A stretch of 64,000 nucleotides of DNA, from IMG/VR virus record IMGVR_UViG_3300020197_000017, positions 4,793-68,792 of that record. One strand, 5' to 3'. The notes below the pieces were generated by a model. The model had not been told where the DNA came from and did not search any database. It saw only the letters and a program-made list of their open reading frames with translations. A program made the translations under genes and the position numbers. The stretch comes from a virus (lineage: Duplodnaviria > Caudoviricetes). Below are positions 1 to 64,000 of the stretch, one piece after another (positions within the stretch are counted from its first letter, which is position 1; the number at the start of each line of letters is the position of its first letter).

Positions 1-641
1 AGGTCGTGCACGAGGCCTATGCGGCTGCCGGGTTTCAGAAGGTAGCCGGCGTAGAGCTTCACCTGGTGGGCTACCACCGGGAACCGACGCACACGAACAC
101 CCCCGAGGCGGAGGCCGCCATGGATGAGTGGGCGAGGGGACTACAGGCGCACGTCTCCAGGGTGAGTCCGTACCCGGAACGAAAGCTGTTTGTGAAGAAG
201 GATCCTGGGCTTCGAGGGTTCTTCGGCGGGAAGGTAGACGACCCGGAGGGCTACCGGGCGGCCATCTTGGCGAACAGTGCGGCCCGCAAGGAGTGGGAAG
301 CCAAGAATCCCAGCCCGGCAGGCTACGTGGACCCGGACGAGTACTCACGGGACAGCCGCATCTTGACGCCGCACGCGAAGGAGGTTCATGGCAAGTTCAT
401 GGCCTACACGCTCGGGGCCAGCAAGCTCCCGGTGGGGACCACCGACTTCAACTACACGGACACACCCTATGAGAACCGCCTCTCTCGCGCGGACATCATG
501 AAGCTCCTGGAGCACCATGAGCAGGTCGCGCGTACGGCGACGGAGCCGGGCGCCGCGGAGGCGCACCAGACCTTCCGCGCGCACGCGGACGCCCTGCTGA
601 AGGACCCGCGCATGAAGTTCGCACGACTGGAGTGGACCTGA
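1..641 (+). CDS. Hypothetical protein, possibly 5'-truncated; carries the shared leader ending in KVA (putative head cargo)
   Basis: Frame is open from the window edge (GTG at 6); VHEAYAAAGFQKVAG resembles the N-termini of ORFs 47934 and 56035; TGA stop overlaps the next ATG at 641. Confidence 0.75.
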   Translation, partial: VVHEAYAAAGFQKVAGVELHLVGYHREPTHTNTPEAEAAMDEWARGLQAHVSRVSPYPERKLFVKKDPGLRGFFGGKVDDPEGYRAAILANSAARKEWEAKNPSPAGYVDPDEYSRDSRILTPHAKEVHGKFMAYTLGASKLPVGTTDFNYTDTPYENRLSRADIMKLLEHHEQVARTATEPGAAEAHQTFRAHADALLKDPRMKFARLEWT

Positions 642-1567
642 TGGTTTCCGTCACCTTCGTCGTCACTGATGATGCGATCCCGGCCAACGAGCTGGAGAAC
701 GTCGTCGTGCGCGTCTTCAACGAAGACGGAAGCACCTTCGTCACCCAGGGCACCACCGACGAGGACGGGGAGCTCGTCCTGGAGCTGGACGACGCCACGA
801 CCTACTGGGTGCGCTTCTTCAAGATCGGGTACGCCTTCGACTCCAAGCTCACCATCGACGTGGACTCGGGGGCGAGCTCCAACACGTTCGACGTCGAGGC
901 GCAGGACCTCACCGTGCTGTCTCCGTCGACGGTGCCCGAACTCTGCAAGGCGGCCGGATACGTCGGGGGCGGTGACCTCCACCCGCGTGCAGGGATCCAC
1001 TTCACCTTCATGCTGACAGGGCGTCCTCGCGTGGTGGCGGGGCGTCCGATGGTGCTGCAGGACCTGGTGGTGGTCACGGACGCGGACGGGTGGCTCGAAG
1101 TCGAGCTGGTGCGTAACGGCGTCTACGACTGCGTCATCGAGGACCAGGACGACTGCGTGTACCGTGTGCGCGTCCCCGACCGCTGGTCCGTCTCCATCAC
1201 CGACCTGATCTGGCCCTACCTCTCCGAGCTCGTCTACGAGGAGGACGACGAACCCGTCACGAGCGTGACGGTGACCATCGGGGAGCCCTTGGAGATCGAC
1301 GCGTACGTCATCTTCTCGAGTGGCGTGCAGACCCCGTTCAAGCTCGACGGGGACAAGACGTCCAGGGACGTCGGGGACTACATCGCGTACACCTTCAGCG
1401 ACGAGGCTCCCGCCATCATCGAGATCTCGGAGGGCGTCATGACCATCACGGGCGTCGTCGCTGGATCGACCGTTCTCACGGCGACCGTCCGCCCCGACCT
1501 CGAGGCGGAGCGGCTGCCAGAGCCCACGCGCACCCTGCCGACGCTGACCATCACGGTCGTGGAGTAG
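641..1567 (+). CDS. Acidic beta-rich virion structural protein (Ig/prealbumin-like folds likely)
   Basis: ATG at 641 overlaps the previous stop; GTTDEDGELVL pattern, Thr/Val/Asp-rich, GC3-rich codons; structural block context. Confidence 0.7.
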   Translation: MVSVTFVVTDDAIPANELENVVVRVFNEDGSTFVTQGTTDEDGELVLELDDATTYWVRFFKIGYAFDSKLTIDVDSGASSNTFDVEAQDLTVLSPSTVPELCKAAGYVGGGDLHPRAGIHFTFMLTGRPRVVAGRPMVLQDLVVVTDADGWLEVELVRNGVYDCVIEDQDDCVYRVRVPDRWSVSITDLIWPYLSELVYEEDDEPVTSVTVTIGEPLEIDAYVIFSSGVQTPFKLDGDKTSRDVGDYIAYTFSDEAPAIIEISEGVMTITGVVAGSTVLTATVRPDLEAERLPEPTRTLPTLTITVVE

Positions 1568-1570
1568 TCG

Positions 1571-3004
1571 ATGGGAAGCTCCCTGCCCGCCTCCGACCTC
1601 CTCGACGCCGCGCAACGCGTCTCAAGCGCGAAGGTCGGGTCCTCTCGTGGGGCCGGTGGTTCTCGCTCGACCGACGCCGAGTGGGAGGCGATGCGCGGGA
1701 AGCTGGCGCGTGCTCTTGTGGCCGACCCGGACCTCGTGACCTACTTCGCCTACTTGGTGTCGAACCGGGCGTGCCTGCTGGCACAGCAGGTGGCCAAGGT
1801 GCTGAGCTCCATGGTCGTCTCGGTGGAGGGGTGGAAGTTCGAGCAGGACACTCCGGCGACCCCTGACCGACTGAACCGCGTACTGACTGCGGTCTCCGGC
1901 CGCTCCACGCTCTCGAGCGAGGACGTCTCCCGCCTCACGACCGAGATCAAGGCATACATCGAGGCCGAGCTGCTGCCGAAGGTCACCAAAGGCTCGCGCC
2001 TGCAGGTGAAGGGGACGACGGCTGTGACGACCTACAGTTCCGCGCGGGCCACGCTGCTGCCGCTGTGGCGGAAGATGTTCGACGCACTCGACGCGACCAC
2101 CGATCGCCGAGACTTCGTCCTGGCAGATGTGCGGAACGTGGCGCTGCGGGTCCCAGTCGACGCGCTGGAGGCCACGGCAGCATTGAGCGACCCGACGCAG
2201 CTGGTCGAGTTCACCGTGCAGCTCGCCGCGGCGGGCGCCGCGGTCGAGGCGATGGGGCGAGAGGTGGACCTGCAGACCCGTCTGCAGACCTACGCGCCCG
2301 TGTTCCCGCCCGAGACCTCTGCCAGGACCACCGACACCCTGACGGACGGCTACGTCACGACGATCGCGATCTCCGTATCGCCGGTGGCGCTCGGGATCCG
2401 CTCCGGCGACACGGTCGTCGCAGCCAGTGGGGGGTCGGCCGATGTGCGCACGGTGTCGGACACCGAGATCACGCTCGGGTCCTCGACCATCACGTCGACG
2501 GCTACCGGCGTCGCCGTGAAGTCCACGGCCTACCTGCAGTGGAAGGCCCTTTGCGAGGAGCTCACCCCCACGTACTCGGCGTTGCCGCTGACCGAGACGT
2601 TCCTGAAGCAGATCCAGCAGCGCGAGGACCGTAGCGCGGCGCGGATCCGCGCCTTGATGGAGTTCCTCTGCAAGAACGCCGTCGTGCTCGACGCCGCCTC
2701 CTCGGATGCGACAGCCGCGCTCGACCGTGTTGGAGGCGAGCTCTATGTCCCCTCCGGAGCGTCGGCCGCCACGCTCCTCCGGAACTTCGCCCCGTTCTTC
2801 AGCGCCAGGACGAAGCGGGCGGGCGACAGGCTGCTCCAGGAACTGGAGGGCGGCGGGTTCGACCATGCCGTCGAGCTCCTCTACCGTGGACGGATCACAG
2901 AGCTGATGACCGCGCAGGCCAGCCAGATGTCCCGCTCCGGACGTCTGGACGACGTCGTGGCTACTCTGTCCGCCTACACTGGAGGTCTCCGTGGGGTGGG
3001 ATGA
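1571..3004 (+). CDS. Hypothetical protein (tail/baseplate block)
   Basis: 477-aa ORF with typical codon bias, tightly packed with neighbours. Confidence 0.75.
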   Translation: MGSSLPASDLLDAAQRVSSAKVGSSRGAGGSRSTDAEWEAMRGKLARALVADPDLVTYFAYLVSNRACLLAQQVAKVLSSMVVSVEGWKFEQDTPATPDRLNRVLTAVSGRSTLSSEDVSRLTTEIKAYIEAELLPKVTKGSRLQVKGTTAVTTYSSARATLLPLWRKMFDALDATTDRRDFVLADVRNVALRVPVDALEATAALSDPTQLVEFTVQLAAAGAAVEAMGREVDLQTRLQTYAPVFPPETSARTTDTLTDGYVTTIAISVSPVALGIRSGDTVVAASGGSADVRTVSDTEITLGSSTITSTATGVAVKSTAYLQWKALCEELTPTYSALPLTETFLKQIQQREDRSAARIRALMEFLCKNAVVLDAASSDATAALDRVGGELYVPSGASAATLLRNFAPFFSARTKRAGDRLLQELEGGGFDHAVELLYRGRITELMTAQASQMSRSGRLDDVVATLSAYTGGLRGVG

Positions 3005-3326
3005 TGCGCGTGAGAAGGTTTCGCAAGCCCTCTCCCTGGTGCGAGCCCGGGACGTGGCGGCACGTGGTACGAACACCACTCTCGAGATCGCCATCCTCGA
3101 GGCAATCGTCGACCTCGACTCTGCCCAGACCGACGCGGTCGACACGCTCGGCGCGGGTAACCTGATCGAGTACTCGGACGACGGCAACGTCCGCCCGGGA
3201 CGTCTCCAGCAGCTCGATGCCCTCGAGGTGACCTTCTTCGGCGAGGACAGAACGGGCAAGACGGATGGCCTTTTCGTGCAGCTGCGTGAGCTGCCGGATC
3301 CCGAGTCCGAGGCGGAGGGACTGTGA
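2991..3326 (+). CDS. Hypothetical protein
   Basis: 111-aa ORF, GGAGG upstream of GTG, GTGA overlap with next gene. Confidence 0.7.
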   Translation: MGWDDAREKVSQALSLVRARDVAARGTNTTLEIAILEAIVDLDSAQTDAVDTLGAGNLIEYSDDGNVRPGRLQQLDALEVTFFGEDRTGKTDGLFVQLRELPDPESEAEGL

Positions 3327-3970
3327 CGGCCTTCGACTACCAGGTCCTCGCGTTCAACGACGAGGCCCCGCTGCGACAGATCGGGTTCTACAGTCAGCAG
3401 CCCCTGACCCTGGACATCCGCGGCGAGTCGTTCGTGGGCGTCTCGCTGGTACTCATCAACGGGATCCCCTCCCCCGAGTACGTCATCATGTCTCCGCGCC
3501 GCATCCTGGCGCAGGTGCCCTCCTCGCAACTGGATGCCCAGCTGACGAGCGTACGGGTGCTGCTGGCCCGCACGGGGCAGACGCCCACGTCGGTCATCTC
3601 GATGCTGTCGGTCGTACCCGGTTCCCGCGCATCGGGCTTCACCAAGCTGCTGCAGGCGTTCCTCCGCGTCCTCTTCACCAATCCGGGCGAGGACATGGAG
3701 AACCCGTGGCTCGGTGGAGGCCTGGGCAAGCTGGTCGGGTCCGCCGGTACGCCGTCCGAGCTCAGCTCCAAGGCCTCGGTCGGCGTCAACTCCGCCGCGC
3801 AGCATCTTCTTCGCCTGCAGGCGGCCAACCCTGTACTCACAGACGCCGAGCGGCTACGGTCTGCTACGCTGCTACTCGCCGAGTACGACAGCGCAACCAC
3901 CTCCGTGAACGTGCGCGTCACGCTCACCGCAGTAGACGGCACCACCGGCAAACCCCTCGTGAGCGTGTAG
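3323..3970 (+). CDS. Baseplate wedge / sheath initiator, gp25 (GPW)-like with N-terminal Ig-like extension
   Basis: C-terminal half LRVLFTNPGEDMENPWLGGGLGKLVG fits the gp25 pattern L-x-T-x-x-GE-x-x-x-x-P-x-x-G-x-x-L; lies directly upstream of baseplate J-like gene. Confidence 0.7.
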   Translation: MTAFDYQVLAFNDEAPLRQIGFYSQQPLTLDIRGESFVGVSLVLINGIPSPEYVIMSPRRILAQVPSSQLDAQLTSVRVLLARTGQTPTSVISMLSVVPGSRASGFTKLLQAFLRVLFTNPGEDMENPWLGGGLGKLVGSAGTPSELSSKASVGVNSAAQHLLRLQAANPVLTDAERLRSATLLLAEYDSATTSVNVRVTLTAVDGTTGKPLVSV

Positions 3971-3973
3971 ACC

Positions 3974-6900
3974 ATGGCCAACACCCAGTCCCAGGCGGAG
4001 GCGATCCGCGATCTCCTGGTCGAGCGCCTCGAGCTGTTCGACTCGTCGTTGGACACCTCGGAGGGTTCTGCGCTCTGGACGCAGGTCATCGCGCCCGTCT
4101 TCGCCCAGATGGGCACGGATCCCTTCGACACGGACATCCGGACCTTCCTGAAGGATCGTGTCACGCAGTCCTTCCCGACGGTCTCCGCCCAGGAAGGAGA
4201 CGCGCTCGCAGACCTGCTCATCACGCCTCTCGAGGTGCTGATGGAGCCACTGAAGCGCGAGATCCAGATCGTTCGCACAGGACAGTCCGCCCGCTACCCC
4301 GAGCAGATGCGGCTCGAAGACGCGCGTGACCTCGCCGCGAACTTCTTCATCGAGTGGAACAGCGGCTCCAGGGCAACGGGCGTCGTGCGCATCTACTTCT
4401 CGGCTCCCACCTACCTGCAGATCCTGCCGACGACCGAGTTCTCGACGGCCAGCGGGCTGATCTTCTACCCGAGCTCGGCCCAGACCGTCCGCCCGGAGAC
4501 GATGATCCTGTTCCGGTCAGGGACCGAGTACTACGTCGACGTGCCGCTCACCTCGGCCGACACGGGGAGCGCGTACTCCGTCGCAAAGGGTTCGATCACC
4601 AGCGTCAAGGGGATCACCGGCTACACGCGCCTGGCCAACCTCACCGACTTCGCTGGAGGGGCAGACGCGGAGACCACGACAGAGCTGCTGAAGCGGGTCC
4701 GCTCGAGCCTCACGGAACGCACGCTCAACGTCCGTCGAGGCATCGTGGCGCGCATCGAGACGGACTTCGCCGCGGTCTCGGACGTCGAGGTGGTCGGCTA
4801 CGGTGACCCAGAGATGCAGCGTGACATCGTCACGGGCGGCGGGGAGGGCTCCGTCATCGCCAGCGGTGTTTGCATCATCGTCGGGCAGTTCGTGCTGATG
4901 TTCTCGACGTTCGAGAACCGGGGCAACGACGGACTGACGCAGATCTCCGAGGGGGACGAGATCGAGCTGAACTTCTGGAGCTTCCTCTACTCCACGGAGA
5001 CGGGCGCCGCGAACGAGAAGTTCACGATCGACACCATCCTCTTCGACTCGCGGAACAGCATCACGGAGATGCCCTCCATCCTGCTGTTCCGCATCAGCAA
5101 CGTCCCGTCCGTCACAGCCCCGGTGGCTGGCATGCTCCCCGGGGTCCTCCCCGGCGTCTTCGCTGTGGTCCGGACCACGGGCAAGATCGAGATCTCCGAC
5201 ATCCCCGGAGGCATCACCAACCCCAACACGGTGCGCGGAACGATCGAGATCAACGACAACGAGATCCACATCGGCGGGCACTACGACGTGTGGCTGCGTA
5301 CCTCGAACACTACGGAGAGCTCGGCCACGATGGAGGACATCCGCTCCGAGAGCGCCCTCGTCGAGGGTTCGGACCTCGTGGTGGCTGGTGAGAGTGACCA
5401 CTACCGCCACATCGTCCATAGGAAGTACACCGTGTCGAGCACGTCGTCCTTCCGGCTGGACGGCGCACTCGTCTGCGCGGTCACCGGGGCCCGCGCGACC
5501 ATCGCGAGGGTGTCGTCGGCGTCTGGCACCTACACGTACGAGCTCTGGGAGTCGAACGGGGTCCTCTTCGCGGTCAGCGACTCGGTCACGGACGGCACGA
5601 CGACCGGTACGCTCACCGCGGTGGCCTACTCGGATTGGGAGGATGCCGGCGTCGAGCGCGGCATGGTGCTCGCCCTGCCGCGCGGCAACGAGGAGGGCTC
5701 GTACCGGATCCTGAAGGTCGACGGACCATTCCTCTACCTGGACATCAACCTCACGACGACGGACAAGGCCCAGCTCTTCCGGGTGCTGAGCGAGGTCTCC
5801 CTCGACCTGTTCAACACGAAGTCGATCATCGTGCCTTTCGGGGACGCCGATGGGCGCGACCTGGGCACCACCATCGGCTCGACCACCGTTCGTACCGGCA
5901 TCAACCTGCAGGACTACGGGGCGGTCGAGGGAGACACCCTGGAGATCCTCTCGGGGGACGACCAAGGGGCGTACACCATTTCGGAGTGGTCGAGCTTCGG
6001 GGGTACGGGACCCGTCCTCAGCTCGGTGATGTCCGCGACGAACTCCAACCTCGAGTACCGCGTGTACCGCGCGACGCAGCCGGTCGAACGCCCCCTGTTG
6101 CGCGTACTCCCGGACGGCGTGGTGCTGCTCGACGGCGCGGGACAGGACAGCGGGTACAAGATTCCCAACGCCGTCCCTGTGGATGCGCGCCCCGTGCACG
6201 CCTACTCCGGCGCGAAGGCGCTCTCGCAGGGGCTCAACGGTTTCGTCCTGATGGACCCGGGCTCCGGCTGGGCACCCACCGAGGACTACGCAACAGACAT
6301 CTCTGGCTACGACTGGGCGAGCTGGACCGGCGGCAGCTTCGAGGATTTCTACACGGGGGACGAGCTCACCTTCCGGCGGTCCTACACGGACGAGTCTCTG
6401 CCGAGTGATGGCTACATCGCAGTCATCTCCGTGCACGGCAGCAACGGGCAGATGTACCTGGACTCGAACCTCCCCGACAACGCCAAGAACTTCCTGTCGA
6501 GCATGCGGGAGTGGCTGCTCGACATCATCTCGACGTTCGGGTTCGGGGGTGACGAGGAGGAGCTCGTCAACGCGTTCAGTCCCATCAAGTTCGGACCGAA
6601 CGAGGACACGGCGTTGCCGCTGATCCTGCAGTTCGAGATCATCATCCCCTACGAGGTCTTCGACGGCTGCAACAACGTGTTCGTGGCCCTGCCGGAGTTC
6701 GACTGGGAGAACGAGTTCGCAGACGCAGACACGTTCAACGAGGCCATCGGGCGCTTCAACGATGGCGACATGACTGGACGGGACCCGGCGCTGCTGAAGG
6801 CCTCGCGGGGAGACGTCCTCACGGTCCTGAGTGGCCTCAACACTGGCTCCTACGTCATCGAGCGGGTCGAGGCGTACTACCTCATCAACGGCGGCGCCGT

Positions 6901-9900
6901 GGTGGACGGTGGCGGGTCCATCAACCTCGATGCCGCGTACAAGGTGGGCTTGGTCGTCATTCGGGACGAGTTCCCGGTCCCGGCACTGCAGGGTCTCCCC
7001 GAGTTCTTCAAGGGCGGTTCCGTGCCGTGGGGACTACCTGCCGTCACAGACCTGCCCTTCACGGTCACCGACGAGGACGGCAACCCCGTCGTCGGGTGGG
7101 ACTGGGTCGAGCAGGCGCTGACCTGGTTCTTCCGGACGCTCAACAGACTGGGCTTCGACCTCCCCGAGGACGTGTCGCTCGACGTGCCTGAGACGCTGAA
7201 GGCGTTCTGGCAGATGCTCTTCAGCAGCTATGCGGTCGGTCGCCCGACCGCGCCGCAGTACCTGCGCCTCTACTTCCAGGAGCCGACGAGCTGCACGGTC
7301 TACGCTCCCACACCCTGCGCGCGGTACCAATGGGCGCTGCCCTCGCTGACGACTGCGGAGGTCGAGGGCACAGGGATCACGCTCCCCCTTCCGGACCTCG
7401 ATGGGATGACCGTCTCTGTGGAGGTGGAGCGACTGTCTGGGTCGACCACGCTGTCCGGTACCATGATGGCCGACTTCGGCACGGCCGCGACGCTGGAGGA
7501 ACTCGCCGAGCTCCTCCAGACGCTCCTCGACCCCGGCGAGGAGTACCTCCTCGTCTCGGGCCCGGCTACCCCCACCGGGGCGCTCACGCTCACCCAGGTG
7601 GTGGGCGGCGTGGACGAGTACGTCTACGTCTCCGCCATCGACCTCACGGCCGGCATGCGCGTGCTCGGGTTCTACGGGCCCGCCCCCGCGAAGTTTCCGG
7701 AGCTCAAGACCTCCACCAGCTGCTCCATCGCCTACGAACGGATCACGGTCGGCGCAGGCACCGCCCTCGCCTTCGGTCTCGAGATCGAGACCGACCTCAC
7801 CCACCTGACGCCTGTGGCTGCTTTCAACGGCACCTTCGAGCTCGGGGAGACTGTGACGTCGAGCGGCGGAGCCACAGGCGTCGTGTGGGCCATCGCGGAC
7901 GACACCACGGACGCGGTACTCGGACACCTGTGGTTGGTCGAGGTCACCGGCGTCTTTGCTGCCGCGGAGACGGTGACCGGGGACGATAGTGGCGCCACCT
8001 TCGTGATCAGCGTGGCTGACGAGACGGCCACAATCGTGGACACCAACGTCACGGACGGCGTCGACGACATCACGCGGACCTTCGAGGAAGTCGCGACGAT
8101 GTTCCAGGCGGAGATCATCGCCTCTGTCGAGTTCAACGTCACTGCGGGTGCGGCGGCCGACTACGACGTGATCGAGATTTCCCCGACGCTCGCGATCACC
8201 GTCGAGTTCGAGGACAGGTCTGGAACGGGGGCCGGACCGGGGCGGTTCGTCTTCTCGGTCGAGGACACCGACCACGTCGACCTGGTCACCGGGATCAACA
8301 TCGACAGCCCGATGAGCGGCACGCTGACCGACTTCGCGATCACCTACGTCAACTCGACGCTGCCGGCGACGACGAACTCGACCACGCTCAACGGCATGGA
8401 CTACGACCCGACGGTGTCGCTGCTTGAGATCACCGTCAGCGACGGTACCACGCCGGTCGTACTGGCGCCGTCGCTGACCTACTGGGAGGCTCTCGCGTTC
8501 AAGATCGCGGTCCAGGACCTCATCGACGCCGGCGACTTCGAGGGAGCGGCCCAGGTATTGAACGCGGACACGGACTGGTGCGAGAGCAGCGGAACCCGCT
8601 ACGTCCTCTGGGTGGACGGCGACACGGGGCTCGTGGCGCGCGGCATCGTCGGTGGGACGGCGTCCTCGATCAGTCTGACGAACCACACGACCTTCGGCTT
8701 CGCGACTGCCAGCGCGACTGGCAGCAGCTCCGTGTCGTGGATGGTGCAAGGAGCCACTGAGCCCGGCGAGACTCAGGCGGCCTTCCAGCACCCGCACGCA
8801 CCGACGCTCTTCTCGACTGCGGTGGGGGCCGTGGAGCTCCTCTTCACGCCGTCGGACGAGGCGACTCCCTACCAGGTCTTCCCGGGGCAGACGAGCACCG
8901 GCGACACGGCGACGGTGGACCTTCCGCGTGACCTGGTCGTCGGCTCGCCCTACGAGGGGCAGCTGTCGGTGGAGGTCCGGTTCACGGACGCCGACTACGC
9001 ATCGCCGATCGAGCTCGACATCCGCGAGGAGTCCGATTGGCTCTACGTCTACGAGCAGCGGCGGCTCCTCGAGCACACCAGCTACGAGGCGTCGGACACG
9101 GACGTCTCGAGCGACCGAGTCTCCGCTGTCGTCACCTCCTTCGGCTCGAACAAGGTGCAGCTGCTCAACATGAGCAGTATCGGGCTGTCCGACGAGTTCA
9201 CCTTCCTCGCCCCCAACACCGGGCTCGACGGGGACCAGGTGCAGGTGGGCGACGTCCTCTTCATCGAGGAGGGGGACGACCTGGGCGGCTACACCGTCAC
9301 CGAGCGGTCAGCTTACGAGCTCGTGCTCGACAAGAACCTCACCGTTAGCTCCGGGCGGATCTACCGCTACGGGAACGACGGCATACTGGTACTCGGCGGC
9401 ACGCCCAAGGTCACCTCGCCGACCGCGGCCTTCACGAACGACGACATCGGGAGGTACCTCACGATCTGGTTGTCCAACCGCGAGAACGTGGACGGCAGCT
9501 ACAAGATCACGGCGGTGGAGACGGATGGCTCAGGCTGCACCCTCGAGGGCGACCCCTTCACGCTGGAGGAGGCCGACCTCCACTGGGCGGTCGTGAAGGC
9601 CCCGACGGAGACCGTCGGGGCGTCGGAGACGGGTGGGCGTTCCGCACTCGTAGGCCTCCGTCCGGTGCGCATCTACAGCGGGGAGCCGACCAAGCTCCAG
9701 ATCGTGAAGGTGAGTCCCACCCTCGATCGTGCGGAGGCCGCGGTTTACACCACGGTCGACGAGGACCTGTCGCCTCCCAGGAGCGGTGTGCGCCAGCCCT
9801 ACAAGGTTGTCCGGCCCGGAACGCAGCACATCTCGGCGACCGCGATGAACGAACAGCGGTCTCGGGGGCTGTACTACTTCGACGTCCTCACCACCTCGCT

Positions 9901-10606
9901 TGGCGGGGACGATGTCTACAACCTCCCGCGCGACGTGAAGATGGAGCCGGTCTTCGGGACGTACGACTCCTACGGGTACCGCATCGACGTGACCGACAGC
10001 CGTTTCAGCTTCTCCACGAGGGAGGAGGCGTCCCTGGTGCTCTCGTCGGTGTTCTTGCCCAACGGGCTCGATGACCAGCTGAGCAACTTCATCGCGCTGA
10101 ACGGCCGTAGTATCCGGCTCGACTACGAGTACGCCCCCACCGTCGCCGAGGTTCAGAGCCTGCTGCTCTCCGACGACAACCGAGTCCTCTGCGCAGACCC
10201 GCTCGCGCGGCACTTCCTGCCGGCCTACGTCTCGCTGGACATCACCTACGTGGGCGGCAACAAGACGTCGACGGTTGCCGGTGCGCTGTCGGACTACGTC
10301 AACGGCCTGAGCGCCGTCGATGAGCTGGACCTCGCAGAGCTCGAGCGCATCCTACACAACAACGGGGTCGCGAAGTACGATCACCCCATCCGGCTGATCA
10401 CGCTGACCCACGACCTCGACCGCCGCATCGTGGGTACGCAGGCGGAGGATCGAATCAACGACGACAACATCGCCTACAACGGCACGAACAGGACCACGTT
10501 CTTCATCGCAGGCACCGACGCGTCGACCTTCAGCGCGGAGGAGGATGTGCCGCCTGGTGCGCGGATCTGGCTGGTCCGGGAGTCCTCACGCTCGACGTTC
10601 AGGTGA
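3974..10606 (+). CDS. Giant baseplate J (gp6)-like protein with large internal insertion
   Basis: N-terminal GSRATGVVRIYF...TGSAYSVAKGSIT...NLTDFAGGADAETTTELLKRVR is the baseplate J signature; C-terminal VSLDITY...LSDYVNGL fits the J C-terminal domain; 2210 aa. Confidence 0.85.
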   Translation: MANTQSQAEAIRDLLVERLELFDSSLDTSEGSALWTQVIAPVFAQMGTDPFDTDIRTFLKDRVTQSFPTVSAQEGDALADLLITPLEVLMEPLKREIQIVRTGQSARYPEQMRLEDARDLAANFFIEWNSGSRATGVVRIYFSAPTYLQILPTTEFSTASGLIFYPSSAQTVRPETMILFRSGTEYYVDVPLTSADTGSAYSVAKGSITSVKGITGYTRLANLTDFAGGADAETTTELLKRVRSSLTERTLNVRRGIVARIETDFAAVSDVEVVGYGDPEMQRDIVTGGGEGSVIASGVCIIVGQFVLMFSTFENRGNDGLTQISEGDEIELNFWSFLYSTETGAANEKFTIDTILFDSRNSITEMPSILLFRISNVPSVTAPVAGMLPGVLPGVFAVVRTTGKIEISDIPGGITNPNTVRGTIEINDNEIHIGGHYDVWLRTSNTTESSATMEDIRSESALVEGSDLVVAGESDHYRHIVHRKYTVSSTSSFRLDGALVCAVTGARATIARVSSASGTYTYELWESNGVLFAVSDSVTDGTTTGTLTAVAYSDWEDAGVERGMVLALPRGNEEGSYRILKVDGPFLYLDINLTTTDKAQLFRVLSEVSLDLFNTKSIIVPFGDADGRDLGTTIGSTTVRTGINLQDYGAVEGDTLEILSGDDQGAYTISEWSSFGGTGPVLSSVMSATNSNLEYRVYRATQPVERPLLRVLPDGVVLLDGAGQDSGYKIPNAVPVDARPVHAYSGAKALSQGLNGFVLMDPGSGWAPTEDYATDISGYDWASWTGGSFEDFYTGDELTFRRSYTDESLPSDGYIAVISVHGSNGQMYLDSNLPDNAKNFLSSMREWLLDIISTFGFGGDEEELVNAFSPIKFGPNEDTALPLILQFEIIIPYEVFDGCNNVFVALPEFDWENEFADADTFNEAIGRFNDGDMTGRDPALLKASRGDVLTVLSGLNTGSYVIERVEAYYLINGGAVVDGGGSINLDAAYKVGLVVIRDEFPVPALQGLPEFFKGGSVPWGLPAVTDLPFTVTDEDGNPVVGWDWVEQALTWFFRTLNRLGFDLPEDVSLDVPETLKAFWQMLFSSYAVGRPTAPQYLRLYFQEPTSCTVYAPTPCARYQWALPSLTTAEVEGTGITLPLPDLDGMTVSVEVERLSGSTTLSGTMMADFGTAATLEELAELLQTLLDPGEEYLLVSGPATPTGALTLTQVVGGVDEYVYVSAIDLTAGMRVLGFYGPAPAKFPELKTSTSCSIAYERITVGAGTALAFGLEIETDLTHLTPVAAFNGTFELGETVTSSGGATGVVWAIADDTTDAVLGHLWLVEVTGVFAAAETVTGDDSGATFVISVADETATIVDTNVTDGVDDITRTFEEVATMFQAEIIASVEFNVTAGAAADYDVIEISPTLAITVEFEDRSGTGAGPGRFVFSVEDTDHVDLVTGINIDSPMSGTLTDFAITYVNSTLPATTNSTTLNGMDYDPTVSLLEITVSDGTTPVVLAPSLTYWEALAFKIAVQDLIDAGDFEGAAQVLNADTDWCESSGTRYVLWVDGDTGLVARGIVGGTASSISLTNHTTFGFATASATGSSSVSWMVQGATEPGETQAAFQHPHAPTLFSTAVGAVELLFTPSDEATPYQVFPGQTSTGDTATVDLPRDLVVGSPYEGQLSVEVRFTDADYASPIELDIREESDWLYVYEQRRLLEHTSYEASDTDVSSDRVSAVVTSFGSNKVQLLNMSSIGLSDEFTFLAPNTGLDGDQVQVGDVLFIEEGDDLGGYTVTERSAYELVLDKNLTVSSGRIYRYGNDGILVLGGTPKVTSPTAAFTNDDIGRYLTIWLSNRENVDGSYKITAVETDGSGCTLEGDPFTLEEADLHWAVVKAPTETVGASETGGRSALVGLRPVRIYSGEPTKLQIVKVSPTLDRAEAAVYTTVDEDLSPPRSGVRQPYKVVRPGTQHISATAMNEQRSRGLYYFDVLTTSLGGDDVYNLPRDVKMEPVFGTYDSYGYRIDVTDSRFSFSTREEASLVLSSVFLPNGLDDQLSNFIALNGRSIRLDYEYAPTVAEVQSLLLSDDNRVLCADPLARHFLPAYVSLDITYVGGNKTSTVAGALSDYVNGLSAVDELDLAELERILHNNGVAKYDHPIRLITLTHDLDRRIVGTQAEDRINDDNIAYNGTNRTTFFIAGTDASTFSAEEDVPPGARIWLVRESSRSTFR

Positions 10607-10841
10607 GGCGACCATGGCGCGCACAGAACTTCTCGTACCGCACCCCATCCTCATCGAAGACCCGGCTCGGGTCCTGCGGTACCCTGGGAGTCAGGAACTC
10701 CTCGCACCCGGGCTGCGGGCACCGCAGCTTGGAGATCTCCGTGCGGCGCTCGGCGTCGATCTTCCGCAGCTGATCGCTCCGAGACTCGTGCCCGTGCAGG
10801 AGTTCGCGTACAACGTCCGGATGGAGTACCTGTAACGCCAT
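10599..10841 (-). CDS. Small Zn-finger-like protein (80 aa), antisense within the structural block
   Basis: MALQVLHPD...CPQPGC...FCARH; GGGAGA SD-like upstream; codon usage favours the - strand over the + strand shadow ORF. Confidence 0.65.
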   Translation of the reverse strand: MALQVLHPDVVRELLHGHESRSDQLRKIDAERRTEISKLRCPQPGCEEFLTPRVPQDPSRVFDEDGVRYEKFCARHGRLT

Positions 10842-13116
10842 GGCTTCTCCCAGTATCACGAACCGCCGCCCGGACGAGGGAGATACCGACGTGTCGGTGG
10901 ACACGCCGTTCCGCTTCGGGATCCGCGATCTCGACACGCGAGCGGACCTGTCCACCGTGTACTGCTCGGTTACCTACGCCAGGGCCTTCTACATTCCGGA
11001 GGAGGACGTGCTCCCGGCCGAGGCGAACATCGAGGGCTCCAGCCTGGTGCTCTCGATGTTCGACGACGCATCGGGCACCACGAACCCTGGCGAGCCTTGT
11101 CAGGAGAGCACGGTCGACCTGGGCGGCGGTGACTGGGTCTACCGCCTCGAGAAGGACGGGGCCGACGACGACCCGCAGGAGGGCGTGCTCTACGTCACCA
11201 TATCGGCGCAGGACCCGGTGGGCCCGTACTCGTTCAAGGTCACGCTCGAGGTGGACGGCGCCGGCGTGACCGCCGCACCCTACGCCTACACGACGCACGC
11301 GGACTATGTGGGCGTCGTCCTCGGCTTCGTCTACTGGCCCGAGAACACTGGCATCTTCCTGCTATTCCGCGACGACGGCACCAAACGGATCTCGATTGTC
11401 GGGCCGTCGACGGACGGCATCGGTACGCGGAGCACGGAGGTCTCCACGGTCTTCAACTGGGCCCGGGAGATCACCTACACCATCGTGGTCGACCCAACAG
11501 CCTATCGCCGCCTCATCCAGGTCTTCGCGACGACTCTGGATGGTGAGGAGACCTTGCTCGGGGAGGTGGACCTCGACACCATCAACGAGTTCCTCCCCTC
11601 GGTGCGTATGGGGCGCTTGTACGCCGAGGACACCCCGACCGGCTACGTGACGGCCCTGGTCGGGTTGGATGGGACGGACACCGGCAACTACCTGGACGTG
11701 CACGGCTTCCAGGTAGCCAACTTCGGGAAGGTGCTGCTCGTCGACGGCAACCCCACGCCTTCTGGGAGCACGGAGGTGGAGCCGGTCGAGGCGCTGTTCG
11801 TTCTCGGCTCCGAGGGTGCCGAGGCCTGGAGGAACTCGGGGAGCTTCGACGAGGAGACCACCGACACTGCCCTCCACATCACGGCCACGACCGGGCCGTC
11901 CTGCAAGGTGCGCACGGAGCCCGACATCACCAACGGGGAGTGGATGCTCCTCGGCACGCTCACCGCGCGGAACGCCGTGCACGCGGGCTCCCACTCGACC
12001 GGGATGGGGCTGCGCGTCGAGGACGGCACGAAGCAGTACTCGCTGGTGCTGCTCGACGACTTCGCCGAGTACACGGTGGGGCTGGTGGACTCCACGGCGG
12101 AAGAGGACGCCATCCTCGTGGGCTACGGTCTGCCGGCCGAGGCGGTCGACTGGGAAGAGGACGTCCCCTTCATCTTCATGGGGTCGGCGCTCAACGACTT
12201 CGTCCGTGCCTTCTTCGGGGACGAGGACACCACCCCGGCCATCGACAAGGGGTACGGCGCCGCCGGGTACACGGCCACGACGGTCTCCGCGGTCTCCTTC
12301 GGCGTCGTGGAGAGCGGGTCGTTCGCGGGGGACTTCTACCTCACGCACCTCTGGGTCTTCCCCAACTGCACCTTCTACGAGGGCAGCAACGGCACCTACC
12401 CGGATGCGCAGCCTGGTTGGACACGCACGCAGGCCCTGTCGACGCGGTCGCTCGCGGCGACGTCGTTCACCACGGACTGCACGGCCGTGGGTGCCTACGA
12501 CATCTACTCCGTGACGGACACCACCTACGGCGCGACCTCCGGGGCCGCAGTCCTGTTCAAGGCACGCATCGGTGACTGGGTCGACTCCGCCGGGGCCACC
12601 AACCCCCTCCGGAGCCAGTTCGGGCCGATCGCGGCGGTCAGGACCAGCACCGTCGCGGTGCAGCTGTGGTTTGTGACGGACTCCGAGGGCACAACCTACG
12701 CCTTCCTCCCGAGCACCTCGACCGACTACCTGGACGTCCTGGCGCAGAACGTGGTGGGGCGCGCCATCTCCGCCGAGATCGACCTGTCCGCAGAGCACGT
12801 CTTCCTGCTGGACGTGAAGCCGCTGCAGCACGTGCGTCTCTATATTGACGAACTGGACGCGCCAGTCCTCGACGTGGCGTGGCCCGCCGAGATCACGCTA
12901 CGCGGGCTCCCGACCTACATGCCGGCGAGCGCCGTCGTCGCCGTGGGTTCACTGAATGAAGACGCGGGCGTAGAATGCACCCTCTACTACGCCCGGGCGA
13001 GTATCGGGCGAGGATACGACTTCAGCATCACGATCGACGTCTCCGAGGAGGACCTACAGGACCGCGTCTACGGGAGCCTGGTAGACCTCAACATCGACGT
13101 GCAGGACGAGGACTGA
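10840..13116 (+). CDS. Virion structural protein, beta-sandwich/lectin-like domains probable
   Basis: 758-aa acidic, Thr-rich ORF; N-terminal PSITNRRPDEGDTDVSVDTPFRF resembles an Ig-like (Big_5 type) start. Confidence 0.75.
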   Translation: MASPSITNRRPDEGDTDVSVDTPFRFGIRDLDTRADLSTVYCSVTYARAFYIPEEDVLPAEANIEGSSLVLSMFDDASGTTNPGEPCQESTVDLGGGDWVYRLEKDGADDDPQEGVLYVTISAQDPVGPYSFKVTLEVDGAGVTAAPYAYTTHADYVGVVLGFVYWPENTGIFLLFRDDGTKRISIVGPSTDGIGTRSTEVSTVFNWAREITYTIVVDPTAYRRLIQVFATTLDGEETLLGEVDLDTINEFLPSVRMGRLYAEDTPTGYVTALVGLDGTDTGNYLDVHGFQVANFGKVLLVDGNPTPSGSTEVEPVEALFVLGSEGAEAWRNSGSFDEETTDTALHITATTGPSCKVRTEPDITNGEWMLLGTLTARNAVHAGSHSTGMGLRVEDGTKQYSLVLLDDFAEYTVGLVDSTAEEDAILVGYGLPAEAVDWEEDVPFIFMGSALNDFVRAFFGDEDTTPAIDKGYGAAGYTATTVSAVSFGVVESGSFAGDFYLTHLWVFPNCTFYEGSNGTYPDAQPGWTRTQALSTRSLAATSFTTDCTAVGAYDIYSVTDTTYGATSGAAVLFKARIGDWVDSAGATNPLRSQFGPIAAVRTSTVAVQLWFVTDSEGTTYAFLPSTSTDYLDVLAQNVVGRAISAEIDLSAEHVFLLDVKPLQHVRLYIDELDAPVLDVAWPAEITLRGLPTYMPASAVVAVGSLNEDAGVECTLYYARASIGRGYDFSITIDVSEEDLQDRVYGSLVDLNIDVQDED

Positions 13117-16100
13117 ATGCCGCCTACGCGCACTACCGCCCTTCATGGCTTCTCGATTGAGCCGGCACGCACGAAGCCCGTCGCCGTCATCGATCCGTCG
13201 GAGTCCAGCAAGGTCGTAGGTGCGCTGCTGCGCTTCAGCGGGCGTGGCTCATCGAGTGCAGACGGAGAGGAGCTGACCTACGCCTGGTCCATCGTAGAGA
13301 GCCCGCTCGGGAGCACAGTAACCGAGCTCACGTCCGTCGAGGACGACGGCGGGGTGGCGACCTTCATCCCCGACATCACCGGGCAGTACACGATCGGCCT
13401 CGTGGTCTCGACGCCCTACAGGAGCAGCGAGCAGGTCACGGCGACGGCTGAGGCAACGAGCGTCCTGCTGCCGTTGACGCTGCGGACGACGCCTGACGGC
13501 ACCGTGATGTTCAAGGCGATGTCCTCGTTCTGGCGCATGGTCGAGAACAACGCTGTGTTCTCGACCCTGTGGTCCGGCTACATGCAGGTCACCGGGTCGG
13601 ACCTGCTGCGGCTCTTCCAGGCGGACTACGGGAAGTCCATCAGTACGATCCAGGAGATGCTTCAGCGTCGGTGGCTGCCGTATGCGCCGGCACTGGAGCT
13701 CGACTCGGACCAGTGCGTGGTCGTCTTCGGTGGGCACCAGGGAGGCTCTAGCGCCTACACCCTGTCGGGGGCGGTCGCCACTGTTGGTGTGCTCGTCGGG
13801 GAGCGCGAGGTCGTACTTCGTGACGGAGCCCCTACCCTGGGCGCCGTGGGCACGGAGCTGGTGATCTACACCAGTGCGGGTGCGAACGCGGGCACGTACA
13901 CGATCAACCGGCTGAACTCGGACAGCTCCGGGTACCTCGTCTCGTCCTCGACCCCGTTCCCGTCCTACACGGATGACCGGCGGGTCGCGGCGAGTACGCT
14001 CGTGAGCTTCAGCGGCGACCTCGAGGTCTACGACTCCAACCTGCTCACGGACTTTGCCGCCCTGAACGTCAGCGCAGGCGACGTACTGCAGTTGACCGAG
14101 GGCGTTGACGCCGGCTACTACAAGATCGCCGCCGTCGGGGTCGTCGGCGGGCTCGCCAACAACCGCACGCTGCGCCTCACAGAGGCTCCCAGGCAGACCA
14201 GGTCGGGGCGCGGCTACAGCGTTTTCGGGGCCGTTCGCCTCACGGCAGAGAAGACACTCTCCGCGGCGACGGATGTCGTCTACCTGCCTGCGACCGAGGC
14301 CGATCTCTCGAGCTTCCAGGTCCGTGAGCTGTCAGGCAGCGGAACGCTGGTCAGCGCCTACGAGATCGCGGTGGAGCCGCGGCATCTGCTCTCCGCGATG
14401 GTTGGCGAGCGCATCTACCTGACGACTGGCCGAACCTCAGCCAGGTCGTACACGATCACGGGGCGGAACTCTGCCGGGACCGGATACCTCGTCGGAGCCT
14501 CCTTCGGTGCCTCTGGGTACCCGGCGGAGGTGTCGTATAGCCTCACGAGCAACGTGGACATCTCTAATCGGCTGCTCATCCTGGAGGACGAGGCATACGG
14601 TATCGTTTCTGCGGAGTACAGCGACGGGACTTCGGCGGAGGACGGCGGGCGCGGCGCTGCGTGGATCCTGACGCTCACCGAGAAGGTCGCACCCGCGGGG
14701 CGGGAGGGCATGTCCTGGCGCATCGCCGCGACGCTCCTCACCCAGGAGCACGCCGATCTCGAGGAGGTCGGCGTCACCGCCGGCGACCTGCTGGTTCTCG
14801 AAGCGCGGCGTACCGACTCCGGCTTCACAGGGGAGATCCCCTGCTACGTCTTCGGGGCGCGCGACAACAAGCTGGCCTTCGACATCGGGAGTGCATTGCC
14901 CGGTCTCGGGACGGCCGGGGGCCTGTCCGACGCCGAGGTGCTGGAGCTCGCGACGGATCTGCGCGTACCCTACGTCTACGAGGACGAGGCGGACGAGATC
15001 CACATCACGCTCGCCGCGGAGGAGACCCAGTCCCTGGTACGCAGCCTGGGGTTCCAGACGACCTACGAGAACATCCCGATCACGTCCAGCACGACTATCG
15101 ACCTGGACGCGTTTTCGGTGAAGCTCCGGATCAAGAAGCTCGTGCGGAACTGTCGCATCCCCGTGGATGATGCGCTGGTGTCGGTACCGGCGCTGTTCGA
15201 GTTCATCGACACACCGGCTACAGGGACCAACTCCGACGGAGAGACCATTCTCGTCTCGACGTACGGGGAGACCACGATCCTGGACCGAGCGCCCCTCGAG
15301 CTCATCGAGAACCGCGACTACAGCCTCAGTTCTGACGAGAGCTCCACCGGTACGAACCTCGTCACGACGGCTGACTCAGCGATCCTGTACATCGCCGGCG
15401 GCGACCTGATCGACCGTGACCTCCGCGTGGGCGACTACATCGACATCACGAGCGGGTTCGACCAGGGGAGGTACTACGTCCACACCGTGCTGGACACCGA
15501 GCACGTGCAGGCGCTCACGGCAGAGGGGACCACGCCGACGAACAGCGCGACCGGACTGTCCTACACGCTGACGCGCCGCACGGCCGGGAACTTCCTCCGC
15601 TTCGTTGACGGCATGTTCACCCCCGAGGCCCCTGCACCGGACCGCTTCTGGGCACAGCTTAGTCTCTTCGACAACTACGAGGCGATCGAGGACAACTTCG
15701 GGGTGCTCGTGGGCGTCACGAAGGAGCAGCTCGACGAGTACGGGTCCTCCCAGATCTCCTACAAGGGAGCAGTCCGCGCACTCATGTTCGCCTGGACGCG
15801 CGGGCCCACCCTGAAGTGTGTGACGGTGGGGACGCACGTACTCTTGGGCCTCCCAGTCACAGAGGTGACCGGGCGAGTGGTCGACGTCGACGACACCTAC
15901 GACTCCGAGAACTCACGCGGCCGGGTTTTGGTCGAGGACCTGGACGCGGACGGTAACCCCTCCGGCTTCGTGCGCCCCTACCTCTACTATGTGGACGACA
16001 ACGACGGCCTGAACGACTTCTTCGGCTTGGCCACGAACCCGGAGACCGGCGCGGCGTATGCCGTGCTCGACGAGGTTCCGGCGATGACGGCGCTCTCTCG

Positions 16101-17946
16101 GGGCGTCATCGTGGAGGACTACGTCACCGCGCCTGCCTGGTGGAAGACGGGCACCGCGACGGCCGGCACCGAGCTCCAGAAGTTCCACAGCTGGCAGGTA
16201 CGCGTCGACGCCGCGCAGGTCGACTCGCGCGACGTCCCCCTGATCATCGACTTCTGCATGGGCATCCGCCCGATCTATACGAAGCCCACCGTCGTTCTCG
16301 TCCTGTACCTCGACGACGCTGTGGAGATCACGGAAAAGCTCTACCTGGAAGGCATGCTGTTCTTCGACGACGACCCGGTCCTCGGCGTCGAGGCGACTCA
16401 CATGGTCGACTCGTACAACGGCAGCAGCCTGCCGCACCGTCTCTTCGACTACGGCTCGTTCTCCACGCGCACGCTGTTCGAAGGAGTGGACCTGGTCACC
16501 GTCGCTGGGTCCGGAGTGGTGACCTCAGCTCGCGGAGGCTTCAAGGGAACGCTGAACGCGCCGCCACTCGATCACGCCCTGGACGAACTCATCGGCGTGC
16601 TGCCCGGCGTGAACTCGTACTTCACGGACGACGTGTACTACCGCGGCACGCCGCTGATCCGGGCCGGGGACATCCTCTTCATCACCGAGGGGAACAACCG
16701 CGGCCGCTACACCGTGGTCACCGTCGACAGCGACACGCAGCTCACCGTCGACGAGCTCCCCGACTACCCCCCGACCACCAGGCCGACTGCCGAGATCGAG
16801 GCGGGTACGGGGCAGGTCTTCCAGCTCCAGCGGGCGGACTCCCACATCCTCACGACGGGGACGGGCACGGTCCTCAGCAACGCGGGCGCCGGAGACGACG
16901 TCACCAGCGTCATCGAGTCCACCGCGGCCAACTTCCGCTGGAGCGGCGTCGCCGTCGGGGACTACCTGGTGATCACCAGCACGGGTGGCGGCATCGTGCC
17001 CGGGCTGCACGAGGTACTCGAGGTCGGCGAGTGGCAGGAGGTACGTGAGGACCTGGACACCAAGCTCACCGTGCGCGGAACCCTGAACATCGGCGGGACC
17101 TTCACGTTCTACGTCATGCGCGACGGGCTCCGGGCCAACCCGCTCCACGAGATCTCGGACCTCGCGCTTGTCCACGGCAGCTCCGAGGTGACCAGCGCGA
17201 CCGCCGGTCTGGAGCTCCTCCACCTGCGCCCCGGTGACCAGCTGGAGATCCTCGAGGGCATGTACGCCGGGCAGTTCTTCGACATCCTCGACACCACCAG
17301 CGACAGCACGTTCTGGCTCGACTTCACCTCCGCGGTGAACGAGGCCGCGATCTCGGCGCGCGTGATCCGGCCGACCATTCTCGAGGTGGACCAGCCTCGG
17401 GACGAGGACTGGGAGCTCGAGAAGTTCTTCCTCGAGGATGACCTCACCACGACCATCGTCGAGCCGATGACCACGGTGGTCTCCGTCGCGGATCTCACGC
17501 TGACCATCGACGACACCGACCCGGACCCGGAGAACTGGACCGCCACGGCGACGTCCGCCGGCACGAACCTGCAGGTCGCCGGCGTGGCCGCGGACGACAT
17601 CCTCGACGTGGCCAACGCCAGTGCCAACTCCGGGGCGTTCCGGATCCTCAGCGTGAACGCCTCCGAGATTACGATCATCGGCCTGTGGCGCGAGGAAGAA
17701 GGCCCCGCGGTGTCGGGCGACTTCAAGACGCTGAACGCCGCGTGGGACGTCGTGGACGACCAGGTGACGCTGACCACCGTGATCACCCTTGAGGGCGTCG
17801 TCCTGCCGGGTGACGTCCTCGAGGTGGACGGGGTCGGCTCCTACGTCGTAGCCTCCGTTTCGGGGGCGGTACTCACGCTCACCCGTGATACGGGGGTGAA
17901 CCCCATGGCCAGCTATACTGGGCGGGTCACCAGGAGGTCGGTCTGA
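13117..17946 (+). CDS. Large baseplate/tail structural protein with N-terminal PKD-like domain and repeated beta modules
   Basis: FSGRGSSSADGEELTYAWS...ATFIPDITGQYTIGLVVS is PKD-like; repeats of GD-x-L-x-I-x-x-G-x-x-x-G-x-Y; 1609 aa. Confidence 0.8.
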   Translation: MPPTRTTALHGFSIEPARTKPVAVIDPSESSKVVGALLRFSGRGSSSADGEELTYAWSIVESPLGSTVTELTSVEDDGGVATFIPDITGQYTIGLVVSTPYRSSEQVTATAEATSVLLPLTLRTTPDGTVMFKAMSSFWRMVENNAVFSTLWSGYMQVTGSDLLRLFQADYGKSISTIQEMLQRRWLPYAPALELDSDQCVVVFGGHQGGSSAYTLSGAVATVGVLVGEREVVLRDGAPTLGAVGTELVIYTSAGANAGTYTINRLNSDSSGYLVSSSTPFPSYTDDRRVAASTLVSFSGDLEVYDSNLLTDFAALNVSAGDVLQLTEGVDAGYYKIAAVGVVGGLANNRTLRLTEAPRQTRSGRGYSVFGAVRLTAEKTLSAATDVVYLPATEADLSSFQVRELSGSGTLVSAYEIAVEPRHLLSAMVGERIYLTTGRTSARSYTITGRNSAGTGYLVGASFGASGYPAEVSYSLTSNVDISNRLLILEDEAYGIVSAEYSDGTSAEDGGRGAAWILTLTEKVAPAGREGMSWRIAATLLTQEHADLEEVGVTAGDLLVLEARRTDSGFTGEIPCYVFGARDNKLAFDIGSALPGLGTAGGLSDAEVLELATDLRVPYVYEDEADEIHITLAAEETQSLVRSLGFQTTYENIPITSSTTIDLDAFSVKLRIKKLVRNCRIPVDDALVSVPALFEFIDTPATGTNSDGETILVSTYGETTILDRAPLELIENRDYSLSSDESSTGTNLVTTADSAILYIAGGDLIDRDLRVGDYIDITSGFDQGRYYVHTVLDTEHVQALTAEGTTPTNSATGLSYTLTRRTAGNFLRFVDGMFTPEAPAPDRFWAQLSLFDNYEAIEDNFGVLVGVTKEQLDEYGSSQISYKGAVRALMFAWTRGPTLKCVTVGTHVLLGLPVTEVTGRVVDVDDTYDSENSRGRVLVEDLDADGNPSGFVRPYLYYVDDNDGLNDFFGLATNPETGAAYAVLDEVPAMTALSRGVIVEDYVTAPAWWKTGTATAGTELQKFHSWQVRVDAAQVDSRDVPLIIDFCMGIRPIYTKPTVVLVLYLDDAVEITEKLYLEGMLFFDDDPVLGVEATHMVDSYNGSSLPHRLFDYGSFSTRTLFEGVDLVTVAGSGVVTSARGGFKGTLNAPPLDHALDELIGVLPGVNSYFTDDVYYRGTPLIRAGDILFITEGNNRGRYTVVTVDSDTQLTVDELPDYPPTTRPTAEIEAGTGQVFQLQRADSHILTTGTGTVLSNAGAGDDVTSVIESTAANFRWSGVAVGDYLVITSTGGGIVPGLHEVLEVGEWQEVREDLDTKLTVRGTLNIGGTFTFYVMRDGLRANPLHEISDLALVHGSSEVTSATAGLELLHLRPGDQLEILEGMYAGQFFDILDTTSDSTFWLDFTSAVNEAAISARVIRPTILEVDQPRDEDWELEKFFLEDDLTTTIVEPMTTVVSVADLTLTIDDTDPDPENWTATATSAGTNLQVAGVAADDILDVANASANSGAFRILSVNASEITIIGLWREEEGPAVSGDFKTLNAAWDVVDDQVTLTTVITLEGVVLPGDVLEVDGVGSYVVASVSGAVLTLTRDTGVNPMASYTGRVTRRSV

Positions 17947-18137
17947 TGCTCCGTAAGCTGTTGAAGGAACGCGCCCACCTCGTAGACGACCTACGCATCT
18001 TCGGTGCGCAGAAGACCACTTTTGCACGCGGCATTCGCATGCCCGACGGCTCGCCTGTCCCCGTGGACATCATCATGAAGAACTTCGGGGTGCCGCGGGA
18101 GCAGGCCGAAGAGATCGCTCGGAGGCAGACGCGATGA
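17946..18137 (+). CDS. Small hypothetical protein
   Basis: 63 aa, translationally coupled at both ends, AGGAGG upstream. Confidence 0.6.
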   Translation: MLRKLLKERAHLVDDLRIFGAQKTTFARGIRMPDGSPVPVDIIMKNFGVPREQAEEIARRQTR

Positions 18138-18760
18138 TCGGCATCGTACGCATTTTTCGGTCCTTGATGCCTCCGCGCATGTTCGCGGACGTCTTCAAGC
18201 AGAACCCCCAGATCCGCGGACATCTTACGCTCGAGACGCGGGAGCGCGGCAAGCTCCGTCAGCGCGTCGAGGGTGACAACATCTGGACGCTCACCGGACG
18301 CGAGTTCATCGCCGAGCTCATCGCGCTGCGCGCGAGCAGTCCGCGGACCGCGTTCCGTGATGACCGCGTGGCCTACATCGGGATGGGATCCGGTGTGCAG
18401 TCGGAGGTCTCCGACATCACGTCGCTGGTGGATCCCGTGGTGTACAGGACCGGGGAGTTCCTGGCTCGTATCGATGCCCCGGCGACCTTCCCGACCTCGG
18501 GCACCTCGACGACGAACACGGCCGTGCGCTTCGAGCGGGAGTTCACCGTTGGCGAAATCAGCCTCGGGTACAACGTGGTCCTCACCGAGGCCGGGCTGTT
18601 CACGGACGGCGACCCCGACGACGACTGGGACTACTCGGCGACCCCGACCTCCTTCGCCGACACCTCGGGGCGGGCTCCGATGGCCTACAAGACCTACGAG
18701 CCCATCACCAAGACGACCGACTTCAACCTCCGCGCAATCTGGACCGTTCGGGTAGTCTGA
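18134..18760 (+). CDS. Baseplate/tail-collar type protein
   Basis: NIWTLTGREFIA...YIGMGSG...LTEAGLF...YKTYEPITKT follows the tail-fibre-attachment/collar pattern. Confidence 0.65.
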   Translation: MIGIVRIFRSLMPPRMFADVFKQNPQIRGHLTLETRERGKLRQRVEGDNIWTLTGREFIAELIALRASSPRTAFRDDRVAYIGMGSGVQSEVSDITSLVDPVVYRTGEFLARIDAPATFPTSGTSTTNTAVRFEREFTVGEISLGYNVVLTEAGLFTDGDPDDDWDYSATPTSFADTSGRAPMAYKTYEPITKTTDFNLRAIWTVRVV

Positions 18761-19674
18761 TGCTGATCGATCCGCAGAGCTTTCATGTGTTCTGCAAGGA
18801 GGATGGCTCCGCACTGCGCGAGCGCATCTCGGTCCACAAGCTCGTTGGTAAGGGCTTGAGTGACAGTGATGGCGCTGGGTTGGCTACCGACAAGTACGTG
18901 ATGCGCCTGGACGGGAAGCCCATCGGGAACATGCACGTGCGGAGTGACGGCAGCGTCCTCAAGTCGGCTATCCTCGACGAGTACCGCGGTCTCGGCCTCG
19001 GTAGGAAGATGTACGGGGAAGTCGGGCGCATGTTGCCCGAGGGCGTGACCCTAAAGTCGGATGTGATTCACGTCTCTGGGGCGGCTACCAAGCTCTGGGA
19101 TGATATGGCCGACCGCTCCACGGGAGGACTGCATGCTAAAAGAAACCCGCTGTTCCAGCGAGTACTGCACGCGCGGGATGGAACCGATACATCCATGCTT
19201 CCCGGAGCTGCTCCGATGGCGGAGTACAAGCCCGTATCTCCGATGGCAGTGCGCGAGTCTGGCAAGCGGTCGGCGTTCGAGCTGCATGTACCGGAGGCAG
19301 CCCGGCGCCCCACTGCGACAGTAGCACCTGCGAAACGCGCACCCACAGCATCACCAGTACCGCAGATCTCGCACGCTCCGGCGGCCCCGGTCCACACGCC
19401 GCCTCCGGCGGCCCCGGTCCACACGCCGCCTCCGGCGGCCCCGGTCCACACGCCGCCTCCGGCGGCCCCGGTCCACACGCCGCCTCCGGCGCGTGCAGTT
19501 CCGGCAGTCCATGTGCCGACAGCAGGCACAGCGGCGCCTGTGAAGGGGCCCTTGAGCAGGATGCTCGCGCATGTCACACCGGGGCGTGCGGCGGCTGGCG
19601 TGGGCGTTCTGGCCGCAGGCGGCCTACTGGCGCACCATCTCTACAAGAAGAGCCGGGGAGCTCCCAATGCCTAA
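18760..19674 (+). CDS. GNAT-like acetyltransferase domain with Pro-rich linker and C-terminal hydrophobic anchor
   Basis: ILDEYRGLGLGRKMY fits GNAT motif A; SGAATKLWD fits motif B; (PAAPVHTPP)x4; AAAGVGVLAAGGLLAHHLYKK tail. Confidence 0.65.
   Translation: MLIDPQSFHVFCKEDGSALRERISVHKLVGKGLSDSDGAGLATDKYVMRLDGKPIGNMHVRSDGSVLKSAILDEYRGLGLGRKMYGEVGRMLPEGVTLKSDVIHVSGAATKLWDDMADRSTGGLHAKRNPLFQRVLHARDGTDTSMLPGAAPMAEYKPVSPMAVRESGKRSAFELHVPEAARRPTATVAPAKRAPTASPVPQISHAPAAPVHTPPPAAPVHTPPPAAPVHTPPPAAPVHTPPPARAVPAVHVPTAGTAAPVKGPLSRMLAHVTPGRAAAGVGVLAAGGLLAHHLYKKSRGAPNA
19376..19491 (+). repeat. 27-bp coding tandem repeat, about 4.3 copies
   Basis: ctccggcggccccggtccacacgccgc repeated exactly; encodes PAAPVHTPP. 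Confidence 0.95.
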
Positions 19675-22600
19675 GTACATCCGCCGCCCGTTCGCGATGG
19701 GCAACACCGACAGCCCCGTGGTCACCCAGCCCATCCTGCGGGGCTCGGTGATGAAGGACTCGTCCGGTGAGTTCGCGAGCCTTCTGATTCCCAGCGAGCT
19801 CGCGATCGAGACGGAGGACGGCGCCACGTCGGGCGGCATCTCCGTCGTCTTTAAGGGCACCACCATGGTGCAGGTACTCGACGACATCAACTCGGCGCTG
19901 ACGGGCTACGCCACGGCGGAGGAGTACGAGGGCTGCCTGGTCTTGAAGAGTGTCGGGACAGGCGAGGGCGCCTACATCCGCATCATGCCTCCGGTGTCGG
20001 GGTTCGACGATGCCTCCGCCGTCTTCGGCTTCGAGGTGCACCCGCACCCCCTCGCCACCGTCTCCGCTAGGGACCTCCTCGACACCCCGGTACGCCCGCG
20101 GCAGCAGGAGAACCCGATCGGCACGAAGTTCATCGGCACCGGAGAGGACCGCATCGGCAAGAGCTACAACCGCGCGCTCGACATGCTGGCGCGCAACGGC
20201 GACCTGCTCTACACGTGGCTCCAGCGCTCCGTGGCGCGGAAGGCCACCATCGTGGTCGACTCGACCAGGCACGCGGCCCAGCTCGACACGAACGTGGACG
20301 GGACCATCGACCAGGTGGACCTCTCGGATCTCTCGGTGTTCAACGCGGACCTGGCCGGGCTCCGCCTGTACGTCGGCAAATCGCTGGGGCTGACGCGCAA
20401 CAGCAACCTCGCGCAGATCTCCACCGTCTACCAGGTGGCCGACGGGGAGATGAAGGAGATCCCGGCGGGCGACCGCACGGTGCGTATCGGTGCCGTCACC
20501 CGCGGACAGCGCGGTGGTGTGCTCCCGTCGTTCGCAGACGACATCACCGCCCCGACCTCTCCGGTACCGAACACGACGGGCGTCTCCGCCGACGGGGGCA
20601 ATGCGCTCGGTGTCGACCGCGCCAAGCACTCCGGCGTCACCATCACCGAGGTCCGCCAGCGTACGACTATCGTGTGTGCTGGCGCGACCTTCGAGACCAA
20701 CGGTGTCGTCGCCGGTGACGTCGCCACCATCACCGGTGCCGGGGTCTCCTCCCCCTTCAACCACAACGGTACGTACCGGGTGGACGTGGTCGTGTCCGAG
20801 GAAGAGCTCGTGCTCCGCCCGGCGGACGAGACCACGGACGCGCAGGAGCTGAACCCGGCTGCGGGCGCCTTCGGCACGGTCGTCATCAGCTCTGGCGGGA
20901 ACTGGGAGAGCGGGATCTGGCTCAGCTTCTACCCGCCGATGCCGCGCATCCCGGAAGGCGGCAAGTTCATCCTGACCGTCCCGGTCGAGAGCGCGCTCGG
21001 CGAGGTCGCCCTCGAGGACATGGTCAACGGGAGTGTCCGGACGGTGGCCGGCGTCGACGGTTGGTCACTGCTGAACTTGTGGAAGCAGGTCAGCCTCGAC
21101 GGGGCCTACCAGGGGATGGGAGCCGCCCGCGGCGGTGGCTTCTTCGCAAGCATCACCAACCGGCCGTTCCGGCTGGATCTTCGGCACACTGCCACGCTGT
21201 CCGACGGGTCTATCGACCGCACCAGCACGGGTGCCGCTACCCTCGACGCGCACACGCTGCGCCTGACGGCCGCCTCGACGGACCGCTTCGACACCGAGGA
21301 TGTCGGGAAGACCATCCTCCTCACCGCCGGCCCCTTCCTCACCAAGGAACCCTGGACGGTCACGCGCCTGATCGACAACGCGACCGTCGAGCTCGCACCG
21401 CCCATACACAGGGTCGGGTACCAAGAGACCGCTGGAACCACGATCTCGGTGACGTCGTGGATACTCCTGGACGGGGACGCCATCGACGTCCTCGGGGCCC
21501 AGCACGTCGTCTCTCCCGAGTACTTCGGGGACACTGACCAGGCACCTGCTGCGGGCGGCTACGTGTACTCGCGCGAGCAGCGGGACCTGGGGACCACCGA
21601 CCCTCCGACGGCCGGACTGTTCTCGCTCCTCCACCTCGAGCGCGTGCGCCTGCGCCGCAGCGGGGTGAACATCACGATCGTGACCGCAGGTCCTACGACC
21701 GCGAGCAACACGCTCCCGCTCCCGTTCGACCCCGAGGACACCTACAACATCTACGGGGAGACGTACGAGACGAAGATGGCGTCCGGGCAATCCTCGATCA
21801 CCTTCGTGCGCATCCTTCACGGGCCAGACGCCGGCCTGTACCGCGTGAAGGGCCTGAAGAGTGTCTCGGTCAGTACGAACGCGGTCGTGCTGCAGCACAT
21901 CGACGGCAGCCCCGTCACGCTTACCAACGGCACGACGCCGAGCATCGCCTTCTACAACGCGACGCTGGCAGCCTCCGTGCCCCTCTACGGGGGGCCCGGC
22001 GCTGCGAGTACCTGGATGGGCGGGCTGAGCCTGTTCGTCGACGGGTACGAGCAGGACGTGGCCTTCGTGGCCCCCGTGCGCATCAACTGGCGAGGGACCG
22101 GTACCGGGCTCTACGCCTGGCTGAACGACGAGGAGTTCAAGGCCTTCGACAATGGCGATGGAGCTGACGGAGCCCTCCTTACAGGGGTTCTCTTCGCGCC
22201 AGCGGAGGGAATCGACATCAAGATGACCGGAGCTGACACAGGTGCGAATGAGCGTAGGTCTGGATACGTCCTGCGCGCACGCGCGCACACAAGTCGCTTT
22301 GATTTCAATCTACAAGATCCTGGCGCAGCTGGTGCACTCTTTCACTCGCAGAAGGGGTTTGCAGGCTACTTCGGTCAGACTGGTAAGGACCCCGCTGTTG
22401 TGGTCCTGAAGGTAGATGCGGGTGCTGCTGGGGATGAGTCGGCCAGGTTCTCCGGACTCTCCCCGAGTGCTGCGTTGCTTGTCGGGCGGGCAGGCCCGAT
22501 TAGTACCGAGAACGTGTCCGGACCTGCGGGGAAGGGCTCGGCTGTAGAGCTCTCAGGCTCACTCTATATCCACCGAGGTAGCTACGTCGGTGGTGCTTCA

Positions 22601-25600
22601 GTCCCGACGTGGTCTGAGGGCGGTGTCTACGTCGAAGATGTTCTTGGCGCAGGTCGCTGGGCCTATCCTACAGTGGGGATTTACGACTTCGACGGGTCCC
22701 CGTACTACGGTACAGGGTCGTACTCTGGCTGGGAAGCGCCTACACGCCTTGGAAATCCGGGGGTCATCTATCCGCCGTCGAGCAACGACGCTGATGTGGC
22801 TGCCGAGGTCCTGGCTACAGACTACACCCTATTCAACTTCAAGCATGTCGGCATCGTGCACATCACTGACGTGACGGCACTGACACCGTCACTTACTGCA
22901 CCGTTCAATCGTTTCATTGGATGCCGTTTCAAGCTCGACGACCCGGCGGCGGATCTTGATCAGGTCGAGTTCGCTATTATCGGCTCGATGATGCCGGCTG
23001 AAAATGAGCTCTATCTCGCACTCCACCATCCGACTCAGACTATTGTCGTGGATGCTGGACACTCCAGGTACTTCAAGATTCTTGGACAGCGGTGGTACCA
23101 GTCCCATATCGACGTGGCTGATTGGGTTCAGGTCGGCACAGAGGATGCGTCGGCATCGCGTACACAGCTTCCACTGCTGACGTGTGATCCGGACGTCCTG
23201 AACTCACGTGTGTCTGTAGTGCCGGACAACGTGCAGTTTCCGAGCCTTGGCCTCCAGACCTACTGCGCGTGGGCTGCTGCTGCGGACGGTGTGTCCATCG
23301 GTGCGGCGAGTGCGGATACATCGACGATGACATCCGTGCACGTCACTGCGAATGCGTATGCGGCTGCACAGCACTGGGATGGAGATTTCGATGACCCTAT
23401 CTTCACACACGGCTGGTCAACCGATGCCAAGGAACCACGGTCGCCGTTCCCGAACTCCAGCACCATCTCGAATGTAGACGCGAACCACAACTCCAGCGAG
23501 GTCCTCGACGGAAGCTACGCGGGTAGCTTTGCTGCGGACGACTACACGGCTACGTTCCCTGGCGGAACTGCTCAGGTTGCGTGGTCTTCATCCTGGGGCG
23601 GCTCCCTTGAGATTAGTGGAAACAGACATGCGCAAGTGAGAATCTGGCAGCGTGGACGTACTTTCGTGATGACCAACCATCTGGCGGTACGGGTACAACT
23701 CCGTGCCGCAGTGACGAGACCGCCGATCTTTATACCGGGAACGCGCATGTTCACCATCGCACTGACCAAGAATGATGGGACAGTGGTGGCGCACGCGGCG
23801 GTGGGAATCCCTACGGACAACCGACCCCACGATGTTTCGGCGACCCTCGAAGTGGACGGTGTGACGAACGCAGCGGCGGACGCTCTCGGTCTCTCCAAAG
23901 AGGTGCTGTCCCTCCACGTCACGGCGCTGGTTGCCCTTGAGGCGGACAACGAAGTCATCTCGATCCTCGAGTTCAAGACTGAACCTGTCACGCGACCTCT
24001 TGTTACCAGCGGCCCTCAGATCGTGACAGGTTCAGTCCTGGCGCATGGATTTCGCTTCACGGACCCGGTCCCTGGTTTTGACACGAAGGGCCCTGCGGAT
24101 GTCCGTCTCCTCGGTGGACTTGACTACGCTCGAAATGAAAGTTGGCCAACGTACAACGAGGGTGTCGATGGTTGGGAACATGCCAGCTGCACTGGTACGC
24201 AAGAACTCCGCTGCGGCCCTGGTCTCGTGCGGATGCGGTCAGATGAACAGTATCTCAACTGGAAGATCGCGTTGACTCTCTTGGCCAACGCGCTCGGTGC
24301 TACAGACATCGACGCCTGGATGACAATATTGGCTTATCAAGCCCTGAACGGGTACGAAAGCGGCACAGAGCCAGCAGGTACATTTGGACCACTAGAGGAC
24401 GAAGCAAATGCCGTGTATGAGAAGTGTGTGCTGGCTGTTAACGAAGGAAACCTCGTAGACAAGGTTGAACTCGCCGAGGAGGCTATGTACCTGGGCAAGG
24501 TCCTGGTCGATGCTCTCCGTGTTGTCGCAAGCCGGGTAGTGGATGGCTCGGGCGACATGGCCGAGGATCTATACGACTACGCGAGACGGGTAGAGGACGC
24601 GATGTACTTCGAACTTCCAGCTACGGGCGAGTACGCCGCGCTTCTTCACGATGAGCCTGAATCGAACTGGATCCGCCCTTGGGTCGATTACTACCGTCTC
24701 TTCAGTCAGGGGGTTCATTCCGCCGCGATCACGCTCTACAACGGAGCCTTCGACCCTCTCTGGTACGCAAAGCAAGCGGACGTCCTCTACAACGACACGG
24801 GAACGACTACCGAACGTCTGCATTCGGACGCTTTCGTTCCGTGCGGTACCACAGGGTTTCTGGTACCTGTCAATCCTCCACACGGGGCCGTGCTGACCTC
24901 GCTCAGTATCGGTCTCAGCTTTCGCGCACACAAGTCAGGTCGTTGGGGAATCTACTTCGACATGGTGGACAGCCTTGCTGCTATGGGTACAAGCGGAGCG
25001 CCTTCTACTGACTATGTCGAGGTTGCCCGTGACGAAGATTGGTTGGCCAAGCAGGGTGTGCGTGTAGAGCTCTGGAGATACAACGCCGTCGATTTCGACG
25101 TGAGTGAGGCTGACTGGGCTTCTTGGTCGGAACATGAACCAGAGTTCGGCTTCGGGGAGCGCTTAGCTCGATTCACGATCAATCTGTCGGAAGTAGCGAC
25201 CCCGTCGGATACTGCCAATACGGTTAGGGAGGCGTGGCGACAGCCTAGTTTTCTCGGTGACTATGGTAGGGACGTGTACGTCGGTAAGGAGCACTTTGCG
25301 CGACGTTCCTGGAACCTGATCGACACAGCCTTCGGTAGTGGTGATGCACGTGCGCGTGTGGATCGCCGACACTACGCCTACATGGTCGTGGTGCGCTTCT
25401 TTGGAGGTATGCGACAGACCCACGCTTCTGTCGACCTTCCCTACGTACGAGGAGATGCGCCGGGGACGGGGTTTGATTCCAGGTGGGAGATCCCTCAGAT
25501 GATTACGCGCAGGAGCGGTACTTCTGACGGGGAGCCCGTTGAGGGTCAGATCTACGGACACTTCGATGCGGCCTATAATGTCGACGGTCTCGAGAACATG

Positions 25601-25699
25601 AACACGCCATGGGAAGAGAAGTCATTTCCTCCCCAAGTCAAGTTCCGCGGATTGAGACTCGGATGGATCACAGATCGCGCTGGGGATGGGGGCTGGTAG
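19667..25699 (+). CDS. Large tail fibre / receptor-binding-like structural protein (~2010 aa)
   Basis: ATG at 19667 (MPKYIRRP) with GGGGAG upstream; beta-rich; shares the repeated beta module of upstream baseplate proteins; last gene of the + block. Confidence 0.7.
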   Translation: MPKYIRRPFAMGNTDSPVVTQPILRGSVMKDSSGEFASLLIPSELAIETEDGATSGGISVVFKGTTMVQVLDDINSALTGYATAEEYEGCLVLKSVGTGEGAYIRIMPPVSGFDDASAVFGFEVHPHPLATVSARDLLDTPVRPRQQENPIGTKFIGTGEDRIGKSYNRALDMLARNGDLLYTWLQRSVARKATIVVDSTRHAAQLDTNVDGTIDQVDLSDLSVFNADLAGLRLYVGKSLGLTRNSNLAQISTVYQVADGEMKEIPAGDRTVRIGAVTRGQRGGVLPSFADDITAPTSPVPNTTGVSADGGNALGVDRAKHSGVTITEVRQRTTIVCAGATFETNGVVAGDVATITGAGVSSPFNHNGTYRVDVVVSEEELVLRPADETTDAQELNPAAGAFGTVVISSGGNWESGIWLSFYPPMPRIPEGGKFILTVPVESALGEVALEDMVNGSVRTVAGVDGWSLLNLWKQVSLDGAYQGMGAARGGGFFASITNRPFRLDLRHTATLSDGSIDRTSTGAATLDAHTLRLTAASTDRFDTEDVGKTILLTAGPFLTKEPWTVTRLIDNATVELAPPIHRVGYQETAGTTISVTSWILLDGDAIDVLGAQHVVSPEYFGDTDQAPAAGGYVYSREQRDLGTTDPPTAGLFSLLHLERVRLRRSGVNITIVTAGPTTASNTLPLPFDPEDTYNIYGETYETKMASGQSSITFVRILHGPDAGLYRVKGLKSVSVSTNAVVLQHIDGSPVTLTNGTTPSIAFYNATLAASVPLYGGPGAASTWMGGLSLFVDGYEQDVAFVAPVRINWRGTGTGLYAWLNDEEFKAFDNGDGADGALLTGVLFAPAEGIDIKMTGADTGANERRSGYVLRARAHTSRFDFNLQDPGAAGALFHSQKGFAGYFGQTGKDPAVVVLKVDAGAAGDESARFSGLSPSAALLVGRAGPISTENVSGPAGKGSAVELSGSLYIHRGSYVGGASVPTWSEGGVYVEDVLGAGRWAYPTVGIYDFDGSPYYGTGSYSGWEAPTRLGNPGVIYPPSSNDADVAAEVLATDYTLFNFKHVGIVHITDVTALTPSLTAPFNRFIGCRFKLDDPAADLDQVEFAIIGSMMPAENELYLALHHPTQTIVVDAGHSRYFKILGQRWYQSHIDVADWVQVGTEDASASRTQLPLLTCDPDVLNSRVSVVPDNVQFPSLGLQTYCAWAAAADGVSIGAASADTSTMTSVHVTANAYAAAQHWDGDFDDPIFTHGWSTDAKEPRSPFPNSSTISNVDANHNSSEVLDGSYAGSFAADDYTATFPGGTAQVAWSSSWGGSLEISGNRHAQVRIWQRGRTFVMTNHLAVRVQLRAAVTRPPIFIPGTRMFTIALTKNDGTVVAHAAVGIPTDNRPHDVSATLEVDGVTNAAADALGLSKEVLSLHVTALVALEADNEVISILEFKTEPVTRPLVTSGPQIVTGSVLAHGFRFTDPVPGFDTKGPADVRLLGGLDYARNESWPTYNEGVDGWEHASCTGTQELRCGPGLVRMRSDEQYLNWKIALTLLANALGATDIDAWMTILAYQALNGYESGTEPAGTFGPLEDEANAVYEKCVLAVNEGNLVDKVELAEEAMYLGKVLVDALRVVASRVVDGSGDMAEDLYDYARRVEDAMYFELPATGEYAALLHDEPESNWIRPWVDYYRLFSQGVHSAAITLYNGAFDPLWYAKQADVLYNDTGTTTERLHSDAFVPCGTTGFLVPVNPPHGAVLTSLSIGLSFRAHKSGRWGIYFDMVDSLAAMGTSGAPSTDYVEVARDEDWLAKQGVRVELWRYNAVDFDVSEADWASWSEHEPEFGFGERLARFTINLSEVATPSDTANTVREAWRQPSFLGDYGRDVYVGKEHFARRSWNLIDTAFGSGDARARVDRRHYAYMVVVRFFGGMRQTHASVDLPYVRGDAPGTGFDSRWEIPQMITRRSGTSDGEPVEGQIYGHFDAAYNVDGLENMNTPWEEKSFPPQVKFRGLRLGWITDRAGDGGW

Positions 25700-25703
25700 G
25701 GCT

Positions 25704-25750
25704 AAAGAAAGAGTGCGACGGCTTGAAGTTCAGCCGTCGCACTCCTTCTC
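25704..25750. terminator. Probable bidirectional intrinsic terminator between convergent blocks
   Basis: Perfect 13-bp stem GAGTGCGACGGCT/AGCCGTCGCACTC (25711-25744) flanked by AAAGAAA and CTTCTC. Confidence 0.8.
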
Positions 25751-25803
25751 TCAATCCTCTTCACAAAGGACGCCGTCGTTGGGACTCTCCTCCGATGTGA
25801 AAG

Positions 25804-25839
25804 ATGAGGCCGACCGGGTGCTGACCCGGTCGGCTTCAT
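25804..25839 (-). terminator. Second stem-loop at the end of the - strand block
   Basis: 16-bp stem with one imperfect pair, ATGAGGCCGACCGGGT/ACCCGGTCGGCTTCAT; followed on - strand by CTTTT. Confidence 0.6.
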
Positions 25840-26021
25840 GGCAATGGAACTCCGAGGCGGACAAGCTGACCGAGAAGGGCCGCGTCCGCCGAGTTGACGT
25901 CGAGGTAGACGGAGAGGTTGGTCTCCGCCCACTCGATGAGGTCCTCCGGAGTCATACCCCGGAGGACCTCGATGTCAACCTCGACGGAACGCCCGACCTC
26001 GTGGCCCTTCTCTCGGGTCAG
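25836..26021 (-). CDS. Small protein absent from the ORF track, Rho-N-like helix pair; start uncertain
   Basis: Reads LTREKGHEVGRSVEVDIEVLRGMTPEDLIEWAETNLSVYLDVNSADAALLGQLVRLGVPLP* with typical codon bias; starts at a CTGA overlap or at the internal ATG. Confidence 0.5.
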   Translation of the reverse strand: MTREKGHEVGRSVEVDIEVLRGMTPEDLIEWAETNLSVYLDVNSADAALLGQLVRLGVPLP

Positions 26022-27010
26022 TCCGAGACGCGCTTCAGCACGTCCGCGAGGGACTGGTCCTTCTTGTTGATGTCGTTCAGGTAGATGGACTCCACGCCGA
26101 CGTGGACCTCGTCCAGCCGGCCCTTGAGGCTCTTGAGGGCCTTCGCGTTGCCGGTCTCGTTGGCGTCGACCTTGGCGTCCAGGGCCTTGATGACGTCACC
26201 CAGCGCGGCCTGGTTCTTCAGGACCTGCTCGAGGAGCTGGATGACCACGTCGTTGCCGCCGCCGTCCTTCTCGCTCTTCTCGCTCTTCCCCTCCGCCTTG
26301 GCCTCGGGCTCGTCGCGACGACCGCGGCCGCGCCCACGCGGGGCCTCGTCCTCGGGCTTCTTCGCCGGCTCCTCGTCCTCGCTGCGCCGCCCGCGACCGC
26401 GACCCCGGGGCGTCTCGTCCTCGTCGCCGCCCTTCTTGGTGTCCTCGTCCTTGGAGGCGCGCCCGCGTCCGCGCGGGGCATCTTCCTCCTCGACCTTCGC
26501 GCGCCCTCGACCCCGGGGCGCCTCGTCCTCGTCCTTGGCGGAGGAGCGGCCGCGGCCGCGCGGGGTCTCCTCGTCGGCGCCCTTGCCGCCGCCCCCGCCC
26601 CCCTTCTTCTTCTCGGCCGCGACCAGGTCGAGCACCTGGTCGTCGTCCAGCTTCTCGATGCCCTTGAAGTGGGGCTTGAGGAGCTCGATGAGCCCGTCGG
26701 GATCCATCTGGAAGAGCTTGAGGTCGTTCGGCTTGGCGAGGCCCGCGACAATGGCGAGCTCGCGGAGGTTGGCCTTCTTCACAGTTGCCATGTGCAGTTC
26801 CTCTCTGTCGTGTCTTCGTGGGTTTGGTTTCGGAAGCAGCGCGTGCACGCCCAGTCTTTCGAGCACGCGTACTCGGGCAGCCCGCTCACCGGGCAGCCCT
26901 TCCTCGTACAGGTTGCAGCAGTCCCTGTCCATGAGCATCTGCGCGGTAACGCGCGTGCAGCGCGGGAGGCGCGAGCATCCCAGACAGGAAGGGCGGTCAG
27001 AGCATGTCAC
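26018..27010 (-). CDS. Charged low-complexity protein with PRGRGR repeats and C-terminal coiled coil (possible nucleoid-associated protein); alternative start 26791
   Basis: Five D/E-rich PRGRGR blocks; GAGGA upstream of MATVKK at 26791; in-frame Cys-rich extension to GTG 27010. Confidence 0.75.
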   Translation of the reverse strand: MTCSDRPSCLGCSRLPRCTRVTAQMLMDRDCCNLYEEGLPGERAARVRVLERLGVHALLPKPNPRRHDREELHMATVKKANLRELAIVAGLAKPNDLKLFQMDPDGLIELLKPHFKGIEKLDDDQVLDLVAAEKKKGGGGGGKGADEETPRGRGRSSAKDEDEAPRGRGRAKVEEEDAPRGRGRASKDEDTKKGGDEDETPRGRGRGRRSEDEEPAKKPEDEAPRGRGRGRRDEPEAKAEGKSEKSEKDGGGNDVVIQLLEQVLKNQAALGDVIKALDAKVDANETGNAKALKSLKGRLDEVHVGVESIYLNDINKKDQSLADVLKRVSD

Positions 27011-27311
27011 GGCTGAAGCCCAGCCAACAGCGCGTGACGATCACGTCTGGGCATCCGTAGGACGTGCACTTGCCAGTGCACCCAGGAAGCTGACTCAGGA
27101 GCCTGTTCTTGTAGCGCGCGATGTGACGCTCGATCGCGACTCGGCGCACCTCCAGTGCGTCCGCCGGGAGGGCCTCGTCCTCGAGAATAGCCTCCACGAG
27201 TACGTTCTTGGGGAGATCCCGCGAGAGGTTGCCCAATCCGGCTACCCGTGCGACCTGCACGAGCTCGCTGAGGTTCATGCCCTGCAGCGTGTTGAGAAGG
27301 CTATCGGCCAT
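26997..27311 (-). CDS. Small protein with Rho N-terminal-like domain and Cys cluster
   Basis: LQGMNLSELVQVARVAGLGNLSRDLPKNVLVEAIL fits the Rho_N pattern; C-x3-C-x4-C-x7-C at the C-terminus. Confidence 0.65.
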   Translation of the reverse strand: MADSLLNTLQGMNLSELVQVARVAGLGNLSRDLPKNVLVEAILEDEALPADALEVRRVAIERHIARYKNRLLSQLPGCTGKCTSYGCPDVIVTRCWLGFSRDML

Positions 27312-27813
27312 GGTGTTCTCGCAGAAACTCGGGTGGTATGCCGTAACGGGTCGGCGACACCTCTTCGAGAACGAGATGGACCGCTGGTGGGTCGTTGTCC
27401 CCGCCTACCAGCTTCATCTCGGAGTCCTCCCAGAAGAGCGTGTCGTCGATCCCGAGGGCCTCGGCGAGTGCATCCTGGAGCAACTTACGCCGGTTCATCG
27501 TGTCGTTCCGCTTATACGGACTCTTCGCCTGTTCTTTCAGCCAGCCAGCCGTCAGGAGGTCTTCCGCGGGAAAGACGAAGACCGCAGTGAGCGTGTAGAC
27601 CATCCAGGGGCGGTGCTCGCGGCTGAACCGCTGCACCTCGAAGAAGAGGTCGTCGTTGATGTGCCGCACGACCTCCTTTTTGTAGTTCTCGGCCTCCGTC
27701 GTGTACCGGATCACCGCCTTCCGCTTCCCCTTCACGTAGACGTACCCGATGTCGCGGATGCGGTTGTCCGACGGCGGTAGCTTCGGGTAGGAGAAGCAGA
27801 AGGTCCTGCCCAT
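27301..27813 (-). CDS. rusA: RusA-family Holliday junction resolvase
   Basis: LPPSDN start; NDTMNRRKLLQDAL...IDD catalytic pattern. Confidence 0.8.
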   Translation of the reverse strand: MGRTFCFSYPKLPPSDNRIRDIGYVYVKGKRKAVIRYTTEAENYKKEVVRHINDDLFFEVQRFSREHRPWMVYTLTAVFVFPAEDLLTAGWLKEQAKSPYKRNDTMNRRKLLQDALAEALGIDDTLFWEDSEMKLVGGDNDPPAVHLVLEEVSPTRYGIPPEFLREHHGR

Positions 27814-28439
27814 TAGTCCTCCTGCCCTCGACGGCCGCGGCGGTTTCGGAACCGGGAGTCGCCCGGGCGGTCCCCGCCCTCGGGGATGCGGCCCACGCTC
27901 CCGCCCCGGAACCCCATCTCGAGTTCCATGCGCTTCGTCTCGATGATGCGCGAGATGAACTTCACATCGCGCGAAGCCGCCTCAGCGAGTGTCGAGAGGA
28001 GCTCGCAGTAGGTCTTGGCCTCGATGTAGGAGGCGTTGGCTTCGATGTAGCGGACGTCAAGGATGGCCAGGTCGGCCTTGTCCTGCGCGGTCCCGAGCTT
28101 CGACTTCCTCACCGCAGCGAGGACGAGGTCGAGCTTCTCCTTCGCGGAGAGCATCTCTGCGCGCGACAGGACCACCTGACCCGTGACGTAGTCCGTGTAG
28201 GCCACCTGCAGGGCGTAGTACTCCCCGATGGCGGTCGGCTGCATCCCCGGCAGGTTGAGGGGCACGCGCCCGTCGTACGTCCTGCCGTCGTCGCGCTTGG
28301 GTGGCGCGTCTCGGAGCTTGAGTCCGGTCTTGTTGAAGCGCTCGAGCGCCAGCGACTCCGCCTGGTCGTAGCGGTCCAGGCCCTCGTCGAGACCCATCGT
28401 CATCGGGTCGCTGCTGTCGTCGTGGTCCCTTCGTGCCAC
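27813..28439 (-). CDS. UvsY-like recombination mediator (helical)
   Basis: GTG at 28439 after GGAGG; C-terminal helical DVRYIEANASY...ISRIIETKRMELEMG resembles T4 UvsY; near RecA. Confidence 0.5.
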   Translation of the reverse strand: MARRDHDDSSDPMTMGLDEGLDRYDQAESLALERFNKTGLKLRDAPPKRDDGRTYDGRVPLNLPGMQPTAIGEYYALQVAYTDYVTGQVVLSRAEMLSAKEKLDLVLAAVRKSKLGTAQDKADLAILDVRYIEANASYIEAKTYCELLSTLAEAASRDVKFISRIIETKRMELEMGFRGGSVGRIPEGGDRPGDSRFRNRRGRRGQED

Positions 28440-28441
28440 CC

Positions 28442-29299
28442 TCACCTCCCTCCCTGGACCGTGAATGCCTTGCCCGCGCTCTTCTTGATACGCTGGGGGC
28501 ACACGTACCCGTAGGGACACTCCGCGCACTCGGCCGGTGTAGCATCCGCGATCGGGGGTTCGTCGTTGTCGAGGGCCTCCTGCACGCGCTCCCCCTTGGT
28601 CCGCACCCAGCGGCGGAAGACGGAGGGGTCGTACACCTCGACGTACTCCTTGATGTCGTGCGGCCACTGCTTGGAGATGTAGAGGTAGACGATCACTGGG
28701 GCATCCAGGGCGGTGGCGTACAGGCCGGTGGCCTGGATGCGGTGGTCGGGCTTGGGCTCCTTCAGCCCCTCGAACTCCGAGCCCATGCTCTTGATCTCAA
28801 CCACGACCCTCACGCTTGGGAGCGTGAGGAGCCCGTCGGTGTTGCCGGCGATCAGCGTTCCGATCTCGATGCGCTTCTCGGGCTCGAACGCGTCACCGAA
28901 GTCCTCCGACAGGATCGCCTGCGTGAGGTCGTGCATCGCGTGCCCGATGGCGAAGGTGAAGACCAGCGGCGGCTTGAACTGAGGCTTCGGCGCGTACTCG
29001 CCCGTCACGTCGTAGTAGAGCCGGAGGACGCAGCTGTCCGCCGAGGACGGGTGGATCACCCCCACCGACCTCGGTGGCTTCCGCCGGTGCTTCCCGGTCC
29101 CCCTGCAGTGGTGGCAGTCGCGCTCCTCCGCGGCGTCTGCCTCGATACGAGCCAGGTACTCGGCCTTCGTCAGCCCCACTTCGCTCGCGCGTCGCTTGAG
29201 CCCCGCGAGGACGCGGGCTCGTAGGTCCAGCGACTCCGTCACCTCCTTGAGCTCGCGGTCGGAGGCATTCTTGATGTCGTCCGTGCTGTGCAGGATCAC
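28442..29299 (-). CDS. Cas4-like PD-(D/E)XK exonuclease with probable Fe-S cluster
   Basis: HPSS..C..R, GHAMH, GNTDG, VVEIKS, Q...Y and C-terminal CAECPYGYVC. Confidence 0.85.
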   Translation of the reverse strand: MILHSTDDIKNASDRELKEVTESLDLRARVLAGLKRRASEVGLTKAEYLARIEADAAEERDCHHCRGTGKHRRKPPRSVGVIHPSSADSCVLRLYYDVTGEYAPKPQFKPPLVFTFAIGHAMHDLTQAILSEDFGDAFEPEKRIEIGTLIAGNTDGLLTLPSVRVVVEIKSMGSEFEGLKEPKPDHRIQATGLYATALDAPVIVYLYISKQWPHDIKEYVEVYDPSVFRRWVRTKGERVQEALDNDEPPIADATPAECAECPYGYVCPQRIKKSAGKAFTVQGGR

Positions 29300-29760
29300 T
29301 CGATCTCCTTCTGGTAGGAGCGAAGAAGTTGTTCAAACCACCCGCGGGGTACAACGACGAACTGCTCGTTCAGGTTGTCCTCGAAGGCGATGCTCATGAC
29401 GGGGATCTCGTCCCCCTGGGCCGCCGCAGCGATCTTGCGTAAGTCGGCCCGCTTCAGGACGTATGACGTCTTTCCCGTGGTCTTGTCCTCCTCGCGGAGC
29501 AGTCCACGCACCTTCACATCGCCCTTGTCTCTCCCCGCGCCCGAGTTCGCGGTGACCCGGCCGCCGACGCTGCGCGCGTTGAAGCGCTCCTGTCGGTCAG
29601 ACCGACTCCGCGTGGTCGGTTCGGCAGACCGGCGCGTCTGCTCCTGGGTCGAGAAGGCGTCGAACTCGCGCTCGCAGTCGCGGCAGCAGAGCGAGCTCGC
29701 GGAGACTGGGCTTTCGCGCAGTCTCCGCGAGCCGCAGAACGGACAGACCCTCGAGGGCAT
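29296..29760 (-). CDS. Hjc-like PD-(D/E)XK nuclease with N-terminal Zn ribbon
   Basis: CPFC...CRDC; QE...NSGAGRDKGDV...EEDKTT pattern of phage resolvases. Confidence 0.7.
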   Translation of the reverse strand: MPSRVCPFCGSRRLRESPVSASSLCCRDCEREFDAFSTQEQTRRSAEPTTRSRSDRQERFNARSVGGRVTANSGAGRDKGDVKVRGLLREEDKTTGKTSYVLKRADLRKIAAAAQGDEIPVMSIAFEDNLNEQFVVVPRGWFEQLLRSYQKEIE

Positions 29761-29765
29761 GGGCT

Positions 29766-30959
29766 TCAGAAGGCCTGCGCCACGCCGTGGAAGCGGTACA
29801 GCGCCTCGATCAGCTCGTCCTCGATGCCAGCGAGTCCGATGGTCGCCGCCGCCTTATCCTTGCCGTTGCCCAGGACCAGGCCGCTGTACGAGTAGGAGTT
29901 CGCGTTCTTGTCGATGATGTCCGCGTCCACGCACAGGCGCAGCAGGAGCTCGCCCATGTCGATGTCGCCGCGCCCGAACACGTAGTTGTACTGCCCGGTG
30001 TGCCCCTCGTGACCGCCCGCCTTCTGCTTGGTGATCTCCCACCTGATCGTCTTGCCGATGCGCTCCTTGTCCTCGTCACTCCCGCGAGTGACCCAGCCGG
30101 TGCGCGCGATCTCGACCGTGAGGAAGCGTGCGTGCTTGAGCGCCCACCCACCGCTCTCGTGCGTCTGCTTCTCGAAGGGCTGCGCCTTCATCTTGTCGCG
30201 GACCTGGTTGATGCCGACGAAGCAGGTGAGGTTCGGGTTCCCCTTACCGTCCGCGCTGAAGGCCGCCGTGAGCTTGCGCATCAGCTTCGTGTTGAGCCCC
30301 GCGGGACCGCCTACGCGGCTGTCCTTGTCGAAGCCCTGCTCCTCCTCGGCGTCGGTCAGGATGGCGCCGAACGAGTCGAGCGCGACGATGTTGAAGTCGC
30401 CGCTGCCCACGAGCTCCACTGCGATCTCGAAGGACTCCTCGGCCGTGCTGGGCGGCACGACCACGAAGGTGCCGATCTGCTCCTGCATCGCGGCACGCTC
30501 GTCCGCGGTGAGCGACGGTTTCCGCAGCCTCAGGCGGCGCTCGTTCTCCTTCTCGATCTCCGCCCCGGAGAGTGCGACCTTCACGCCACAGAGCTGCCCC
30601 TGCGTCTTGTCGTAGGGCAGCTCGGTACCGATGACCGCGATCGCGCAGTCCGCCCCGTAGAGACGCTGCTGGTTGCGGATGAGACGGTTGAGGAGGAAGT
30701 TCTTCCCCTCGCCCGGCTTGCCCACGAGCATCGTCATGCCGCCGGCAGGGGCACCTCCCCCGGTTCGAATGTCTAGGTCTGGGATGCCGAAGGGCAGGCG
30801 GCGCATCGCCCACGGCATCGTGTACTCGTCGCCCATCATCACGTGACCGGGGTACTTCCCCTTGAGCGTGGCGACGAGGCTGCGGAGCCGCGTCTCCTTC
30901 TCGGACATCGGCGCCGGCAGCACGGGCCCGTCAGCGTCGGTGGTCTTGCGTCGCGCCAT
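29766..30959 (-). CDS. recA: RecA/UvsX-family recombinase
   Basis: LDIRTGGGAPAG, Walker A GKPGEGKN, Walker B VALDS, INQVRDK, ESGGWALKH. Confidence 0.92.
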   Translation of the reverse strand: MARRKTTDADGPVLPAPMSEKETRLRSLVATLKGKYPGHVMMGDEYTMPWAMRRLPFGIPDLDIRTGGGAPAGGMTMLVGKPGEGKNFLLNRLIRNQQRLYGADCAIAVIGTELPYDKTQGQLCGVKVALSGAEIEKENERRLRLRKPSLTADERAAMQEQIGTFVVVPPSTAEESFEIAVELVGSGDFNIVALDSFGAILTDAEEEQGFDKDSRVGGPAGLNTKLMRKLTAAFSADGKGNPNLTCFVGINQVRDKMKAQPFEKQTHESGGWALKHARFLTVEIARTGWVTRGSDEDKERIGKTIRWEITKQKAGGHEGHTGQYNYVFGRGDIDMGELLLRLCVDADIIDKNANSYSYSGLVLGNGKDKAAATIGLAGIEDELIEALYRFHGVAQAF

Positions 30960-31113
30960 CCCTCTTCTCCCACGGCTCGGTGCCGCACTGGGGGCAGTGC
31001 GGGGTGAGTCCGTTGTAGTTGACCTTGTTGGAGCCGCACTGGGGGCAGGGGCGCCCCTTCAGGTTGGCGATCTTCTCGTTCTCGTCGTCGAGGACGACAC
31101 CGTACTTGTCCAC
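30931..31113 (-). CDS. Small Zn-ribbon protein
   Basis: CPQCG...HCPQCG; AGGAGG upstream of GTG. Confidence 0.75.
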   Translation of the reverse strand: MDKYGVVLDDENEKIANLKGRPCPQCGSNKVNYNGLTPHCPQCGTEPWEKRDGATQDHRR

Positions 31114-31140
31114 ACGAACCTCCTGCGGCGTGTGAGTACA

Positions 31141-31455
31141 CTAACCCGATCGGAGCACGTCCGTGAGCTTTCGACGCAAGGACCTTACCGGACGGATCGA
31201 CAGGATGATCCTCGGTACTGGTGCGTAGGAGGTCTCTTGCGGATCCAGGAGTCCCGGCCCCTTCTTCTTGACGGCGCGGCGGTAGGTACGCACCGACGGT
31301 ACGACGCGGAAGAGGCCGCGGAACACGACCTCCCCCTGCTGCAGGAGCTCGCCCTCGACAAGCTGCTCGAGCTCGTCGAGGACGTGCGCCACCACGCCCG
31401 GGTGGTAGCCCGTGCGCTTCGCGATGGCGTCGCGCATCTTGGCCCGGGTCAGCAT
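31141..31455 (-). CDS. HU/IHF-like DNA-binding protein
   Basis: MLTRAKMRDAIAKRTG...GEVVFRGLFRV...IRPVRSLR follows the HU fold pattern. Confidence 0.8.
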   Translation of the reverse strand: MLTRAKMRDAIAKRTGYHPGVVAHVLDELEQLVEGELLQQGEVVFRGLFRVVPSVRTYRRAVKKKGPGLLDPQETSYAPVPRIILSIRPVRSLRRKLTDVLRSG

Positions 31456-32091
31456 CTACTTGTCGTCGGCGCGTTCGAGCACCCGGCGCTCTTCTTCCAG
31501 GTCGCGCTGGTCGAAGCGAACACCGTCGTACTTCTCCGGGAAGCGCACACGCAGCTTCGCGATGTTCCGCCGCATCACCTGCAGGGGGTCGATCTCGACG
31601 GCCTCGCAGAGCGTGCACGCCTCGTCGTACACGTCGAACAGGCGCTGCGCGACGTCCTCCGGCTTCGGCGGCTTGGCGTGGATCGCGTCCCGGCGGACCA
31701 GGTCGCCCCACTCGCAGATGGCCGCGATGAGCGGCTCCCCGGTGCGCGCCTCGTTCCGCATGAACGACGTCGAGGGTGCGCGTGCGGGCATGCTGGTGAA
31801 CCCGCATGCCCGCATCGCGACGGCCCAGTACCAGAAGACGTCGCCGACCTCCTCGGCGACGTTCACCCAGTCGCACTTCCGCAGGGCGGCCTGCAGCTCC
31901 ACGATCTCGGTCATCATCCCGAGCGCGCTGTGGAGCAGGCGCATCTTCAACTCGCCGGTGATGCCGGGGAAGCTCGCGAGGGCGAACCTGTGGTCGCCGG
32001 ATACGTACACCTCCTGCCTCACCTCGAAGTGCGGTACCTTCTCGGTCCGCACGGCCGCGTCGATGTACTCGACGGTATCGCTGTTGATCAC
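31456..32091 (-). CDS. MazG-like all-alpha NTP pyrophosphohydrolase
   Basis: LLHSALGMMTEIVE, EEVGDVFWY, NIAKLRVRFPEKY; GTGA overlap start at 32091. Confidence 0.8.
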   Translation of the reverse strand: MINSDTVEYIDAAVRTEKVPHFEVRQEVYVSGDHRFALASFPGITGELKMRLLHSALGMMTEIVELQAALRKCDWVNVAEEVGDVFWYWAVAMRACGFTSMPARAPSTSFMRNEARTGEPLIAAICEWGDLVRRDAIHAKPPKPEDVAQRLFDVYDEACTLCEAVEIDPLQVMRRNIAKLRVRFPEKYDGVRFDQRDLEEERRVLERADDK

Positions 32092-32780
32092 GGCTTCTCC
32101 TCGGGAGGGGTGTAGGGGACGTAGTTGTCGCGGTAGGACCGCGGGTCCGGACCGCGGCCACACAGGTGCTCGAACATCTGCTCGTACCAACGAGCCTTCA
32201 TCTCGTCCTCGTCCGCCGGACCCTTCAGCCCCTTGCGGTCGCGGTACTTGAAGGCACAGGATGCGCAGTGGACCGCGAACGCGGCGTCCGCCACGCTGCA
32301 GCCCGTGGCCAGGGCGTCCGCGAGCCAGTCACTGGCCTGATCACGGATGCGGTCGATCGTCTCCCGCCCGGCGGCGCTGTAGCGCGTCGGCGCCACGTTG
32401 AAGCCGGTGTTGTCGTCGCCGCTCGCCGGGCTTCCGACGCGAACGAACGCCTCACCCGCGTTCTGCGAGATGACCTGCTGCGGCACCGCAGGCTGCTTGA
32501 AGTCCTCGAAGGACTCCATCCCCTCCCACGTGTGGACCCGGGCCCGCTTCTTTCCCGTCGGGGTCGGCGTGTCCCCGACGTAGACGATCTCCTGCTCCTG
32601 CTGGAGGCGCATGGAGTCGGAGGGGAGGCGGACCTCCACCTCCTCTTCCTTCGCGGGGTCCAGGTGCTTCAACGTGAAGCAGAGCCGCACGTTCTTGATG
32701 CCGGTGCGTGCGTCGCCGCTCATCATCATCTCGTCCGCGAACCCCTCGTACGGAGCCCACTCCTTGTGCTCTGCCATCAT
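32088..32780 (-). CDS. Protein with C-terminal DUF3310-like domain
   Basis: PTRYSAAGRETID...AFKYRDRKGLKG..EDEMKARWY; ATGA overlap with the polymerase stop. Confidence 0.65.
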   Translation of the reverse strand: MMAEHKEWAPYEGFADEMMMSGDARTGIKNVRLCFTLKHLDPAKEEEVEVRLPSDSMRLQQEQEIVYVGDTPTPTGKKRARVHTWEGMESFEDFKQPAVPQQVISQNAGEAFVRVGSPASGDDNTGFNVAPTRYSAAGRETIDRIRDQASDWLADALATGCSVADAAFAVHCASCAFKYRDRKGLKGPADEDEMKARWYEQMFEHLCGRGPDPRSYRDNYVPYTPPEEKP

Positions 32781-35299
32781 CCCTTCCCTTCGCCCCAGTT
32801 CGGGGCGTCCTTGACGTCCACGAGGATGGGGACCCGCATGTTGAACGGGTTCTCCATCAGCTTCTTGATCCTCGACTTCGCCGAGGCCACGACCTCTGGG
32901 ATGTCCGGGACCTCCCAGATCAGCTCGTCGTGCACCTGCATGAGCATGCGCGCTCCGAGCTGGCGCAACTCCACGTCGCCCTCGCACCGGTCCATGGCCT
33001 CATTGCAGATGTCCGCCGCGGAGCCCTGGATGCGGCTGTTCGGCGCCTGCCGCTCCGCCTGGGCCTTGCGCTGCCTGTCGTTCGAGATAATGTCCGGTAG
33101 GCGGCGCGGATGTCCGAGCACCGTGTAGACCACCAGGTCCTGCTCGCACTGGCCCCGCGTCTCCTCGATGAAGCGACCGACTCCTGGGAAGATCTCCCAG
33201 AGGTAGCGGTCGATCAGGTCCTGCGCCTCCGGGCAGGTGTCGCGAGGGGGCTGACCCTTCTTGCCCGGACGCTTCACGATGGGCAGGCCGAGCTGCATGC
33301 CCAGTTTCAGCGCGCCGATGCCGTACACGATACCGAAGCCGGTACCCTTGAGCGCCTTTCGGGCGTCAACGAGCAGCTCCTCGCGTGCGGTCAGCTTGTA
33401 GCCCTCCTTGTCCTCAGCGTCCTTGGCGGCCTTGGCCTCCTCGTACGTGATGCCCTTCGGCAGCCCGGCGGCGCCCAGCATGGAGGCGAGCGCCACGGTC
33501 TTGCAGTGCAGGTCCTGCTTCGACCGAATCGCCTCGATCATCGCGTCGTCCTTACTGAAGTGCGCGAGGATGCACATCTCCAGCTGCTTGAAGTCGGCGA
33601 CGATCAGCCGCATCGGGAAGTCCGGATCGAGGTCCGGAGGCTCGACGTTCCGCAAGTGCGGCAGGCAGATGTCCGGAGACACGTCGCCCCAGCGCCCGGC
33701 GATGAACAGCCGGCGGATGAGCTTGCCCCACTTGCCCTTCGCCGGGATGTTCTGGAGGTTCGGGTCGTTCGACGAGAGTCGCCAGGTACGCGCGCCGCCG
33801 GCGTTCAGCGAGGTGTGGATGCGCTGGAGGCGGTCGACCCACTGGGGCAGCCCCTCCATGTAGTCGCTGGCGAGCTTGCGGAACTGCCGGTGCTCGCGGA
33901 TGAGGATCGACAGCGGGTGTCCCTTGCCCGCGAGCTCCTCCAGCACCTCCTTGTCGGTGCTGGGCGTCTTGTTGGCGGCCGTCGAGCCCTTCGTGTACTT
34001 CTTGGGCGGGTCCCCGAACGGGTCGAACCAGCGCCCCTGGGAGTCCTGCTCGAACAGCTTCGAGAGCAGCTGGTCCGTGCTGCGTGGGTTGAACGACAGG
34101 TCCCCCGTCTCCTTCACGATCGCGCGCTCGATGCGGTCCAGCTCCTTCTGCATGTCCACGGCGTACGCGTGGGTCTGCTCGACGTCGATCCTGAAGCCTC
34201 GACGTTCGAGGTTCCAGAGGATCTGGGAGAAGCGGGTGCGTCGCTCCTCGTAGTGGTCGAGCAGGTAGACGGGGTCTGCCCTCCCGGCGGCCACATCTTC
34301 CGTGATCATCGCCATGTCCTCACCGGCGAGGAGCTCGCGCATGCGATCGACCAGCTGGTGTGAACCCCAGGCGTCGAGGCTGGCGTAGTCGGCGGTGCTC
34401 TCCCGCAGCATCTCGACAGGGTCCCCAGAGATGCCGGTCTGCGCGAGCAGGTGGTCGTGCACGCGCTGGGTCACCTCGCGCAGGTTGTCGTCGTCCTCCG
34501 TGAGCGGAACGAGGGCCTTCCGCTCCTTCGAGGGCCACTCACCCGCATTGCCCAGCAGCTCCATGAACTCGGAGACGTAACGGTGGGCACCCGAGTGCGA
34601 CTCGACGAGTCCGTGCTCCTCGGCGATGCTGACGACCTGCCGTGGCGTGAGCGTGCACGTCCGCGCCTTCAGTGACAGGTGGAGGCGCTTCAGGTCGTTG
34701 AGCACCGCGGGGTCGCCCTCGACTCGCTTCAGGCGGAGGAGGACATCACGGGCCCACGCCTGCGCCGCCGCGCGCTCGCCCTCGTAGTCGTTCAGCTCGA
34801 GGATGTCGTGGATCTCGCACAGGGTCCGGACTTCTTCGTCCTTACCGCCGGCGCTTCCGAACACCTCCTTGAACGGGGTCATGCGGAGGCCGAGGTACTC
34901 GTGCGCGCACGACTTCAAGCCGTGGTTGCCCTGGCGGTTCTCGTCGATGCAGAAGTCCATGTCGATGGTATCGACGATGTGCCCGCGCAGGCGGATGCCG
35001 TGGTTGGCGAGCAGGTGTTGGTCGTACTGCGAGTTCGACAGGCGCTTCTCGATGGACTCGTCCTCGAGCAGCTCTGCGAACACGGGCAGCAGTCGGACGG
35101 GAGCGCAGATGCGCGCCTCCCTGACTGCGAGCGAAAAGAATCGGATGCGGTCGCGCACGATGTCGAGCCCAGTGGTCTCGGTGTCAACACCGAGCCCCTG
35201 GTAGCGGCCTTCGCTCTCGAAGAGCGCACGCCACTGCTGGGCTTCCCGTACTGTGGAGGTGTACACAGGCACCGGGGTGCGCACGATGCGAAAGCTCAT
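32777..35299 (-). CDS. polA: Family A DNA polymerase (3'-5' exonuclease plus polymerase)
   Basis: DTETTGL, YASLDA, RLSSNDPNLQNIP, ADFKQLE, K...FGIVYG, IQGSAAD, QVHDEL. Confidence 0.97.
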   Translation of the reverse strand: MSFRIVRTPVPVYTSTVREAQQWRALFESEGRYQGLGVDTETTGLDIVRDRIRFFSLAVREARICAPVRLLPVFAELLEDESIEKRLSNSQYDQHLLANHGIRLRGHIVDTIDMDFCIDENRQGNHGLKSCAHEYLGLRMTPFKEVFGSAGGKDEEVRTLCEIHDILELNDYEGERAAAQAWARDVLLRLKRVEGDPAVLNDLKRLHLSLKARTCTLTPRQVVSIAEEHGLVESHSGAHRYVSEFMELLGNAGEWPSKERKALVPLTEDDDNLREVTQRVHDHLLAQTGISGDPVEMLRESTADYASLDAWGSHQLVDRMRELLAGEDMAMITEDVAAGRADPVYLLDHYEERRTRFSQILWNLERRGFRIDVEQTHAYAVDMQKELDRIERAIVKETGDLSFNPRSTDQLLSKLFEQDSQGRWFDPFGDPPKKYTKGSTAANKTPSTDKEVLEELAGKGHPLSILIREHRQFRKLASDYMEGLPQWVDRLQRIHTSLNAGGARTWRLSSNDPNLQNIPAKGKWGKLIRRLFIAGRWGDVSPDICLPHLRNVEPPDLDPDFPMRLIVADFKQLEMCILAHFSKDDAMIEAIRSKQDLHCKTVALASMLGAAGLPKGITYEEAKAAKDAEDKEGYKLTAREELLVDARKALKGTGFGIVYGIGALKLGMQLGLPIVKRPGKKGQPPRDTCPEAQDLIDRYLWEIFPGVGRFIEETRGQCEQDLVVYTVLGHPRRLPDIISNDRQRKAQAERQAPNSRIQGSAADICNEAMDRCEGDVELRQLGARMLMQVHDELIWEVPDIPEVVASAKSRIKKLMENPFNMRVPILVDVKDAPNWGEGKG

Positions 35300-35337
35300 G
35301 CGGTCTTACCTCGTGGAAGTGTGGGGCTTATGGCACG

Positions 35338-35374
35338 CGCAGGGGCGTGGTGCATGTCACACCACGCCCCTGCG
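35338..35374. promoter_or_regulatory. Perfect 15-bp stem-loop between SSB-like gene and DNA polymerase, no U tract
   Basis: CGCAGGGGCGTGGTG/CACCACGCCCCTGCG with a 7-nt loop; adjacent to an ATAAG motif. Confidence 0.65.
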
Positions 35375-35380
35375 GCTCAC

Positions 35381-36727
35381 CTACTCGCGGACGCGGCGCC
35401 GGCGCGGCGGCTCGTCGTCCTCGTCACGGCCGCGGCCGCGCGGCTCGTCCTCGGGCACGTCCTCGTCATCACGGTCACGGCCCCGACCGCGCGGCGCGTC
35501 CTCGTAGTCGTGGTTCCGTCCACGACCCCGCGGCTCCTCGTCCTCCTCGGACTTGCCGCCGTAGCGCTTGTACTTGCCCGGTCCCGCGGTGCTCGGGAAC
35601 GGGTTCTTACACCCGAGCTTGTCCGCAATCCAGTCGTTGTCGTGGGGCGCATGGACCTTCTCGAAGTCCCACTGCGCCAGGGCGTTCTTGCGGATGTCCC
35701 CGTCCTCGGTGAACACCCAGTTCCCGGTTCCCTCGTCGAGCTTCGGGAAGTACTCCTTGCCGTCCTTCTCCCACTCGATCATGTACTCTCCGTTCGGGAG
35801 CTGGTACTGGTCGAGCGGCGTGATCTTCTTGATCACGATGTGGGAGTTGGTACCCTCACCCTCCTTGCGGATGGTGGCCACGACGTCGAAGGCCGTCAGC
35901 GGCTCCGGTCGCTTGCACCTGTTGCAGGAGTTCTCGGGCACGGGGATGCCTACGTGCTTGCACTTCTTGCAGCGGCTGCGCTCGACGGCGAAGGCCGCGA
36001 TCTCCTTGCGGCCCATGTCGTCCTTCTCGACGTCGGCGAGCTCGGCGCCGCACTTCTCGCAGAAGAACGCCACCGGGCTGAGGTCACCGCCGCAGCGGCA
36101 GAACTTCCCGGCCTGCTCGTCGATCGCCGAGAGCTCGTCCCGGTGCCCGGAGCCGAGCTCGACGTATTTCTTCTGGAAGAAGCGGACGGTGCCCTCCTCG
36201 ACGTACCGGTCGAGGTCCTTGAGGATGCGGTTGCGGTCGCTGGGCTTCTCGACCAGCTCCCAGACCAGCACGGGCTTGCCGCGCTTCTCGCCCTCCTCGT
36301 ACTTCACGGTACGCCCGTCGCGCACGAGCGGGACCCGCTCGTAGAGGCCGAAGTGCAGGAGGCCGAAGGAGAAGGTGTTCTTGATGCTGATGCGCCCGTC
36401 GCCCTCGGCCTGGCGCTTGCAGTGCAGGCAATCCTTCTCGCCCGCGTCGATGTTGCACCGGCCGGTGTAGTAGGAGCCCTTGCCCTGGGGCTTGAGCTTC
36501 ACCCCGTGCATCTTGCAGGTGTGGAAGTGGGCCAGGCCGACCTCGCCGGTCTCCTCGTCCACGTCCGCGGGATTCGGGTAGGCGCCGCGGGTGAGGAGTA
36601 TGTCCTCGAAGTCGGCCTTGGGGATATCGTAGCGGTCCCGCCAGCTCCCCACCCAGCCATTGCCCTTGCCCTTCTGCTCACGGTTGATCACCGAGCGGCG
36701 CAGGCCGCTCACACGTTGAGTACTCAT
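35381..36727 (-). CDS. Probable ssDNA-binding / replication accessory protein with several CxxC pairs and PRGRGR/acidic tail
   Basis: Sits between primase and polymerase; H..C..H / C..C pattern recalls gp32-like SSBs; charged disordered tail. Confidence 0.55.
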   Translation of the reverse strand: MSTQRVSGLRRSVINREQKGKGNGWVGSWRDRYDIPKADFEDILLTRGAYPNPADVDEETGEVGLAHFHTCKMHGVKLKPQGKGSYYTGRCNIDAGEKDCLHCKRQAEGDGRISIKNTFSFGLLHFGLYERVPLVRDGRTVKYEEGEKRGKPVLVWELVEKPSDRNRILKDLDRYVEEGTVRFFQKKYVELGSGHRDELSAIDEQAGKFCRCGGDLSPVAFFCEKCGAELADVEKDDMGRKEIAAFAVERSRCKKCKHVGIPVPENSCNRCKRPEPLTAFDVVATIRKEGEGTNSHIVIKKITPLDQYQLPNGEYMIEWEKDGKEYFPKLDEGTGNWVFTEDGDIRKNALAQWDFEKVHAPHDNDWIADKLGCKNPFPSTAGPGKYKRYGGKSEEDEEPRGRGRNHDYEDAPRGRGRDRDDEDVPEDEPRGRGRDEDDEPPRRRRVRE

Positions 36728-37727
36728 GGTACAGATGTCTCCACTGACGCATTGTTAGAGGCCGCCCGAGTGCCTCGTCGATTTCGGTCTTATTCAAGTC
36801 GTCGGGTTGCAACTTGAGTTCTGGACAGGGATAGCGCATGACCGTTACGTCCATCCCACGGAGCCTATAACCGATCTTGGACGTTCCTATACGCCCCCAA
36901 CGGTCATTATCGAGGCATAGAACCACGTTTGTTCCGAGACGCTCCAGGAACATTTGCTGCGTGTCGCTCATGCTCGTGCCCATCAGCGCCACCGTGTTGT
37001 AGTAGCCCTGCTGCACCAGCCAGAGGCACGCCTTGTAGCCCTCTGCGACGTAGATCGGACCAGGATCTTCCTGGCGGTGGTAGATGCCGGGGTAGACCTT
37101 CTCCCACCGCCAGAAGAAGCGCCTGTTGTTGATATGGTAGTTCTTGAATCCCATCTCCACGAGCTCCCGCTCGTAGACGCGGTATTTTCCACCTCCTCCA
37201 GGGTCGTTGGGTTTGCCGATGATCCCTGCGAGCGTACCGTGTAGGTCCCGCAAGACGTAGGTCGTCCGGCCTCGTTCGACGTCCACTCCGACGTCGTTGT
37301 CGACGAGCACTGTCTCCTTGAACCCCGCATCCACCAGCTCCGACGGGACGTACTCAAAGAGACCGAGGATCTTCTCCGGTAGGGGGTAGCTGGTGATGAA
37401 GATGCCCCCACTCGAGATGCTGGTACGTTTCTTCTGGCTCGGTGCCACCAGGAACGGGCGTACCCGCTCCATGGTCCGGTCGATGTAGCTGTCCGACTTC
37501 TTGAGGCGCTTCAACAGTTGCGGAAGGCCACCGGCCCCGCAACCCGCGAAACAGTGCCACTGGCCGGTCTCCTCATTGAAGCTGAAGGAGGGTGATGAAC
37601 GCCCCGGCTCCTCGCCGTGGATCGGACAGAACCCGATCCAGTTGCCCCCTGCTCCCTGTCGAAGCCCCGCAACGAATGTCGACGCGACTGAGATGACCGG
37701 CCCGCTGTTCTGGGCCTGTGCTGCCAT
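36678..37727 (-). CDS. dnaG: DNA primase (CHC2 zinc finger plus TOPRIM)
   Basis: CPIH...SPSF...WHCFAGC; YVAEG; LCLDNDRWG. Confidence 0.92.
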   Translation of the reverse strand: MAAQAQNSGPVISVASTFVAGLRQGAGGNWIGFCPIHGEEPGRSSPSFSFNEETGQWHCFAGCGAGGLPQLLKRLKKSDSYIDRTMERVRPFLVAPSQKKRTSISSGGIFITSYPLPEKILGLFEYVPSELVDAGFKETVLVDNDVGVDVERGRTTYVLRDLHGTLAGIIGKPNDPGGGGKYRVYERELVEMGFKNYHINNRRFFWRWEKVYPGIYHRQEDPGPIYVAEGYKACLWLVQQGYYNTVALMGTSMSDTQQMFLERLGTNVVLCLDNDRWGRIGTSKIGYRLRGMDVTVMRYPCPELKLQPDDLNKTEIDEALGRPLTMRQWRHLYHEYSTCERPAPLGDQP

Positions 37728-37732
37728 GTTGT

Positions 37733-39181
37733 TCAGTCCCTGAGTCTGGTTGACACTCTCTTGCGCGTACCGGACTTGTTCCGGAAGCGGTCCGAGGGCG
37801 CAGCACTTCCCTCGCCGCTGCCACCGCCAGCGCCTCCCGAGGCGCGCTCCTCCTCCTCGTCGCTCGACATCTTGTCTTCCAGGAAGGCGGCGACATCCAC
37901 CGTGCCCTGGAGTAGGGAGAAGTCCTTCCCGGGGTGCGCGTTGATGACGAAGGGGTTGAGCACCGCGTCACGCGTACCTGGGAACGTGAACATGATCTTG
38001 GGCTTCCCGGTCGCGAGGTTGCGCGCCTTGAAGACCCGCATCAGCAGGTCGGTGTCCTGCCCGATGGCGTCGGCGTACCCGACCTCGTCCGTGTCGTCGC
38101 CCATGGTCTTGGACGCTCCGCGGTTCGCCTGGGTCGTGCCGACCACGGGCACCTGAAGCGCCTGCGCCATCGCCTTCAGGTCCGACGAGATGTTCGAGAT
38201 CTGCTTCCATTCCCGGCTGCGCTGGTTCGTGCGCCCATCGCGCATCAGGTAGAACCCGTCGACGATGATGAGGTCGGCTCCGAAGCGCTCCGCCTCCGCC
38301 GAGATGAGGTCGACCGTCGCACCCTTCGACCCGCTGCTCAGCTTCCGGTCGCTGAGGAAGGTCATGGCCGCCTTCTTCCCGCCCTCTCGCGCGCCGGACT
38401 TCTCCCAGTCCTCCAGGCCCTCCAGGGTGTCGAAGAACCGGCGCTCGTCCTGCGCGGAGAGGGTGCCACTCTTCACCTCCTCGTAGTCGACCTCGGCGAT
38501 GATGGCTGCCGCACGCCGGACGAGGATCTTGTCAGCCATCTCCTTCGAGTACACGAGCACCCTGTACCCGGCCATGTAGGCGTAGACCGCGATGGCCAGC
38601 GCCACCCAGGTCTTCATCTGCTTCGGCCGTGCGTAGATGACGATGAAGTCCTCGTTCTGCATCCCCGCAGTCGCCTTGTTGAGGGGCGCCCAAGGGAAGG
38701 GGATGCCAGTGATCCCACCAGCCTCCTGCATCCTGTCGTAGTCCTCACGCAGGAGCTTGGCGGCGGTCGACATCATGAGGTGCTTGCTGGAGCTGCCCTG
38801 CAAGCCCAACTCACGTAGTTGGGGAAGGTATGCGCCGAGGATGACCTGCGGGTCCTCCCCCTCGTCGAGCAGGCTGTCCACCTCCTCGACCAGTGTGCGG
38901 ATCTCGGCCTTCACGTTGTTGTCGATCACCTCCTTCATCAGGGCCTCGATCGGGTCCCTGGAGGGGTGGTAGTCGAACTCGGGGAAGACGCGCCGGACCC
39001 TCTCCAGGCTCGGGACGACACCAGGGGCCCGCGGGTCCGAGAAGGCCGCGGTGAGCCAGCGGTACATCTCCCGCGCCTCTTCCGTCTGCAGGTACGCCGC
39101 GTTGAACCCGGACCGCCGAAGTGACGAGAGGTCCCCATCCCGGATAATGTTCGAGATGAGGGTCAGTTCCGCATTCGGCAT
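37733..39181 (-). CDS. dnaB: DnaB-like replicative helicase
   Basis: ITGIPFPW..LN, ARPKQMKT, SKEM, IIVDGFYLM, ISSDLKAMA, TQANR, AIGQDTD. Confidence 0.92.
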   Translation of the reverse strand: MPNAELTLISNIIRDGDLSSLRRSGFNAAYLQTEEAREMYRWLTAAFSDPRAPGVVPSLERVRRVFPEFDYHPSRDPIEALMKEVIDNNVKAEIRTLVEEVDSLLDEGEDPQVILGAYLPQLRELGLQGSSSKHLMMSTAAKLLREDYDRMQEAGGITGIPFPWAPLNKATAGMQNEDFIVIYARPKQMKTWVALAIAVYAYMAGYRVLVYSKEMADKILVRRAAAIIAEVDYEEVKSGTLSAQDERRFFDTLEGLEDWEKSGAREGGKKAAMTFLSDRKLSSGSKGATVDLISAEAERFGADLIIVDGFYLMRDGRTNQRSREWKQISNISSDLKAMAQALQVPVVGTTQANRGASKTMGDDTDEVGYADAIGQDTDLLMRVFKARNLATGKPKIMFTFPGTRDAVLNPFVINAHPGKDFSLLQGTVDVAAFLEDKMSSDEEEERASGGAGGGSGEGSAAPSDRFRNKSGTRKRVSTRLRD

Positions 39182-39502
39182 TCAGAGCTCCGTGTCGTCA
39201 TCGACGTTCTGCGTGGGCGTCCCATCCTCGCTGGCGGCGGCCAAGGGAGAGACTTCGGTGGTGGCCAGACCGACGATGCCCATCATGTGCACGGCAACCT
39301 CGTGCATGAGGCCGGTCATGTCGTCCACCATCTCCTGGGGAAGCGAGATTAGGGTCTCCTGGTCTCGAGCCAGCACGTCGACCTGCTTCAACGTCTCGTT
39401 CACCACCACGACGTTGTAGCGGACGACGAACCCGGCTCCGTGCTGGGCCGGCGGGGTGAGCACGCCCGTCACCTGGACCTCGACGCGTACACCCGCGCGC
39501 AT
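39182..39502 (-). CDS. Hypothetical protein
   Basis: 106-aa ORF abutting both neighbours. Confidence 0.65.
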   Translation of the reverse strand: MRAGVRVEVQVTGVLTPPAQHGAGFVVRYNVVVVNETLKQVDVLARDQETLISLPQEMVDDMTGLMHEVAVHMMGIVGLATTEVSPLAAASEDGTPTQNVDDDTEL

Positions 39503-39503
39503 G

Positions 39504-39848
39504 CTACCGCTTCCGCCGGCCGAGGGCGGCCTGGTAGAGCGCCTCGGCGACCTTCACGGCGTCCTCGGTGTACTGGGACGCCAGAGCCGCGGCGATGTCG
39601 GACGCGCGCTCCACGTCTTCCTCCGACTGGTTGACCGTCAGCGAGACGGTGCAGTGCGCGCCGAAGCCGGCGCCGAAGTCCTTGTCGCTCAGGTCGAAGG
39701 AGCAGGTCACGCGGGCCTGTCCATCGCCGACCAGAGCAGCCAGCCTATCACGTGGCATGGGCACGTCCTCCTCGGTGATGTTCTTGTCGAAATAGCGGCG
39801 TTCCTCGCCGTGCACTACCGTGTAGTGCACGGCGCCCAGCATGACCAC
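39504..39848 (-). CDS. Hypothetical protein
   Basis: 114-aa ORF filling the operon gap with typical codon usage. Confidence 0.65.
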   Translation of the reverse strand: MVMLGAVHYTVVHGEERRYFDKNITEEDVPMPRDRLAALVGDGQARVTCSFDLSDKDFGAGFGAHCTVSLTVNQSEEDVERASDIAAALASQYTEDAVKVAEALYQAALGRRKR

Positions 39849-39856
39849 GGCGGCGC

Positions 39857-40333
39857 CTACTTGAGCTCGGGCGGGAGGACCACCGACGCGGTGCCGGTCT
39901 TGGTCTTCAGGTAGGTCTCGTACCGGATCCGCTGCTTCGTGGGGAGGCGCGCGATCTGGTGCGGCTCCACCTTGTACTTGAGAACACCGAGCTTGAGGAG
40001 CTCGTCGATCTCGCCCACCTCGATGGCCCGGTCGATGAGACCGAGGTCGTCGACCTCGGTCGTGGTACTCGCCGACTTCACCTCGATGGCGTGCCCATTG
40101 ATCATGTGCAGACCCTTGCCCATCGGGCGGATGGCCTTCTTGACATCCTCCTGCAGCCCGGGGAGCTCGGTCTCGGCCTCTTCCAGCTCCCGGATCACGT
40201 CCGGCATCTGCTCGCGGAGCGCCGCCTTGATGGTGATGATGGTGTTCTTCCGGCTCTCGAGGGCGGCGACCGCTCGCTCCAGCAGGTAGAGGCCGTCGGC
40301 GGGCTCGTCGTTCTCGCTATTGCTGCGGCTCAT
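39857..40333 (-). CDS. Hypothetical coiled-coil protein
   Basis: Start MSRSNS at 40333 (GGAG upstream, ATGA overlap with the UDG stop). Confidence 0.7.
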   Translation of the reverse strand: MSRSNSENDEPADGLYLLERAVAALESRKNTIITIKAALREQMPDVIRELEEAETELPGLQEDVKKAIRPMGKGLHMINGHAIEVKSASTTTEVDDLGLIDRAIEVGEIDELLKLGVLKYKVEPHQIARLPTKQRIRYETYLKTKTGTASVVLPPELK

Positions 40334-41073
40334 CTCTTCTCCAGGAAGGAACGCCCGTAGGCGTTCCGGTGTAGGTTGTCGACCAGGTGCAACCCGTTCT
40401 TCAGGTCGCAGATGGTCTGGTAAGTCTTGCCCTTCTTGCTCTTGACCAGCTTCTGGTCTCCCTCGCGCAGGAGGTACGACGGAAGCAGGATGACGAGCAT
40501 TGGGTAGCGGACGGGCGTACCCGTCACGGGACTGGGGATGCTGATGTCGTAGATCGTGCCGCGCTTGTCCGTGATGGCCACCGCCTTCCCCAGGAGGGCT
40601 GTGGCCGCGGTCTTGCCGGCAGCGATGATCAGGAGCGGGTCCACGGCGTAGATGGTTCGGTGCAGCCGGTCGAGGCACTCCTTGACCTCGGCCGTCGTAG
40701 GGGTGCGGTTCTCCTCGGGTCGACACAGGACCGCGTTGGTCCAGAAGATGTACCGATCGAGGTAGTCGCGGAGCTTCATGAAGAACAGGGAGTCCTCCTG
40801 GATCTGTGAGAGGTTGTTGAGCTCGTCATCTTCCGGCCACGCCTTCCGCAGCATGTCCATGAGGAGCTGCCCCGACTCCCCGAGGAAGGCGGCGCCCTCC
40901 TCGTCCTCCAACGCGCCCGGCGCCTCGCCGATCATGACGATCGGCGCCGTGCTGCTCCCGCTCCCGAACACGACCTGGGTCCGGGAATCTTTGAGATACG
41001 TGCACCGCTCGCACGCGTCGTACTCGTCCGAGAGGTCCTCGAGGGCCTTCCTGCCGCAGGTCTCGAACGGCAT
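40330..41073 (-). CDS. Family 4 uracil-DNA glycosylase-like protein
   Basis: CERC, VVFGSG, IGEAPG, G.SGQLL, TNAVLCRP..NRTP, Fe-S cysteines. Confidence 0.9.
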   Translation of the reverse strand: MPFETCGRKALEDLSDEYDACERCTYLKDSRTQVVFGSGSSTAPIVMIGEAPGALEDEEGAAFLGESGQLLMDMLRKAWPEDDELNNLSQIQEDSLFFMKLRDYLDRYIFWTNAVLCRPEENRTPTTAEVKECLDRLHRTIYAVDPLLIIAAGKTAATALLGKAVAITDKRGTIYDISIPSPVTGTPVRYPMLVILLPSYLLREGDQKLVKSKKGKTYQTICDLKNGLHLVDNLHRNAYGRSFLEKR

Positions 41074-41074
41074 G

Positions 41075-41446
41075 TCAGCGCCTCGGTCCCATTCCCGGCA
41101 GGAGCAGCCCGGTGCTCCCCGTCATGACGCGGTCGATCTCGACCATGCTCCTGCACTGGCTGAGGTCGAGGTAGGCGTCGACGCGGACCACGACCTTCGT
41201 GGGCTTCTCGAACGGCCCGATCGGCAGCGGGACCACCGTCATCTCGAGGTCCTCGCCCGCACGTGGCCGGTGCTGGATGACGATCTCGTACGCGTCCTTG
41301 AGCGCGACGTAGCCCTCCTCCGCTGCGAGCGGGGTGTGCGCCTCGCGGTCGAGCTTGCCAACGTAGTAGTACCTGTCGGACCGGACTCCGACGAGGCCGG
41401 CTACGCCTTCCACGTACGGAGGGCCTTGGAGTGTTTGCTGTCCCAT
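41075..41446 (-). CDS. Hypothetical protein
   Basis: Start MGQQTL at 41446 with AAGGAG SD; 123 aa. Confidence 0.65.
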   Translation of the reverse strand: MGQQTLQGPPYVEGVAGLVGVRSDRYYYVGKLDREAHTPLAAEEGYVALKDAYEIVIQHRPRAGEDLEMTVVPLPIGPFEKPTKVVVRVDAYLDLSQCRSMVEIDRVMTGSTGLLLPGMGPRR

Positions 41447-42843
41447 GTGTCTCCTTTGATTTTCCAGCCAGAGGTTCGGCACCATTTCAGGACGGACCGG
41501 AGCATTCCGAAGCTCTGCTTGACGCCGCGGTCGGAGAAGATGTCTACGACCGGGTCGAGCTTGCCGCGGAGCGGTCGGAGCACGCGCCCCACCGCCTGCA
41601 CCCACTCAGTGGGTGCGTAAGAGTCGACCGCGAGCGGGGTGGTCATGACCAGTGCGCTGAGCGCGGGGCGGTTGTAGTTCTCCTTGCCGACGTGCAGGGT
41701 CGCGACCACTACGTCGTAATCGTTCAGCTGACGTAGACGCTCCTGTGCGTCCTTCTCGTCGCCGGTGATCCCGCCGCACCGGATACCCTCATCCGTGATC
41801 AGTCCGACGAGGGTGAAGACGTGGGCCTTCGAGTGGCTCAGGACGTACACCTTGTGCCCTTCACGAGTTCTTCTGACCACGACGTCCACGATCTTGCGGT
41901 TCCGCTGGTCGTCCGCCGCCAGCTTCCCGCGCAGCTTCGAGACGTTCGGCATGCCCTTCACGTCGCAGATGTCCGGGTCGTCCTCGGCTATCACCGTATC
42001 CGTCTCGTGCAGCCAGACCGTTGGCACGAGCGAGTCATCGGACGGGTCGTCGTAGAGCACCGGGCCTATGTGGTAGAGCACGATGCCCTCGCAGCGGTCC
42101 CGTCGCTTCAGCGTTGCGGTCAGCCCGAGACGCTGACCGTTCGTCAGGTCGGACCCGCGGGCGAACCACTCTGCGGCCTGGTGGTGCACCTCGTCGTAGA
42201 TGGTGAGCCCGTAGTACGAGTGGAAGTCGTGCGGGAGCTTGCCGGCCTCCGCGCGCTTCACCAGCGTCTGGATGGTGGAGAACACCACGTCTCGCCGATA
42301 ATCCAGCCGGTCTCCGAGCACCCAACCGACCTCTCCATCCATGTGGAAGAGCTCGCGAAGCTCGCGCTCCCAGTTCCGCAGGTGCGCCTCCTGGGCAGAG
42401 ACCACGAGTACGGGCGCGCCGATCTCGCAGGCGTAGCGGAGCCCCAGCACGGTCTTCCCCTTCCCGGTGTCGAGGCGTAGGACGCCGTCCTGGCCATCCG
42501 CGGCGGCCTGCTGCAGCGCAGCCCACGCCGGGATCTGGTTAGGTCTGAACGCGAAGGAGTCCCGCACACGCAGGGTGCTGGCGCGGAAGGTCTGGGGCCG
42601 GAGATCGACTACCGAGTCGACCCCCAGCCGAGGCAGGTCCACTCGCCGCACGTAGTTGCGCGGTACCTCCAGGTGGTGCGGGTGCCGCCGTACCAGGATC
42701 CTGGGCTCCATCCCGGCCTCGATCCCGAAGGTGAGGGCGCGCACGATCGGCGCCTCCGTTACGGCACTCCGCGGCAAGAACAGCGACGCGCCGATGTAGG
42801 CCACGTCTGGATCAAGAATGGGCAGGCGGAGCCGCATCGTCAA
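41401..42843 (-). CDS. Superfamily 2 DNA helicase (UvsW/ResIII-like)
   Basis: TGKGKT, YDEVHH, GLTAT, QAVGRVLR. Confidence 0.92.
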   Translation of the reverse strand: MTMRLRLPILDPDVAYIGASLFLPRSAVTEAPIVRALTFGIEAGMEPRILVRRHPHHLEVPRNYVRRVDLPRLGVDSVVDLRPQTFRASTLRVRDSFAFRPNQIPAWAALQQAAADGQDGVLRLDTGKGKTVLGLRYACEIGAPVLVVSAQEAHLRNWERELRELFHMDGEVGWVLGDRLDYRRDVVFSTIQTLVKRAEAGKLPHDFHSYYGLTIYDEVHHQAAEWFARGSDLTNGQRLGLTATLKRRDRCEGIVLYHIGPVLYDDPSDDSLVPTVWLHETDTVIAEDDPDICDVKGMPNVSKLRGKLAADDQRNRKIVDVVVRRTREGHKVYVLSHSKAHVFTLVGLITDEGIRCGGITGDEKDAQERLRQLNDYDVVVATLHVGKENYNRPALSALVMTTPLAVDSYAPTEWVQAVGRVLRPLRGKLDPVVDIFSDRGVKQSFGMLRSVLKWCRTSGWKIKGDTWDSKHSKALRTWKA

Positions 42844-43313
42844 TCTTCCTCCTCCTCGTCCTCGTCGCGGTGCCGAGTGCTGCGCTTCGGCTTCCGTGCC
42901 CGTTCCTCGAAGACGTGCTTGAAGGGATCCCGGTAGGGCGCGCGCGGGATCTGGTCCATCGCGAAGATACCCTCGACCATGCCTGCGCGGATCCCTGCCA
43001 GGGCCCCGTTGAACATCAACGCCTCGAAGAAACCCAGCGCCTCGTCGTTCCGCTCCACGAAGCTCTCCGGGTCCGGCGTGACTGCGATGCTGTTCCCCGG
43101 GCCCTTTCGTCCGGCGGAGCGGCGGTCATCCCTGTCGTCCCGATCGTCTCGCCGACTATCCCGCTCCCGCTTGTCCCGCAGGTTGTTCTTGACGATGACG
43201 GCGCACGTCGCCTGCCAGCGGCAGTTGCGGCAGATGCGGTCGTTCTCGTCGTGTTCTCGTTCATCTCCGAAGCAACTGGGCCTGCGGAGCGTGTTTTCTT
43301 CATAGCGAGCCAC
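42840..43313 (-). CDS. Hypothetical Cys-motif protein, first gene of the replication block
   Basis: CFG...CRNCRWQATC; RD-rich stretch; AGGAGG upstream of GTG. Confidence 0.75.
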   Translation of the reverse strand: MARYEENTLRRPSCFGDEREHDENDRICRNCRWQATCAVIVKNNLRDKRERDSRRDDRDDRDDRRSAGRKGPGNSIAVTPDPESFVERNDEALGFFEALMFNGALAGIRAGMVEGIFAMDQIPRAPYRDPFKHVFEERARKPKRSTRHRDEDEEEED

Positions 43314-43391
43314 TTAGTGCCCTCCTGGTTCGACTCTCTTATGCCGGGGTATGTTACGGTCTGCACATCGACCCCTTCCGTCGAGGTAGAG
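43314..43391. promoter_or_regulatory. Divergent promoter region between replication and head blocks
   Basis: 78-bp gap between divergent genes; - strand GGCATAAGA (43337-43345) upstream of AGGAGG. Confidence 0.65.
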
Positions 43392-44411
43392 ATGCGTGTT
43401 CTCGATGTTGCCGACGACTTCGGCGCCTTCCTCAAGGCGGCCATGCCGGTCATGCAGATGGGGCTGGTCAAGACCGCCGCCTGGCGTGAGCCCAGCGCGC
43501 TCCGACCTCGGGACGGTGCGCTCATCCTCATCGACACCGACGGCAAGGAGTACGTGAAGTACGCGTGCTTCGATCCCGGGAATACGGCGGTCTCCATGCT
43601 CTACCTCGAGCACGCGCGACCGCACCTCAACCCGGCCGCCATCAAGGTCGCGGCCACCACCCTCGCCGCGGCCGCGCAGGACTGGGGGCTCCCCGTACCC
43701 TCCGAGATCGCGAAGATGGCCAGCATTGAGCTGAGCCCGGAGGACCAGCGCCACGTCGTCGATGCACGGCGCGTGCATTACCACCCGCCGAAGGTGGCGG
43801 CCGCTCCGCGGAAGTCGGAGGGGCCGTTCGCGAAGCTCGCTGGCGCGAAGCTGCAGTGGGCCGACATGGACCCGTTCGCGCGGCGCGAGGTTGCGTTGGA
43901 GCTCACCAAGGCGGCGTCGGCCGTCCCGCTCTCGATCCCGGACCACTTCTACCGGTACGCCGGTGAGCGTCTCAGCGGGAAGTTCGCGTCCTACATGCGC
44001 GAGCGGCTCGACTATGTGAGCGACCCCGAGGTGGCCGAGGGGTACCAGACCTTGGCCAAGATCGCCGAGGCATGCACGCCCGACTCCGTCGTGCAGTCGC
44101 TGTACGCGCTCGACGAGCTCGCAGGGCTGCGCTGGGGCGGCGGAGACCGCTACGGCGAGAAGCTGGCTGACCCCGTGCGGTGCGTCTACGACTGCAACAA
44201 GATCGCCAGCTTCTCGTGGAACCACGGGGCCGAGGCCACCAACGAGAACGAGCTCTACGACATGGTTCACGACCCGCGCCGCCTGATGCGGCTCAAGGGC
44301 ACCTTCACGGACGAGCTGTGTGCCCGCATCGAGAAGGACCCGGTCGGTACGTTCAAGGCCATGCCCCACGAGCAGAAGGTGATCCTGTCGCGCATGGCTC
44401 GCGAGGTGTAG
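43392..44411 (+). CDS. Hypothetical head-associated (scaffold/core-like) protein rich in K-x-A motifs
   Basis: ATG 43392 with GAGG; contains KTAA, KVAA x2, KMAS, KLAG, KAAS, KIAE, KIAS; near the portal. Confidence 0.7.
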   Translation: MRVLDVADDFGAFLKAAMPVMQMGLVKTAAWREPSALRPRDGALILIDTDGKEYVKYACFDPGNTAVSMLYLEHARPHLNPAAIKVAATTLAAAAQDWGLPVPSEIAKMASIELSPEDQRHVVDARRVHYHPPKVAAAPRKSEGPFAKLAGAKLQWADMDPFARREVALELTKAASAVPLSIPDHFYRYAGERLSGKFASYMRERLDYVSDPEVAEGYQTLAKIAEACTPDSVVQSLYALDELAGLRWGGGDRYGEKLADPVRCVYDCNKIASFSWNHGAEATNENELYDMVHDPRRLMRLKGTFTDELCARIEKDPVGTFKAMPHEQKVILSRMAREV

Positions 44412-44413
44412 GC

Positions 44414-45202
44414 ATGCCGACGCTCGAGGCCCTACTTGGAGATCGAACTACATCTCCGCTGGCCCTTATGCGCGGTCTCACTGCGCGTTTCGGGCTTGAC
44501 TGGCTGACCTGGGAGCCGGACGCCCTCCAGATGACCCTGGAGCGCGAGCTCGGCGTGCAGGTCCTGCCGGCCGTGATGAGCCTGGCCCTGGCCGGGGCCG
44601 CCGTCGCGCAGCACGACATGTTCTGGCAGAACTGGGAGCACTTCCACTTCCTGACCCAGGCGCTCAACGGGCAGGTCCCCGACTTCAAGAACCACCAGGA
44701 GCTCTCCGTCGGGCAGATGATGCGCGCCGTTCGCGTGGCGGAGCAGATCCGTGAGGACCTCGGAGGCCTGTCGTCGCAGGTCCCCTTCTCGGAGGAGGTC
44801 GCGCGGTACGTCGCTACGCAGGCGCTGCAGGCGGGTGTCTGGTACCTGCCTCCGCCCCTCGACTTCGCGACGCGCCATGCGAGCGGACTGCGCTACCGGT
44901 GTAAGGACTGCGGCACGGTCTCCGAGGTGCTGGTGGACGACGGCATGTGCGACGTCTGCGTCGACCGCTTCAACACCAGCAGGCTCGGTGCCTGGCGCCC
45001 GGATCCAGAACGACTCGCGAAGGGCTGGGGGAGCAACATCGAGTACTTCGAGGCGAACCCCACGGCCCCAGTCGCGAAGCGCCTGAAGGAGTTGACCGAG
45101 CACCCGGGACGCACGTTGCAGGAGACGCAGACGGACATCTGCGTGAGCCGGCTCCTCGCCGCGATAGAGTACGCCAACCAGCCTGGTGCAGGTTTCACAT
45201 GA
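44414..45202 (+). CDS. Hypothetical protein with CxxC...CxxC insert
   Basis: ATG 44414 (MPTLEALL), GAGG upstream; CKDC...CDVC. Confidence 0.75.
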   Translation: MPTLEALLGDRTTSPLALMRGLTARFGLDWLTWEPDALQMTLERELGVQVLPAVMSLALAGAAVAQHDMFWQNWEHFHFLTQALNGQVPDFKNHQELSVGQMMRAVRVAEQIREDLGGLSSQVPFSEEVARYVATQALQAGVWYLPPPLDFATRHASGLRYRCKDCGTVSEVLVDDGMCDVCVDRFNTSRLGAWRPDPERLAKGWGSNIEYFEANPTAPVAKRLKELTEHPGRTLQETQTDICVSRLLAAIEYANQPGAGFT

Positions 45203-45798
45203 ACGCTGACGTCTACAGGACCTGCTTCGCAGAACTCAGCAAGGCCGCCTCGCTGGGCGGCGCCGCCCGCGCCGTAGGGAACTTCGCCCGCGATGCCGGA
45301 GAACTCACACTGCGTGGGTTCACACCTTCCGGAATCCGGGAGGGCTTCCAGGCCGGTAAGCAGCAGCTCCTGCACGGGGACGCATTCTCGCGTATCGGGG
45401 TGGGCGTAGCGGTTCCGTTCACGGCATGGGACACGGCGAACACCCTTCGCACCAAGACGGACCCTGTGAGCGGCAAGCCCATCGGAGTGTTCGAGCGCGG
45501 TGCAACCGCCCTGGGGAAGGTCACCTCTGGGGTGGCAGGCATGACCGCGTTGAACCATGGAGGTCTTTTTCGCGGGCTCGGGGTCGCGATGGCTGCGGGG
45601 CTCGGCACGGACATGATTACGCGGCACGCGGGACGGTTCCTTGATCGGAAGTTGATGCCGACGGCGCCGCAGGGCGGCGCCGCGATCGGGCGCATGAGCA
45701 GTATGTACACCGCGCGCCCGACCGGGCGCATGGGCAGTATGTACGCCGCGCACCCAGCGACTGCCGCTGGCGGTACACCCGTCGCTCGGGGGGCGTGA
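45199..45798 (+). CDS. Gly/Ala-rich, possibly membrane-active protein with leader ending ELSKAA
   Basis: ATGA-coupled; MNADVYRTCFAELSKAAS; hydrophobic Gly-rich segments; 36-bp duplicated unit at 45687-45755. Confidence 0.7.
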   Translation: MNADVYRTCFAELSKAASLGGAARAVGNFARDAGELTLRGFTPSGIREGFQAGKQQLLHGDAFSRIGVGVAVPFTAWDTANTLRTKTDPVSGKPIGVFERGATALGKVTSGVAGMTALNHGGLFRGLGVAMAAGLGTDMITRHAGRFLDRKLMPTAPQGGAAIGRMSSMYTARPTGRMGSMYAAHPATAAGGTPVARGA

Positions 45799-47933
45799 TG
45801 AGCATCGGTGTCCTCGGCGGCGACGCCAGCCGCTTCACCCCGCGCCAGGCCACGTCCTACTGGACGAGCCGCGGGTACGGCGTCCGCTACCCGTCTCCGT
45901 TCTTCGACGTCGCTCAACAGTTCCTCCCCGAGAACGTCCACCAGCTGCACACCTGGTGTCGGTACTACTTCCTCACGAACCCGGTGATCAACGTCGCCTG
46001 CCAGAAGATGGCGGAGTACCCGGTGACGCCGCTGGTCTGGGAGACAGACGACGACCAGCTCGGGAAGCTGTACCTCGACCTCGAGGAGCAGTTGAAGCTG
46101 CGGCAGTTCCAGGTCGAGATCGGCCTGGACTACTTCGTCTACGGCAACGCCTTCGCCAGCGTCTTCTTCCAGCTGGAGAAGTACCTCATCTGCAGACACT
46201 GCCAGGAGCGGGTGCGTGCCTCGAAGAACCGGAGCCGCTACAAGTGGCGCGGGGGCCGGTTCTACCTGCACTGCCCGAAGTGCGCTGTCGAGGATTACGC
46301 CGACCAGGCCGACAACTACCCGCGCAACGCGCGAGGGGCCCGCCTCGTCCGCTGGAACCCCGAGAACATCGAGATCAAGTACAACGAGATCACCGGCAAC
46401 AGCCGGTACTACTTCCGCCTGCCGAGGAGCGTCGTCAACGATGTCCGGCTCGGCGACCCCGAGACGATCGAGACCCTCCCCTACCAGTTCCTCGAGGCGG
46501 CGCGCACGAACCGCGCGCTCCTGTTCCACCCCGACAACTTCTTCCACCTGAAGCGCCCCACCATCGCCCAGAAGGACCAGGGCTGGGGGATGCCGCTGAT
46601 CTTCCCGCTCCTCAAGGACGCCTTCTACATGCAGGTCATGAAGAAGGCCCAGGAGAGTCTGCTTCTCGAACACGTCGTTCCCCTGCGCATCATCTTCCCC
46701 GGGCCCACCACCGGCGGCAACGATGGACCCTTCGGCGCGTACAACCTCGTCAACTGGAAGCAGAAGGTCGAGGTCGAGATGGCGATGTGGAAGCGGGACC
46801 ATAACTACATCCCGATCCTCCCGATGAACATCGGGTACCAGCAGATCGGCGGGCAGGCGAAGGCGCTCATCCTGCACCAGGAGTTCCGCATTCACGCCGA
46901 GGCGATGCTGGCGGGCGCAGGCATCCCCGTAGAGTTCGTCTACGGCGGCTTGCAGTGGTCGAGCTCCAATACCTCGCTGCGCGCTCTCGAAAACACCTTC
47001 CTGGGCTACAACAAGGAGCGGTACAACCTCACGCGCTTTGTCATCGACAAAGTCGCCTCCCACATGGGGTGGCCGCGCATCCCCTTCCGCTTCGAGAAGT
47101 TCCGCATGGCGGACGACCTGCAGCGGGCGATGTTCTACTTCCAGCTCAACCAGGCGAGCAAGGTCTCCGACCAGCGTCTGCTCGAGGAGATCGGCGAGGA
47201 CTTCGACACCGAGCAGGCGCGGCTCACCGCCGAGATGCGGAAGCAGGTCACGACCCAGCGCGCCACGCAGCTCGCGTCTGCCGACATCCAGGGCGCCGCA
47301 ATGCTCCGTACGTCGCGGTACCAGGCCAAGGCGACCGAGATCACGATGAAGGCGCAGGCCTCCACGCAGATGGACATCCAGCAGGAGCAGGCGGCCATGG
47401 GGATGGTCCCCGGTGCCGCGCCTGCGGGCGATCCGGCGGCAGCGGCAGCCAGCGGTGCTCCCGCAGCTGGCGATCCAGCAGCAGGTGCGCAGCAGCCCGA
47501 GGCAGCCCCCGGAGCAGCGCCAGGTGCACCCGCGGGTGCACCTGGGCAGGACGCCGTGCAGCAGACCCCGGGGGTGCCCGAGGGGGCAACGCTCTACGAC
47601 GAGAACGCGGCGACCCCCAACGCATCCCGAGGGCCTACCCCGATGGCGGGTCTCGAGTCCACGCTGCAGATGGGACAGGGCGGCTTCGACATGCGCTACG
47701 TCGCCCAGCGTGTCGCTGCCTACATGAACACGCTGAAGCAGCAGCCCGGCGGCGAGCAGCTGATGTACCAGGAGCTCAATAAGCTGCAGATGGAGAGCCC
47801 GCAGCTCTACCAGATGGTCATCCAGCTGCTGAACAGCAGCGGCTCGGCGCGGAACCCGTTAGACCCGCTCAAGTCCCCCATCACGCCACGGTCCGGTGCG
47901 CAGGTCGACGCAAGCCGGGCAGTGGGAGGTTAA
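45795..47933 (+). CDS. Phage portal protein with Zn-finger-like insertion and Q/A/P-rich C-terminus
   Basis: NPVINVACQKMAEYP, DYFVYGNAF, FFHLKRP...GWGMPLI..LL, MLAGAGIPVEFVYGG. Confidence 0.82.
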   Translation: MMSIGVLGGDASRFTPRQATSYWTSRGYGVRYPSPFFDVAQQFLPENVHQLHTWCRYYFLTNPVINVACQKMAEYPVTPLVWETDDDQLGKLYLDLEEQLKLRQFQVEIGLDYFVYGNAFASVFFQLEKYLICRHCQERVRASKNRSRYKWRGGRFYLHCPKCAVEDYADQADNYPRNARGARLVRWNPENIEIKYNEITGNSRYYFRLPRSVVNDVRLGDPETIETLPYQFLEAARTNRALLFHPDNFFHLKRPTIAQKDQGWGMPLIFPLLKDAFYMQVMKKAQESLLLEHVVPLRIIFPGPTTGGNDGPFGAYNLVNWKQKVEVEMAMWKRDHNYIPILPMNIGYQQIGGQAKALILHQEFRIHAEAMLAGAGIPVEFVYGGLQWSSSNTSLRALENTFLGYNKERYNLTRFVIDKVASHMGWPRIPFRFEKFRMADDLQRAMFYFQLNQASKVSDQRLLEEIGEDFDTEQARLTAEMRKQVTTQRATQLASADIQGAAMLRTSRYQAKATEITMKAQASTQMDIQQEQAAMGMVPGAAPAGDPAAAAASGAPAAGDPAAGAQQPEAAPGAAPGAPAGAPGQDAVQQTPGVPEGATLYDENAATPNASRGPTPMAGLESTLQMGQGGFDMRYVAQRVAAYMNTLKQQPGGEQLMYQELNKLQMESPQLYQMVIQLLNSSGSARNPLDPLKSPITPRSGAQVDASRAVGG

Positions 47934-48773
47934 ATGTTCAAGACTGCCTCTGCTGTCTACGATACTTACGCTCTTGCCTACGAGAAGCTGGCTTATGGAA
48001 ACGAGGAGCACGCGCAGCTCGCAGACATCGCGGCGAAGTCAGTGGGTAGCGGCGCTCCGTCGCCAGCGGTCGCGTCTACGATCCAGCGCGGCGCCCTGAA
48101 GGTGGATAGCGGCATTCGTCATCCGTGGCTGCCACATACGGATCCCTTGCACTCCTTTCCCGGGTCGCAGACGCGATCGATGGTCGGCAAGAATGTCGCG
48201 CAGAAACAGGACTTGGCAGTGCACGATATCGCCAAGTCCATCGCCACCAAGGGAAGTCCCCTTTCCGGTGCGCGCGCACACCGCGGTTTGATGAACCTTG
48301 GAGAGGGGCACCACCAGCTGATGGACATCGGGGCACACATGGAACGTCCCGAGCGGGAGGGCCAGGTGACACGCCTGCGCGGTGTCATGAAGGGGAAGGA
48401 GCACGGATACGGGGGCGGACTTATTTCCGGGCGGGAGCACCATCTCTCCGGGATGAAGCTGAAAAGGGACGGACTGCACGCGGATCTCGATCGGCTGCGC
48501 CCCGAGTCCTCCGCGGTCGATCGCGCGGCCCTTGCGCGTTCGGAGCGCTTCGGTTCTTCGACTGCTAAGAAAGTGCAGGCCCGCCTGGTTTCGCACCACG
48601 GCATGTCACCACAGGCAGCGGCGGCGAACGCCGAGCATTTCTTCCAGCACATGCAGGCCCCGAGCCTCCCCAGCCGAATCGCTGGGGAGGCATCAAGGAC
48701 ATCCCGCTATCTTAGGGGAGAGGCCTCCCGCGCAGGTGGCGCGCTGCGCGCCGCGCTGCGCAGCCTCTACTGA
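47934..48773 (+). CDS. Putative Zn-dependent phospholipase C / S1-P1 nuclease-fold protein with cleavable leader
   Basis: After KLA: YGNEEH (compare WGxxGH); D...H; LGEGHHQLMDIGAH (compare LGxxxHxxxDxxxPxH). Confidence 0.5.
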   Translation: MFKTASAVYDTYALAYEKLAYGNEEHAQLADIAAKSVGSGAPSPAVASTIQRGALKVDSGIRHPWLPHTDPLHSFPGSQTRSMVGKNVAQKQDLAVHDIAKSIATKGSPLSGARAHRGLMNLGEGHHQLMDIGAHMERPEREGQVTRLRGVMKGKEHGYGGGLISGREHHLSGMKLKRDGLHADLDRLRPESSAVDRAALARSERFGSSTAKKVQARLVSHHGMSPQAAAANAEHFFQHMQAPSLPSRIAGEASRTSRYLRGEASRAGGALRAALRSLY

Positions 48774-48952
48774 TGAGGCGGCGGTCCCTCCTGATGAGGC
48801 GGCGGTCCCTCCTGATGAGGCGGCGGTCCCTCCTGATGAGGCGGCGGTCCCTCCTGATGAGGCGGCCGCCTCATAGCTCTCAAAACTGTTCTTATGGTCG
48901 AGATGGGTCCGGTCGTGAAGAACCACATCCACGTCATCAGGCTGTCCACCAT
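48767..48952 (-). CDS. Small protein (61 aa): hydrophobic N-terminus and PPPHQEG repeats
   Basis: AGGAGG 6 nt upstream of ATG, preceded by GGCTATAAGA. Confidence 0.6.
   Translation of the reverse strand: MVDSLMTWMWFFTTGPISTIRTVLRAMRRPPHQEGPPPHQEGPPPHQEGPPPHQEGPPPHQ
48770..48874. repeat. 21-bp tandem repeat (4 copies plus partial) ending in an 18-bp palindrome
   Basis: ctgatgaggcggcggtccctc x4, then ATGAGGCGGCCGCCTCAT (48857-48874). Confidence 0.95.
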
Positions 48953-49019
48953 TTCTACCTCCTGATTATCTTATAGCCGTGTTACGCCAGATATTGCTGC
49001 GGAGGTCGGACTCGCTCCC

Positions 49020-49415
49020 CTACCTGGGGGTGGCGAGCATCAAGACCGAGCTCTGGAAGCCACAGGCCACGCAGGCCCCGTCAGTCCAGTACGGCTCGAT
49101 GTAGAACCCGTCCGTGCACGAGGAGCACACCCACGCGTAGTCGGGCGATCGCTCCTCCAGATCTGCCAACAGCACGGGGCACCTGCCGCAGTTCACGTCC
49201 CCACACATCCCGCCGCGGTTGTACCGCCCCGGCGGCAGCCGCCGGCGCAGGTACTGCGTTGCGTGCTTCAGCTTCGGGCAGAAGACCAGCGTCTCTTCAC
49301 CTGCCTCACCAGGCAGTGTTGGATCTACCCGTAGTGCTGTCGGCGCCCGGCGTACTCGCGGACTCAGCTGATCGCGTAGTTCTCGCAGGGGTGACGCCTT
49401 GCGGCGCTCAGGCAT
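49020..49415 (-). CDS. Cys-rich Zn-binding hypothetical protein
   Basis: ATG 49415 with GGAG; C-x4-C-x2-C, CSSC, CVAC. Confidence 0.6.
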   Translation of the reverse strand: MPERRKASPLRELRDQLSPRVRRAPTALRVDPTLPGEAGEETLVFCPKLKHATQYLRRRLPPGRYNRGGMCGDVNCGRCPVLLADLEERSPDYAWVCSSCTDGFYIEPYWTDGACVACGFQSSVLMLATPR

Positions 49416-49530
49416 ACCTACTCCGTCTCTTCCTTCCAATCCGCGGCAACAGCCCGGCCCCGTACTCCGCGAGGCCGGTGGCCACCCCGCTGATGAAGGC
49501 GAACAGGAGCATCCACTCGAGCGTGCTCAT
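49408..49530 (-). CDS. 40-aa single-pass membrane peptide (below the ORF-track cutoff)
   Basis: MSTLEWMLLFAFISGVATGLAEYGAGLLPRIGRKRRSRYA; AGGAGG 9 nt upstream; stop overlaps the next start. Confidence 0.6.
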   Translation of the reverse strand: MSTLEWMLLFAFISGVATGLAEYGAGLLPRIGRKRRSRYA

Positions 49531-49720
49531 CTACGACATCCTCCTGGGCCATCGGCCCCGATACCATCTGGTGTACCAAACTCGCGAACTCTGACAGGGT
49601 GGACCGGTGCGCCCCCGCCGTCTTGTCATGCAGCGCGCGCTTCCGGGGCGTGGTAGAACTTTGAGTCACAGGCTACCTCCGTCATGGCTCTTATGGCCAG
49701 TAGTGGAGCGCTCTTCACAG

Positions 49721-52700
49721 ATGCCGAACCTTAACCCAGAAGCCGCTTTCGAGAGTCTCAAGGAGCGCGCCGCCGAGGCGATCCGCGCGCAGTTCCCGTT
49801 CGAGGGGGCGCGGCGGCGGCTGGAGCTGGCTGAGATCGTCTTCGACGACCGCGCGGCCATCTCCTCCGACATCCATCACGTCGACAACCTTGAGGAGCAG
49901 TTCCGCGCGCGGACGACCGGTATGACCTGGGGCGTGCCGGTCCGGGCACGACTGCGTCTCGTTGACAAGACGAGCGGTGCCCTCGTGGAGGAGAAGCTCG
50001 TCACGCTCGCACGCCTCCCGAAGATGACGCGCCGGTACTCCTACATCATCGAGGGGCAGGAGCGACAGCACGACAGCGTCTTCCGCTCGAAGCCCCGCCC
50101 CTACCACCGCATTGCGGGCAACGGCGACCTCCAGGGGCGCTGGAACCTGGCGCGCGGCCGCGGGTTCGACATCGGCTACGAACCCAAGGCCGGCAAGATG
50201 ACATTCTCGGTGGGGACCTCGAACCTGCCGCTCTACTCCGTGCTTCGCACACTCGGTGTCACGGATGCGGAGATCGAGCACGCCTGGGGGAACGCCGTCT
50301 ACGCCGCCAACACGAAGGCGGTCCACCTCGACAAGGACGTGGACAAGCTCTTCGCAGCGCTCGGGCTGCGCCTCGAGGACCGGTCGCACGGGACGCCGCA
50401 GGCGCGTGCCCAGCGCGTCCGCGAGTACTTCGACAGGGAGACCGAGGTCTGGCCAGACGCGATGAAGTCGGCGTTCGGCAGGGAGTCCTCCAACGTCAAC
50501 GGCGAGAACCTCCTCGCATCCTCGCGCCGGCTCCTGGACATCCAGAAGGGACGCACGAAGGAAGACCCGCCGCCGTCCGAGCTCCCCGATGATCGACAGG
50601 CGCTGTCGGCCAAGTACCTGACCACGACCGAGGACTTCGTCGTGGAGGCCATCCGCCATCACGAGACGCTGCTGCGGCGCCAGGTGCGCGACCGGATCGA
50701 CAAGCCCGAGTACGGCATCGACCAGATCATGTCGCCGAACACCTACAACAAGGTCGTCCTGGCACCGTTCGCCCACGCGCAGCGGCCCGACCAGACCAAC
50801 CCGCTCCAGTTCCTCTCGGGGCACATGCGGACGACGATCCGCGGCAAGGACTTTGGCGGCGTCGGCAGTGACAAGATCAACCTCGACCCCGACAAGGAAC
50901 TGAACCCCACGCACCTTGGGTTCATCGATCCGATCCAGACCCCAGAGGGAGAGGACACCGGGATCGCGCTGAACCTGCCCCTGGGGATCCACATGTCGCG
51001 TGCCGACGTGCGCGAGGGCTCGAAGAGCAAGACGTCTTCCGGCCAGGACCTACGCACAAAGGTCTTCGACACGAAGACGGGGAAGATGATCTTGGCCTCG
51101 CCGGCGGACCTCGAGCACGCCATCGTGGCCTACCCGGACCAGGTGCGCTGGGTGCGGGGCATGCCCGAGCCGGTGTCGAACGAGGTCGTCTGCTACGACG
51201 AGGAGCGTCGCACGTCGAAGCGTCCCTGGGCGAAGGTCCGGTACGTGCTCCCGTCGTCGAAGGCCCTGCTCTCCTTCAGTGCGAACCTCATCCCGTTCCT
51301 CCAGAACGACAACGGCAACCGCGCCATGATGGCTGCCAAGCAGCAGGAGCAGGCGCTCGCACTGGTGCACCGGGAAGCTCCGCTCGTGCAGGTGAAGACG
51401 GACGGCGCCCAGACCTTCGAGCAGGTTGTGGGCTCCTTCGTCTCGCACACGTCGCCCGTGGCCGGCGTGGTCAGGAAGGTGGAGCCGGGCGCCATCCATG
51501 TCCAGACGCCCACGGGCTCCGTGGCGGTCCCGGTCTACAACCACTTCCCGCTGAACGGGGGGAAGAACTCGCTCCACGCTGCACCGCTCGTGAAGGCGGG
51601 CGACACCGTACAGAAGGGCACGCTGCTCGCGGACACGAACTACACGAAGGGCGGCGCGCTCGCGATGGGGGCCAATCTGCGGGTGGCCTACATCCCGTGG
51701 AAGGGTCTGACCTTCGAGGACGGGATCGTCGTGTCCGAGTCCGCCGCGCAGAAGATGGCGTCGGACCACCTGCACGTCTCGGAGATCACGGTCTACGCGA
51801 GCATGCTCGGCGGCACCGGCGGGTCGAAGGCGCGCTGGGCGGACTACGCGACCCCTGCCGCGGCTTCGCCGGAGCACCTGGCCAAGCTCGACGACCGCGG
51901 GATCGTGAAGGAGGGGACGCCTGTACACACCGGCGACATCCTCGTGGCCGTCCTCAGCCCGAAGCAGATGAGCGAGGACGACAAGATCGCTGCGCGCATC
52001 CACAAGTCCCTCGCGAAGCCCTACAAGGACGTGTCGCTCCTGTGGGACCACCCGTACTCCGGGACCGTAGTCAAGATCATCGTCAACGAGACTCTGAACC
52101 GGCGCCAGATCGCGGTCCACGTGAAGACGTCCAAGCCGCTCGAGATCGGTGACAAGATGGCGGGGCGGCACGGCAACAAGGGCATCATCAGCCGCATCGT
52201 CCCCGACTCCCAGATGCCCCACACGAAGGACGGGCAGCACGTCGAGGTCCTCCTGAACCCCGCGGGCGTGCCCAGCCGTATGAACGTGGGGCAGGTGCTC
52301 GAGACGGCCGCGTCGAAGATCGCGGACAAGACCGGCAAGCCCTACGTCGTGGAGAACTTCGTGCCCGGCGTCGACTACGCCGCGCAGGTCAAGCGGGATC
52401 TGGCACGGTACGGGCTCTCCGATACGGAAGAGCTCATCGACCCGGAGACCGGACGCTCGGTCGGGCAGGTGATGGTCGGCAAGCAGTACATGATGCAGCT
52501 GCATCACCAGGTCGAGAAGAAGATGACCGGTCGGTCCTTCGCGACCGGCTACACGCACTCCGGGGAGGCCCCGAAGGGCTCCGGCGTCCCTGGCGGCGGG
52601 CAGAAGATGGACATGCTCACGACGTACGCGATGCTCGCGCACGGTGCGAACCAGAACCTCCGGGAGGCCTACACCTTCAAGAGCGACGGGGACCAGCACG

Positions 52701-55700
52701 CCGCCTGGGCCGCCGTGATCTCCGGGAGTCCGCTCCCGCCGCCGCAGCCCTCGCGTGGGATGACCAACTTCCAGCACTACCTACGCGCCATGGGGGTGAA
52801 CACCGAGAAGCGTGGCGACGAGTACGTCATGATGCCGATGACGGACGCGCACCTGCTGGGCGACACGAAGCGCGGCATCCACGGCATCTCGAACGGAGAG
52901 ATCCGGCTCCCGGAGAAGCAGACCGTCGCTCGCGGGGCGCGGACCGTCGAAGAGTCGGGCGGCCTGTTCGACCCGCGCGTCACGGGCGGCCTCCAGGGCA
53001 AGTTCTGGAGCCACGTGACGCTCGCCGAGCGCATGCCGAACCCCATCTTCGAGGGGGCCATCCAGAACCTGACGGGCCTGACGAAGAAGGAATACGACAT
53101 GCTCACCAGCGAGAAGGGGCTGGTCGGCGGGAAGTCAGGGTTCCACATCATCAACGCGCGGCTGTCCGCCATCGACGTGGACAAGGAACTGAAGGCGGAG
53201 CAGGCGAAGCTGGCCACGGCGAGCAGGACCGATCTGAACCGCGGGCTCAAGAAGATCCGGTACCTCGAGGCCCTCAAGGCGCACGACATGTCGCCCCTCG
53301 AGGCCTACACGAACCAGCACCTGCCCGTGCTGCCGCCCGCGGTGCGTCGCGTGTCCATCGGGCTCGACGGCAAGCAAGTGACCGACGACCGGAATCCCTT
53401 GTACCTGAACGTCGGGTACAACAACGGCATCCTCAAGAACCTCGACAAGTCGTCGACGCACGCCGGGGCCCAGAAGGCACGCGCTGAGCTCTACAACAGC
53501 ATCAGGGCGCTCCGTGTCGAGGGCATGACCTCTCCCGCAGGCACCGGCAAGCCGCGGCACATGCAGGGGCTCATGGAGCTCCTCTCCGGGAAGACGGAGG
53601 ATCGCGGGGCTCCGAAGGAGAGCTTCTTCCAGGAGGGTGTGCTTGCGCGGCGCCAGGATCTCTCCGGACGCTCGACGATCGTCCCTGAGCCGACGCTTGG
53701 GCTCGACGAGGTCGGAGTCCCGCGCCCGATCCTTATGGAGATGTACAAGCCCTTCGTGATCCGCGAGCTCGTGCGGGGCGGGAAGACGCACATCGACGCG
53801 CTCAAGTGGGCCACCGAGAAGCGGGACCACCCTCAGGTCCTCGCGGCACTCGAGCGCGCCGTCGCGGACCACCCGGTGTTCCTCAAGCGCGACCCCGGCC
53901 TGCACAAGTTCAGCATCATGGCGTTCAACCCGAAGATCGTGGACGGCAGCGCCATCAAGATCCACCCACTGGTGACCAAGGGCTTCAACGCGGACTTCGA
54001 CGGCGACACGATGGCCCTCTACGTGCCCGTCTCTCCGCAGGCGGTCGACGAGGCCCGGAAGGTCCTCCCTTCCAAGAACCTGTTCTCGCCCACTACCTAT
54101 GGACTCATGACGGTGCCCGATCAGGACTCCCTGCTTGGGCTCTTCCAGTCTACCAAGTGGGGCGAAGAGGCGAAGACCCCCGCCGGTCTCACGGCCGAGC
54201 GGGCCGTCCAGATGATGCACGACGGGAAGCTGAAGCCGTCGGACGTGATCACGGTCGATGGGAAGAAGACGACTCCCGGTCGACTGGCCTTGGCCGCGCA
54301 CCTTCCCGGCGAGATGGCGAAGCATGAGCAGCTCCTGCACGACCCCGCGTTCCGCCTCGACTCGGGGCGGCTGAAGGCGCTACTCACGCGCGTTGGCAAG
54401 GAGCACGAGCAGGCCTTCCCGCACGTCGTCGATGCGTGGAAGGACCTGGGCAACACCATGTCGTTCAAGAACGGGAGCTCCTTCTCGATCGACGACTTCC
54501 ACGACGGCGCGGCGTTCCGCGACCAGGTCCTGAAGAAGTACCGGGAGCAGGAGAAGAAGCTGCACGCCACGCCGATGTCGAGCCGGAAGCGTGACCAGGA
54601 GATCGTCAAGCTCTACCAGGACGCACAGGCCGAGCTGAAGCAGCTCGGGGTGGTCCGCTACAACCAGGGTGACAACCGCGTGTGGGAGTGGGCGCAGGCC
54701 GGTGCGCGCGGCAACTGGGGGCAGTTCTCGCAGCTGACCGTCGCCCCCATCCTCGTCGACGACCTGATGAAGCGTCCCGTGCCGGTCCCCATCACCAAGT
54801 CCTTCGGTGAGGGACTGTCTGTCTCCGAGTACTGGGCGTCGATGCACGGTGCTCGCAAGGGCACCATCGACCGCGCGCAGGGCACCAAGGAGCCTGGTGC
54901 CGTGACGAAGGACATCGTGAACACCACGATGGGCATCCAGATCACGGGCGAAGATTGCGGGGCCACGGCCGGCAAGACGGTCAGCGTGGGCGCAGTGGAC
55001 CTGGTCGACCGCTTCCTCGCCACCGACGTCAAGCTCCCGGACGGCCATGCCATCCCCGCGGGCACTCTCGTGACGCCGGCGCTGGTCTCTCAGCTGCGGA
55101 ACGCTGGTGTGCAGGAGGTAGTGGCGCGCTCCCCGCTGTTCTGCCGGATGCCGCGCGGCATCTGTGCGAAGTGCTATGGGCACTCGGAGCGCGGGGCCCT
55201 GCACGCCGTCGGGACGAACATCGGGGTCATCGCAGGCCAGGCGCTCGGTGAGCCGATCACCCAGCTCACGATGAAGACCTTCCACACGGGAGGCGTCTCG
55301 GGGGCAAAGACCGCTGTCGACTCCTTCAAGCGCGTGAAGCAGCTGTTCATGCTGCCGGACAAGCTCCCGGACCGCGCCACCCTGGCCACGGTCGGAGGCG
55401 TGGTCGAGAAGATCTCCACGGACGCCCTCGGCGGATTCACCGTGGTCATTGAAGGCAAGCCCCACCGCGTGGTGACCGGGCACCTGCTCGAGCATGTGAA
55501 GGTCGGCGCTCGCGTCCATCGCGGCGATGCGCTCTCCACGGGCCCCACGGATCCACACGAGCTGCTGCACCACACGAAGAGCATCGGGCGCGTCCGGAAC
55601 TACATCACGGACGAGGTGGCCACAGCCTACCAGGGGATGGTGCGGCAGCGGAACATCGAGACCGTCGTGCGGGGGATGACGAACCTCGCCGAGATCCACG

Positions 55701-56038
55701 ATGCCCCGCACGCCAGCCCGTTCCGTCGCGGCGAGGTCGTGCCGCTGTCTGCCGTCGAGGCGCACAACGCGGAGGCCGAAGCCGAAGGGCACGAGACGGT
55801 CTCGCACGCACCGGTGCTCCGCGCCATGACCCAGGTCCCGCTCAGCGGCACCGAGGACTGGATGGCGCGCCTCAACTACCAGCGCCTGAAGGACACCTAC
55901 ACCGAGGGTGCCGCCCAGGGCTGGAAGTCCAACATCCACGAGCACCCGATCCCGGGGCTCGCGCACGGAGCGGAGTTCGGAACACGCCCGCCGCGTGCTA
56001 TCTCTGCACCCTCACCCGCCGCTGGAGTACGTCGATGA
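49721..56038 (+). CDS. rpoBC: Phage-encoded single-chain fused beta-beta' DNA-directed RNA polymerase (~2105 aa)
   Basis: beta motifs QTPEG, LIPFLQND..NRAMM, GDKMAGRHGNKG, LNPAGVPSRMNVGQ, GGQK; beta' motifs GLFDP, SGRSTI, R.P.LH, FNADFDGD, HGARKG, CAKCYG, GEPITQLTMKTFHTGG, all in one frame. Confidence 0.95.
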   Translation: MPNLNPEAAFESLKERAAEAIRAQFPFEGARRRLELAEIVFDDRAAISSDIHHVDNLEEQFRARTTGMTWGVPVRARLRLVDKTSGALVEEKLVTLARLPKMTRRYSYIIEGQERQHDSVFRSKPRPYHRIAGNGDLQGRWNLARGRGFDIGYEPKAGKMTFSVGTSNLPLYSVLRTLGVTDAEIEHAWGNAVYAANTKAVHLDKDVDKLFAALGLRLEDRSHGTPQARAQRVREYFDRETEVWPDAMKSAFGRESSNVNGENLLASSRRLLDIQKGRTKEDPPPSELPDDRQALSAKYLTTTEDFVVEAIRHHETLLRRQVRDRIDKPEYGIDQIMSPNTYNKVVLAPFAHAQRPDQTNPLQFLSGHMRTTIRGKDFGGVGSDKINLDPDKELNPTHLGFIDPIQTPEGEDTGIALNLPLGIHMSRADVREGSKSKTSSGQDLRTKVFDTKTGKMILASPADLEHAIVAYPDQVRWVRGMPEPVSNEVVCYDEERRTSKRPWAKVRYVLPSSKALLSFSANLIPFLQNDNGNRAMMAAKQQEQALALVHREAPLVQVKTDGAQTFEQVVGSFVSHTSPVAGVVRKVEPGAIHVQTPTGSVAVPVYNHFPLNGGKNSLHAAPLVKAGDTVQKGTLLADTNYTKGGALAMGANLRVAYIPWKGLTFEDGIVVSESAAQKMASDHLHVSEITVYASMLGGTGGSKARWADYATPAAASPEHLAKLDDRGIVKEGTPVHTGDILVAVLSPKQMSEDDKIAARIHKSLAKPYKDVSLLWDHPYSGTVVKIIVNETLNRRQIAVHVKTSKPLEIGDKMAGRHGNKGIISRIVPDSQMPHTKDGQHVEVLLNPAGVPSRMNVGQVLETAASKIADKTGKPYVVENFVPGVDYAAQVKRDLARYGLSDTEELIDPETGRSVGQVMVGKQYMMQLHHQVEKKMTGRSFATGYTHSGEAPKGSGVPGGGQKMDMLTTYAMLAHGANQNLREAYTFKSDGDQHAAWAAVISGSPLPPPQPSRGMTNFQHYLRAMGVNTEKRGDEYVMMPMTDAHLLGDTKRGIHGISNGEIRLPEKQTVARGARTVEESGGLFDPRVTGGLQGKFWSHVTLAERMPNPIFEGAIQNLTGLTKKEYDMLTSEKGLVGGKSGFHIINARLSAIDVDKELKAEQAKLATASRTDLNRGLKKIRYLEALKAHDMSPLEAYTNQHLPVLPPAVRRVSIGLDGKQVTDDRNPLYLNVGYNNGILKNLDKSSTHAGAQKARAELYNSIRALRVEGMTSPAGTGKPRHMQGLMELLSGKTEDRGAPKESFFQEGVLARRQDLSGRSTIVPEPTLGLDEVGVPRPILMEMYKPFVIRELVRGGKTHIDALKWATEKRDHPQVLAALERAVADHPVFLKRDPGLHKFSIMAFNPKIVDGSAIKIHPLVTKGFNADFDGDTMALYVPVSPQAVDEARKVLPSKNLFSPTTYGLMTVPDQDSLLGLFQSTKWGEEAKTPAGLTAERAVQMMHDGKLKPSDVITVDGKKTTPGRLALAAHLPGEMAKHEQLLHDPAFRLDSGRLKALLTRVGKEHEQAFPHVVDAWKDLGNTMSFKNGSSFSIDDFHDGAAFRDQVLKKYREQEKKLHATPMSSRKRDQEIVKLYQDAQAELKQLGVVRYNQGDNRVWEWAQAGARGNWGQFSQLTVAPILVDDLMKRPVPVPITKSFGEGLSVSEYWASMHGARKGTIDRAQGTKEPGAVTKDIVNTTMGIQITGEDCGATAGKTVSVGAVDLVDRFLATDVKLPDGHAIPAGTLVTPALVSQLRNAGVQEVVARSPLFCRMPRGICAKCYGHSERGALHAVGTNIGVIAGQALGEPITQLTMKTFHTGGVSGAKTAVDSFKRVKQLFMLPDKLPDRATLATVGGVVEKISTDALGGFTVVIEGKPHRVVTGHLLEHVKVGARVHRGDALSTGPTDPHELLHHTKSIGRVRNYITDEVATAYQGMVRQRNIETVVRGMTNLAEIHDAPHASPFRRGEVVPLSAVEAHNAEAEAEGHETVSHAPVLRAMTQVPLSGTEDWMARLNYQRLKDTYTEGAAQGWKSNIHEHPIPGLAHGAEFGTRPPRAISAPSPAAGVRR

Positions 56039-56394
56039 ACAAGGTCGCCCACGTCTACGAGATCTACAAGGAAGCGGGTTTCGACAAGGAGGCCATCAGC
56101 TTCGCGCCCGTCGGCGAGGCCGTCACCAGCGGTGCAAAGTGGGTGGGACACCAGGTTGGGCGCCTCGGCGGTGCGATGCAGCGCACGGCGTACCAGGCGA
56201 GCCAGGGGGTTCCTACGCGGGGCACGACGTGGCTCCACGAAGCGGGCCAGGGCGTGCGCAACCTCGGCAGGGGCATCGCGGCGAACCCCGGCACGGCCGC
56301 GGGCGTCGCGGGGCTCGCTGGCGCCGGCATGATCGGTGCCGGAGGCGCGGGCGTCCTCGCCGGCCGCATGACCGCACCGCGGCGCCAGCAGTAG
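56035..56394 (+). CDS. Small Gly/Ala-rich protein with shared leader and C-terminal hydrophobic anchor
   Basis: MNKVAHVYEIYKEAGFDKEA; AAGVAGLAGAGMIGAGGAGVLAGR...RR; ATGA-coupled to RNAP. Confidence 0.75.
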   Translation: MNKVAHVYEIYKEAGFDKEAISFAPVGEAVTSGAKWVGHQVGRLGGAMQRTAYQASQGVPTRGTTWLHEAGQGVRNLGRGIAANPGTAAGVAGLAGAGMIGAGGAGVLAGRMTAPRRQQ

Positions 56395-56400
56395 GCCTGC

Positions 56401-57576
56401 ATGACCACCGCGAGGCGGGCACACCGCGGGAGCTCCAGCAGCGGACCTCCCAGCGGCGCGATCATCCTGGCGGGGAAGATCATCGACGTCGATCCCCTCC
56501 GCTGGACGTGCATCGTCCGCACGGAGGGGACAGACGTCTCCAAGGTCCTGTACGACGTCCCGCTCGGCGGTAGCTACCTGCACCTGCTGAACGGGGAGGG
56601 CATGTATGTCATGCCCGACATCGGCGCGCTGGTGCAGGTCTGCGAACCGAGCGAGGGGGACTCGCCACCCTTCATCGTCGCGTACCGCCCCTATCCGAGC
56701 CGCTCCGTCGCCACCTCGAGCGACGAGAACAAGCCGTCGGCGACGAACAACCGCCCGCGCATGGGCCCCGGCGACATGGCCATCTTCGGCCGAGACCGGA
56801 ACGGCCTGTTCGTTCGGCGTGGCCAGGTGACGGAGATCTTCGGCGGCCCTCTCGCGCGCACGCTTTACCTCGGACGCACGAGCACGATCCACTCGATCTG
56901 CCAGGTGGCGAAGCTCGACGTGTTCGGCGGGTCTGCCCGCTGGGAGGTCGACCGCCCGGAGTCGGACCCGGACGGTCACCAGGCGACGCGACTCGACCTG
57001 AAGATGAAGGAGTACGCGGACGACCGGGCCTACGCAGCGCGTCTGCAGGTGGGTGGGTCCCTCGACGCCACGACTGAGGGTGCGGTTGATGGAGAGGCCG
57101 GCGAGAGCGGCGCACCTCCGGACAGCGTCGAGCTCGCGGGCCCGGTTGTCCGCCTCCGCGTCTACGAGGACGGGGACGTCGAGGAGGCGGACCTCACAGC
57201 AGCCTCGTCCCTCGCGATCAACAAGGGTGGAGAGATCGAGCTCACCACGAAGGGCAAGACCGTCATCAAAATCCTCGGGAGCAGCACCGTCACGCTGACG
57301 GTCAACACCGATGGTACGGTCACTCTGGACGCGGACACCTCCGTCACCACCACGGCAGCGGGGCTGGCAGTCACGCACACCGGAGACAAGGTGAAGGTGG
57401 GGAACGGGACCGCGCGCGCTCTCTTCGACCTGAGTTTCAGCGCCGACGCAGCGGCTGCCTGGACCGAGGTCTCCGCGCTGGCGAAGGCGCTCGGCCTGCC
57501 CTCCACGAATATCGACAAGCACGCTGCCTCCCTCGGCGCGCAGGCCTACACCGCGCAAAAGCTGGAGACGGACTGA
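56401..57576 (+). CDS. Baseplate central spike (gpV/gp5-like OB fold plus beta-helix)
   Basis: GKIIDVDP..WTCIV...GMYVMPDIGALVQV...PFIVAY; Thr/Val-rich beta C-terminus. Confidence 0.65.
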   Translation: MTTARRAHRGSSSSGPPSGAIILAGKIIDVDPLRWTCIVRTEGTDVSKVLYDVPLGGSYLHLLNGEGMYVMPDIGALVQVCEPSEGDSPPFIVAYRPYPSRSVATSSDENKPSATNNRPRMGPGDMAIFGRDRNGLFVRRGQVTEIFGGPLARTLYLGRTSTIHSICQVAKLDVFGGSARWEVDRPESDPDGHQATRLDLKMKEYADDRAYAARLQVGGSLDATTEGAVDGEAGESGAPPDSVELAGPVVRLRVYEDGDVEEADLTAASSLAINKGGEIELTTKGKTVIKILGSSTVTLTVNTDGTVTLDADTSVTTTAAGLAVTHTGDKVKVGNGTARALFDLSFSADAAAAWTEVSALAKALGLPSTNIDKHAASLGAQAYTAQKLETD

Positions 57577-58328
57577 TGGCGGTCAGCGAGAACTCCCTGC
57601 GCAAGGCGCTGATCGCGGCGATGGAGCAGTACACTCCGGGCTTCGCCGAGTGGAGCGCGGAGGAGAAGCGCCGGTACAGGACCGGCTATGCGCAGGCGCT
57701 CGCCACGTGGCTCTTCGACGCGATCAAGGAGGCGCAGGTCCCCGTGACCGCGGCCCCCGTGACCAGCGTGTTCAGCCGCTCAGGCGACGTTTCCGCGCAG
57801 TCAGAAGACTACGCCGAGTTCTACCAGCCCCTCGGGGAACCACAAGTTATCTACTACGCGAGCCTGGAGTGGAAGTCTGCGGACCTGTCGGCGCAGTGCG
57901 ACGGAGCGACAATCACCTTCGACCTGCCCGAGACCCCGGCCGCCGCGACCACGGTGCGCCTGTACTGGAACGGACAGCGGCTGATCCCCGGGCGAGACTT
58001 CACCGTCGCCGGGGCGCTGGTCACGCTGGACGCATTTTCGTTCATCCCCGGCGCGGGGCAGGCACTGGAAGCCGAGTACGGGATCACCGGACCGAACGCG
58101 GTGCTGAAGTCGTCCGACCTGTCCGAGCAGTGCGACGGGGAGACGCAGGTCTTCGTGCTACCCGAGCCCGCTGTCACCGGTTCCATGCGCGTCTACCGGA
58201 ACGGTCAGCGGCTCCTAACCGGCGTTGACTTCGCGGAGGCAAGCGCATCGACATTTGAGCTACTGGAGGGCTTGACCCCTTCCGCCCTGGAGAGCATCGA
58301 GGTAGAATACATCGTCGCCGTGACGTAG
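57576..58328 (+). CDS. Virion protein with two fibre-type beta domains
   Basis: Internal duplication DLS.QCDG.T..F.LP...R.Y.NGQRL..G.DF; PVTSVFSRSGDV fibre motif. Confidence 0.65.
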   Translation: MAVSENSLRKALIAAMEQYTPGFAEWSAEEKRRYRTGYAQALATWLFDAIKEAQVPVTAAPVTSVFSRSGDVSAQSEDYAEFYQPLGEPQVIYYASLEWKSADLSAQCDGATITFDLPETPAAATTVRLYWNGQRLIPGRDFTVAGALVTLDAFSFIPGAGQALEAEYGITGPNAVLKSSDLSEQCDGETQVFVLPEPAVTGSMRVYRNGQRLLTGVDFAEASASTFELLEGLTPSALESIEVEYIVAVT

Positions 58329-58377
58329 GAGTCGGAAGCGGCACGCTCGCTTTTACCCCTCACGCTCGGAGCCTACC

Positions 58378-59721
58378 GTGCCTCTCCAGTTTGTCACCGA
58401 CCAGTACACCGACAGCAGCGTCACCACCAGCAAACTCGCCGACGCCTCCATCACGGGCGCCAAGCTCGCCGCCGACGCGAAGGCCAGCGCACTCCAGTCG
58501 AAGCTGGTGGGCCGCTGGGTCCAGGTCGCGGAGCAGGCGAGCCCTTCCGCAAGCACGATGAACGTCAAGACCCTGCTGGGCTTCGACAGCGCCGCGGGCG
58601 TGGACCCCGAGGGTGTCGCCAAGGGCAAGGATGCTCTCCTGGAAGCGGCGAACGGCAACGAGTTCAACACCACGACCGGCAAGGTCGGTGCGAACGCTCG
58701 CGCCCGCAGCAGCAAGGTGCCCATCATGGACGCGAGCGGCGATGCCATCGTGGACAGCGTCGGTCGCGAGGTCTGGGGCGTGATCTCCTGTTCCGCCCGC
58801 ACCACGGCGGGCAGCTACACCCTCCGCTTCTTCAGCGGCGAGTTCGGCAGCGGGACCGAGATCGCCTACACGATGGCATCGCCGTTCGTCTTCGCCTACG
58901 CGCAGATTTTCGACCTGAACGACATGCCGGTCTGGGATGACGCGACCGTCGCCATGGTTGACAAGTCGGCCGCGCAGCTCGCCGCCGGGCAGATCGTCAC
59001 CAGCCTCCTGGCCGCCGACGCCGTCACCAGCGCCAAGCTCTCGTCCTCCGCTGCCGATGACTCCGCCCGCGCCGTGTCCACGAACCACGTCAAGGACTCC
59101 GCGATCTCGTCCACGAAGATCGCGAACGGCGCGGTCGTGGCCGGGAAGTACGCGGCGGGTAGCATCGCCAACGCCGACATGGCCGACTCTGCCGTGAGCG
59201 GCGCGAAGATCGCCAACGGCGGCGTCAGCGCCGGGAAGTACGCTGCGGGCAGCATTGCCACGGCTGACATCGCGGATGACGCGGTGGACGCGGGCAAGCT
59301 GAAGGACAGCGTGGCTACCGATGCCGACCGCGCCGTGACCACGAACCACATTCGCAACCTCGCGATCACGAACGATAAGATCGCCTCGAGCACCATCGGC
59401 GCGGGTAAGTTCGCGGCTGGTGCCATCACGACCGGCGACCTCGCCAACGACGCCGTGACCCTCGCCAAGATCGGTGCCCGCGCGAAGGCCGAGTCGCTGG
59501 ACGGCGGCAACGCCACGAAGCACGCGCTGGTGAACGTGGTCCCCGCCGCACACTACCCGGGTATCCATGCCTTCCGCAACGGGCAGCGTGCCAGGTTCGT
59601 CACGGGCGTCCCGGCCAGCATCGACGAGTACCGCGTGATCGAGGAGGGCGGCGCCACGAAGATCGAGTGGGGCGCGTCTATCCCCGCCGGGCAGACCGTC
59701 CAGATCGACTACATGGTATAG
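58378..59721 (+). CDS. Fibre protein with 10-residue D-x-A-V-T-x-A-K-L-A type repeats
   Basis: Repeats DSSVTTSKLA, DASITGAKLA, DAVTSAKL, DAVTLAKI; C-terminal FRNGQR domain. Confidence 0.75.
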   Translation: MPLQFVTDQYTDSSVTTSKLADASITGAKLAADAKASALQSKLVGRWVQVAEQASPSASTMNVKTLLGFDSAAGVDPEGVAKGKDALLEAANGNEFNTTTGKVGANARARSSKVPIMDASGDAIVDSVGREVWGVISCSARTTAGSYTLRFFSGEFGSGTEIAYTMASPFVFAYAQIFDLNDMPVWDDATVAMVDKSAAQLAAGQIVTSLLAADAVTSAKLSSSAADDSARAVSTNHVKDSAISSTKIANGAVVAGKYAAGSIANADMADSAVSGAKIANGGVSAGKYAAGSIATADIADDAVDAGKLKDSVATDADRAVTTNHIRNLAITNDKIASSTIGAGKFAAGAITTGDLANDAVTLAKIGARAKAESLDGGNATKHALVNVVPAAHYPGIHAFRNGQRARFVTGVPASIDEYRVIEEGGATKIEWGASIPAGQTVQIDYMV

Positions 59722-59724
59722 CGC

Positions 59725-60090
59725 GTGGTCGCCGTCCGTCTGCGTGCTCCGGATGGCACCGAGAGTGTCCAGCTCGCGGAGAGCATCGGACCCTGTCCGT
59801 TGCTCTCCGACAACGTGCTACTGCGCGGCATCCAGGGGGTCGTCGAGGAAGCCTTCCCCCGGCTTGTCGTGCGCGATTGGAGCATCCGCCGGTCGGTCGT
59901 TGTCTCCTACAGCGTGGGCGACATGCTGCCCCTGCGCATGAGCGTCCCCGGCGGCTGGGAGCCCGGCGGCCCAGAGGCCCCGGGATTGTCGCCCGGCGTG
60001 GAGACCTCCACGCCGGGCGCCCCCGTGGGCATGAATACGCCCGTGCAGGGAGGCACGGGTGAGAAAGGCAGACGCCGAGAACGTCGCTGA
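59725..60090 (+). CDS. Hypothetical protein
   Basis: 121-aa ORF 3 nt after the fibre gene. Confidence 0.5.
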   Translation: MVAVRLRAPDGTESVQLAESIGPCPLLSDNVLLRGIQGVVEEAFPRLVVRDWSIRRSVVVSYSVGDMLPLRMSVPGGWEPGGPEAPGLSPGVETSTPGAPVGMNTPVQGGTGEKGRRRERR

Positions 60091-60129
60091 CGCGCGTAGG
60101 ATCGTGAGCAACTGACAGTACGGGCGCGA

Positions 60130-60366
60130 GTGCCCGGCGTGGTCCCGTCGTGGGTCGCGACGCTCGCGGATCACATCTCGTCGGGTAGGATGGGCGTGGA
60201 GACTGCTTTGACCCGCATCGCTGGGGCGAACCGTTTTTCTGGCTCTGCGCGCCTGTCCAGGAGTAGTCCCGTGCTGATCGTCGCCTTCCTTGCTTGCGCC
60301 CAGCGTTATGCCGTTCGCGACGCGACCACCTACGCGACCGAGATCGCGGCACTGCGGGCGCTATAG
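60130..60366 (+). CDS. Hypothetical protein
   Basis: 78 aa; stop overlaps the GTG of the CsrA-like gene. Confidence 0.45.
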   Translation: MPGVVPSWVATLADHISSGRMGVETALTRIAGANRFSGSARLSRSSPVLIVAFLACAQRYAVRDATTYATEIAALRAL

Positions 60367-60551
60367 TGGGCCGCCTGACCCTGACCCTGAAGACCGGGGA
60401 GGCGATCCTGTTGACGGGCCCCGACGGTCGCCTCGTGGAGGTCTTTGTCGCGAGGGCCGACTCGGGGCGGGTCTCGCTCGCCGTGACCGCGCTCGACGAC
60501 GTGAAGATCCAGCGCCGACCCGCGCCCCAGACCGAGCCCGGGAAAGGATAG
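60366..60551 (+). CDS. csrA: CsrA/RsmA-like RNA-binding translational regulator
   Basis: LTLTLKTGEAILL...VEVFVARADSGRVSLAVTALDDVKIQR aligns by eye with the CsrA pattern LILTRxxGE...V.V.V......V.IGV.AP..V.V.R. Confidence 0.7.
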   Translation: MGRLTLTLKTGEAILLTGPDGRLVEVFVARADSGRVSLAVTALDDVKIQRRPAPQTEPGKG

Positions 60552-60593
60552 GCGACCTGCCATTGCCGCCCGGCGATCACCTTCCCTGAAAAA

Positions 60594-60788
60594 GTGAACC
60601 AGCTCGGGGAGGTCGGCTACTACTCCAGGGTGAGCACGGAGGCTCATATGGAACTTGAACGCGATGGCATCGAACTGTGCGCTGACTGCATGATCGCCGC
60701 CGTGAACGGCGACTTCCCCGTTGTCGCCGGGGAAGTCGCCGAGGGCACTGCGGGGCTCCAGCTCCTGGTACGATGGGCGGGCGGGTGA
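60594..60788 (+). CDS. Small hypothetical protein (start may be ATG 60648)
   Basis: GGAGG upstream of ATG 60648; CADC motif. Confidence 0.4.
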   Translation: MNQLGEVGYYSRVSTEAHMELERDGIELCADCMIAAVNGDFPVVAGEVAEGTAGLQLLVRWAGG

Positions 60789-60884
60789 AGGAGATCGTCC
60801 AGAACGCCGCCCTCGTCCCCGCCCTGGTGTGAGCCAGAACTGCCCCCTCCTGTTATCCTGCTGCTTGCTACGCGAGGTCCCTCG

Positions 60885-63800
60885 ATGCATGAACCCCTTC
60901 TGATCCAGCTCAAGACCTCCGACGACCTCTTCGCCACGAAGGTCGCGTCGGCGATCTCGCGTATGCCGGACGACGAGAAGAAGTGGCCCGCGCACATCTT
61001 CTCCGAGCTGCAGAAGGAGAACCCCTTCCTCACGCGGTACGACATCGAGATCGTCCTCGACCGGATGGACCCCGAGGCCGGCGGCGCGCTGGGCTACGCG
61101 CAGGTCCAGAACCGCACGATGTCGCGCCCCCAGGACAACCTCCCGAACGCGGGCAACGTCCTCCGCATCCCCATCGTCGTGGAGAACCGCCGCCTTCAGA
61201 AGTTCTACATCTTCGAGGCGGGCGGCCAGGTCTACCCGCTGACCGAGGAGCGCATCCAGCAGGCCATGCTGAACCCGGCGATCTTCGACACCGACGCCAC
61301 CAGCATGCCGAGCTCGCCCGGGCTGCTGGACTCGCTCTACCCGCCCTACCAGCAGCGCAACGGCTTCGGCCGCGTCACCGAGCCGGCGATGGGCCTCAAC
61401 AAGATCAGCGCGGCGCCCATCCCGCTGGCTGGTGCCGCCACCAAGGTCGGGGGGCCGGCACTTGTAGGTACGCCGAGACTCGTAGGCTCCATGACGCGCG
61501 AGGAGCTGCTGGCCGAGAAGGAGCGTGTCGAGCAGCAGCTCGCGAGCCGCACGGCGACGCTTCCGGGGGCTGCGGGAGGCGCCTTGGGGATGGGCATCGC
61601 CTCTCACTTCGGTCCGCGTCTTGGCGCGGCAGACCTTCCGATCGCTCTCGGCTCGATGGCACTGGGTGCGGCCGCGGGACACTATGGGTTCAGGTCAGGC
61701 TTGAAGTCTCGACTGGGGCGGATCGAGGAGCGTCTTCGAGAAGCTGGGCCGGAGAAGGCCGCCGAGCACACCCCGACCCCCGTGCCGGACGCCGTCGCAT
61801 CCTCACTGGCCCCCGTACTCTCGACGCTCTTCGCGCTCCACCAGCTCTACTACTTCGCCCACTGGACCAGCCAGGGCGAGGCGTCGTACTCAGACCACCA
61901 GCTCTTCACGCGCCTGTACGAGGGTGTGCGGGAGGAGTTCGACAGCGTGGCGGAGCGCATCGTCGGGCACGGTGGCAACCAGAGCCTGGACCCCGGCACG
62001 ATCTTCGCCGAGGCCTCCGCCCGCTCCCAGCAGTGGATGCAGGGCGCGGGCAGCATCTTCGAGGCGGCGCTCATCGCTGAGGGAGAGCTCCAGGCAACCC
62101 TGTTCGAGGCCTACAGCTCCCTCGACCAGGGCGGCGGGCTCTCCCTTGGGATCGACGACCTGCTGATGGGCATCGCGAGCACGCACGAGACGAACCAGTA
62201 CCTACTCAAGCAGCGCGATCCGTCCGCGGCGGCCCCGCCTGCCGCCACGCAGGAACAACCAGTTCCCCAGATCGCCGATGCGATGCAGCCCGCACCGACC
62301 GCTCCGGACCCACAGACGGTCCCGGCAGCGCAGCCCATGCCGATGTCACCGGCGATGCCCGCTGGCGAGAAGGGCGCCGCGGTCTTCGGAGCCAGCCACC
62401 CCGGACGTGACTACCTCGCCTCTGCCGCAGTCAGCCAAGGTGATCGGGAGAAGGCGGTCATCGACTACGGCAGGAAGAAGGCGAAGGAAAAGCAGACTGA
62501 TCTCGGTACCGCGCTGACGACCGGCGGGGGTGTCGGCGGTGGACTCGGCCTCCTCACGGGAGCTCTCGCAGGAATGCACGGCGGGCGCGGGCACGGGCTC
62601 CGCGGGGCCGCGCTGGGGGCTGTGGTGGGCGGTCTCGGCGGCGCGCTCATCGGCGGGGGCATGAAGGCATCCGATGACGCGGCCATCGCAAAGTGGAAGC
62701 GAGTCAACACCGCAGGACCGGCGGCGGAGAGGGACGAGGCACACCAGGCGATCCGGCATGCGATCGAGGGCGTCGCTGGCGAGGAGCGGCGCCACCGGCA
62801 TGCTCTCCAGGCCGCGGTCATCTCCAACGCGCTTCGTCCTGCACGGACGGAGCACCACTACCACTACGGCGACCGCTCGTCGTCGTCGTCGTCGTCCCCG
62901 GCCGCCCCGCAGAAGTACAAGTGCGCGTACTGCGGTACGGGTACTGTCGGGAACACCGGTCACTGCTCGAGCTGTGGGGCGCCCATGTCCGAAGCATCCA
63001 AGATGGCGAGCATCCGTGCCTTCTTCGTGAAGGAGGCGCTCACCGGAGCAGAGCTGCAGGCACGGGAAGCGGCCCGTCGTGCGGCCCAGGCGCCTGCGGT
63101 TGCCGTAGAGAACTCGCAGAGGCTGGCCCCGGCGCAGCTGGCGCGTGCGCAGCAGGCACAAGCAGCGCAGGAGGCGCAGGCGGCGGCACAGCACAACGCT
63201 GCGCAGGAGGCTCGGCGTGCACAGGTCTCTCGAGCTGTGAACGAGTGGGGGGAGCATGTAAAGAAGAACCCTTCTCCGGCGCACATCAACACGGGTCAGG
63301 ACATCGCGGCTGCCTATGACGGACATTGGACCGCGGAGCCCACGGCACCTCGACCGGCTGCACCGACGCCAGCCGCTGCGACCCCGCAGATCTCTCACGC
63401 ACCAGCGGTGCAGCAGGCCGCGGATGCGGGTGCCGCGCAAGTCCGGAGGGGCAAGACGGTCATTTCCGCGAGGGAGCTAACAGGTAGCGCGAAGGAGCTA
63501 CGTGCACACGCCGCCGCCGCTGCTGCCGCAGGCGATGCTGACAAGGCGCAGCGTCTGAACCGCGTGGCCGATCGATACCAGAAGCTCCAGGACCGTGTCC
63601 ACAGTCGGCAGCCGGCTGCGACCCCGCAGATCTCCGACGTTGCACCTGCAGCACCGTCTGCGCCTGCAGCAGCACCTCCGAAGCCGGTACCACCGCCTGC
63701 AGCACCCGTGCACACGCCTGCGCCCGTTCACACGCCTGTGCCGGCAGCGGCGGCGTCGCACGCGGCCCCGGTTGTTGCGGAGGCCGCGCACGCGGCGGCG

Positions 63801-63959
63801 CCTGCTGCAGGTGGGTTCGCCAGGCACCTGACCAGGCGCAATGCCGTGCTCGGGGCTGGGGTCGCGGCTGCTGGGGCTGCCGGGGCTCTTGGCATCCGTC
63901 ACTTCCTCAAGAAGCGCAACCCCGAGCCCGCGCCGCAGCCGACCCTGGGAGGTCGCTGA
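60885..63959 (+). CDS. Modular 1024-aa protein (putative polyprotein): N-terminal domain, Gly-zipper segments, Dps/ferritin-like domain, Zn ribbon, Pro/Ala linker, C-terminal anchor
   Basis: HWTSQG..SYSDHQLF..LY......DSVAERIVGHGG is the Dps signature (~61806-62216); CAYC...CSSC; modules bounded by K-x-A/S motifs. Confidence 0.8.
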   Translation: MHEPLLIQLKTSDDLFATKVASAISRMPDDEKKWPAHIFSELQKENPFLTRYDIEIVLDRMDPEAGGALGYAQVQNRTMSRPQDNLPNAGNVLRIPIVVENRRLQKFYIFEAGGQVYPLTEERIQQAMLNPAIFDTDATSMPSSPGLLDSLYPPYQQRNGFGRVTEPAMGLNKISAAPIPLAGAATKVGGPALVGTPRLVGSMTREELLAEKERVEQQLASRTATLPGAAGGALGMGIASHFGPRLGAADLPIALGSMALGAAAGHYGFRSGLKSRLGRIEERLREAGPEKAAEHTPTPVPDAVASSLAPVLSTLFALHQLYYFAHWTSQGEASYSDHQLFTRLYEGVREEFDSVAERIVGHGGNQSLDPGTIFAEASARSQQWMQGAGSIFEAALIAEGELQATLFEAYSSLDQGGGLSLGIDDLLMGIASTHETNQYLLKQRDPSAAAPPAATQEQPVPQIADAMQPAPTAPDPQTVPAAQPMPMSPAMPAGEKGAAVFGASHPGRDYLASAAVSQGDREKAVIDYGRKKAKEKQTDLGTALTTGGGVGGGLGLLTGALAGMHGGRGHGLRGAALGAVVGGLGGALIGGGMKASDDAAIAKWKRVNTAGPAAERDEAHQAIRHAIEGVAGEERRHRHALQAAVISNALRPARTEHHYHYGDRSSSSSSSPAAPQKYKCAYCGTGTVGNTGHCSSCGAPMSEASKMASIRAFFVKEALTGAELQAREAARRAAQAPAVAVENSQRLAPAQLARAQQAQAAQEAQAAAQHNAAQEARRAQVSRAVNEWGEHVKKNPSPAHINTGQDIAAAYDGHWTAEPTAPRPAAPTPAAATPQISHAPAVQQAADAGAAQVRRGKTVISARELTGSAKELRAHAAAAAAAGDADKAQRLNRVADRYQKLQDRVHSRQPAATPQISDVAPAAPSAPAAAPPKPVPPPAAPVHTPAPVHTPVPAAAASHAAPVVAEAAHAAAPAAGGFARHLTRRNAVLGAGVAAAGAAGALGIRHFLKKRNPEPAPQPTLGGR

Positions 63960-64000
63960 TGTCCGAGCTCACCACGGACCAGCGCAACAACCTCGGTGAG
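63959..64000 (+). CDS. Start of the next gene, truncated by the window edge
   Basis: GGAGG then ATG overlapping the stop: MSELTTDQRNNLGE. Confidence 0.6.
   Translation, partial: MSELTTDQRNNLGE

What the first reader, a model, noticed from the sequence alone, without database searches (positions are those of the whole stretch)
49721..56038. Minimal single-polypeptide beta-beta' RNA polymerase in a phage
Seen: all catalytic motifs of both large subunits in one ~2105-aa frame, several hundred residues shorter than a typical bacterial beta plus beta'. GGLFDPRVTGG runs directly into LQGKFWSHVTL, so the beta' N-terminal zinc-binding domain is missing, while the second Zn site (EDCG...FC...CAKCYG) is kept. 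No alpha, omega or sigma gene was recognised in the window. Known: phiKZ-like RNAPs are split into several subunits and crAss-like ones are single-chain but very divergent; phages with more cell-like, sometimes fused, RNAPs are reported mainly from metagenomes. Inference: a streamlined, perhaps alpha-independent enzyme; its position among virion genes and coupling to a leader-bearing ORF suggests it may be packaged.
Basis: partly seen in the sequence, partly recalled or inferred. Interest (0 to 1): 0.78.

Follow-up and report, generated by a model that had tools for sequence, protein, structure and literature searches.

The report
Single-chain bacterial-type phage RNA polymerase
An uncultured lake-water phage encodes both large subunits of a bacterial-type RNA polymerase as one slimmed 2105-residue protein that lacks the usual N-terminal zinc finger, belongs to a large and barely described phage family, probably works with the phage's own sigma factor, and may travel inside the virus particle.

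Summary
Window 49721-56038 (+) is one uninterrupted 2105-aa frame with the beta motifs, the beta' NADFDGD motif, the bridge helix and the trigger loop. It has only 5 cysteines. The four of the beta' N-terminal zinc ribbon are absent; the four of the second zinc site are invariant in relatives.

It is neither a misassembly nor a host gene. At least 120 protein clusters share the fused layout, 25 of 25 related viral contigs keep a portal gene upstream, and contigs of other sequencing runs cover the junction without change.

No alpha or omega match was found in five relatives, two of them about 100% complete. However, the phage has a sigma-like gene 1.1 kb upstream of the window, so the enzyme is probably sigma-dependent. 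Much of the "minimal" size reflects the absence of E. coli-specific insertions.

Packaging is plausible but is supported only by analogy. In the distant cultured relative Salmonella phage Arash, the homologue was the most abundant protein in virion mass spectrometry.

This scan found the same family before on other DNA (five followed-up notes). I found no paper that describes the fused, zinc-finger-less design. I rate it a new variant of a known kind, of moderate interest.

The parts
49721..56038 (+). Fused beta-beta' RNA polymerase gene, 2105 aa, about 230 kDa
   Evidence: Open frame and translation. Pfam beta and beta' domains. NCBIfam rpoB/rpoC models match but all score far below their cut-offs. 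Mass.
49721..52840 (+). Beta-like module (about aa 1-1040). It includes GDKMAGRHGNKG at 52148-52183 and NPAGVPSRMNVGQ at 52256-52294.
   Evidence: The family HMM aligns E. coli beta 50-238, 426-933, 1015-1125 and 1207-1339. The beta C-end aligns to Thermus beta 1029-1097 of 1119. Motif positions.
52841..53050 (+). Direct beta/beta' junction and the site of the missing zinc ribbon (GGLFDPRVTGG-LQGKFWSHVTL, 52958-53023)
   Evidence: Pairwise alignment to E. coli beta'. The segment is Cys-free and 28-34 aa long in 106 of the 106 relatives that a pattern matched, out of 120 examined. The same is seen in Arash, D69 and 6 further phage-type loci. Model confidence here is 64-95 per 10-residue block over model residues 141-180. 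Contigs of other runs cover it unchanged.
52841..56038 (+). Beta'-like module: clamp helices about 53393-53500, NADFDGD 53987-54007, bridge helix from 54851, second Zn site 54956-55174, trigger loop 55247-55294
   Evidence: The family HMM aligns E. coli beta' 163-947 and 1131-1346. Best PDB matches are bacterial beta' chains, E down to 6.8e-107. Invariant columns. Motif positions.
45795..47933 (+). Portal protein gene, conserved upstream neighbour
   Evidence: tblastn to Arash gp204 'portal protein' gives E 7e-79, and to D69 E 3e-86. A homologue lies upstream of the polymerase in 25 of 25 related loci.
47934..48773 (+). 279-aa ORF of unknown function with an N-terminal leader-like motif
   Evidence: No Pfam or PHROG hit. 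Homologues in 2 of 25 loci. Leader motif.
49020..49439 (-). Cys-rich 139-aa ORF (possible zinc ribbon) on the opposite strand between the portal and polymerase genes
   Evidence: Translation. Homologues in 17 of 25 loci.
56035..56394 (+). 119-aa ORF overlapping the polymerase stop by 4 bases (ATGA). It has an N-terminal leader-like motif and a C-terminal Gly-rich hydrophobic segment with a basic tail.
   Evidence: A homologue was found in only 1 of 25 loci at E <= 1e-5.
56401..57576 (+). 391-aa conserved downstream neighbour, probably a baseplate central spike (gpV/gp5-like)
   Evidence: Homologues in 22 of 25 loci. Nearest ESM Atlas clusters carry Phage_base_V, score 0.96 with 201 shared features. 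No Pfam or PHROG hit, so this is a lead only.
58378..59721 (+). Tail-fibre-like protein gene
   Evidence: PHROG 892 tail fiber protein, E 7.5e-21.

Best explanation
This is the catalytic core of a phage-encoded, bacterial-type (two double-psi beta-barrel) DNA-dependent RNA polymerase made as one chain.

The beta-like module (about aa 1-1040) is joined head to tail, with essentially no linker, to the beta'-like module (about aa 1041-2105). The chain keeps the active-site motifs, bridge helix, trigger loop, clamp helices and second zinc site. It lacks the beta' N-terminal zinc ribbon and the insertions seen in E. coli.

Inferred: it folds without alpha or omega, because the covalent link replaces the assembly platform. 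It is directed to promoters by the phage's own 292-aa sigma-like protein, which docks on the clamp helices. That protein is encoded 1.1 kb upstream of the window.

Inferred with less confidence: the gene is expressed with the virion genes around it, and the enzyme, perhaps together with sigma, is packed into the particle and delivered with the DNA to start transcription. Each genome has only one polymerase gene, so the same enzyme made anew would serve later genes as well.
For: Shown here:
- The frame and catalytic motifs are intact.
- The fused layout is shared by all 120 listed relatives, at 40-75% identity, some carrying intein Pfams. The junction segment finds 754 representative clusters at E <= 1e-3 and 343 at E <= 1e-10. 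Of the best 150, 100 are 1900 aa or longer.
- Contigs of 3 runs cover the junction with 0 differences. One of those runs is not flagged as a possible source.
- In a FastTree of the beta' N-half (95 rows), the phage-type rows lie on one side of a 98* branch and the query is not nested in any sampled cellular group.
- The alpha and omega Pfam models match in 0 of 5 relatives, and the controls ring in 14 of 14 genomes.
- There is one polymerase gene per genome in 5 of 5 relatives.

Sigma:
- A homologue of Arash gp10 is present in 5 of 5 genomes, including this contig (E 1.8e-17).
- 22 of 28 relatives other than this contig's own protein carry PF04539.
- A profile of the family hits only sigma factors among the 60 PDB rows shown, best E 3.8e-7.
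- The model has pLDDT 81. The matches listed among its 49 at E <= 1e-3 are sigma factors, apart from three integrative models whose titles I did not check, over about 230-290 columns.
- The fold of the complex scored 0.76 against a best control of 0.00. That mark was reached by 58 of 80 solved complexes and 2 of 110 mismatched pairs. The runs agree in at least 66% of contacts and the partner's pLDDT is at least 73. The interface is polymerase aa 1226-1259 with sigma aa 73-126.

Packaging:
- The gene order portal, polymerase, spike-like gene is conserved.
- In phage Arash the homologues Gp206 and Gp216 gave 3516 and 1210 spectra. Gp206 was the most detected protein, and sigma Gp10 gave 467 spectra (PMC10585845, passages read).
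Against: - No activity, expression or virion data exist for this phage. No RNA run was listed as holding it.
- The pass in the complex fold is for a textbook pair (sigma region 2 with the clamp helices), so it may reflect likeness to solved holoenzymes rather than binding of this copy. My own alignments were used, so the calibration counts hold only roughly.
- This contig's sigma-like protein scores below Pfam's cut-off for Sigma70_r3 (20.6 against 25.3 bits). It has no Sigma70_r2 match at E <= 1.
- The absence of alpha and omega holds only at the sensitivity of Pfam models. A very divergent or unrelated assembly partner could exist, or host alpha could be borrowed.
- The Arash virion proteome lists 116 of 252 proteins, among them ribonucleotide reductases and ligases. 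The authors themselves allow carry-over of abundant proteins. Arash is only about 30% identical and its beta' is split.
- With one polymerase gene per genome, a purely intracellular middle/late enzyme is equally simple.
Confidence: 0.7

Rival explanations
1. It is the same single-chain, sigma-dependent enzyme, but it is not packaged. Host polymerase transcribes early genes, including this one, and the phage enzyme then takes over middle and late transcription, as a non-virion polymerase does.
For: There is only one polymerase gene per genome in 5 of 5 relatives, whereas phages known to inject a multisubunit-type enzyme usually carry a second set (review passages). The Arash virion list is very broad, 116 of 252 proteins, and its authors allow contamination by abundant proteins. 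The chain has no extra N- or C-terminal domain that could serve ejection: the HMM map accounts for nearly its whole length.
Against: The homologue is the most abundant protein in the Arash virion preparation, above the major capsid protein. The gene lies inside the structural block next to the portal gene in 25 of 25 loci. No sigma-70-type promoter-like site was found in 45-61 kb, against 1.1 expected, which is uninformative.
Confidence: 0.3
2. It is a host rpoB-rpoC segment wrongly joined to phage DNA, or two genes fused by an assembly or sequencing error.
For: Logan contigs of the runs break at 52148-52183, the most conserved polymerase motif, where contigs of many other organisms collide. 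So this stretch is hard to assemble.
Against: - 120 of 120 listed relatives from many assemblies have the same continuous frame.
- 25 of 25 related viral contigs share the portal gene upstream.
- The junction at 52816-53081 is covered without difference by a run not flagged as the source.
- Identity to cellular rpoBC is only 28-30%.
- All NCBIfam equivalog scores lie far below their cut-offs, for example rpoC 491.9 against 963.5.
- In the tree the query is not nested among cellular rows.
- A scan of 185,579 species genomes with 6 peptides of the protein's own found no relative.
Confidence: 0.01
3. It is a sigma-independent minimal enzyme. It would start at promoters on its own or with a non-sigma factor, and the sigma-like protein would serve the host polymerase instead.
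For: Phage-encoded sigma factors that redirect host polymerase are common in large phages without a polymerase of their own (review passage). The zinc ribbon, which helps form the RNA exit channel next to sigma region 4 (my recollection of the holoenzyme, not tested here), is missing. The sigma gene is about 50 kb from the polymerase gene.
Against: The sigma-like gene co-occurs with the fused polymerase in 5 of 5 genomes, one copy each, and in Arash. The polymerase keeps clamp helices, and the fold places sigma region 2 on them (0.76 against 0.00). In Arash both proteins are found in the same virion preparation.
Confidence: 0.12

Closest known systems
RNA polymerase of Salmonella phage Arash (Gp206 + Gp216, with sigma Gp10; OQ632216, PMC10585845) and of Vibrio phages D69, D148 and D181
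   Same: - Same clade in the beta' tree for D69 (Arash did not pass the coverage filter of that tree).
- Same direct beta/beta' junction with no cysteine.
- Same portal, small gene, polymerase order.
- Homologous sigma-like gene.
- About 180-187-kb genomes.
   Different: About 28-31% identity. In these phages the beta' part is split at about query aa 1512-1520 into a second gene of 606-609 aa some kb downstream, whereas here the whole enzyme is one chain. The records annotate the large protein simply as 'subunit beta' (Arash) or 'hypothetical' (D69).
mReC, the multi-subunit-RNAP-encoding Caudovirales of Weinheimer and Aylward 2020 (PMC7481178)
   Same: Uncultured tailed phages from metagenomes and IMG/VR. 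Their beta and beta' homologues are recognisable with cellular models, carry NADxDGD, and branch apart from cellular enzymes. The polymerase genes lie among virion genes (text read).
   Different: In the parts I read, the paper treats beta and beta' as two subunits and mentions fusion only for crAssphage. I could not see its contig list (supplement), so identity of the groups is not shown. Its capsid marker PF07068 matched 0 of 5 relatives, in a search where no control rang. Its terminase marker PF03237 matched 2 of 5.
Cellular fused beta-beta' subunits (NCBIfam NF007172 and NF011417, 'subunit beta/beta''; from memory, Helicobacter and Wolbachia)
   Same: Beta C-terminus joined to beta' N-terminus in one polypeptide. 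This shows that the topology is compatible with function.
   Different: Those models are 2839-2890 positions long. The phage protein scores 547 and 473 bits against cut-offs of 5372 and 4632. I recall that they work with alpha, omega and host sigma and keep the zinc ribbon; that was not tested here.
phiKZ- and AR9-type jumbo-phage multisubunit polymerases
   Same: Phage-encoded two-barrel enzymes without alpha or omega homologues. One set is packaged in the virion (review passages).
   Different: Those are split into 4-5 polypeptides and come in two sets per genome. They lack a sequence-recognisable sigma and use gp68 or gp226 instead. Here there is one chain, one set, and a sigma-like factor of the sigma-70 family.
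Single-chain virion polymerases: crAss-like phi14:2 gp66 (bioRxiv 10.1101/2020.03.07.982082), the P23-45 tape-measure-fused enzyme (10.1101/2022.12.01.518664) and N4 vRNAP (PMC13434306). Only search listings and abstract starts were seen.
   Same: Very large single polypeptides that are packed in the particle and start early transcription. They offer a functional parallel for why one chain may suit ejection.
   Different: gp66 and the P23-45 enzyme are two-barrel enzymes too divergent to be found with cellular beta and beta' models (for crAss). N4 vRNAP is T7-like. The present enzyme aligns over nearly its whole length with bacterial beta and beta'.

Membership tests
Multisubunit-type (two double-psi beta-barrel) DNA-dependent RNA polymerase, bacterial lineage | Beta barrel with the conserved GDK..GRHGNKG and NP.GVPSRMN.GQ segments | tested here: met
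   aa 810-821 and 846-858. G810, D811, K812, G815, R816, N819, K820, G821, P851, R853, N855, G857 and Q858 are invariant in 22 rows. Pfam Rpb2_6 E 6.8e-66.
Multisubunit-type (two double-psi beta-barrel) DNA-dependent RNA polymerase, bacterial lineage | Beta' barrel with the Mg-binding NADFDGD triad, bridge helix and trigger loop | tested here: met
   NADFDGD at aa 1423-1429, with D1425, D1427 and D1429 invariant. Pfam Rpb1_2 E 3.9e-29 and Rpb1_5 E 3.8e-23. The HMM aligns E. coli beta' 163-947 and 1131-1346.
Multisubunit-type (two double-psi beta-barrel) DNA-dependent RNA polymerase, bacterial lineage | Beta' N-terminal zinc ribbon (four Cys; E. coli C70, C72, C85, C88) | tested here: not met
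   No Cys lies between aa 491 and 1746. The segment is Cys-free in 106 of 106 pattern-matched relatives out of 120 and in 8 further phage-type loci.
Multisubunit-type (two double-psi beta-barrel) DNA-dependent RNA polymerase, bacterial lineage | Second beta' zinc site (E. coli C814, C888, C895, C898) | tested here: met
   C1746, C1808, C1815 and C1818 are invariant. The pattern occurs in 115 of 120 relatives.
Multisubunit-type (two double-psi beta-barrel) DNA-dependent RNA polymerase, bacterial lineage | Alpha dimer and omega as core subunits | tested here: not met
   PF01193, PF01000 and PF01192 match in 0 of 5 genomes at E <= 1, with controls ringing in 14 of 14. Use of host alpha is not testable here.
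Bacterial rpoB / rpoC orthologues (NCBIfam equivalogs) | Score above the curated cut-off of TIGR02013, NF001616, TIGR02386 or the fused NF007172 | tested here: not met
   346 against 801, 380 against 896, 492 against 963.5 and 547 against 5372 bits.
Arash/D69-related phage polymerase clade | Direct beta/beta' junction GGLFD..TGG..G..W.H..L....NP without cysteines, with the portal gene upstream | tested here: met
mReC (Weinheimer and Aylward 2020) | Placement in the paper's deep-branching phage clade, or listing among its 97 contigs | not testable with these tools
   The contig list and trees are in supplements, which are closed. The marker tests were inconclusive. My own tree only shows separation from the sampled bacteria.
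Sigma-70 family (for the partner encoded at G000:C1:2804-3682) | Regions 2, 3 and 4 recognisable by sequence models or by fold | tested here: inconclusive
   Pfam Sigma70_r3 scores 20.6 bits, below the 25.3 cut-off, and r2 and r4 do not match. However, the family profile hits only sigma factors among the 60 PDB rows shown (best 3.8e-7). 22 of 28 relatives carry PF04539. The matches listed from Foldseek at E <= 1e-3 are sigma factors, apart from three integrative models not checked, with low TM-scores of 0.2-0.3.
Virion-packaged RNA polymerases | Protein present in purified particles and active on entry | not testable with these tools
   Only the Arash proteome gives indirect support.

The most novel reading that the evidence does not exclude
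The whole holoenzyme, meaning the single-chain core plus the phage sigma, is a cargo of the virion that is threaded through the tail with the DNA. On this reading, fusion of beta to beta', loss of the zinc ribbon and loss of alpha and omega are adaptations. They would let a bacterial-type polymerase unfold, pass through the tail and refold on its own in the host. That would make this the first sigma-dependent, cell-like RNA polymerase known to be delivered by a virus, and a natural minimal model of bacterial transcription in two polypeptides.
Probability: 0.35. Interest if true: 0.78.

Novelty: new variant of a known kind. Interest (0 to 1): 0.55.

Why it matters
Bacterial RNA polymerase normally needs five core chains, and its assembly starts from an alpha dimer. 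This widespread phage lineage appears to have reduced the same machine to one 230-kDa chain plus a small sigma.

If the purified protein is active, it would be the simplest cell-like transcription system available for structural and mechanistic work and for synthetic biology. It would also show which parts of the bacterial enzyme are dispensable: the zinc ribbon, alpha and omega.

If the enzyme is also carried in the particle, it adds a fourth, independent solution to the problem of starting phage transcription without the host enzyme, beside N4, phiKZ-like and crAss-like phages.

The rifampicin pocket differs at two classic positions. By the HMM alignment, E. coli H526 aligns with Gly and S531 with Thr. 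Insensitivity to rifampicin is therefore a testable guess.

The family is large: 343 representative clusters at E <= 1e-10 for the junction alone. In the papers I could search, its architecture is not described.

Tried and rejected
- Host-gene or misassembly reading: rejected.
- Sigma70_r2 (PF04542): no match at E <= 1 in this contig or in 5 relatives. I first read this as 'no sigma'. I dropped that reading after the Arash paper and earlier scan notes pointed to Gp10, whose homologue I then found.
- mReC markers: PF07068 matched 0 of 5 but no control rang, so it says nothing. PF03237 matched 2 of 5, one above the cut-off.
- Single-sequence PDB search of the junction (aa 960-1200): it found only the beta C-end and no beta' N-terminus.
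- My first pattern for the junction missed 14 of 120 relatives and 8 of 14 distant loci. I re-examined those 8 loci by BLAST. The 14 relatives were not re-examined.
- Promoter search: 0 sigma-70-like sites in 45-61 kb against 1.1 expected, which is uninformative. The window has too few intergenic gaps for motif discovery. An alignment of the 300 bases upstream of the gene in 4 relatives showed short conserved blocks, but part of that stretch is coding on the other strand.
- RNA evidence: no RNA holder was listed among the sequencing runs.
- Tree limits: the tree is FastTree only. It covers the beta' N-half of 95 rows, and its cellular sample is skewed to Patescibacteria, Clostridia and a few Pseudomonadota. 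Loci L048 and L002 were dropped because their coverage was under 70%. A beta-segment file of 87 rows was prepared but no tree was built from it.
- tRNAs: none in the window.
- Literature: searches for a description of the fused design and passages of PMC7481178, PMC7824862, PMC7598289 and PMC13282480 gave none. The first Arash search found no paper. Supplements were closed, so the mReC contig list and Arash Table S1 were not seen.

Full report
**What is there.** The window is bases 4793-68792 of a 68,792-base IMG/VR virus record that CheckV rates 36% complete. It has 66% G+C. A single frame is open from 49607 to 56038 on the + strand. The ATG at 49721 gives 2105 residues, and relatives align from residue 1.

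Pfam finds Rpb2 domains 3 and 6 at aa 357-939 and Rpb1 domains 2 and 5 at aa 1310-1865. PHROGs give one beta-like and one beta'-like phage family of unknown function. The beta segments GDKMAGRHGNKG and NPAGVPSRMNVGQ, the beta' NADFDGD triad, the bridge helix and the trigger loop are all present. They are invariant or nearly so in a 22-row family alignment. The calculated mass is about 230 kDa.

**The junction and the zinc sites.** The end of the beta part aligns to the last conserved block of Thermus beta, residues 1029-1097 of 1119. About 45 residues later comes GGLFDPRVTGG-LQGKFWSHVTL.

In a pairwise alignment, E. coli beta' residues 70-100 have no counterpart. That stretch holds C70, C72, C85 and C88. 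The protein has only five cysteines: 491, 1746, 1808, 1815 and 1818. The last four match the second beta' zinc site and are invariant.

Across 120 relatives, a pattern for the junction matched 106. In all 106 the segment is 28-34 residues long and has no cysteine. The 14 that the pattern missed were not re-examined. The same Cys-free junction is seen in Arash, D69 and six more distant phage-type loci.

An AlphaFold model of aa 930-1500 has mean pLDDT 72. The block around the junction scores 64-95, and it folds as a short hairpin where the ribbon would be. Its best structural matches are bacterial beta' and cyanobacterial gamma chains.

**How 'minimal' it is.** I built an HMM of the family and aligned it to E. 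coli beta and beta'. The regions that align and those without a counterpart are:

| E. coli subunit | Aligned residues | No counterpart |
|---|---|---|
| beta | 50-238, 426-933, 1015-1125, 1207-1339 | 239-425, 934-1014, 1126-1206 |
| beta' | 163-947, 1131-1346 | 948-1130; residues 1-162 are squeezed into about 84 positions |

From memory, the missing stretches correspond largely to the E. coli lineage-specific insertions, including the trigger-loop insertion. So most of the 644-residue difference from E. coli (1342 + 1407) is not a phage-specific reduction. Even so, the beta'-like part, about 1065 aa, is shorter than the shortest beta' among the PDB hits, which is 1161 aa.

**Not a host gene and not an artefact.**
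- All 120 listed relatives are fused. They are 40-75% identical and mostly 2030-2125 aa long, with longer ones carrying intein or homing-endonuclease Pfams. They sit on contigs of up to about 200 kb.
- The 136-aa junction segment alone finds 754 representative clusters at E <= 1e-3 and 343 at E <= 1e-10. Of the best 150, 100 are 1900 aa or longer.
- All NCBIfam rpoB, rpoC and fused rpoBC models match far below their cut-offs.
- A scan of one genome for each of 185,579 species with six peptides of the protein's own found no relative.
- A scan with the family alignment returned about a dozen phage-type contigs binned into MAGs, plus cellular rpoBC at 28-30% identity.
- In a FastTree of the beta' N-half (95 rows), the phage-type rows lie on one side of a 98* branch and the query is not nested in any sampled cellular group. 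That tree has limits: it used a fast method, the bacterial sample is skewed, and two loci were dropped for low coverage.
- Logan contigs of two runs that may be the source cover 49600-52180 and 52151-56100 with no difference. A run not flagged as the source covers 52816-53081, across the junction, with no difference. All holders are lake-water metagenomes.

**Surroundings.** The window holds three blocks:
- a + strand tail and baseplate block, including a 2210-aa protein with a Baseplate_J domain;
- a - strand replication block, with a DnaB-like helicase and another helicase;
- a + strand block that contains the polymerase.

The 712-aa gene at 45795-47933 is homologous to the annotated portal protein of Arash (E 7e-79) and to its D69 counterpart. 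It lies upstream of the polymerase in 25 of 25 related loci. The 391-aa gene just downstream is conserved in 22 of 25 loci. Its nearest Atlas clusters are baseplate spike proteins (Phage_base_V, score 0.96), which is a lead rather than a proof.

The 119-aa ORF that overlaps the polymerase stop has an N-terminal segment resembling that of ORF 47934. The segment is conserved in their homologues. Whether it is a capsid-targeting signal is untested, and the polymerase's own N-terminus matches it only loosely.

**Other subunits.** Pfam alpha (PF01193, PF01000) and omega (PF01192) models match nothing at E <= 1 in five genomes each. PF01193 and PF01192 were searched in five relatives, PF01000 in this contig and four relatives. 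Two of the relatives are 99-100% complete and 74% identical in the polymerase. The same searches ring in 14 of 14 control genomes. Each relative has one polymerase gene.

Sigma70_r2 also matches nothing. However, the Arash paper lists a sigma factor, Gp10, and earlier notes of this scan mention a phage sigma. Evidence for a sigma-like partner:
- A homologue of Gp10 is present in 5 of 5 genomes searched, including this contig at G000:C1:2993-3553 (E 1.8e-17). That is 1.1 kb before window base 1.
- The 292-aa protein has 29 clusters of relatives, counting its own. Of the other 28, 22 carry PF04539.
- A profile of the family hits only sigma factors among the 60 PDB rows shown, best E 3.8e-7, over regions 2.3 to 3.1.
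- Its model has pLDDT 81 and a sigma-like helix pattern. It has 49 Foldseek matches at E <= 1e-3. Those listed are sigma factors, apart from three integrative models whose titles I did not check, over about 230-290 columns, though with low TM-scores.
- Its own Pfam score is below the cut-off, so I call it sigma-like.

**Do they bind?** I folded the sigma-like protein with polymerase aa 1040-1440. The score was 0.76 and the best of three controls was 0.00. That mark was reached by 58 of 80 solved complexes and 2 of 110 mismatched pairs. The runs agree in at least 66% of contacts, and the partner's pLDDT is at least 73.

The interface is polymerase aa 1226-1259, the stretch that aligns with the clamp helices, and sigma aa 73-126. 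This is the textbook sigma region 2 and clamp-helix contact. The pass may therefore come from likeness to solved holoenzymes. It shows the likeness, not that this copy binds.

**Packaging.** Nothing here tests it directly. In phage Arash, Gp206 (beta plus the N-part of beta') was the most detected protein in the virion preparation, with 3516 spectra. Gp216 had 1210 and sigma Gp10 had 467. But 116 of 252 proteins were scored, and the authors note that abundant enzymes may simply be carried over. The conserved place of the gene among virion genes fits late co-expression. I put packaging at a little over one half.

**Wider clade.** In Arash, D69 and four MAG-binned contigs, the enzyme comes as beta plus beta' N-part (about 1490-1546 aa as open frames) and a separate beta' C-part (about 610-813 aa as open frames). 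In the present family and seven other distant loci it is one chain. The beta/beta' junction is fused in all of the loci that cover it. So the junction fusion and the loss of the zinc ribbon are old features of the clade.

**Literature.** The mReC paper describes uncultured tailed phages with deep-branching beta and beta' genes, but in the text I read it mentions fusion only for crAssphage. Two reviews of jumbo-phage polymerases and a comparative paper do not describe this design. Five further searches found nothing. The supplement that lists the mReC contigs was closed, so I cannot say whether this family is mReC.

**Verdict.** The same family was reported five times earlier in this scan on other genomes, so this window adds a new member rather than a new discovery. 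It lies some way from described systems: one chain, no zinc ribbon, no alpha or omega found, and a sigma of its own. I therefore rate it a new variant of a known kind, with interest 0.55.

Noticed in passing
G000:C1:2804-3682 (1.1 kb before window base 1; locus L032:1312-2190): Sigma-like 292-aa gene in the tail and baseplate block, homologous to Arash Gp10. There is one copy per genome in the relatives.
   Followed up: yes
window 48770-48866, 19376-19491 and 45677-45755: Two perfect tandem repeats and one imperfect one: 21 bp x 4.6 (100% matches), 27 bp x 4.3 (100%) and 36 bp x 2.2 (88%). They lie in or next to the gaps just upstream of the polymerase block, of the 2042-aa ORF and of the portal gene. 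Possible regulatory or recombination sites.
   Followed up: no
window 56035-56100 and 47934-47996; L005:16369-, L004:8365-: ORFs 56035 and 47934 begin with similar 20-residue segments (Y-[DE]-x-Y ... [FY]-[DEQ]-K-x-A) that are conserved in relatives. In the 279-aa family the segment is followed by YG..EH. This could be a shared propeptide or targeting signal.
   Followed up: partly
window 49418-49669 (-) and 49020-49439 (-): Two small opposite-strand ORFs sit between the portal and polymerase genes. One is Cys-rich (139 aa, conserved in 17 of 25 loci). The other region can encode a short hydrophobic peptide with a basic tail. Only about 50 bases separate the start of the - strand ORF from the polymerase ATG.
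   Followed up: partly
window 22001-26000: G+C drops to 0.58-0.59 inside the 3' half of the 2042-aa ORF (19571-25699), against about 0.66 elsewhere. This may be a recently exchanged receptor-binding part.
   Followed up: no
relatives P0002, P0008, P0013-P0015 and others; L004 (2986-aa frame), L011 (2889-aa frame): Many family members carry intein or LAGLIDADG Pfams inside the polymerase gene. The copy in this window has none.
   Followed up: partly
window 52148-52183: Contigs of all four runs break at the GDKMAGRHGNKG codons, and summed depth jumps to 550-980, because polymerase genes of many organisms share these bases. There is a second such peak at 53940-54156, around NADFDGD.
   Followed up: yes
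L047, L049 (Pseudomonadota MAG contigs): Stop-free frames of 1849 and 1950 aa cover query aa 637-1870 and 797-1870, and cluster with E. coli in the tree. This suggests cellular-type fused rpoB-rpoC genes in these bins.
   Followed up: no
protein P0122: A protein 100% identical to this contig's sigma-like protein is on record on a 164,412-base contig, so a fuller assembly of this phage probably exists.
   Followed up: no

Follow-up and report, generated by a model that had tools for sequence, protein, structure and literature searches.

A mosaic phage protein with K-x-A-led cassettes, among them a Dps-like domain, as a candidate head-loaded cargo polyprotein

Encapsulins load ferritin-like cargo via a C-terminal peptide, without proteolysis; herpesvirus assemblin sites have the consensus hydrophobic-x-Ala and are cut before Ser; and the prohead protease of phage T4, in which the Alt protein also belongs with the internal proteins, cuts after Leu/Ile-x-Glu. 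On the T4 proteins IPI-III a capsid targeting sequence, a short leader common to otherwise diverse proteins, brings about loading into the prohead core and is removed by the prohead protease (PMC3012670). For phage SPN3US, PMC10052503 describes a protease, gp245, that cuts after A-x-E, with 13 of its 14 mapped sites removing N-terminal propeptides; it places this three-residue code on capsid, portal and ejection proteins, and mentions phiKZ and 201phi2-1 as well. Finally, phages and conjugative elements encode polyvalent proteins (Iyer, Burroughs, Anand, de Souza and Aravind, 2017; PMC5512222), which are predicted to be delivered with the DNA and cut into units, an analogy being drawn with the polyproteins of RNA viruses, and one of their domain types, InPase, is predicted to be packaged into virions.

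The protein considered here is encoded by an uncultured large phage (ORF 60885..63959, plus strand, 1024 aa) in a window of 64,000 nucleotides, by which we mean the whole stretch of DNA analysed. A preliminary description had proposed an open frame encoding domains strung between K-x-A/S sites. The frame is there, with protein-level homologues along its length, and the domain layout is roughly as described (Table 1), except that "Gly-zipper" is a label of composition only and the Dps match is divergent. Flanking genes are tail-fibre-like. Long alternative-frame ORFs overlap the 1024-aa ORF, as is usual at 68% GC, and GC3 goes down to 0.53-0.75 over the last 300 codons, so that an artefact might be suspected, either a long frame that is open by chance in GC-rich DNA or an assembly chimera. 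We give this practically no credence, since homologues cover every segment, GC3 exceeds GC2 throughout, and the same architecture is found on independent contigs. Codon style does shift near some borders, as had been claimed: GC3 is 0.97 in the N-domain, 0.74 in the hydrophobic segment, 0.93 in the Dps cassette, 0.77 in the Pro/Gln linker, 0.80 in the Gly-rich/Zn module and 0.69 in the Ala/Pro tail, with three large genes of the window (0.89-0.91) as reference. The shift persists within Ala codons, of which 13/13 end in G or C in the N-domain and 57/94 in the tail, the reference genes showing 82-84%. Since the Dps cassette is genome-typical in GC3, and low GC3 tracks low-complexity as opposed to folded parts, the codon shift does not by itself establish separate origins of the segments.

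Table 1. Segments of the 1024-aa ORF and the start of the following gene (feature, position in the window, strand, remarks).
Leader and conserved N-domain, residues 1-175	60885..61409	+	leader ends at K19-V-A; domain ends at K173-I-S-A
Helical stretch and Gly/Ala-rich, moderately hydrophobic segment, residues 176-292	61410..61760	+	ends at E-K291-A-A
Dps/ferritin-like cassette, residues 293-440	61761..62204	+	Pfam PF00210, PHROG 3636 and PDB matches
Pro/Ala/Gln-rich linker, residues 441-497	62205..62375	+	from composition of the translation; ends at E-K496-G-A
Gly-rich hydrophobic pair, His-rich stretch and 4-Cys zinc-ribbon-like motif, residues 498-708	62376..63008	+	ends at K706-M-A-S
Junction peptide (to K716-E-A) and Ala/Gln/Pro-rich region, residues 709-1024	63009..63956	+	C-terminal Gly/Ala hydrophobic helix, basic end
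Start of next gene, cut by contig end	63959..64000	+	ATG overlaps the TGA stop of the 1024-aa ORF

The N-domain forms the front of a widespread, conserved carrier protein of ~670 aa, which consists of N-domain, disordered linker and body. It matches 402 representative proteins at E <= 1e-3, always at their N-terminus, and in alignment A1 K22 and K177 are at least 90% conserved. In 87 of 154 family representatives one chain holds both N-domain and body, and the insert ranges from -9 to 496 aa; some of the 67 proteins with N-domain and without body may be ORFs truncated at contig ends. An AF2 model of one relative (P0031, pLDDT 86) gives the N-part as an alpha/beta domain and places a disordered linker (residues 161-178, pLDDT < 50) at the insertion point. 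Neither carrier domain matched a Pfam or PHROG family, and no known fold was recognised. A tblastn search did not find the body in the 1024-aa ORF or the window, and the contig stops 41 nt past the ORF stop. In all 4 related loci (G001, L002, L004 and L005/6) the N-domain ORF is followed, 0-3.1 kb further downstream, by a homologue of the body, and over its first 14 residues the next gene here is similar to the beginning of the L002 ORF that contains the body (12740..14551). Apparently, then, the body in this phage is a separate downstream gene cut off by the contig end; in the next gene a small cassette probably comes first, and the body of the split carrier after it. Because the N-domain is the front of a larger protein whose body follows downstream, the cassettes sit in its inter-domain linker and are not appended to the N-domain.

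Comparison with relatives reveals a mosaic. The 15 close homologues have only the N-domain in common (15-18% of the query, 51-77% identity); the cassettes beyond it are varied and reordered, the shared ones start at K-x-A, as the preliminary description had led one to expect, and collinearity over the full length, which would have spoken against cassette exchange, was not found. Residues 220-505 of the query correspond to 379-656 of homologue P0001 and residues 701-1017 to 173-448 of the same protein. In P0001, P0004 and P0008 the homologue of the tail region (709-1024) comes immediately behind the N-domain, which means that the modules are permuted in order. Across five loci (the window, G001, L002, L004 and L005/6) there are five different sets of cassettes between N-domain and body. 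The junction motif is conserved: all copies of the Dps module (7/7), the Gly-rich module (7/7) and the InPase unit (3/3) have K-x-A at their N-edge, and at each of these edges the sequence upstream is unrelated. Units are also fused and split at these points, the ORF breaks among relatives falling at K-x-A junctions. In P0011 the InPase unit lies within the chain; in L002, with the same Met-Gly-Leu-Leu...K-V-A leader, it stands at the start of a separate ORF; and in G001 it forms a head-block gene by itself. The N-domain ORF of L005/6 ends 40 aa past the domain, and the cassette there has its own ORF. InPase (PF18823) occurs in P0011, in ORF2 of L002 (seen from its sequence) and in one gene of G001, and a Pfam search did not find it in the 1024-aa ORF. 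Its copies in the homologues match PHROGs named minor head protein or virion structural protein, and homologues also bear SUKH-like domains.

In the Dps-like cassette, Pfam Ferritin matches residues 312-410 with E 3.1e-5 and 24.4 bits, just under the 24.5-bit cut-off, and the PHROG match has E 2.1e-8. With phmmer against PDB chains, 41 distinct sequences were obtained at E <= 1, every one a member of the Dps family or an engineered Dps chimera, with 2chp (3.9e-5) and 4cya (3.1e-4, over residues 20-146) at the top. The alignment with 2chp finds two His (that of H-W and another 12 residues further on) and, in D-x2-A-E, an Asp and a Glu identical in the query, and these four may be metal ligands of the Dps ferroxidase centre; one further acidic position, four residues past the second His, is Thr in the query. 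Since scores with the NCBIfam Dps equivalog models fall well short of the cut-offs (24.1 vs 300 bits and 20.7 vs 114 bits), the domain, judged by sequence, is Dps-like but divergent. In homologues, variable Pro/Ala/Gln linkers come after it. The argument that an embedded Dps needs release is weakened by the presence of 257-aa engineered Dps fusion chimeras among the PDB matches.

For residues 176-292 there was no Pfam match; the Kyte-Doolittle maximum is 1.43, at residues 245-270, and residues 220-290 align with a hydrophobic tail ahead of the Dps module in P0001. The Gly-rich, His-rich, 4-Cys module is common to the query, P0006-P0010 and P0014. Its Cys motif, C-x2-C-x11-C-x2-C, is kept in 4/4 sequences bearing the module and is followed by K-x-A in 4/4. 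The Gly-zippers of the preliminary description rest on composition and on G-x3-G-x3-G strings, at 547, 559 and 574, and Pfam returned no Gly-zipper match in the 1024-aa protein even at E <= 1; taken over 19 residues, the Kyte-Doolittle maxima are 1.4-1.6, those of the Gly-rich module 1.1-1.6. The tail reaches 1.55 at residues 985-1008 and contains a 44-nt internal repeat (63352-63394 vs 63591-63634, 84% identity). A hydrophobic helix at the end is a recurrent feature of this lineage's late proteins.

The six sites proposed as boundaries are all present (TKVAS 18-22, LNKISA 171-176, PEKAAE 289-294, GEKGAA 494-499, SKMAS 705-709 and FVKEAL 714-719), and their edge positions are conserved in homologues, but their frequency in this ORF is no more than chance: 7 of 34 Lys lie in K-x-A, with ~6.5-6.6 expected from shuffling (P(>=7) = 0.50), and K-x-[AS] occurs 10 times vs 8.6 expected. 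Copies away from module edges are not conserved (K531 in 0/13, K679 in 0/4, K-A-S at 594 in 0/11). As the alignments have it, the non-randomness of the sites lies in their position at conserved module edges and not in frequency. Units start with (F/L)-(E/V)-K-x-A, then mostly Ser or Ala, and the junction peptide (residues 706-718) has K-x-A at both ends. In 157 proteins of the carrier family, 1635 of 5834 Lys are in K-x-A vs 680 expected, the R-x-A control being at 0.97x, with Ser at the next position enriched 4.3x, figures that count homologous sites many times; the family-wide preference is for Glu or Val before Lys and Ser after Ala. The motif is enriched in head-block proteins of the complete relative G001, in which 3 of 171 predicted proteins pass a Bonferroni threshold for K-x-A (10/11, 12/21 and 9/14 Lys, the second being the body), and window ORF 42870..44411 has 12/19 Lys in K-x-A. 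We take the K-x-A tag at module starts as probably marking cut sites of a head protease.

Several K-x-A sites of the carrier are inside confidently modelled helices or where helices begin, and the motif could therefore be structural in part. This, along with its chance frequency in the 1024-aa ORF, fits a protein that is never cut, i.e. one multi-domain membrane-associated or virion protein in which K-x-A-(S) is a linker or helix-start motif, or an uncleaved targeting tag, and in which swapping takes place by recombination at junctions, an event that short conserved junctions alone would favour. The three or four moderately hydrophobic Gly/Ala segments are as in a membrane protein, and, with engineered Dps fusions among the PDB matches, an embedded Dps need not be freed. 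Nevertheless, we regard an uncut chain as rather unlikely, because it leaves unexplained the ORF breaks exactly at junctions, the InPase unit that is internal, ORF-opening and stand-alone with the same leader, the same motif ending the capsid leader, and the near-total share of K-x-A among Lys of some head-block proteins (10/11).

The link to the head comes from relatives, the protease-like and capsid genes being absent from the window and its contig. The G001 capsid protein has the HK97 fold, with 62 Foldseek matches at E <= 1e-3, all capsids or encapsulins. Its leader of ~29 aa ends in K-T-A; K28 is at least 90% conserved and A30 invariant in 22 sequences, in a leader that is conserved around K-T-A as a whole block, so that K-x-A conservation there is not specific. 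Upstream of the capsid gene in 35/36 loci lies a gene for which a single PHROG match (18299, E 4.3e-5) weakly suggests a protease; it has no Pfam match and no PDB sequence match even with a 21-sequence profile, and its product has a conserved K37-x-A39 and invariant His137, His138 and Ser194. Leaders of ~20 residues, M-(F/N)-K-(T/V)-A ... K-x-A, are found on three late ORFs (L007 4777, window 47934 and window 56035), and the leader of the 1024-aa ORF itself ends in K-V-A at residue 21. Excision by a head protease is suggested by K-x-A in the capsid leader and by its crowding in the scaffold-like proteins of G001. One could instead imagine processing by a host, other phage or embedded peptidase, the units acting unpackaged in the infected cell, for example at the membrane. 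The weakness of the prohead protease call and the hydrophobic end helices of the late proteins would suit this, as would an H-E-x-x-H string seen by eye in homologue P0010. Embedded metallopeptidases are, moreover, proposed to process polyvalent proteins (PMC5512222). We consider such processing improbable: Pfam, PHROG and NCBIfam searches gave no peptidase domain in the 1024-aa ORF or P0010, and the motif is common to the capsid leader, the protease-like protein and the scaffold-like proteins, a distribution that is the hallmark of cleavage during head maturation.

The most likely reading, in which we place somewhat better than even confidence, is that of a head-loaded cargo polyprotein on a split carrier, cut by the prohead protease. 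The sequences themselves show the mosaic, the motif kept at its junctions, the fusion and splitting of genes there, and the abundance of the motif in head-block proteins of G001: in this high-GC clade, the linker of the carrier is a hot spot for insertion, swapping and reordering of cassettes. In the window the reading frame ends after the cassettes, and the body would follow as a translationally coupled gene. What we infer for packaging, cleavage, ejection and the function of each unit runs as follows. The chain would enter the prohead with carrier or scaffold, the carrier's place in the head being assumed from motif density and late-gene context. There the prohead protease would cut after K-x-A, freeing the units inside the head, from which they may leave along with the DNA. 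Iron handling, or the binding or protection of DNA, would be the task of the Dps-like unit, and the Ala/Pro region would be a tether with a hydrophobic end helix. Only tentatively do we go further, to a plug-and-play cargo locus in which the disordered linker of a scaffold-like carrier serves as landing pad for K-x-A-led units, in frame or as their own ORF, that are loaded and then freed by a Lys-x-Ala/Ser protease, with a Dps mini-ferritin assembling in the DNA-filled capsid.

If the cuts are real, phages would be able to load and exchange their head cargo by a simple, general means, in which a three-residue signal turns any domain into a packaged unit, whether fused or separately encoded. 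It could also be read as a code from which to predict which proteins many uncultured phages package or eject, given a carrier family of 402 representative clusters, and would imply a protease whose specificity differs from the cut-after-Glu rules known in the giant phages studied. A Dps-like iron or DNA-protection domain inside a viral capsid would be the phage counterpart of ferritin loading by encapsulins, and nature would thereby supply a design for putting foreign proteins into capsids, as with the T4 targeting sequence.

From the perspective of the known systems, the resemblances are partial in each case. As in encapsulins, whose shells are among the structural matches of the G001 capsid protein, an HK97-fold shell would enclose a ferritin-superfamily protein bearing a short targeting signal; unlike in encapsulins, the Dps-like domain is part of a polyprotein, the capsid is filled with DNA, and loading of the domain would be by the inferred route. 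The presumed cut falls between Ala and Ser, as at herpesvirus assemblin sites, and again in a virus whose capsid has the HK97 fold; sequence and profile searches gave no evidence of an assemblin fold for the protease-like gene. The motif here is K-x-A, whereas that of T4 is x-x-Glu. Like the polyvalent proteins (PMC5512222), this late-context phage polypeptide combines unrelated domains (N-domain, Dps-like, 4-Cys), and its homologues contain InPase, which is typical of the class; unlike them, the 1024-aa ORF has no embedded peptidase by Pfam, PHROGs or NCBIfam, and its units are set off by repeated K-x-A, a signal found in the capsid leader as well. A word search of the polyvalent-protein paper gave neither "ferritin" nor "Dps". 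With SPN3US (PMC10052503, in whose text "polyprotein" does not occur) there is in common a three-residue code assigned to a prohead protease, with Ser preferred just past the cut; the difference is that the code here would be K-x-A, releasing several folded units from one chain. And like the internal proteins of T4 (PMC3012670), diverse late proteins have in common a short N-terminal leader, here ending in K-x-A, but where T4 cargo consists of separate small genes with one leader each, the units here are chained, with the signal at each joint.

The studied ORF is built as a mosaic of cassettes, a conclusion that, taken alone, we regard as very likely. A word-indexed search returned 15 relatives of 574-1171 aa that have only the first ~175 residues in common (51-77% identity), and an exhaustive profile-free scan matched this N-domain in 402 representative proteins of 156 to 1209 aa (E <= 1e-3), always at the N-terminus. 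In the relatives' sequences and pairwise BLAST, the modules of the studied ORF recur in other orders, along with different modules. The Ala/Pro region with its hydrophobic end helix, final in the studied ORF, stands directly behind the N-domain in five relatives (P0001-P0005), where the Dps module comes last; P0011 has an InPase domain (Pfam E 3.5e-37), P0013 a SUKH-like stretch, and other relatives several unnamed modules. Five different cassette sets lie between the N-domain and a second conserved part, the body, in five distinct loci: four in-frame cassettes in the window; the Ala/Pro tail plus Dps in G001, a complete relative genome (182,777 bases, 99% complete); a SUKH-like stretch plus other modules in L004; in L005/6, an N-domain ORF that ends 40 aa past the domain, with InPase on a separate 296-aa ORF; and in L002, an N-domain ORF with other modules and the Gly-rich/4-Cys module, followed by a second, polyprotein-like ORF of 976 aa and then by the body. 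This second ORF opens with InPase and contains, besides, an Ala/Pro stretch that includes a hydrophobic helix, a segment rich in Gly, a Dps-like module, one more domain without a name and, at its end, a hydrophobic helix. The InPase unit is found in three settings, internally (P0011), at an ORF start behind the same short leader (L002) and as a stand-alone gene of the head block (G001). Such fusion and fission at the junctions would be expected of joints that are neutral for function, as they would be if the units were later separated.

The majority of family members are ~660-750 aa long and have the body in common. In G001 the homologue of the studied ORF is followed, with an ATGA overlap, by a 506-aa gene for the body, which aligns with the C-terminal ~500 residues in 87 of 154 family representatives; in those 87, the N-domain end and the projected start of the body are -9 to 496 aa apart. 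The cassettes therefore lie in the linker that joins the two parts of a conserved protein, here called the carrier, which appears to be split in the clade of the studied ORF. The body was not found in the window, which fits a contig that ends directly after the studied ORF. An AF2 model of an unsplit member, P0031 (57-sequence alignment), is confident (pLDDT 86), with a predicted disordered stretch, 161-178, exactly where cassettes insert. Neither a known fold nor a named family was found for the carrier: Foldseek of the P0031 model against the PDB gave no match at E <= 1e-3, the best Z from VIA-align against 48,161 chains was 5.9 (none >= 8), with the N-domain barely covered, the ESM Atlas held no usable match, and PHROGs and Pfam returned nothing for the carrier or its conserved neighbours. 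In BFVD the model matched one phage protein of this family that is itself uncharacterised (E 1.4e-51), and there were weak rows to trypsin-like proteases among two further ones; no Ser, His or Asp is invariant across the family alignment in the beta-rich part.

The preliminary description had read the studied ORF as a cargo polyprotein with domains strung between K-x-A/S sites, and the six sites that it named are all present (residues 18-22, 171-176, 289-294, 494-499, 705-709 and 714-719). Inside the ORF K-x-A stands at chance level, with 7 sites among 34 Lys against a shuffle mean of 6.6 (P = 0.50). This count is one of the points favouring the main rival explanation, that the product is an uncut mosaic protein in which K-x-A would mark a linker or the start of a helix; the others are that several K-x-A sites of the carrier lie within modelled helices and that Dps fusions exist. 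K-x-A opens every shared module behind unrelated upstream sequence (Dps 7/7, the Gly-rich module 7/7, InPase 3/3), and the Cys motif is followed by K-x-A in 4/4, while the non-edge sites of the studied ORF are conserved in 0/13 and 0/4. Across 157 family proteins x-Ala follows 1635 of 5834 Lys where 680 are expected, homologous sites being counted many times; the control R-x-A stands at 0.97x. Around the motif Phe/Leu and Glu/Val are favoured before Lys, and Ser after Ala (4.3x). We consider the uncut mosaic unlikely. Reasonably probable, in our judgement, is a mechanism in which the chain would enter the prohead together with the carrier and the prohead protease would cleave it after K-x-A; the products would be the N-domain, a hydrophobic segment, a Dps-like and a Gly-rich/4-Cys unit, and an Ala/Pro unit that ends in a hydrophobic helix; once free, these units may exit with the DNA.

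The same motif recurs in other proteins of G001 and of the window. Only 3 of the 171 predicted proteins of G001 have a K-x-A excess that passes Bonferroni correction: a 304-aa head-block protein (10 of 11 Lys), the body (12 of 21) and a 396-aa protein (9 of 14). No protein of the window is denser in the motif than the homologue of the last (12 of 19 Lys, 2.5 expected, p 6e-7), which matches neither Pfam nor PHROGs and may belong to the scaffold or core. For a 388-aa protein of the G001 head block the structure model is modest (pLDDT 61); Foldseek matched it to 62 entries at E <= 1e-3, every one an HK97-fold capsid protein or an encapsulin. The leader of this protein, ~29 residues long, has K-T-A at its end; in 22 aligned relatives A30 is invariant and K28 at least 90% conserved, and among 30 distinct capsid N-termini one has K-L-N in place of K-x-A. 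Upstream of the capsid gene lies a 637-aa protein whose match to a PHROG for head maturation proteases is weak (E 4.3e-5); it is found at 35 of 36 capsid loci, with His137, His138 and Ser194 invariant and K37-x-A39 conserved. It has no Pfam match, no credible hit came from PDB sequence searches with the protein alone or using a 21-sequence profile (best E 0.12), and Pfam PF03420 matched in none of five related records. On the window's own contig, three otherwise different late proteins have in common an N-terminal leader of ~20 residues, with M-(F/N)-K-(T/V)-A at its start and K-x-A at its end, a candidate head-loading tag.

The Dps-like domain of the preliminary description is supported, though in divergent form. 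It scores 24.4 bits against Pfam Ferritin (cut-off 24.5 bits), matches PHROG 3636 (E 2.1e-8), and the 41 PDB sequences matched at E <= 1 all belong to the Dps family or are chimeras of Dps; against the NCBIfam Dps equivalogs its scores are far under the cut-offs. No stand-alone relative of the cassette was found at E <= 1e-5 among 85-272-aa proteins sharing words with the query, and in a named-phage collection it was matched once, in an uncultured 485-kb phage (39.7% identity over residues 298-444). The 4-Cys motif is likewise confirmed, and conserved; the 'Gly-zipper' segments are putative, in keeping with their composition and moderate hydrophobicity. The reported shift in codon style is confirmed: the two folded conserved parts have GC3 values of 0.97 and 0.93, the Gly/Ala/Pro-rich ones 0.69-0.80, and the shift persists when Ala codons are taken alone. 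It is no proof of separate origins, since it tracks folded versus low-complexity parts and the GC3 of the Dps cassette is genome-typical. The Ala/Pro region also contains a 44-nt direct repeat (84% identity) that codes for repeated Ala-Thr-Pro-Gln-Ile-Ser; in blastn of the studied ORF against the window this repeat was the sole match, with none at E <= 1e-3 near 19360, where any shared DNA must be very short.

The window makes up the final 64 kb of a viral contig of 68,792 bases (completeness 36% by CheckV), and the gene after the studied ORF is cut off by the contig end; its 14 residues are similar to a small N-terminal cassette that starts the body-containing ORF of L002. Among the neighbours (table), the 2143-aa ORF has matches along its length to several PHROGs with the name RNA polymerase beta subunit, as well as matches to two large unnamed PHROGs (E 4.7e-119 and 9e-83). 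It resembles a fused RNA polymerase of the multisubunit type and has a homologue of 2103 aa in G001. The majority of the remaining window genes have no Pfam or PHROG family. Elsewhere in G001, three proteins adjoin tail-sheath-sized genes: a helicase (PHROG 62, E 3.9e-57; weakly also a DarB-like PHROG), a kinase-like 368-aa protein and a 757-aa InPase protein, the latter two with the Gly/Ala hydrophobic helix with basic end of the studied ORF.

Coordinates of features in the window and in related sequences
Sequence	Position	Strand	Feature
Window	3974..10606	+	2210-aa baseplate-wedge-like protein, on the strand of the studied ORF
Window	18760..19674	+	ORF with no blastn match to the studied ORF at E <= 1e-3
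Window	42870..44411	+	Homologue of the 396-aa G001 protein
Window	45795..47933		ORF called 'portal' in the preliminary description; no Pfam or PHROG match
L007	4777..5433 (= window 1..641)		Leader-bearing protein
Window	47934..48773		Leader-bearing protein
Window	56035..56394		Leader-bearing protein
Window	49607..56038	+	2143-aa single ORF
Window	58378..59721	+	Tail-fibre-like protein, on the strand of the studied ORF
Window	60885..63959	+	Studied ORF, 1024 residues; stop 41 nt before contig end
Window	63352..63394 / 63591..63634		44-nt direct repeat
Window	63959..64000	+	Cut-off gene; ATG overlaps the TGA stop of the studied ORF
L002	9883..12813	+	Second ORF, between N-domain ORF and body
G001	127246..128979		Homologue of the studied ORF
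G001	138.8-152 kb		Head block
G001	141007..142920		Protease-like gene; putative protease-like domain at residues ~60-290
G001	159726..165778 (L016 7726..13775)		Three proteins adjoining tail-sheath-sized genes

The K-x-A / Ser signal resembles the sites of herpesvirus assemblin. Literature searches of main texts (including prohead protease with polyprotein, and Dps with jumbo-phage virions) found no paper on the system studied here. The closest concept is that of the polyvalent proteins: a single phage polypeptide holds many domains, its packaging and cutting are predicted, and the authors themselves make the analogy with polyproteins and assign the cutting to embedded metallopeptidases (PMC5512222). 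The main text of that paper names neither ferritin nor Dps, and its domain tables may list ferritin-like domains (PMC5512222). In T4 a short capsid targeting sequence loads diverse internal proteins (PMC3012670), and the SPN3US protease cuts after A-x-E with Ser next, removing N-terminal propeptides at 13 of 14 mapped sites (PMC10052503). What would be new here, if true, is a trans-cut, signal-delimited array of cassettes, a Dps-like unit among them, in the linker of an unnamed carrier.
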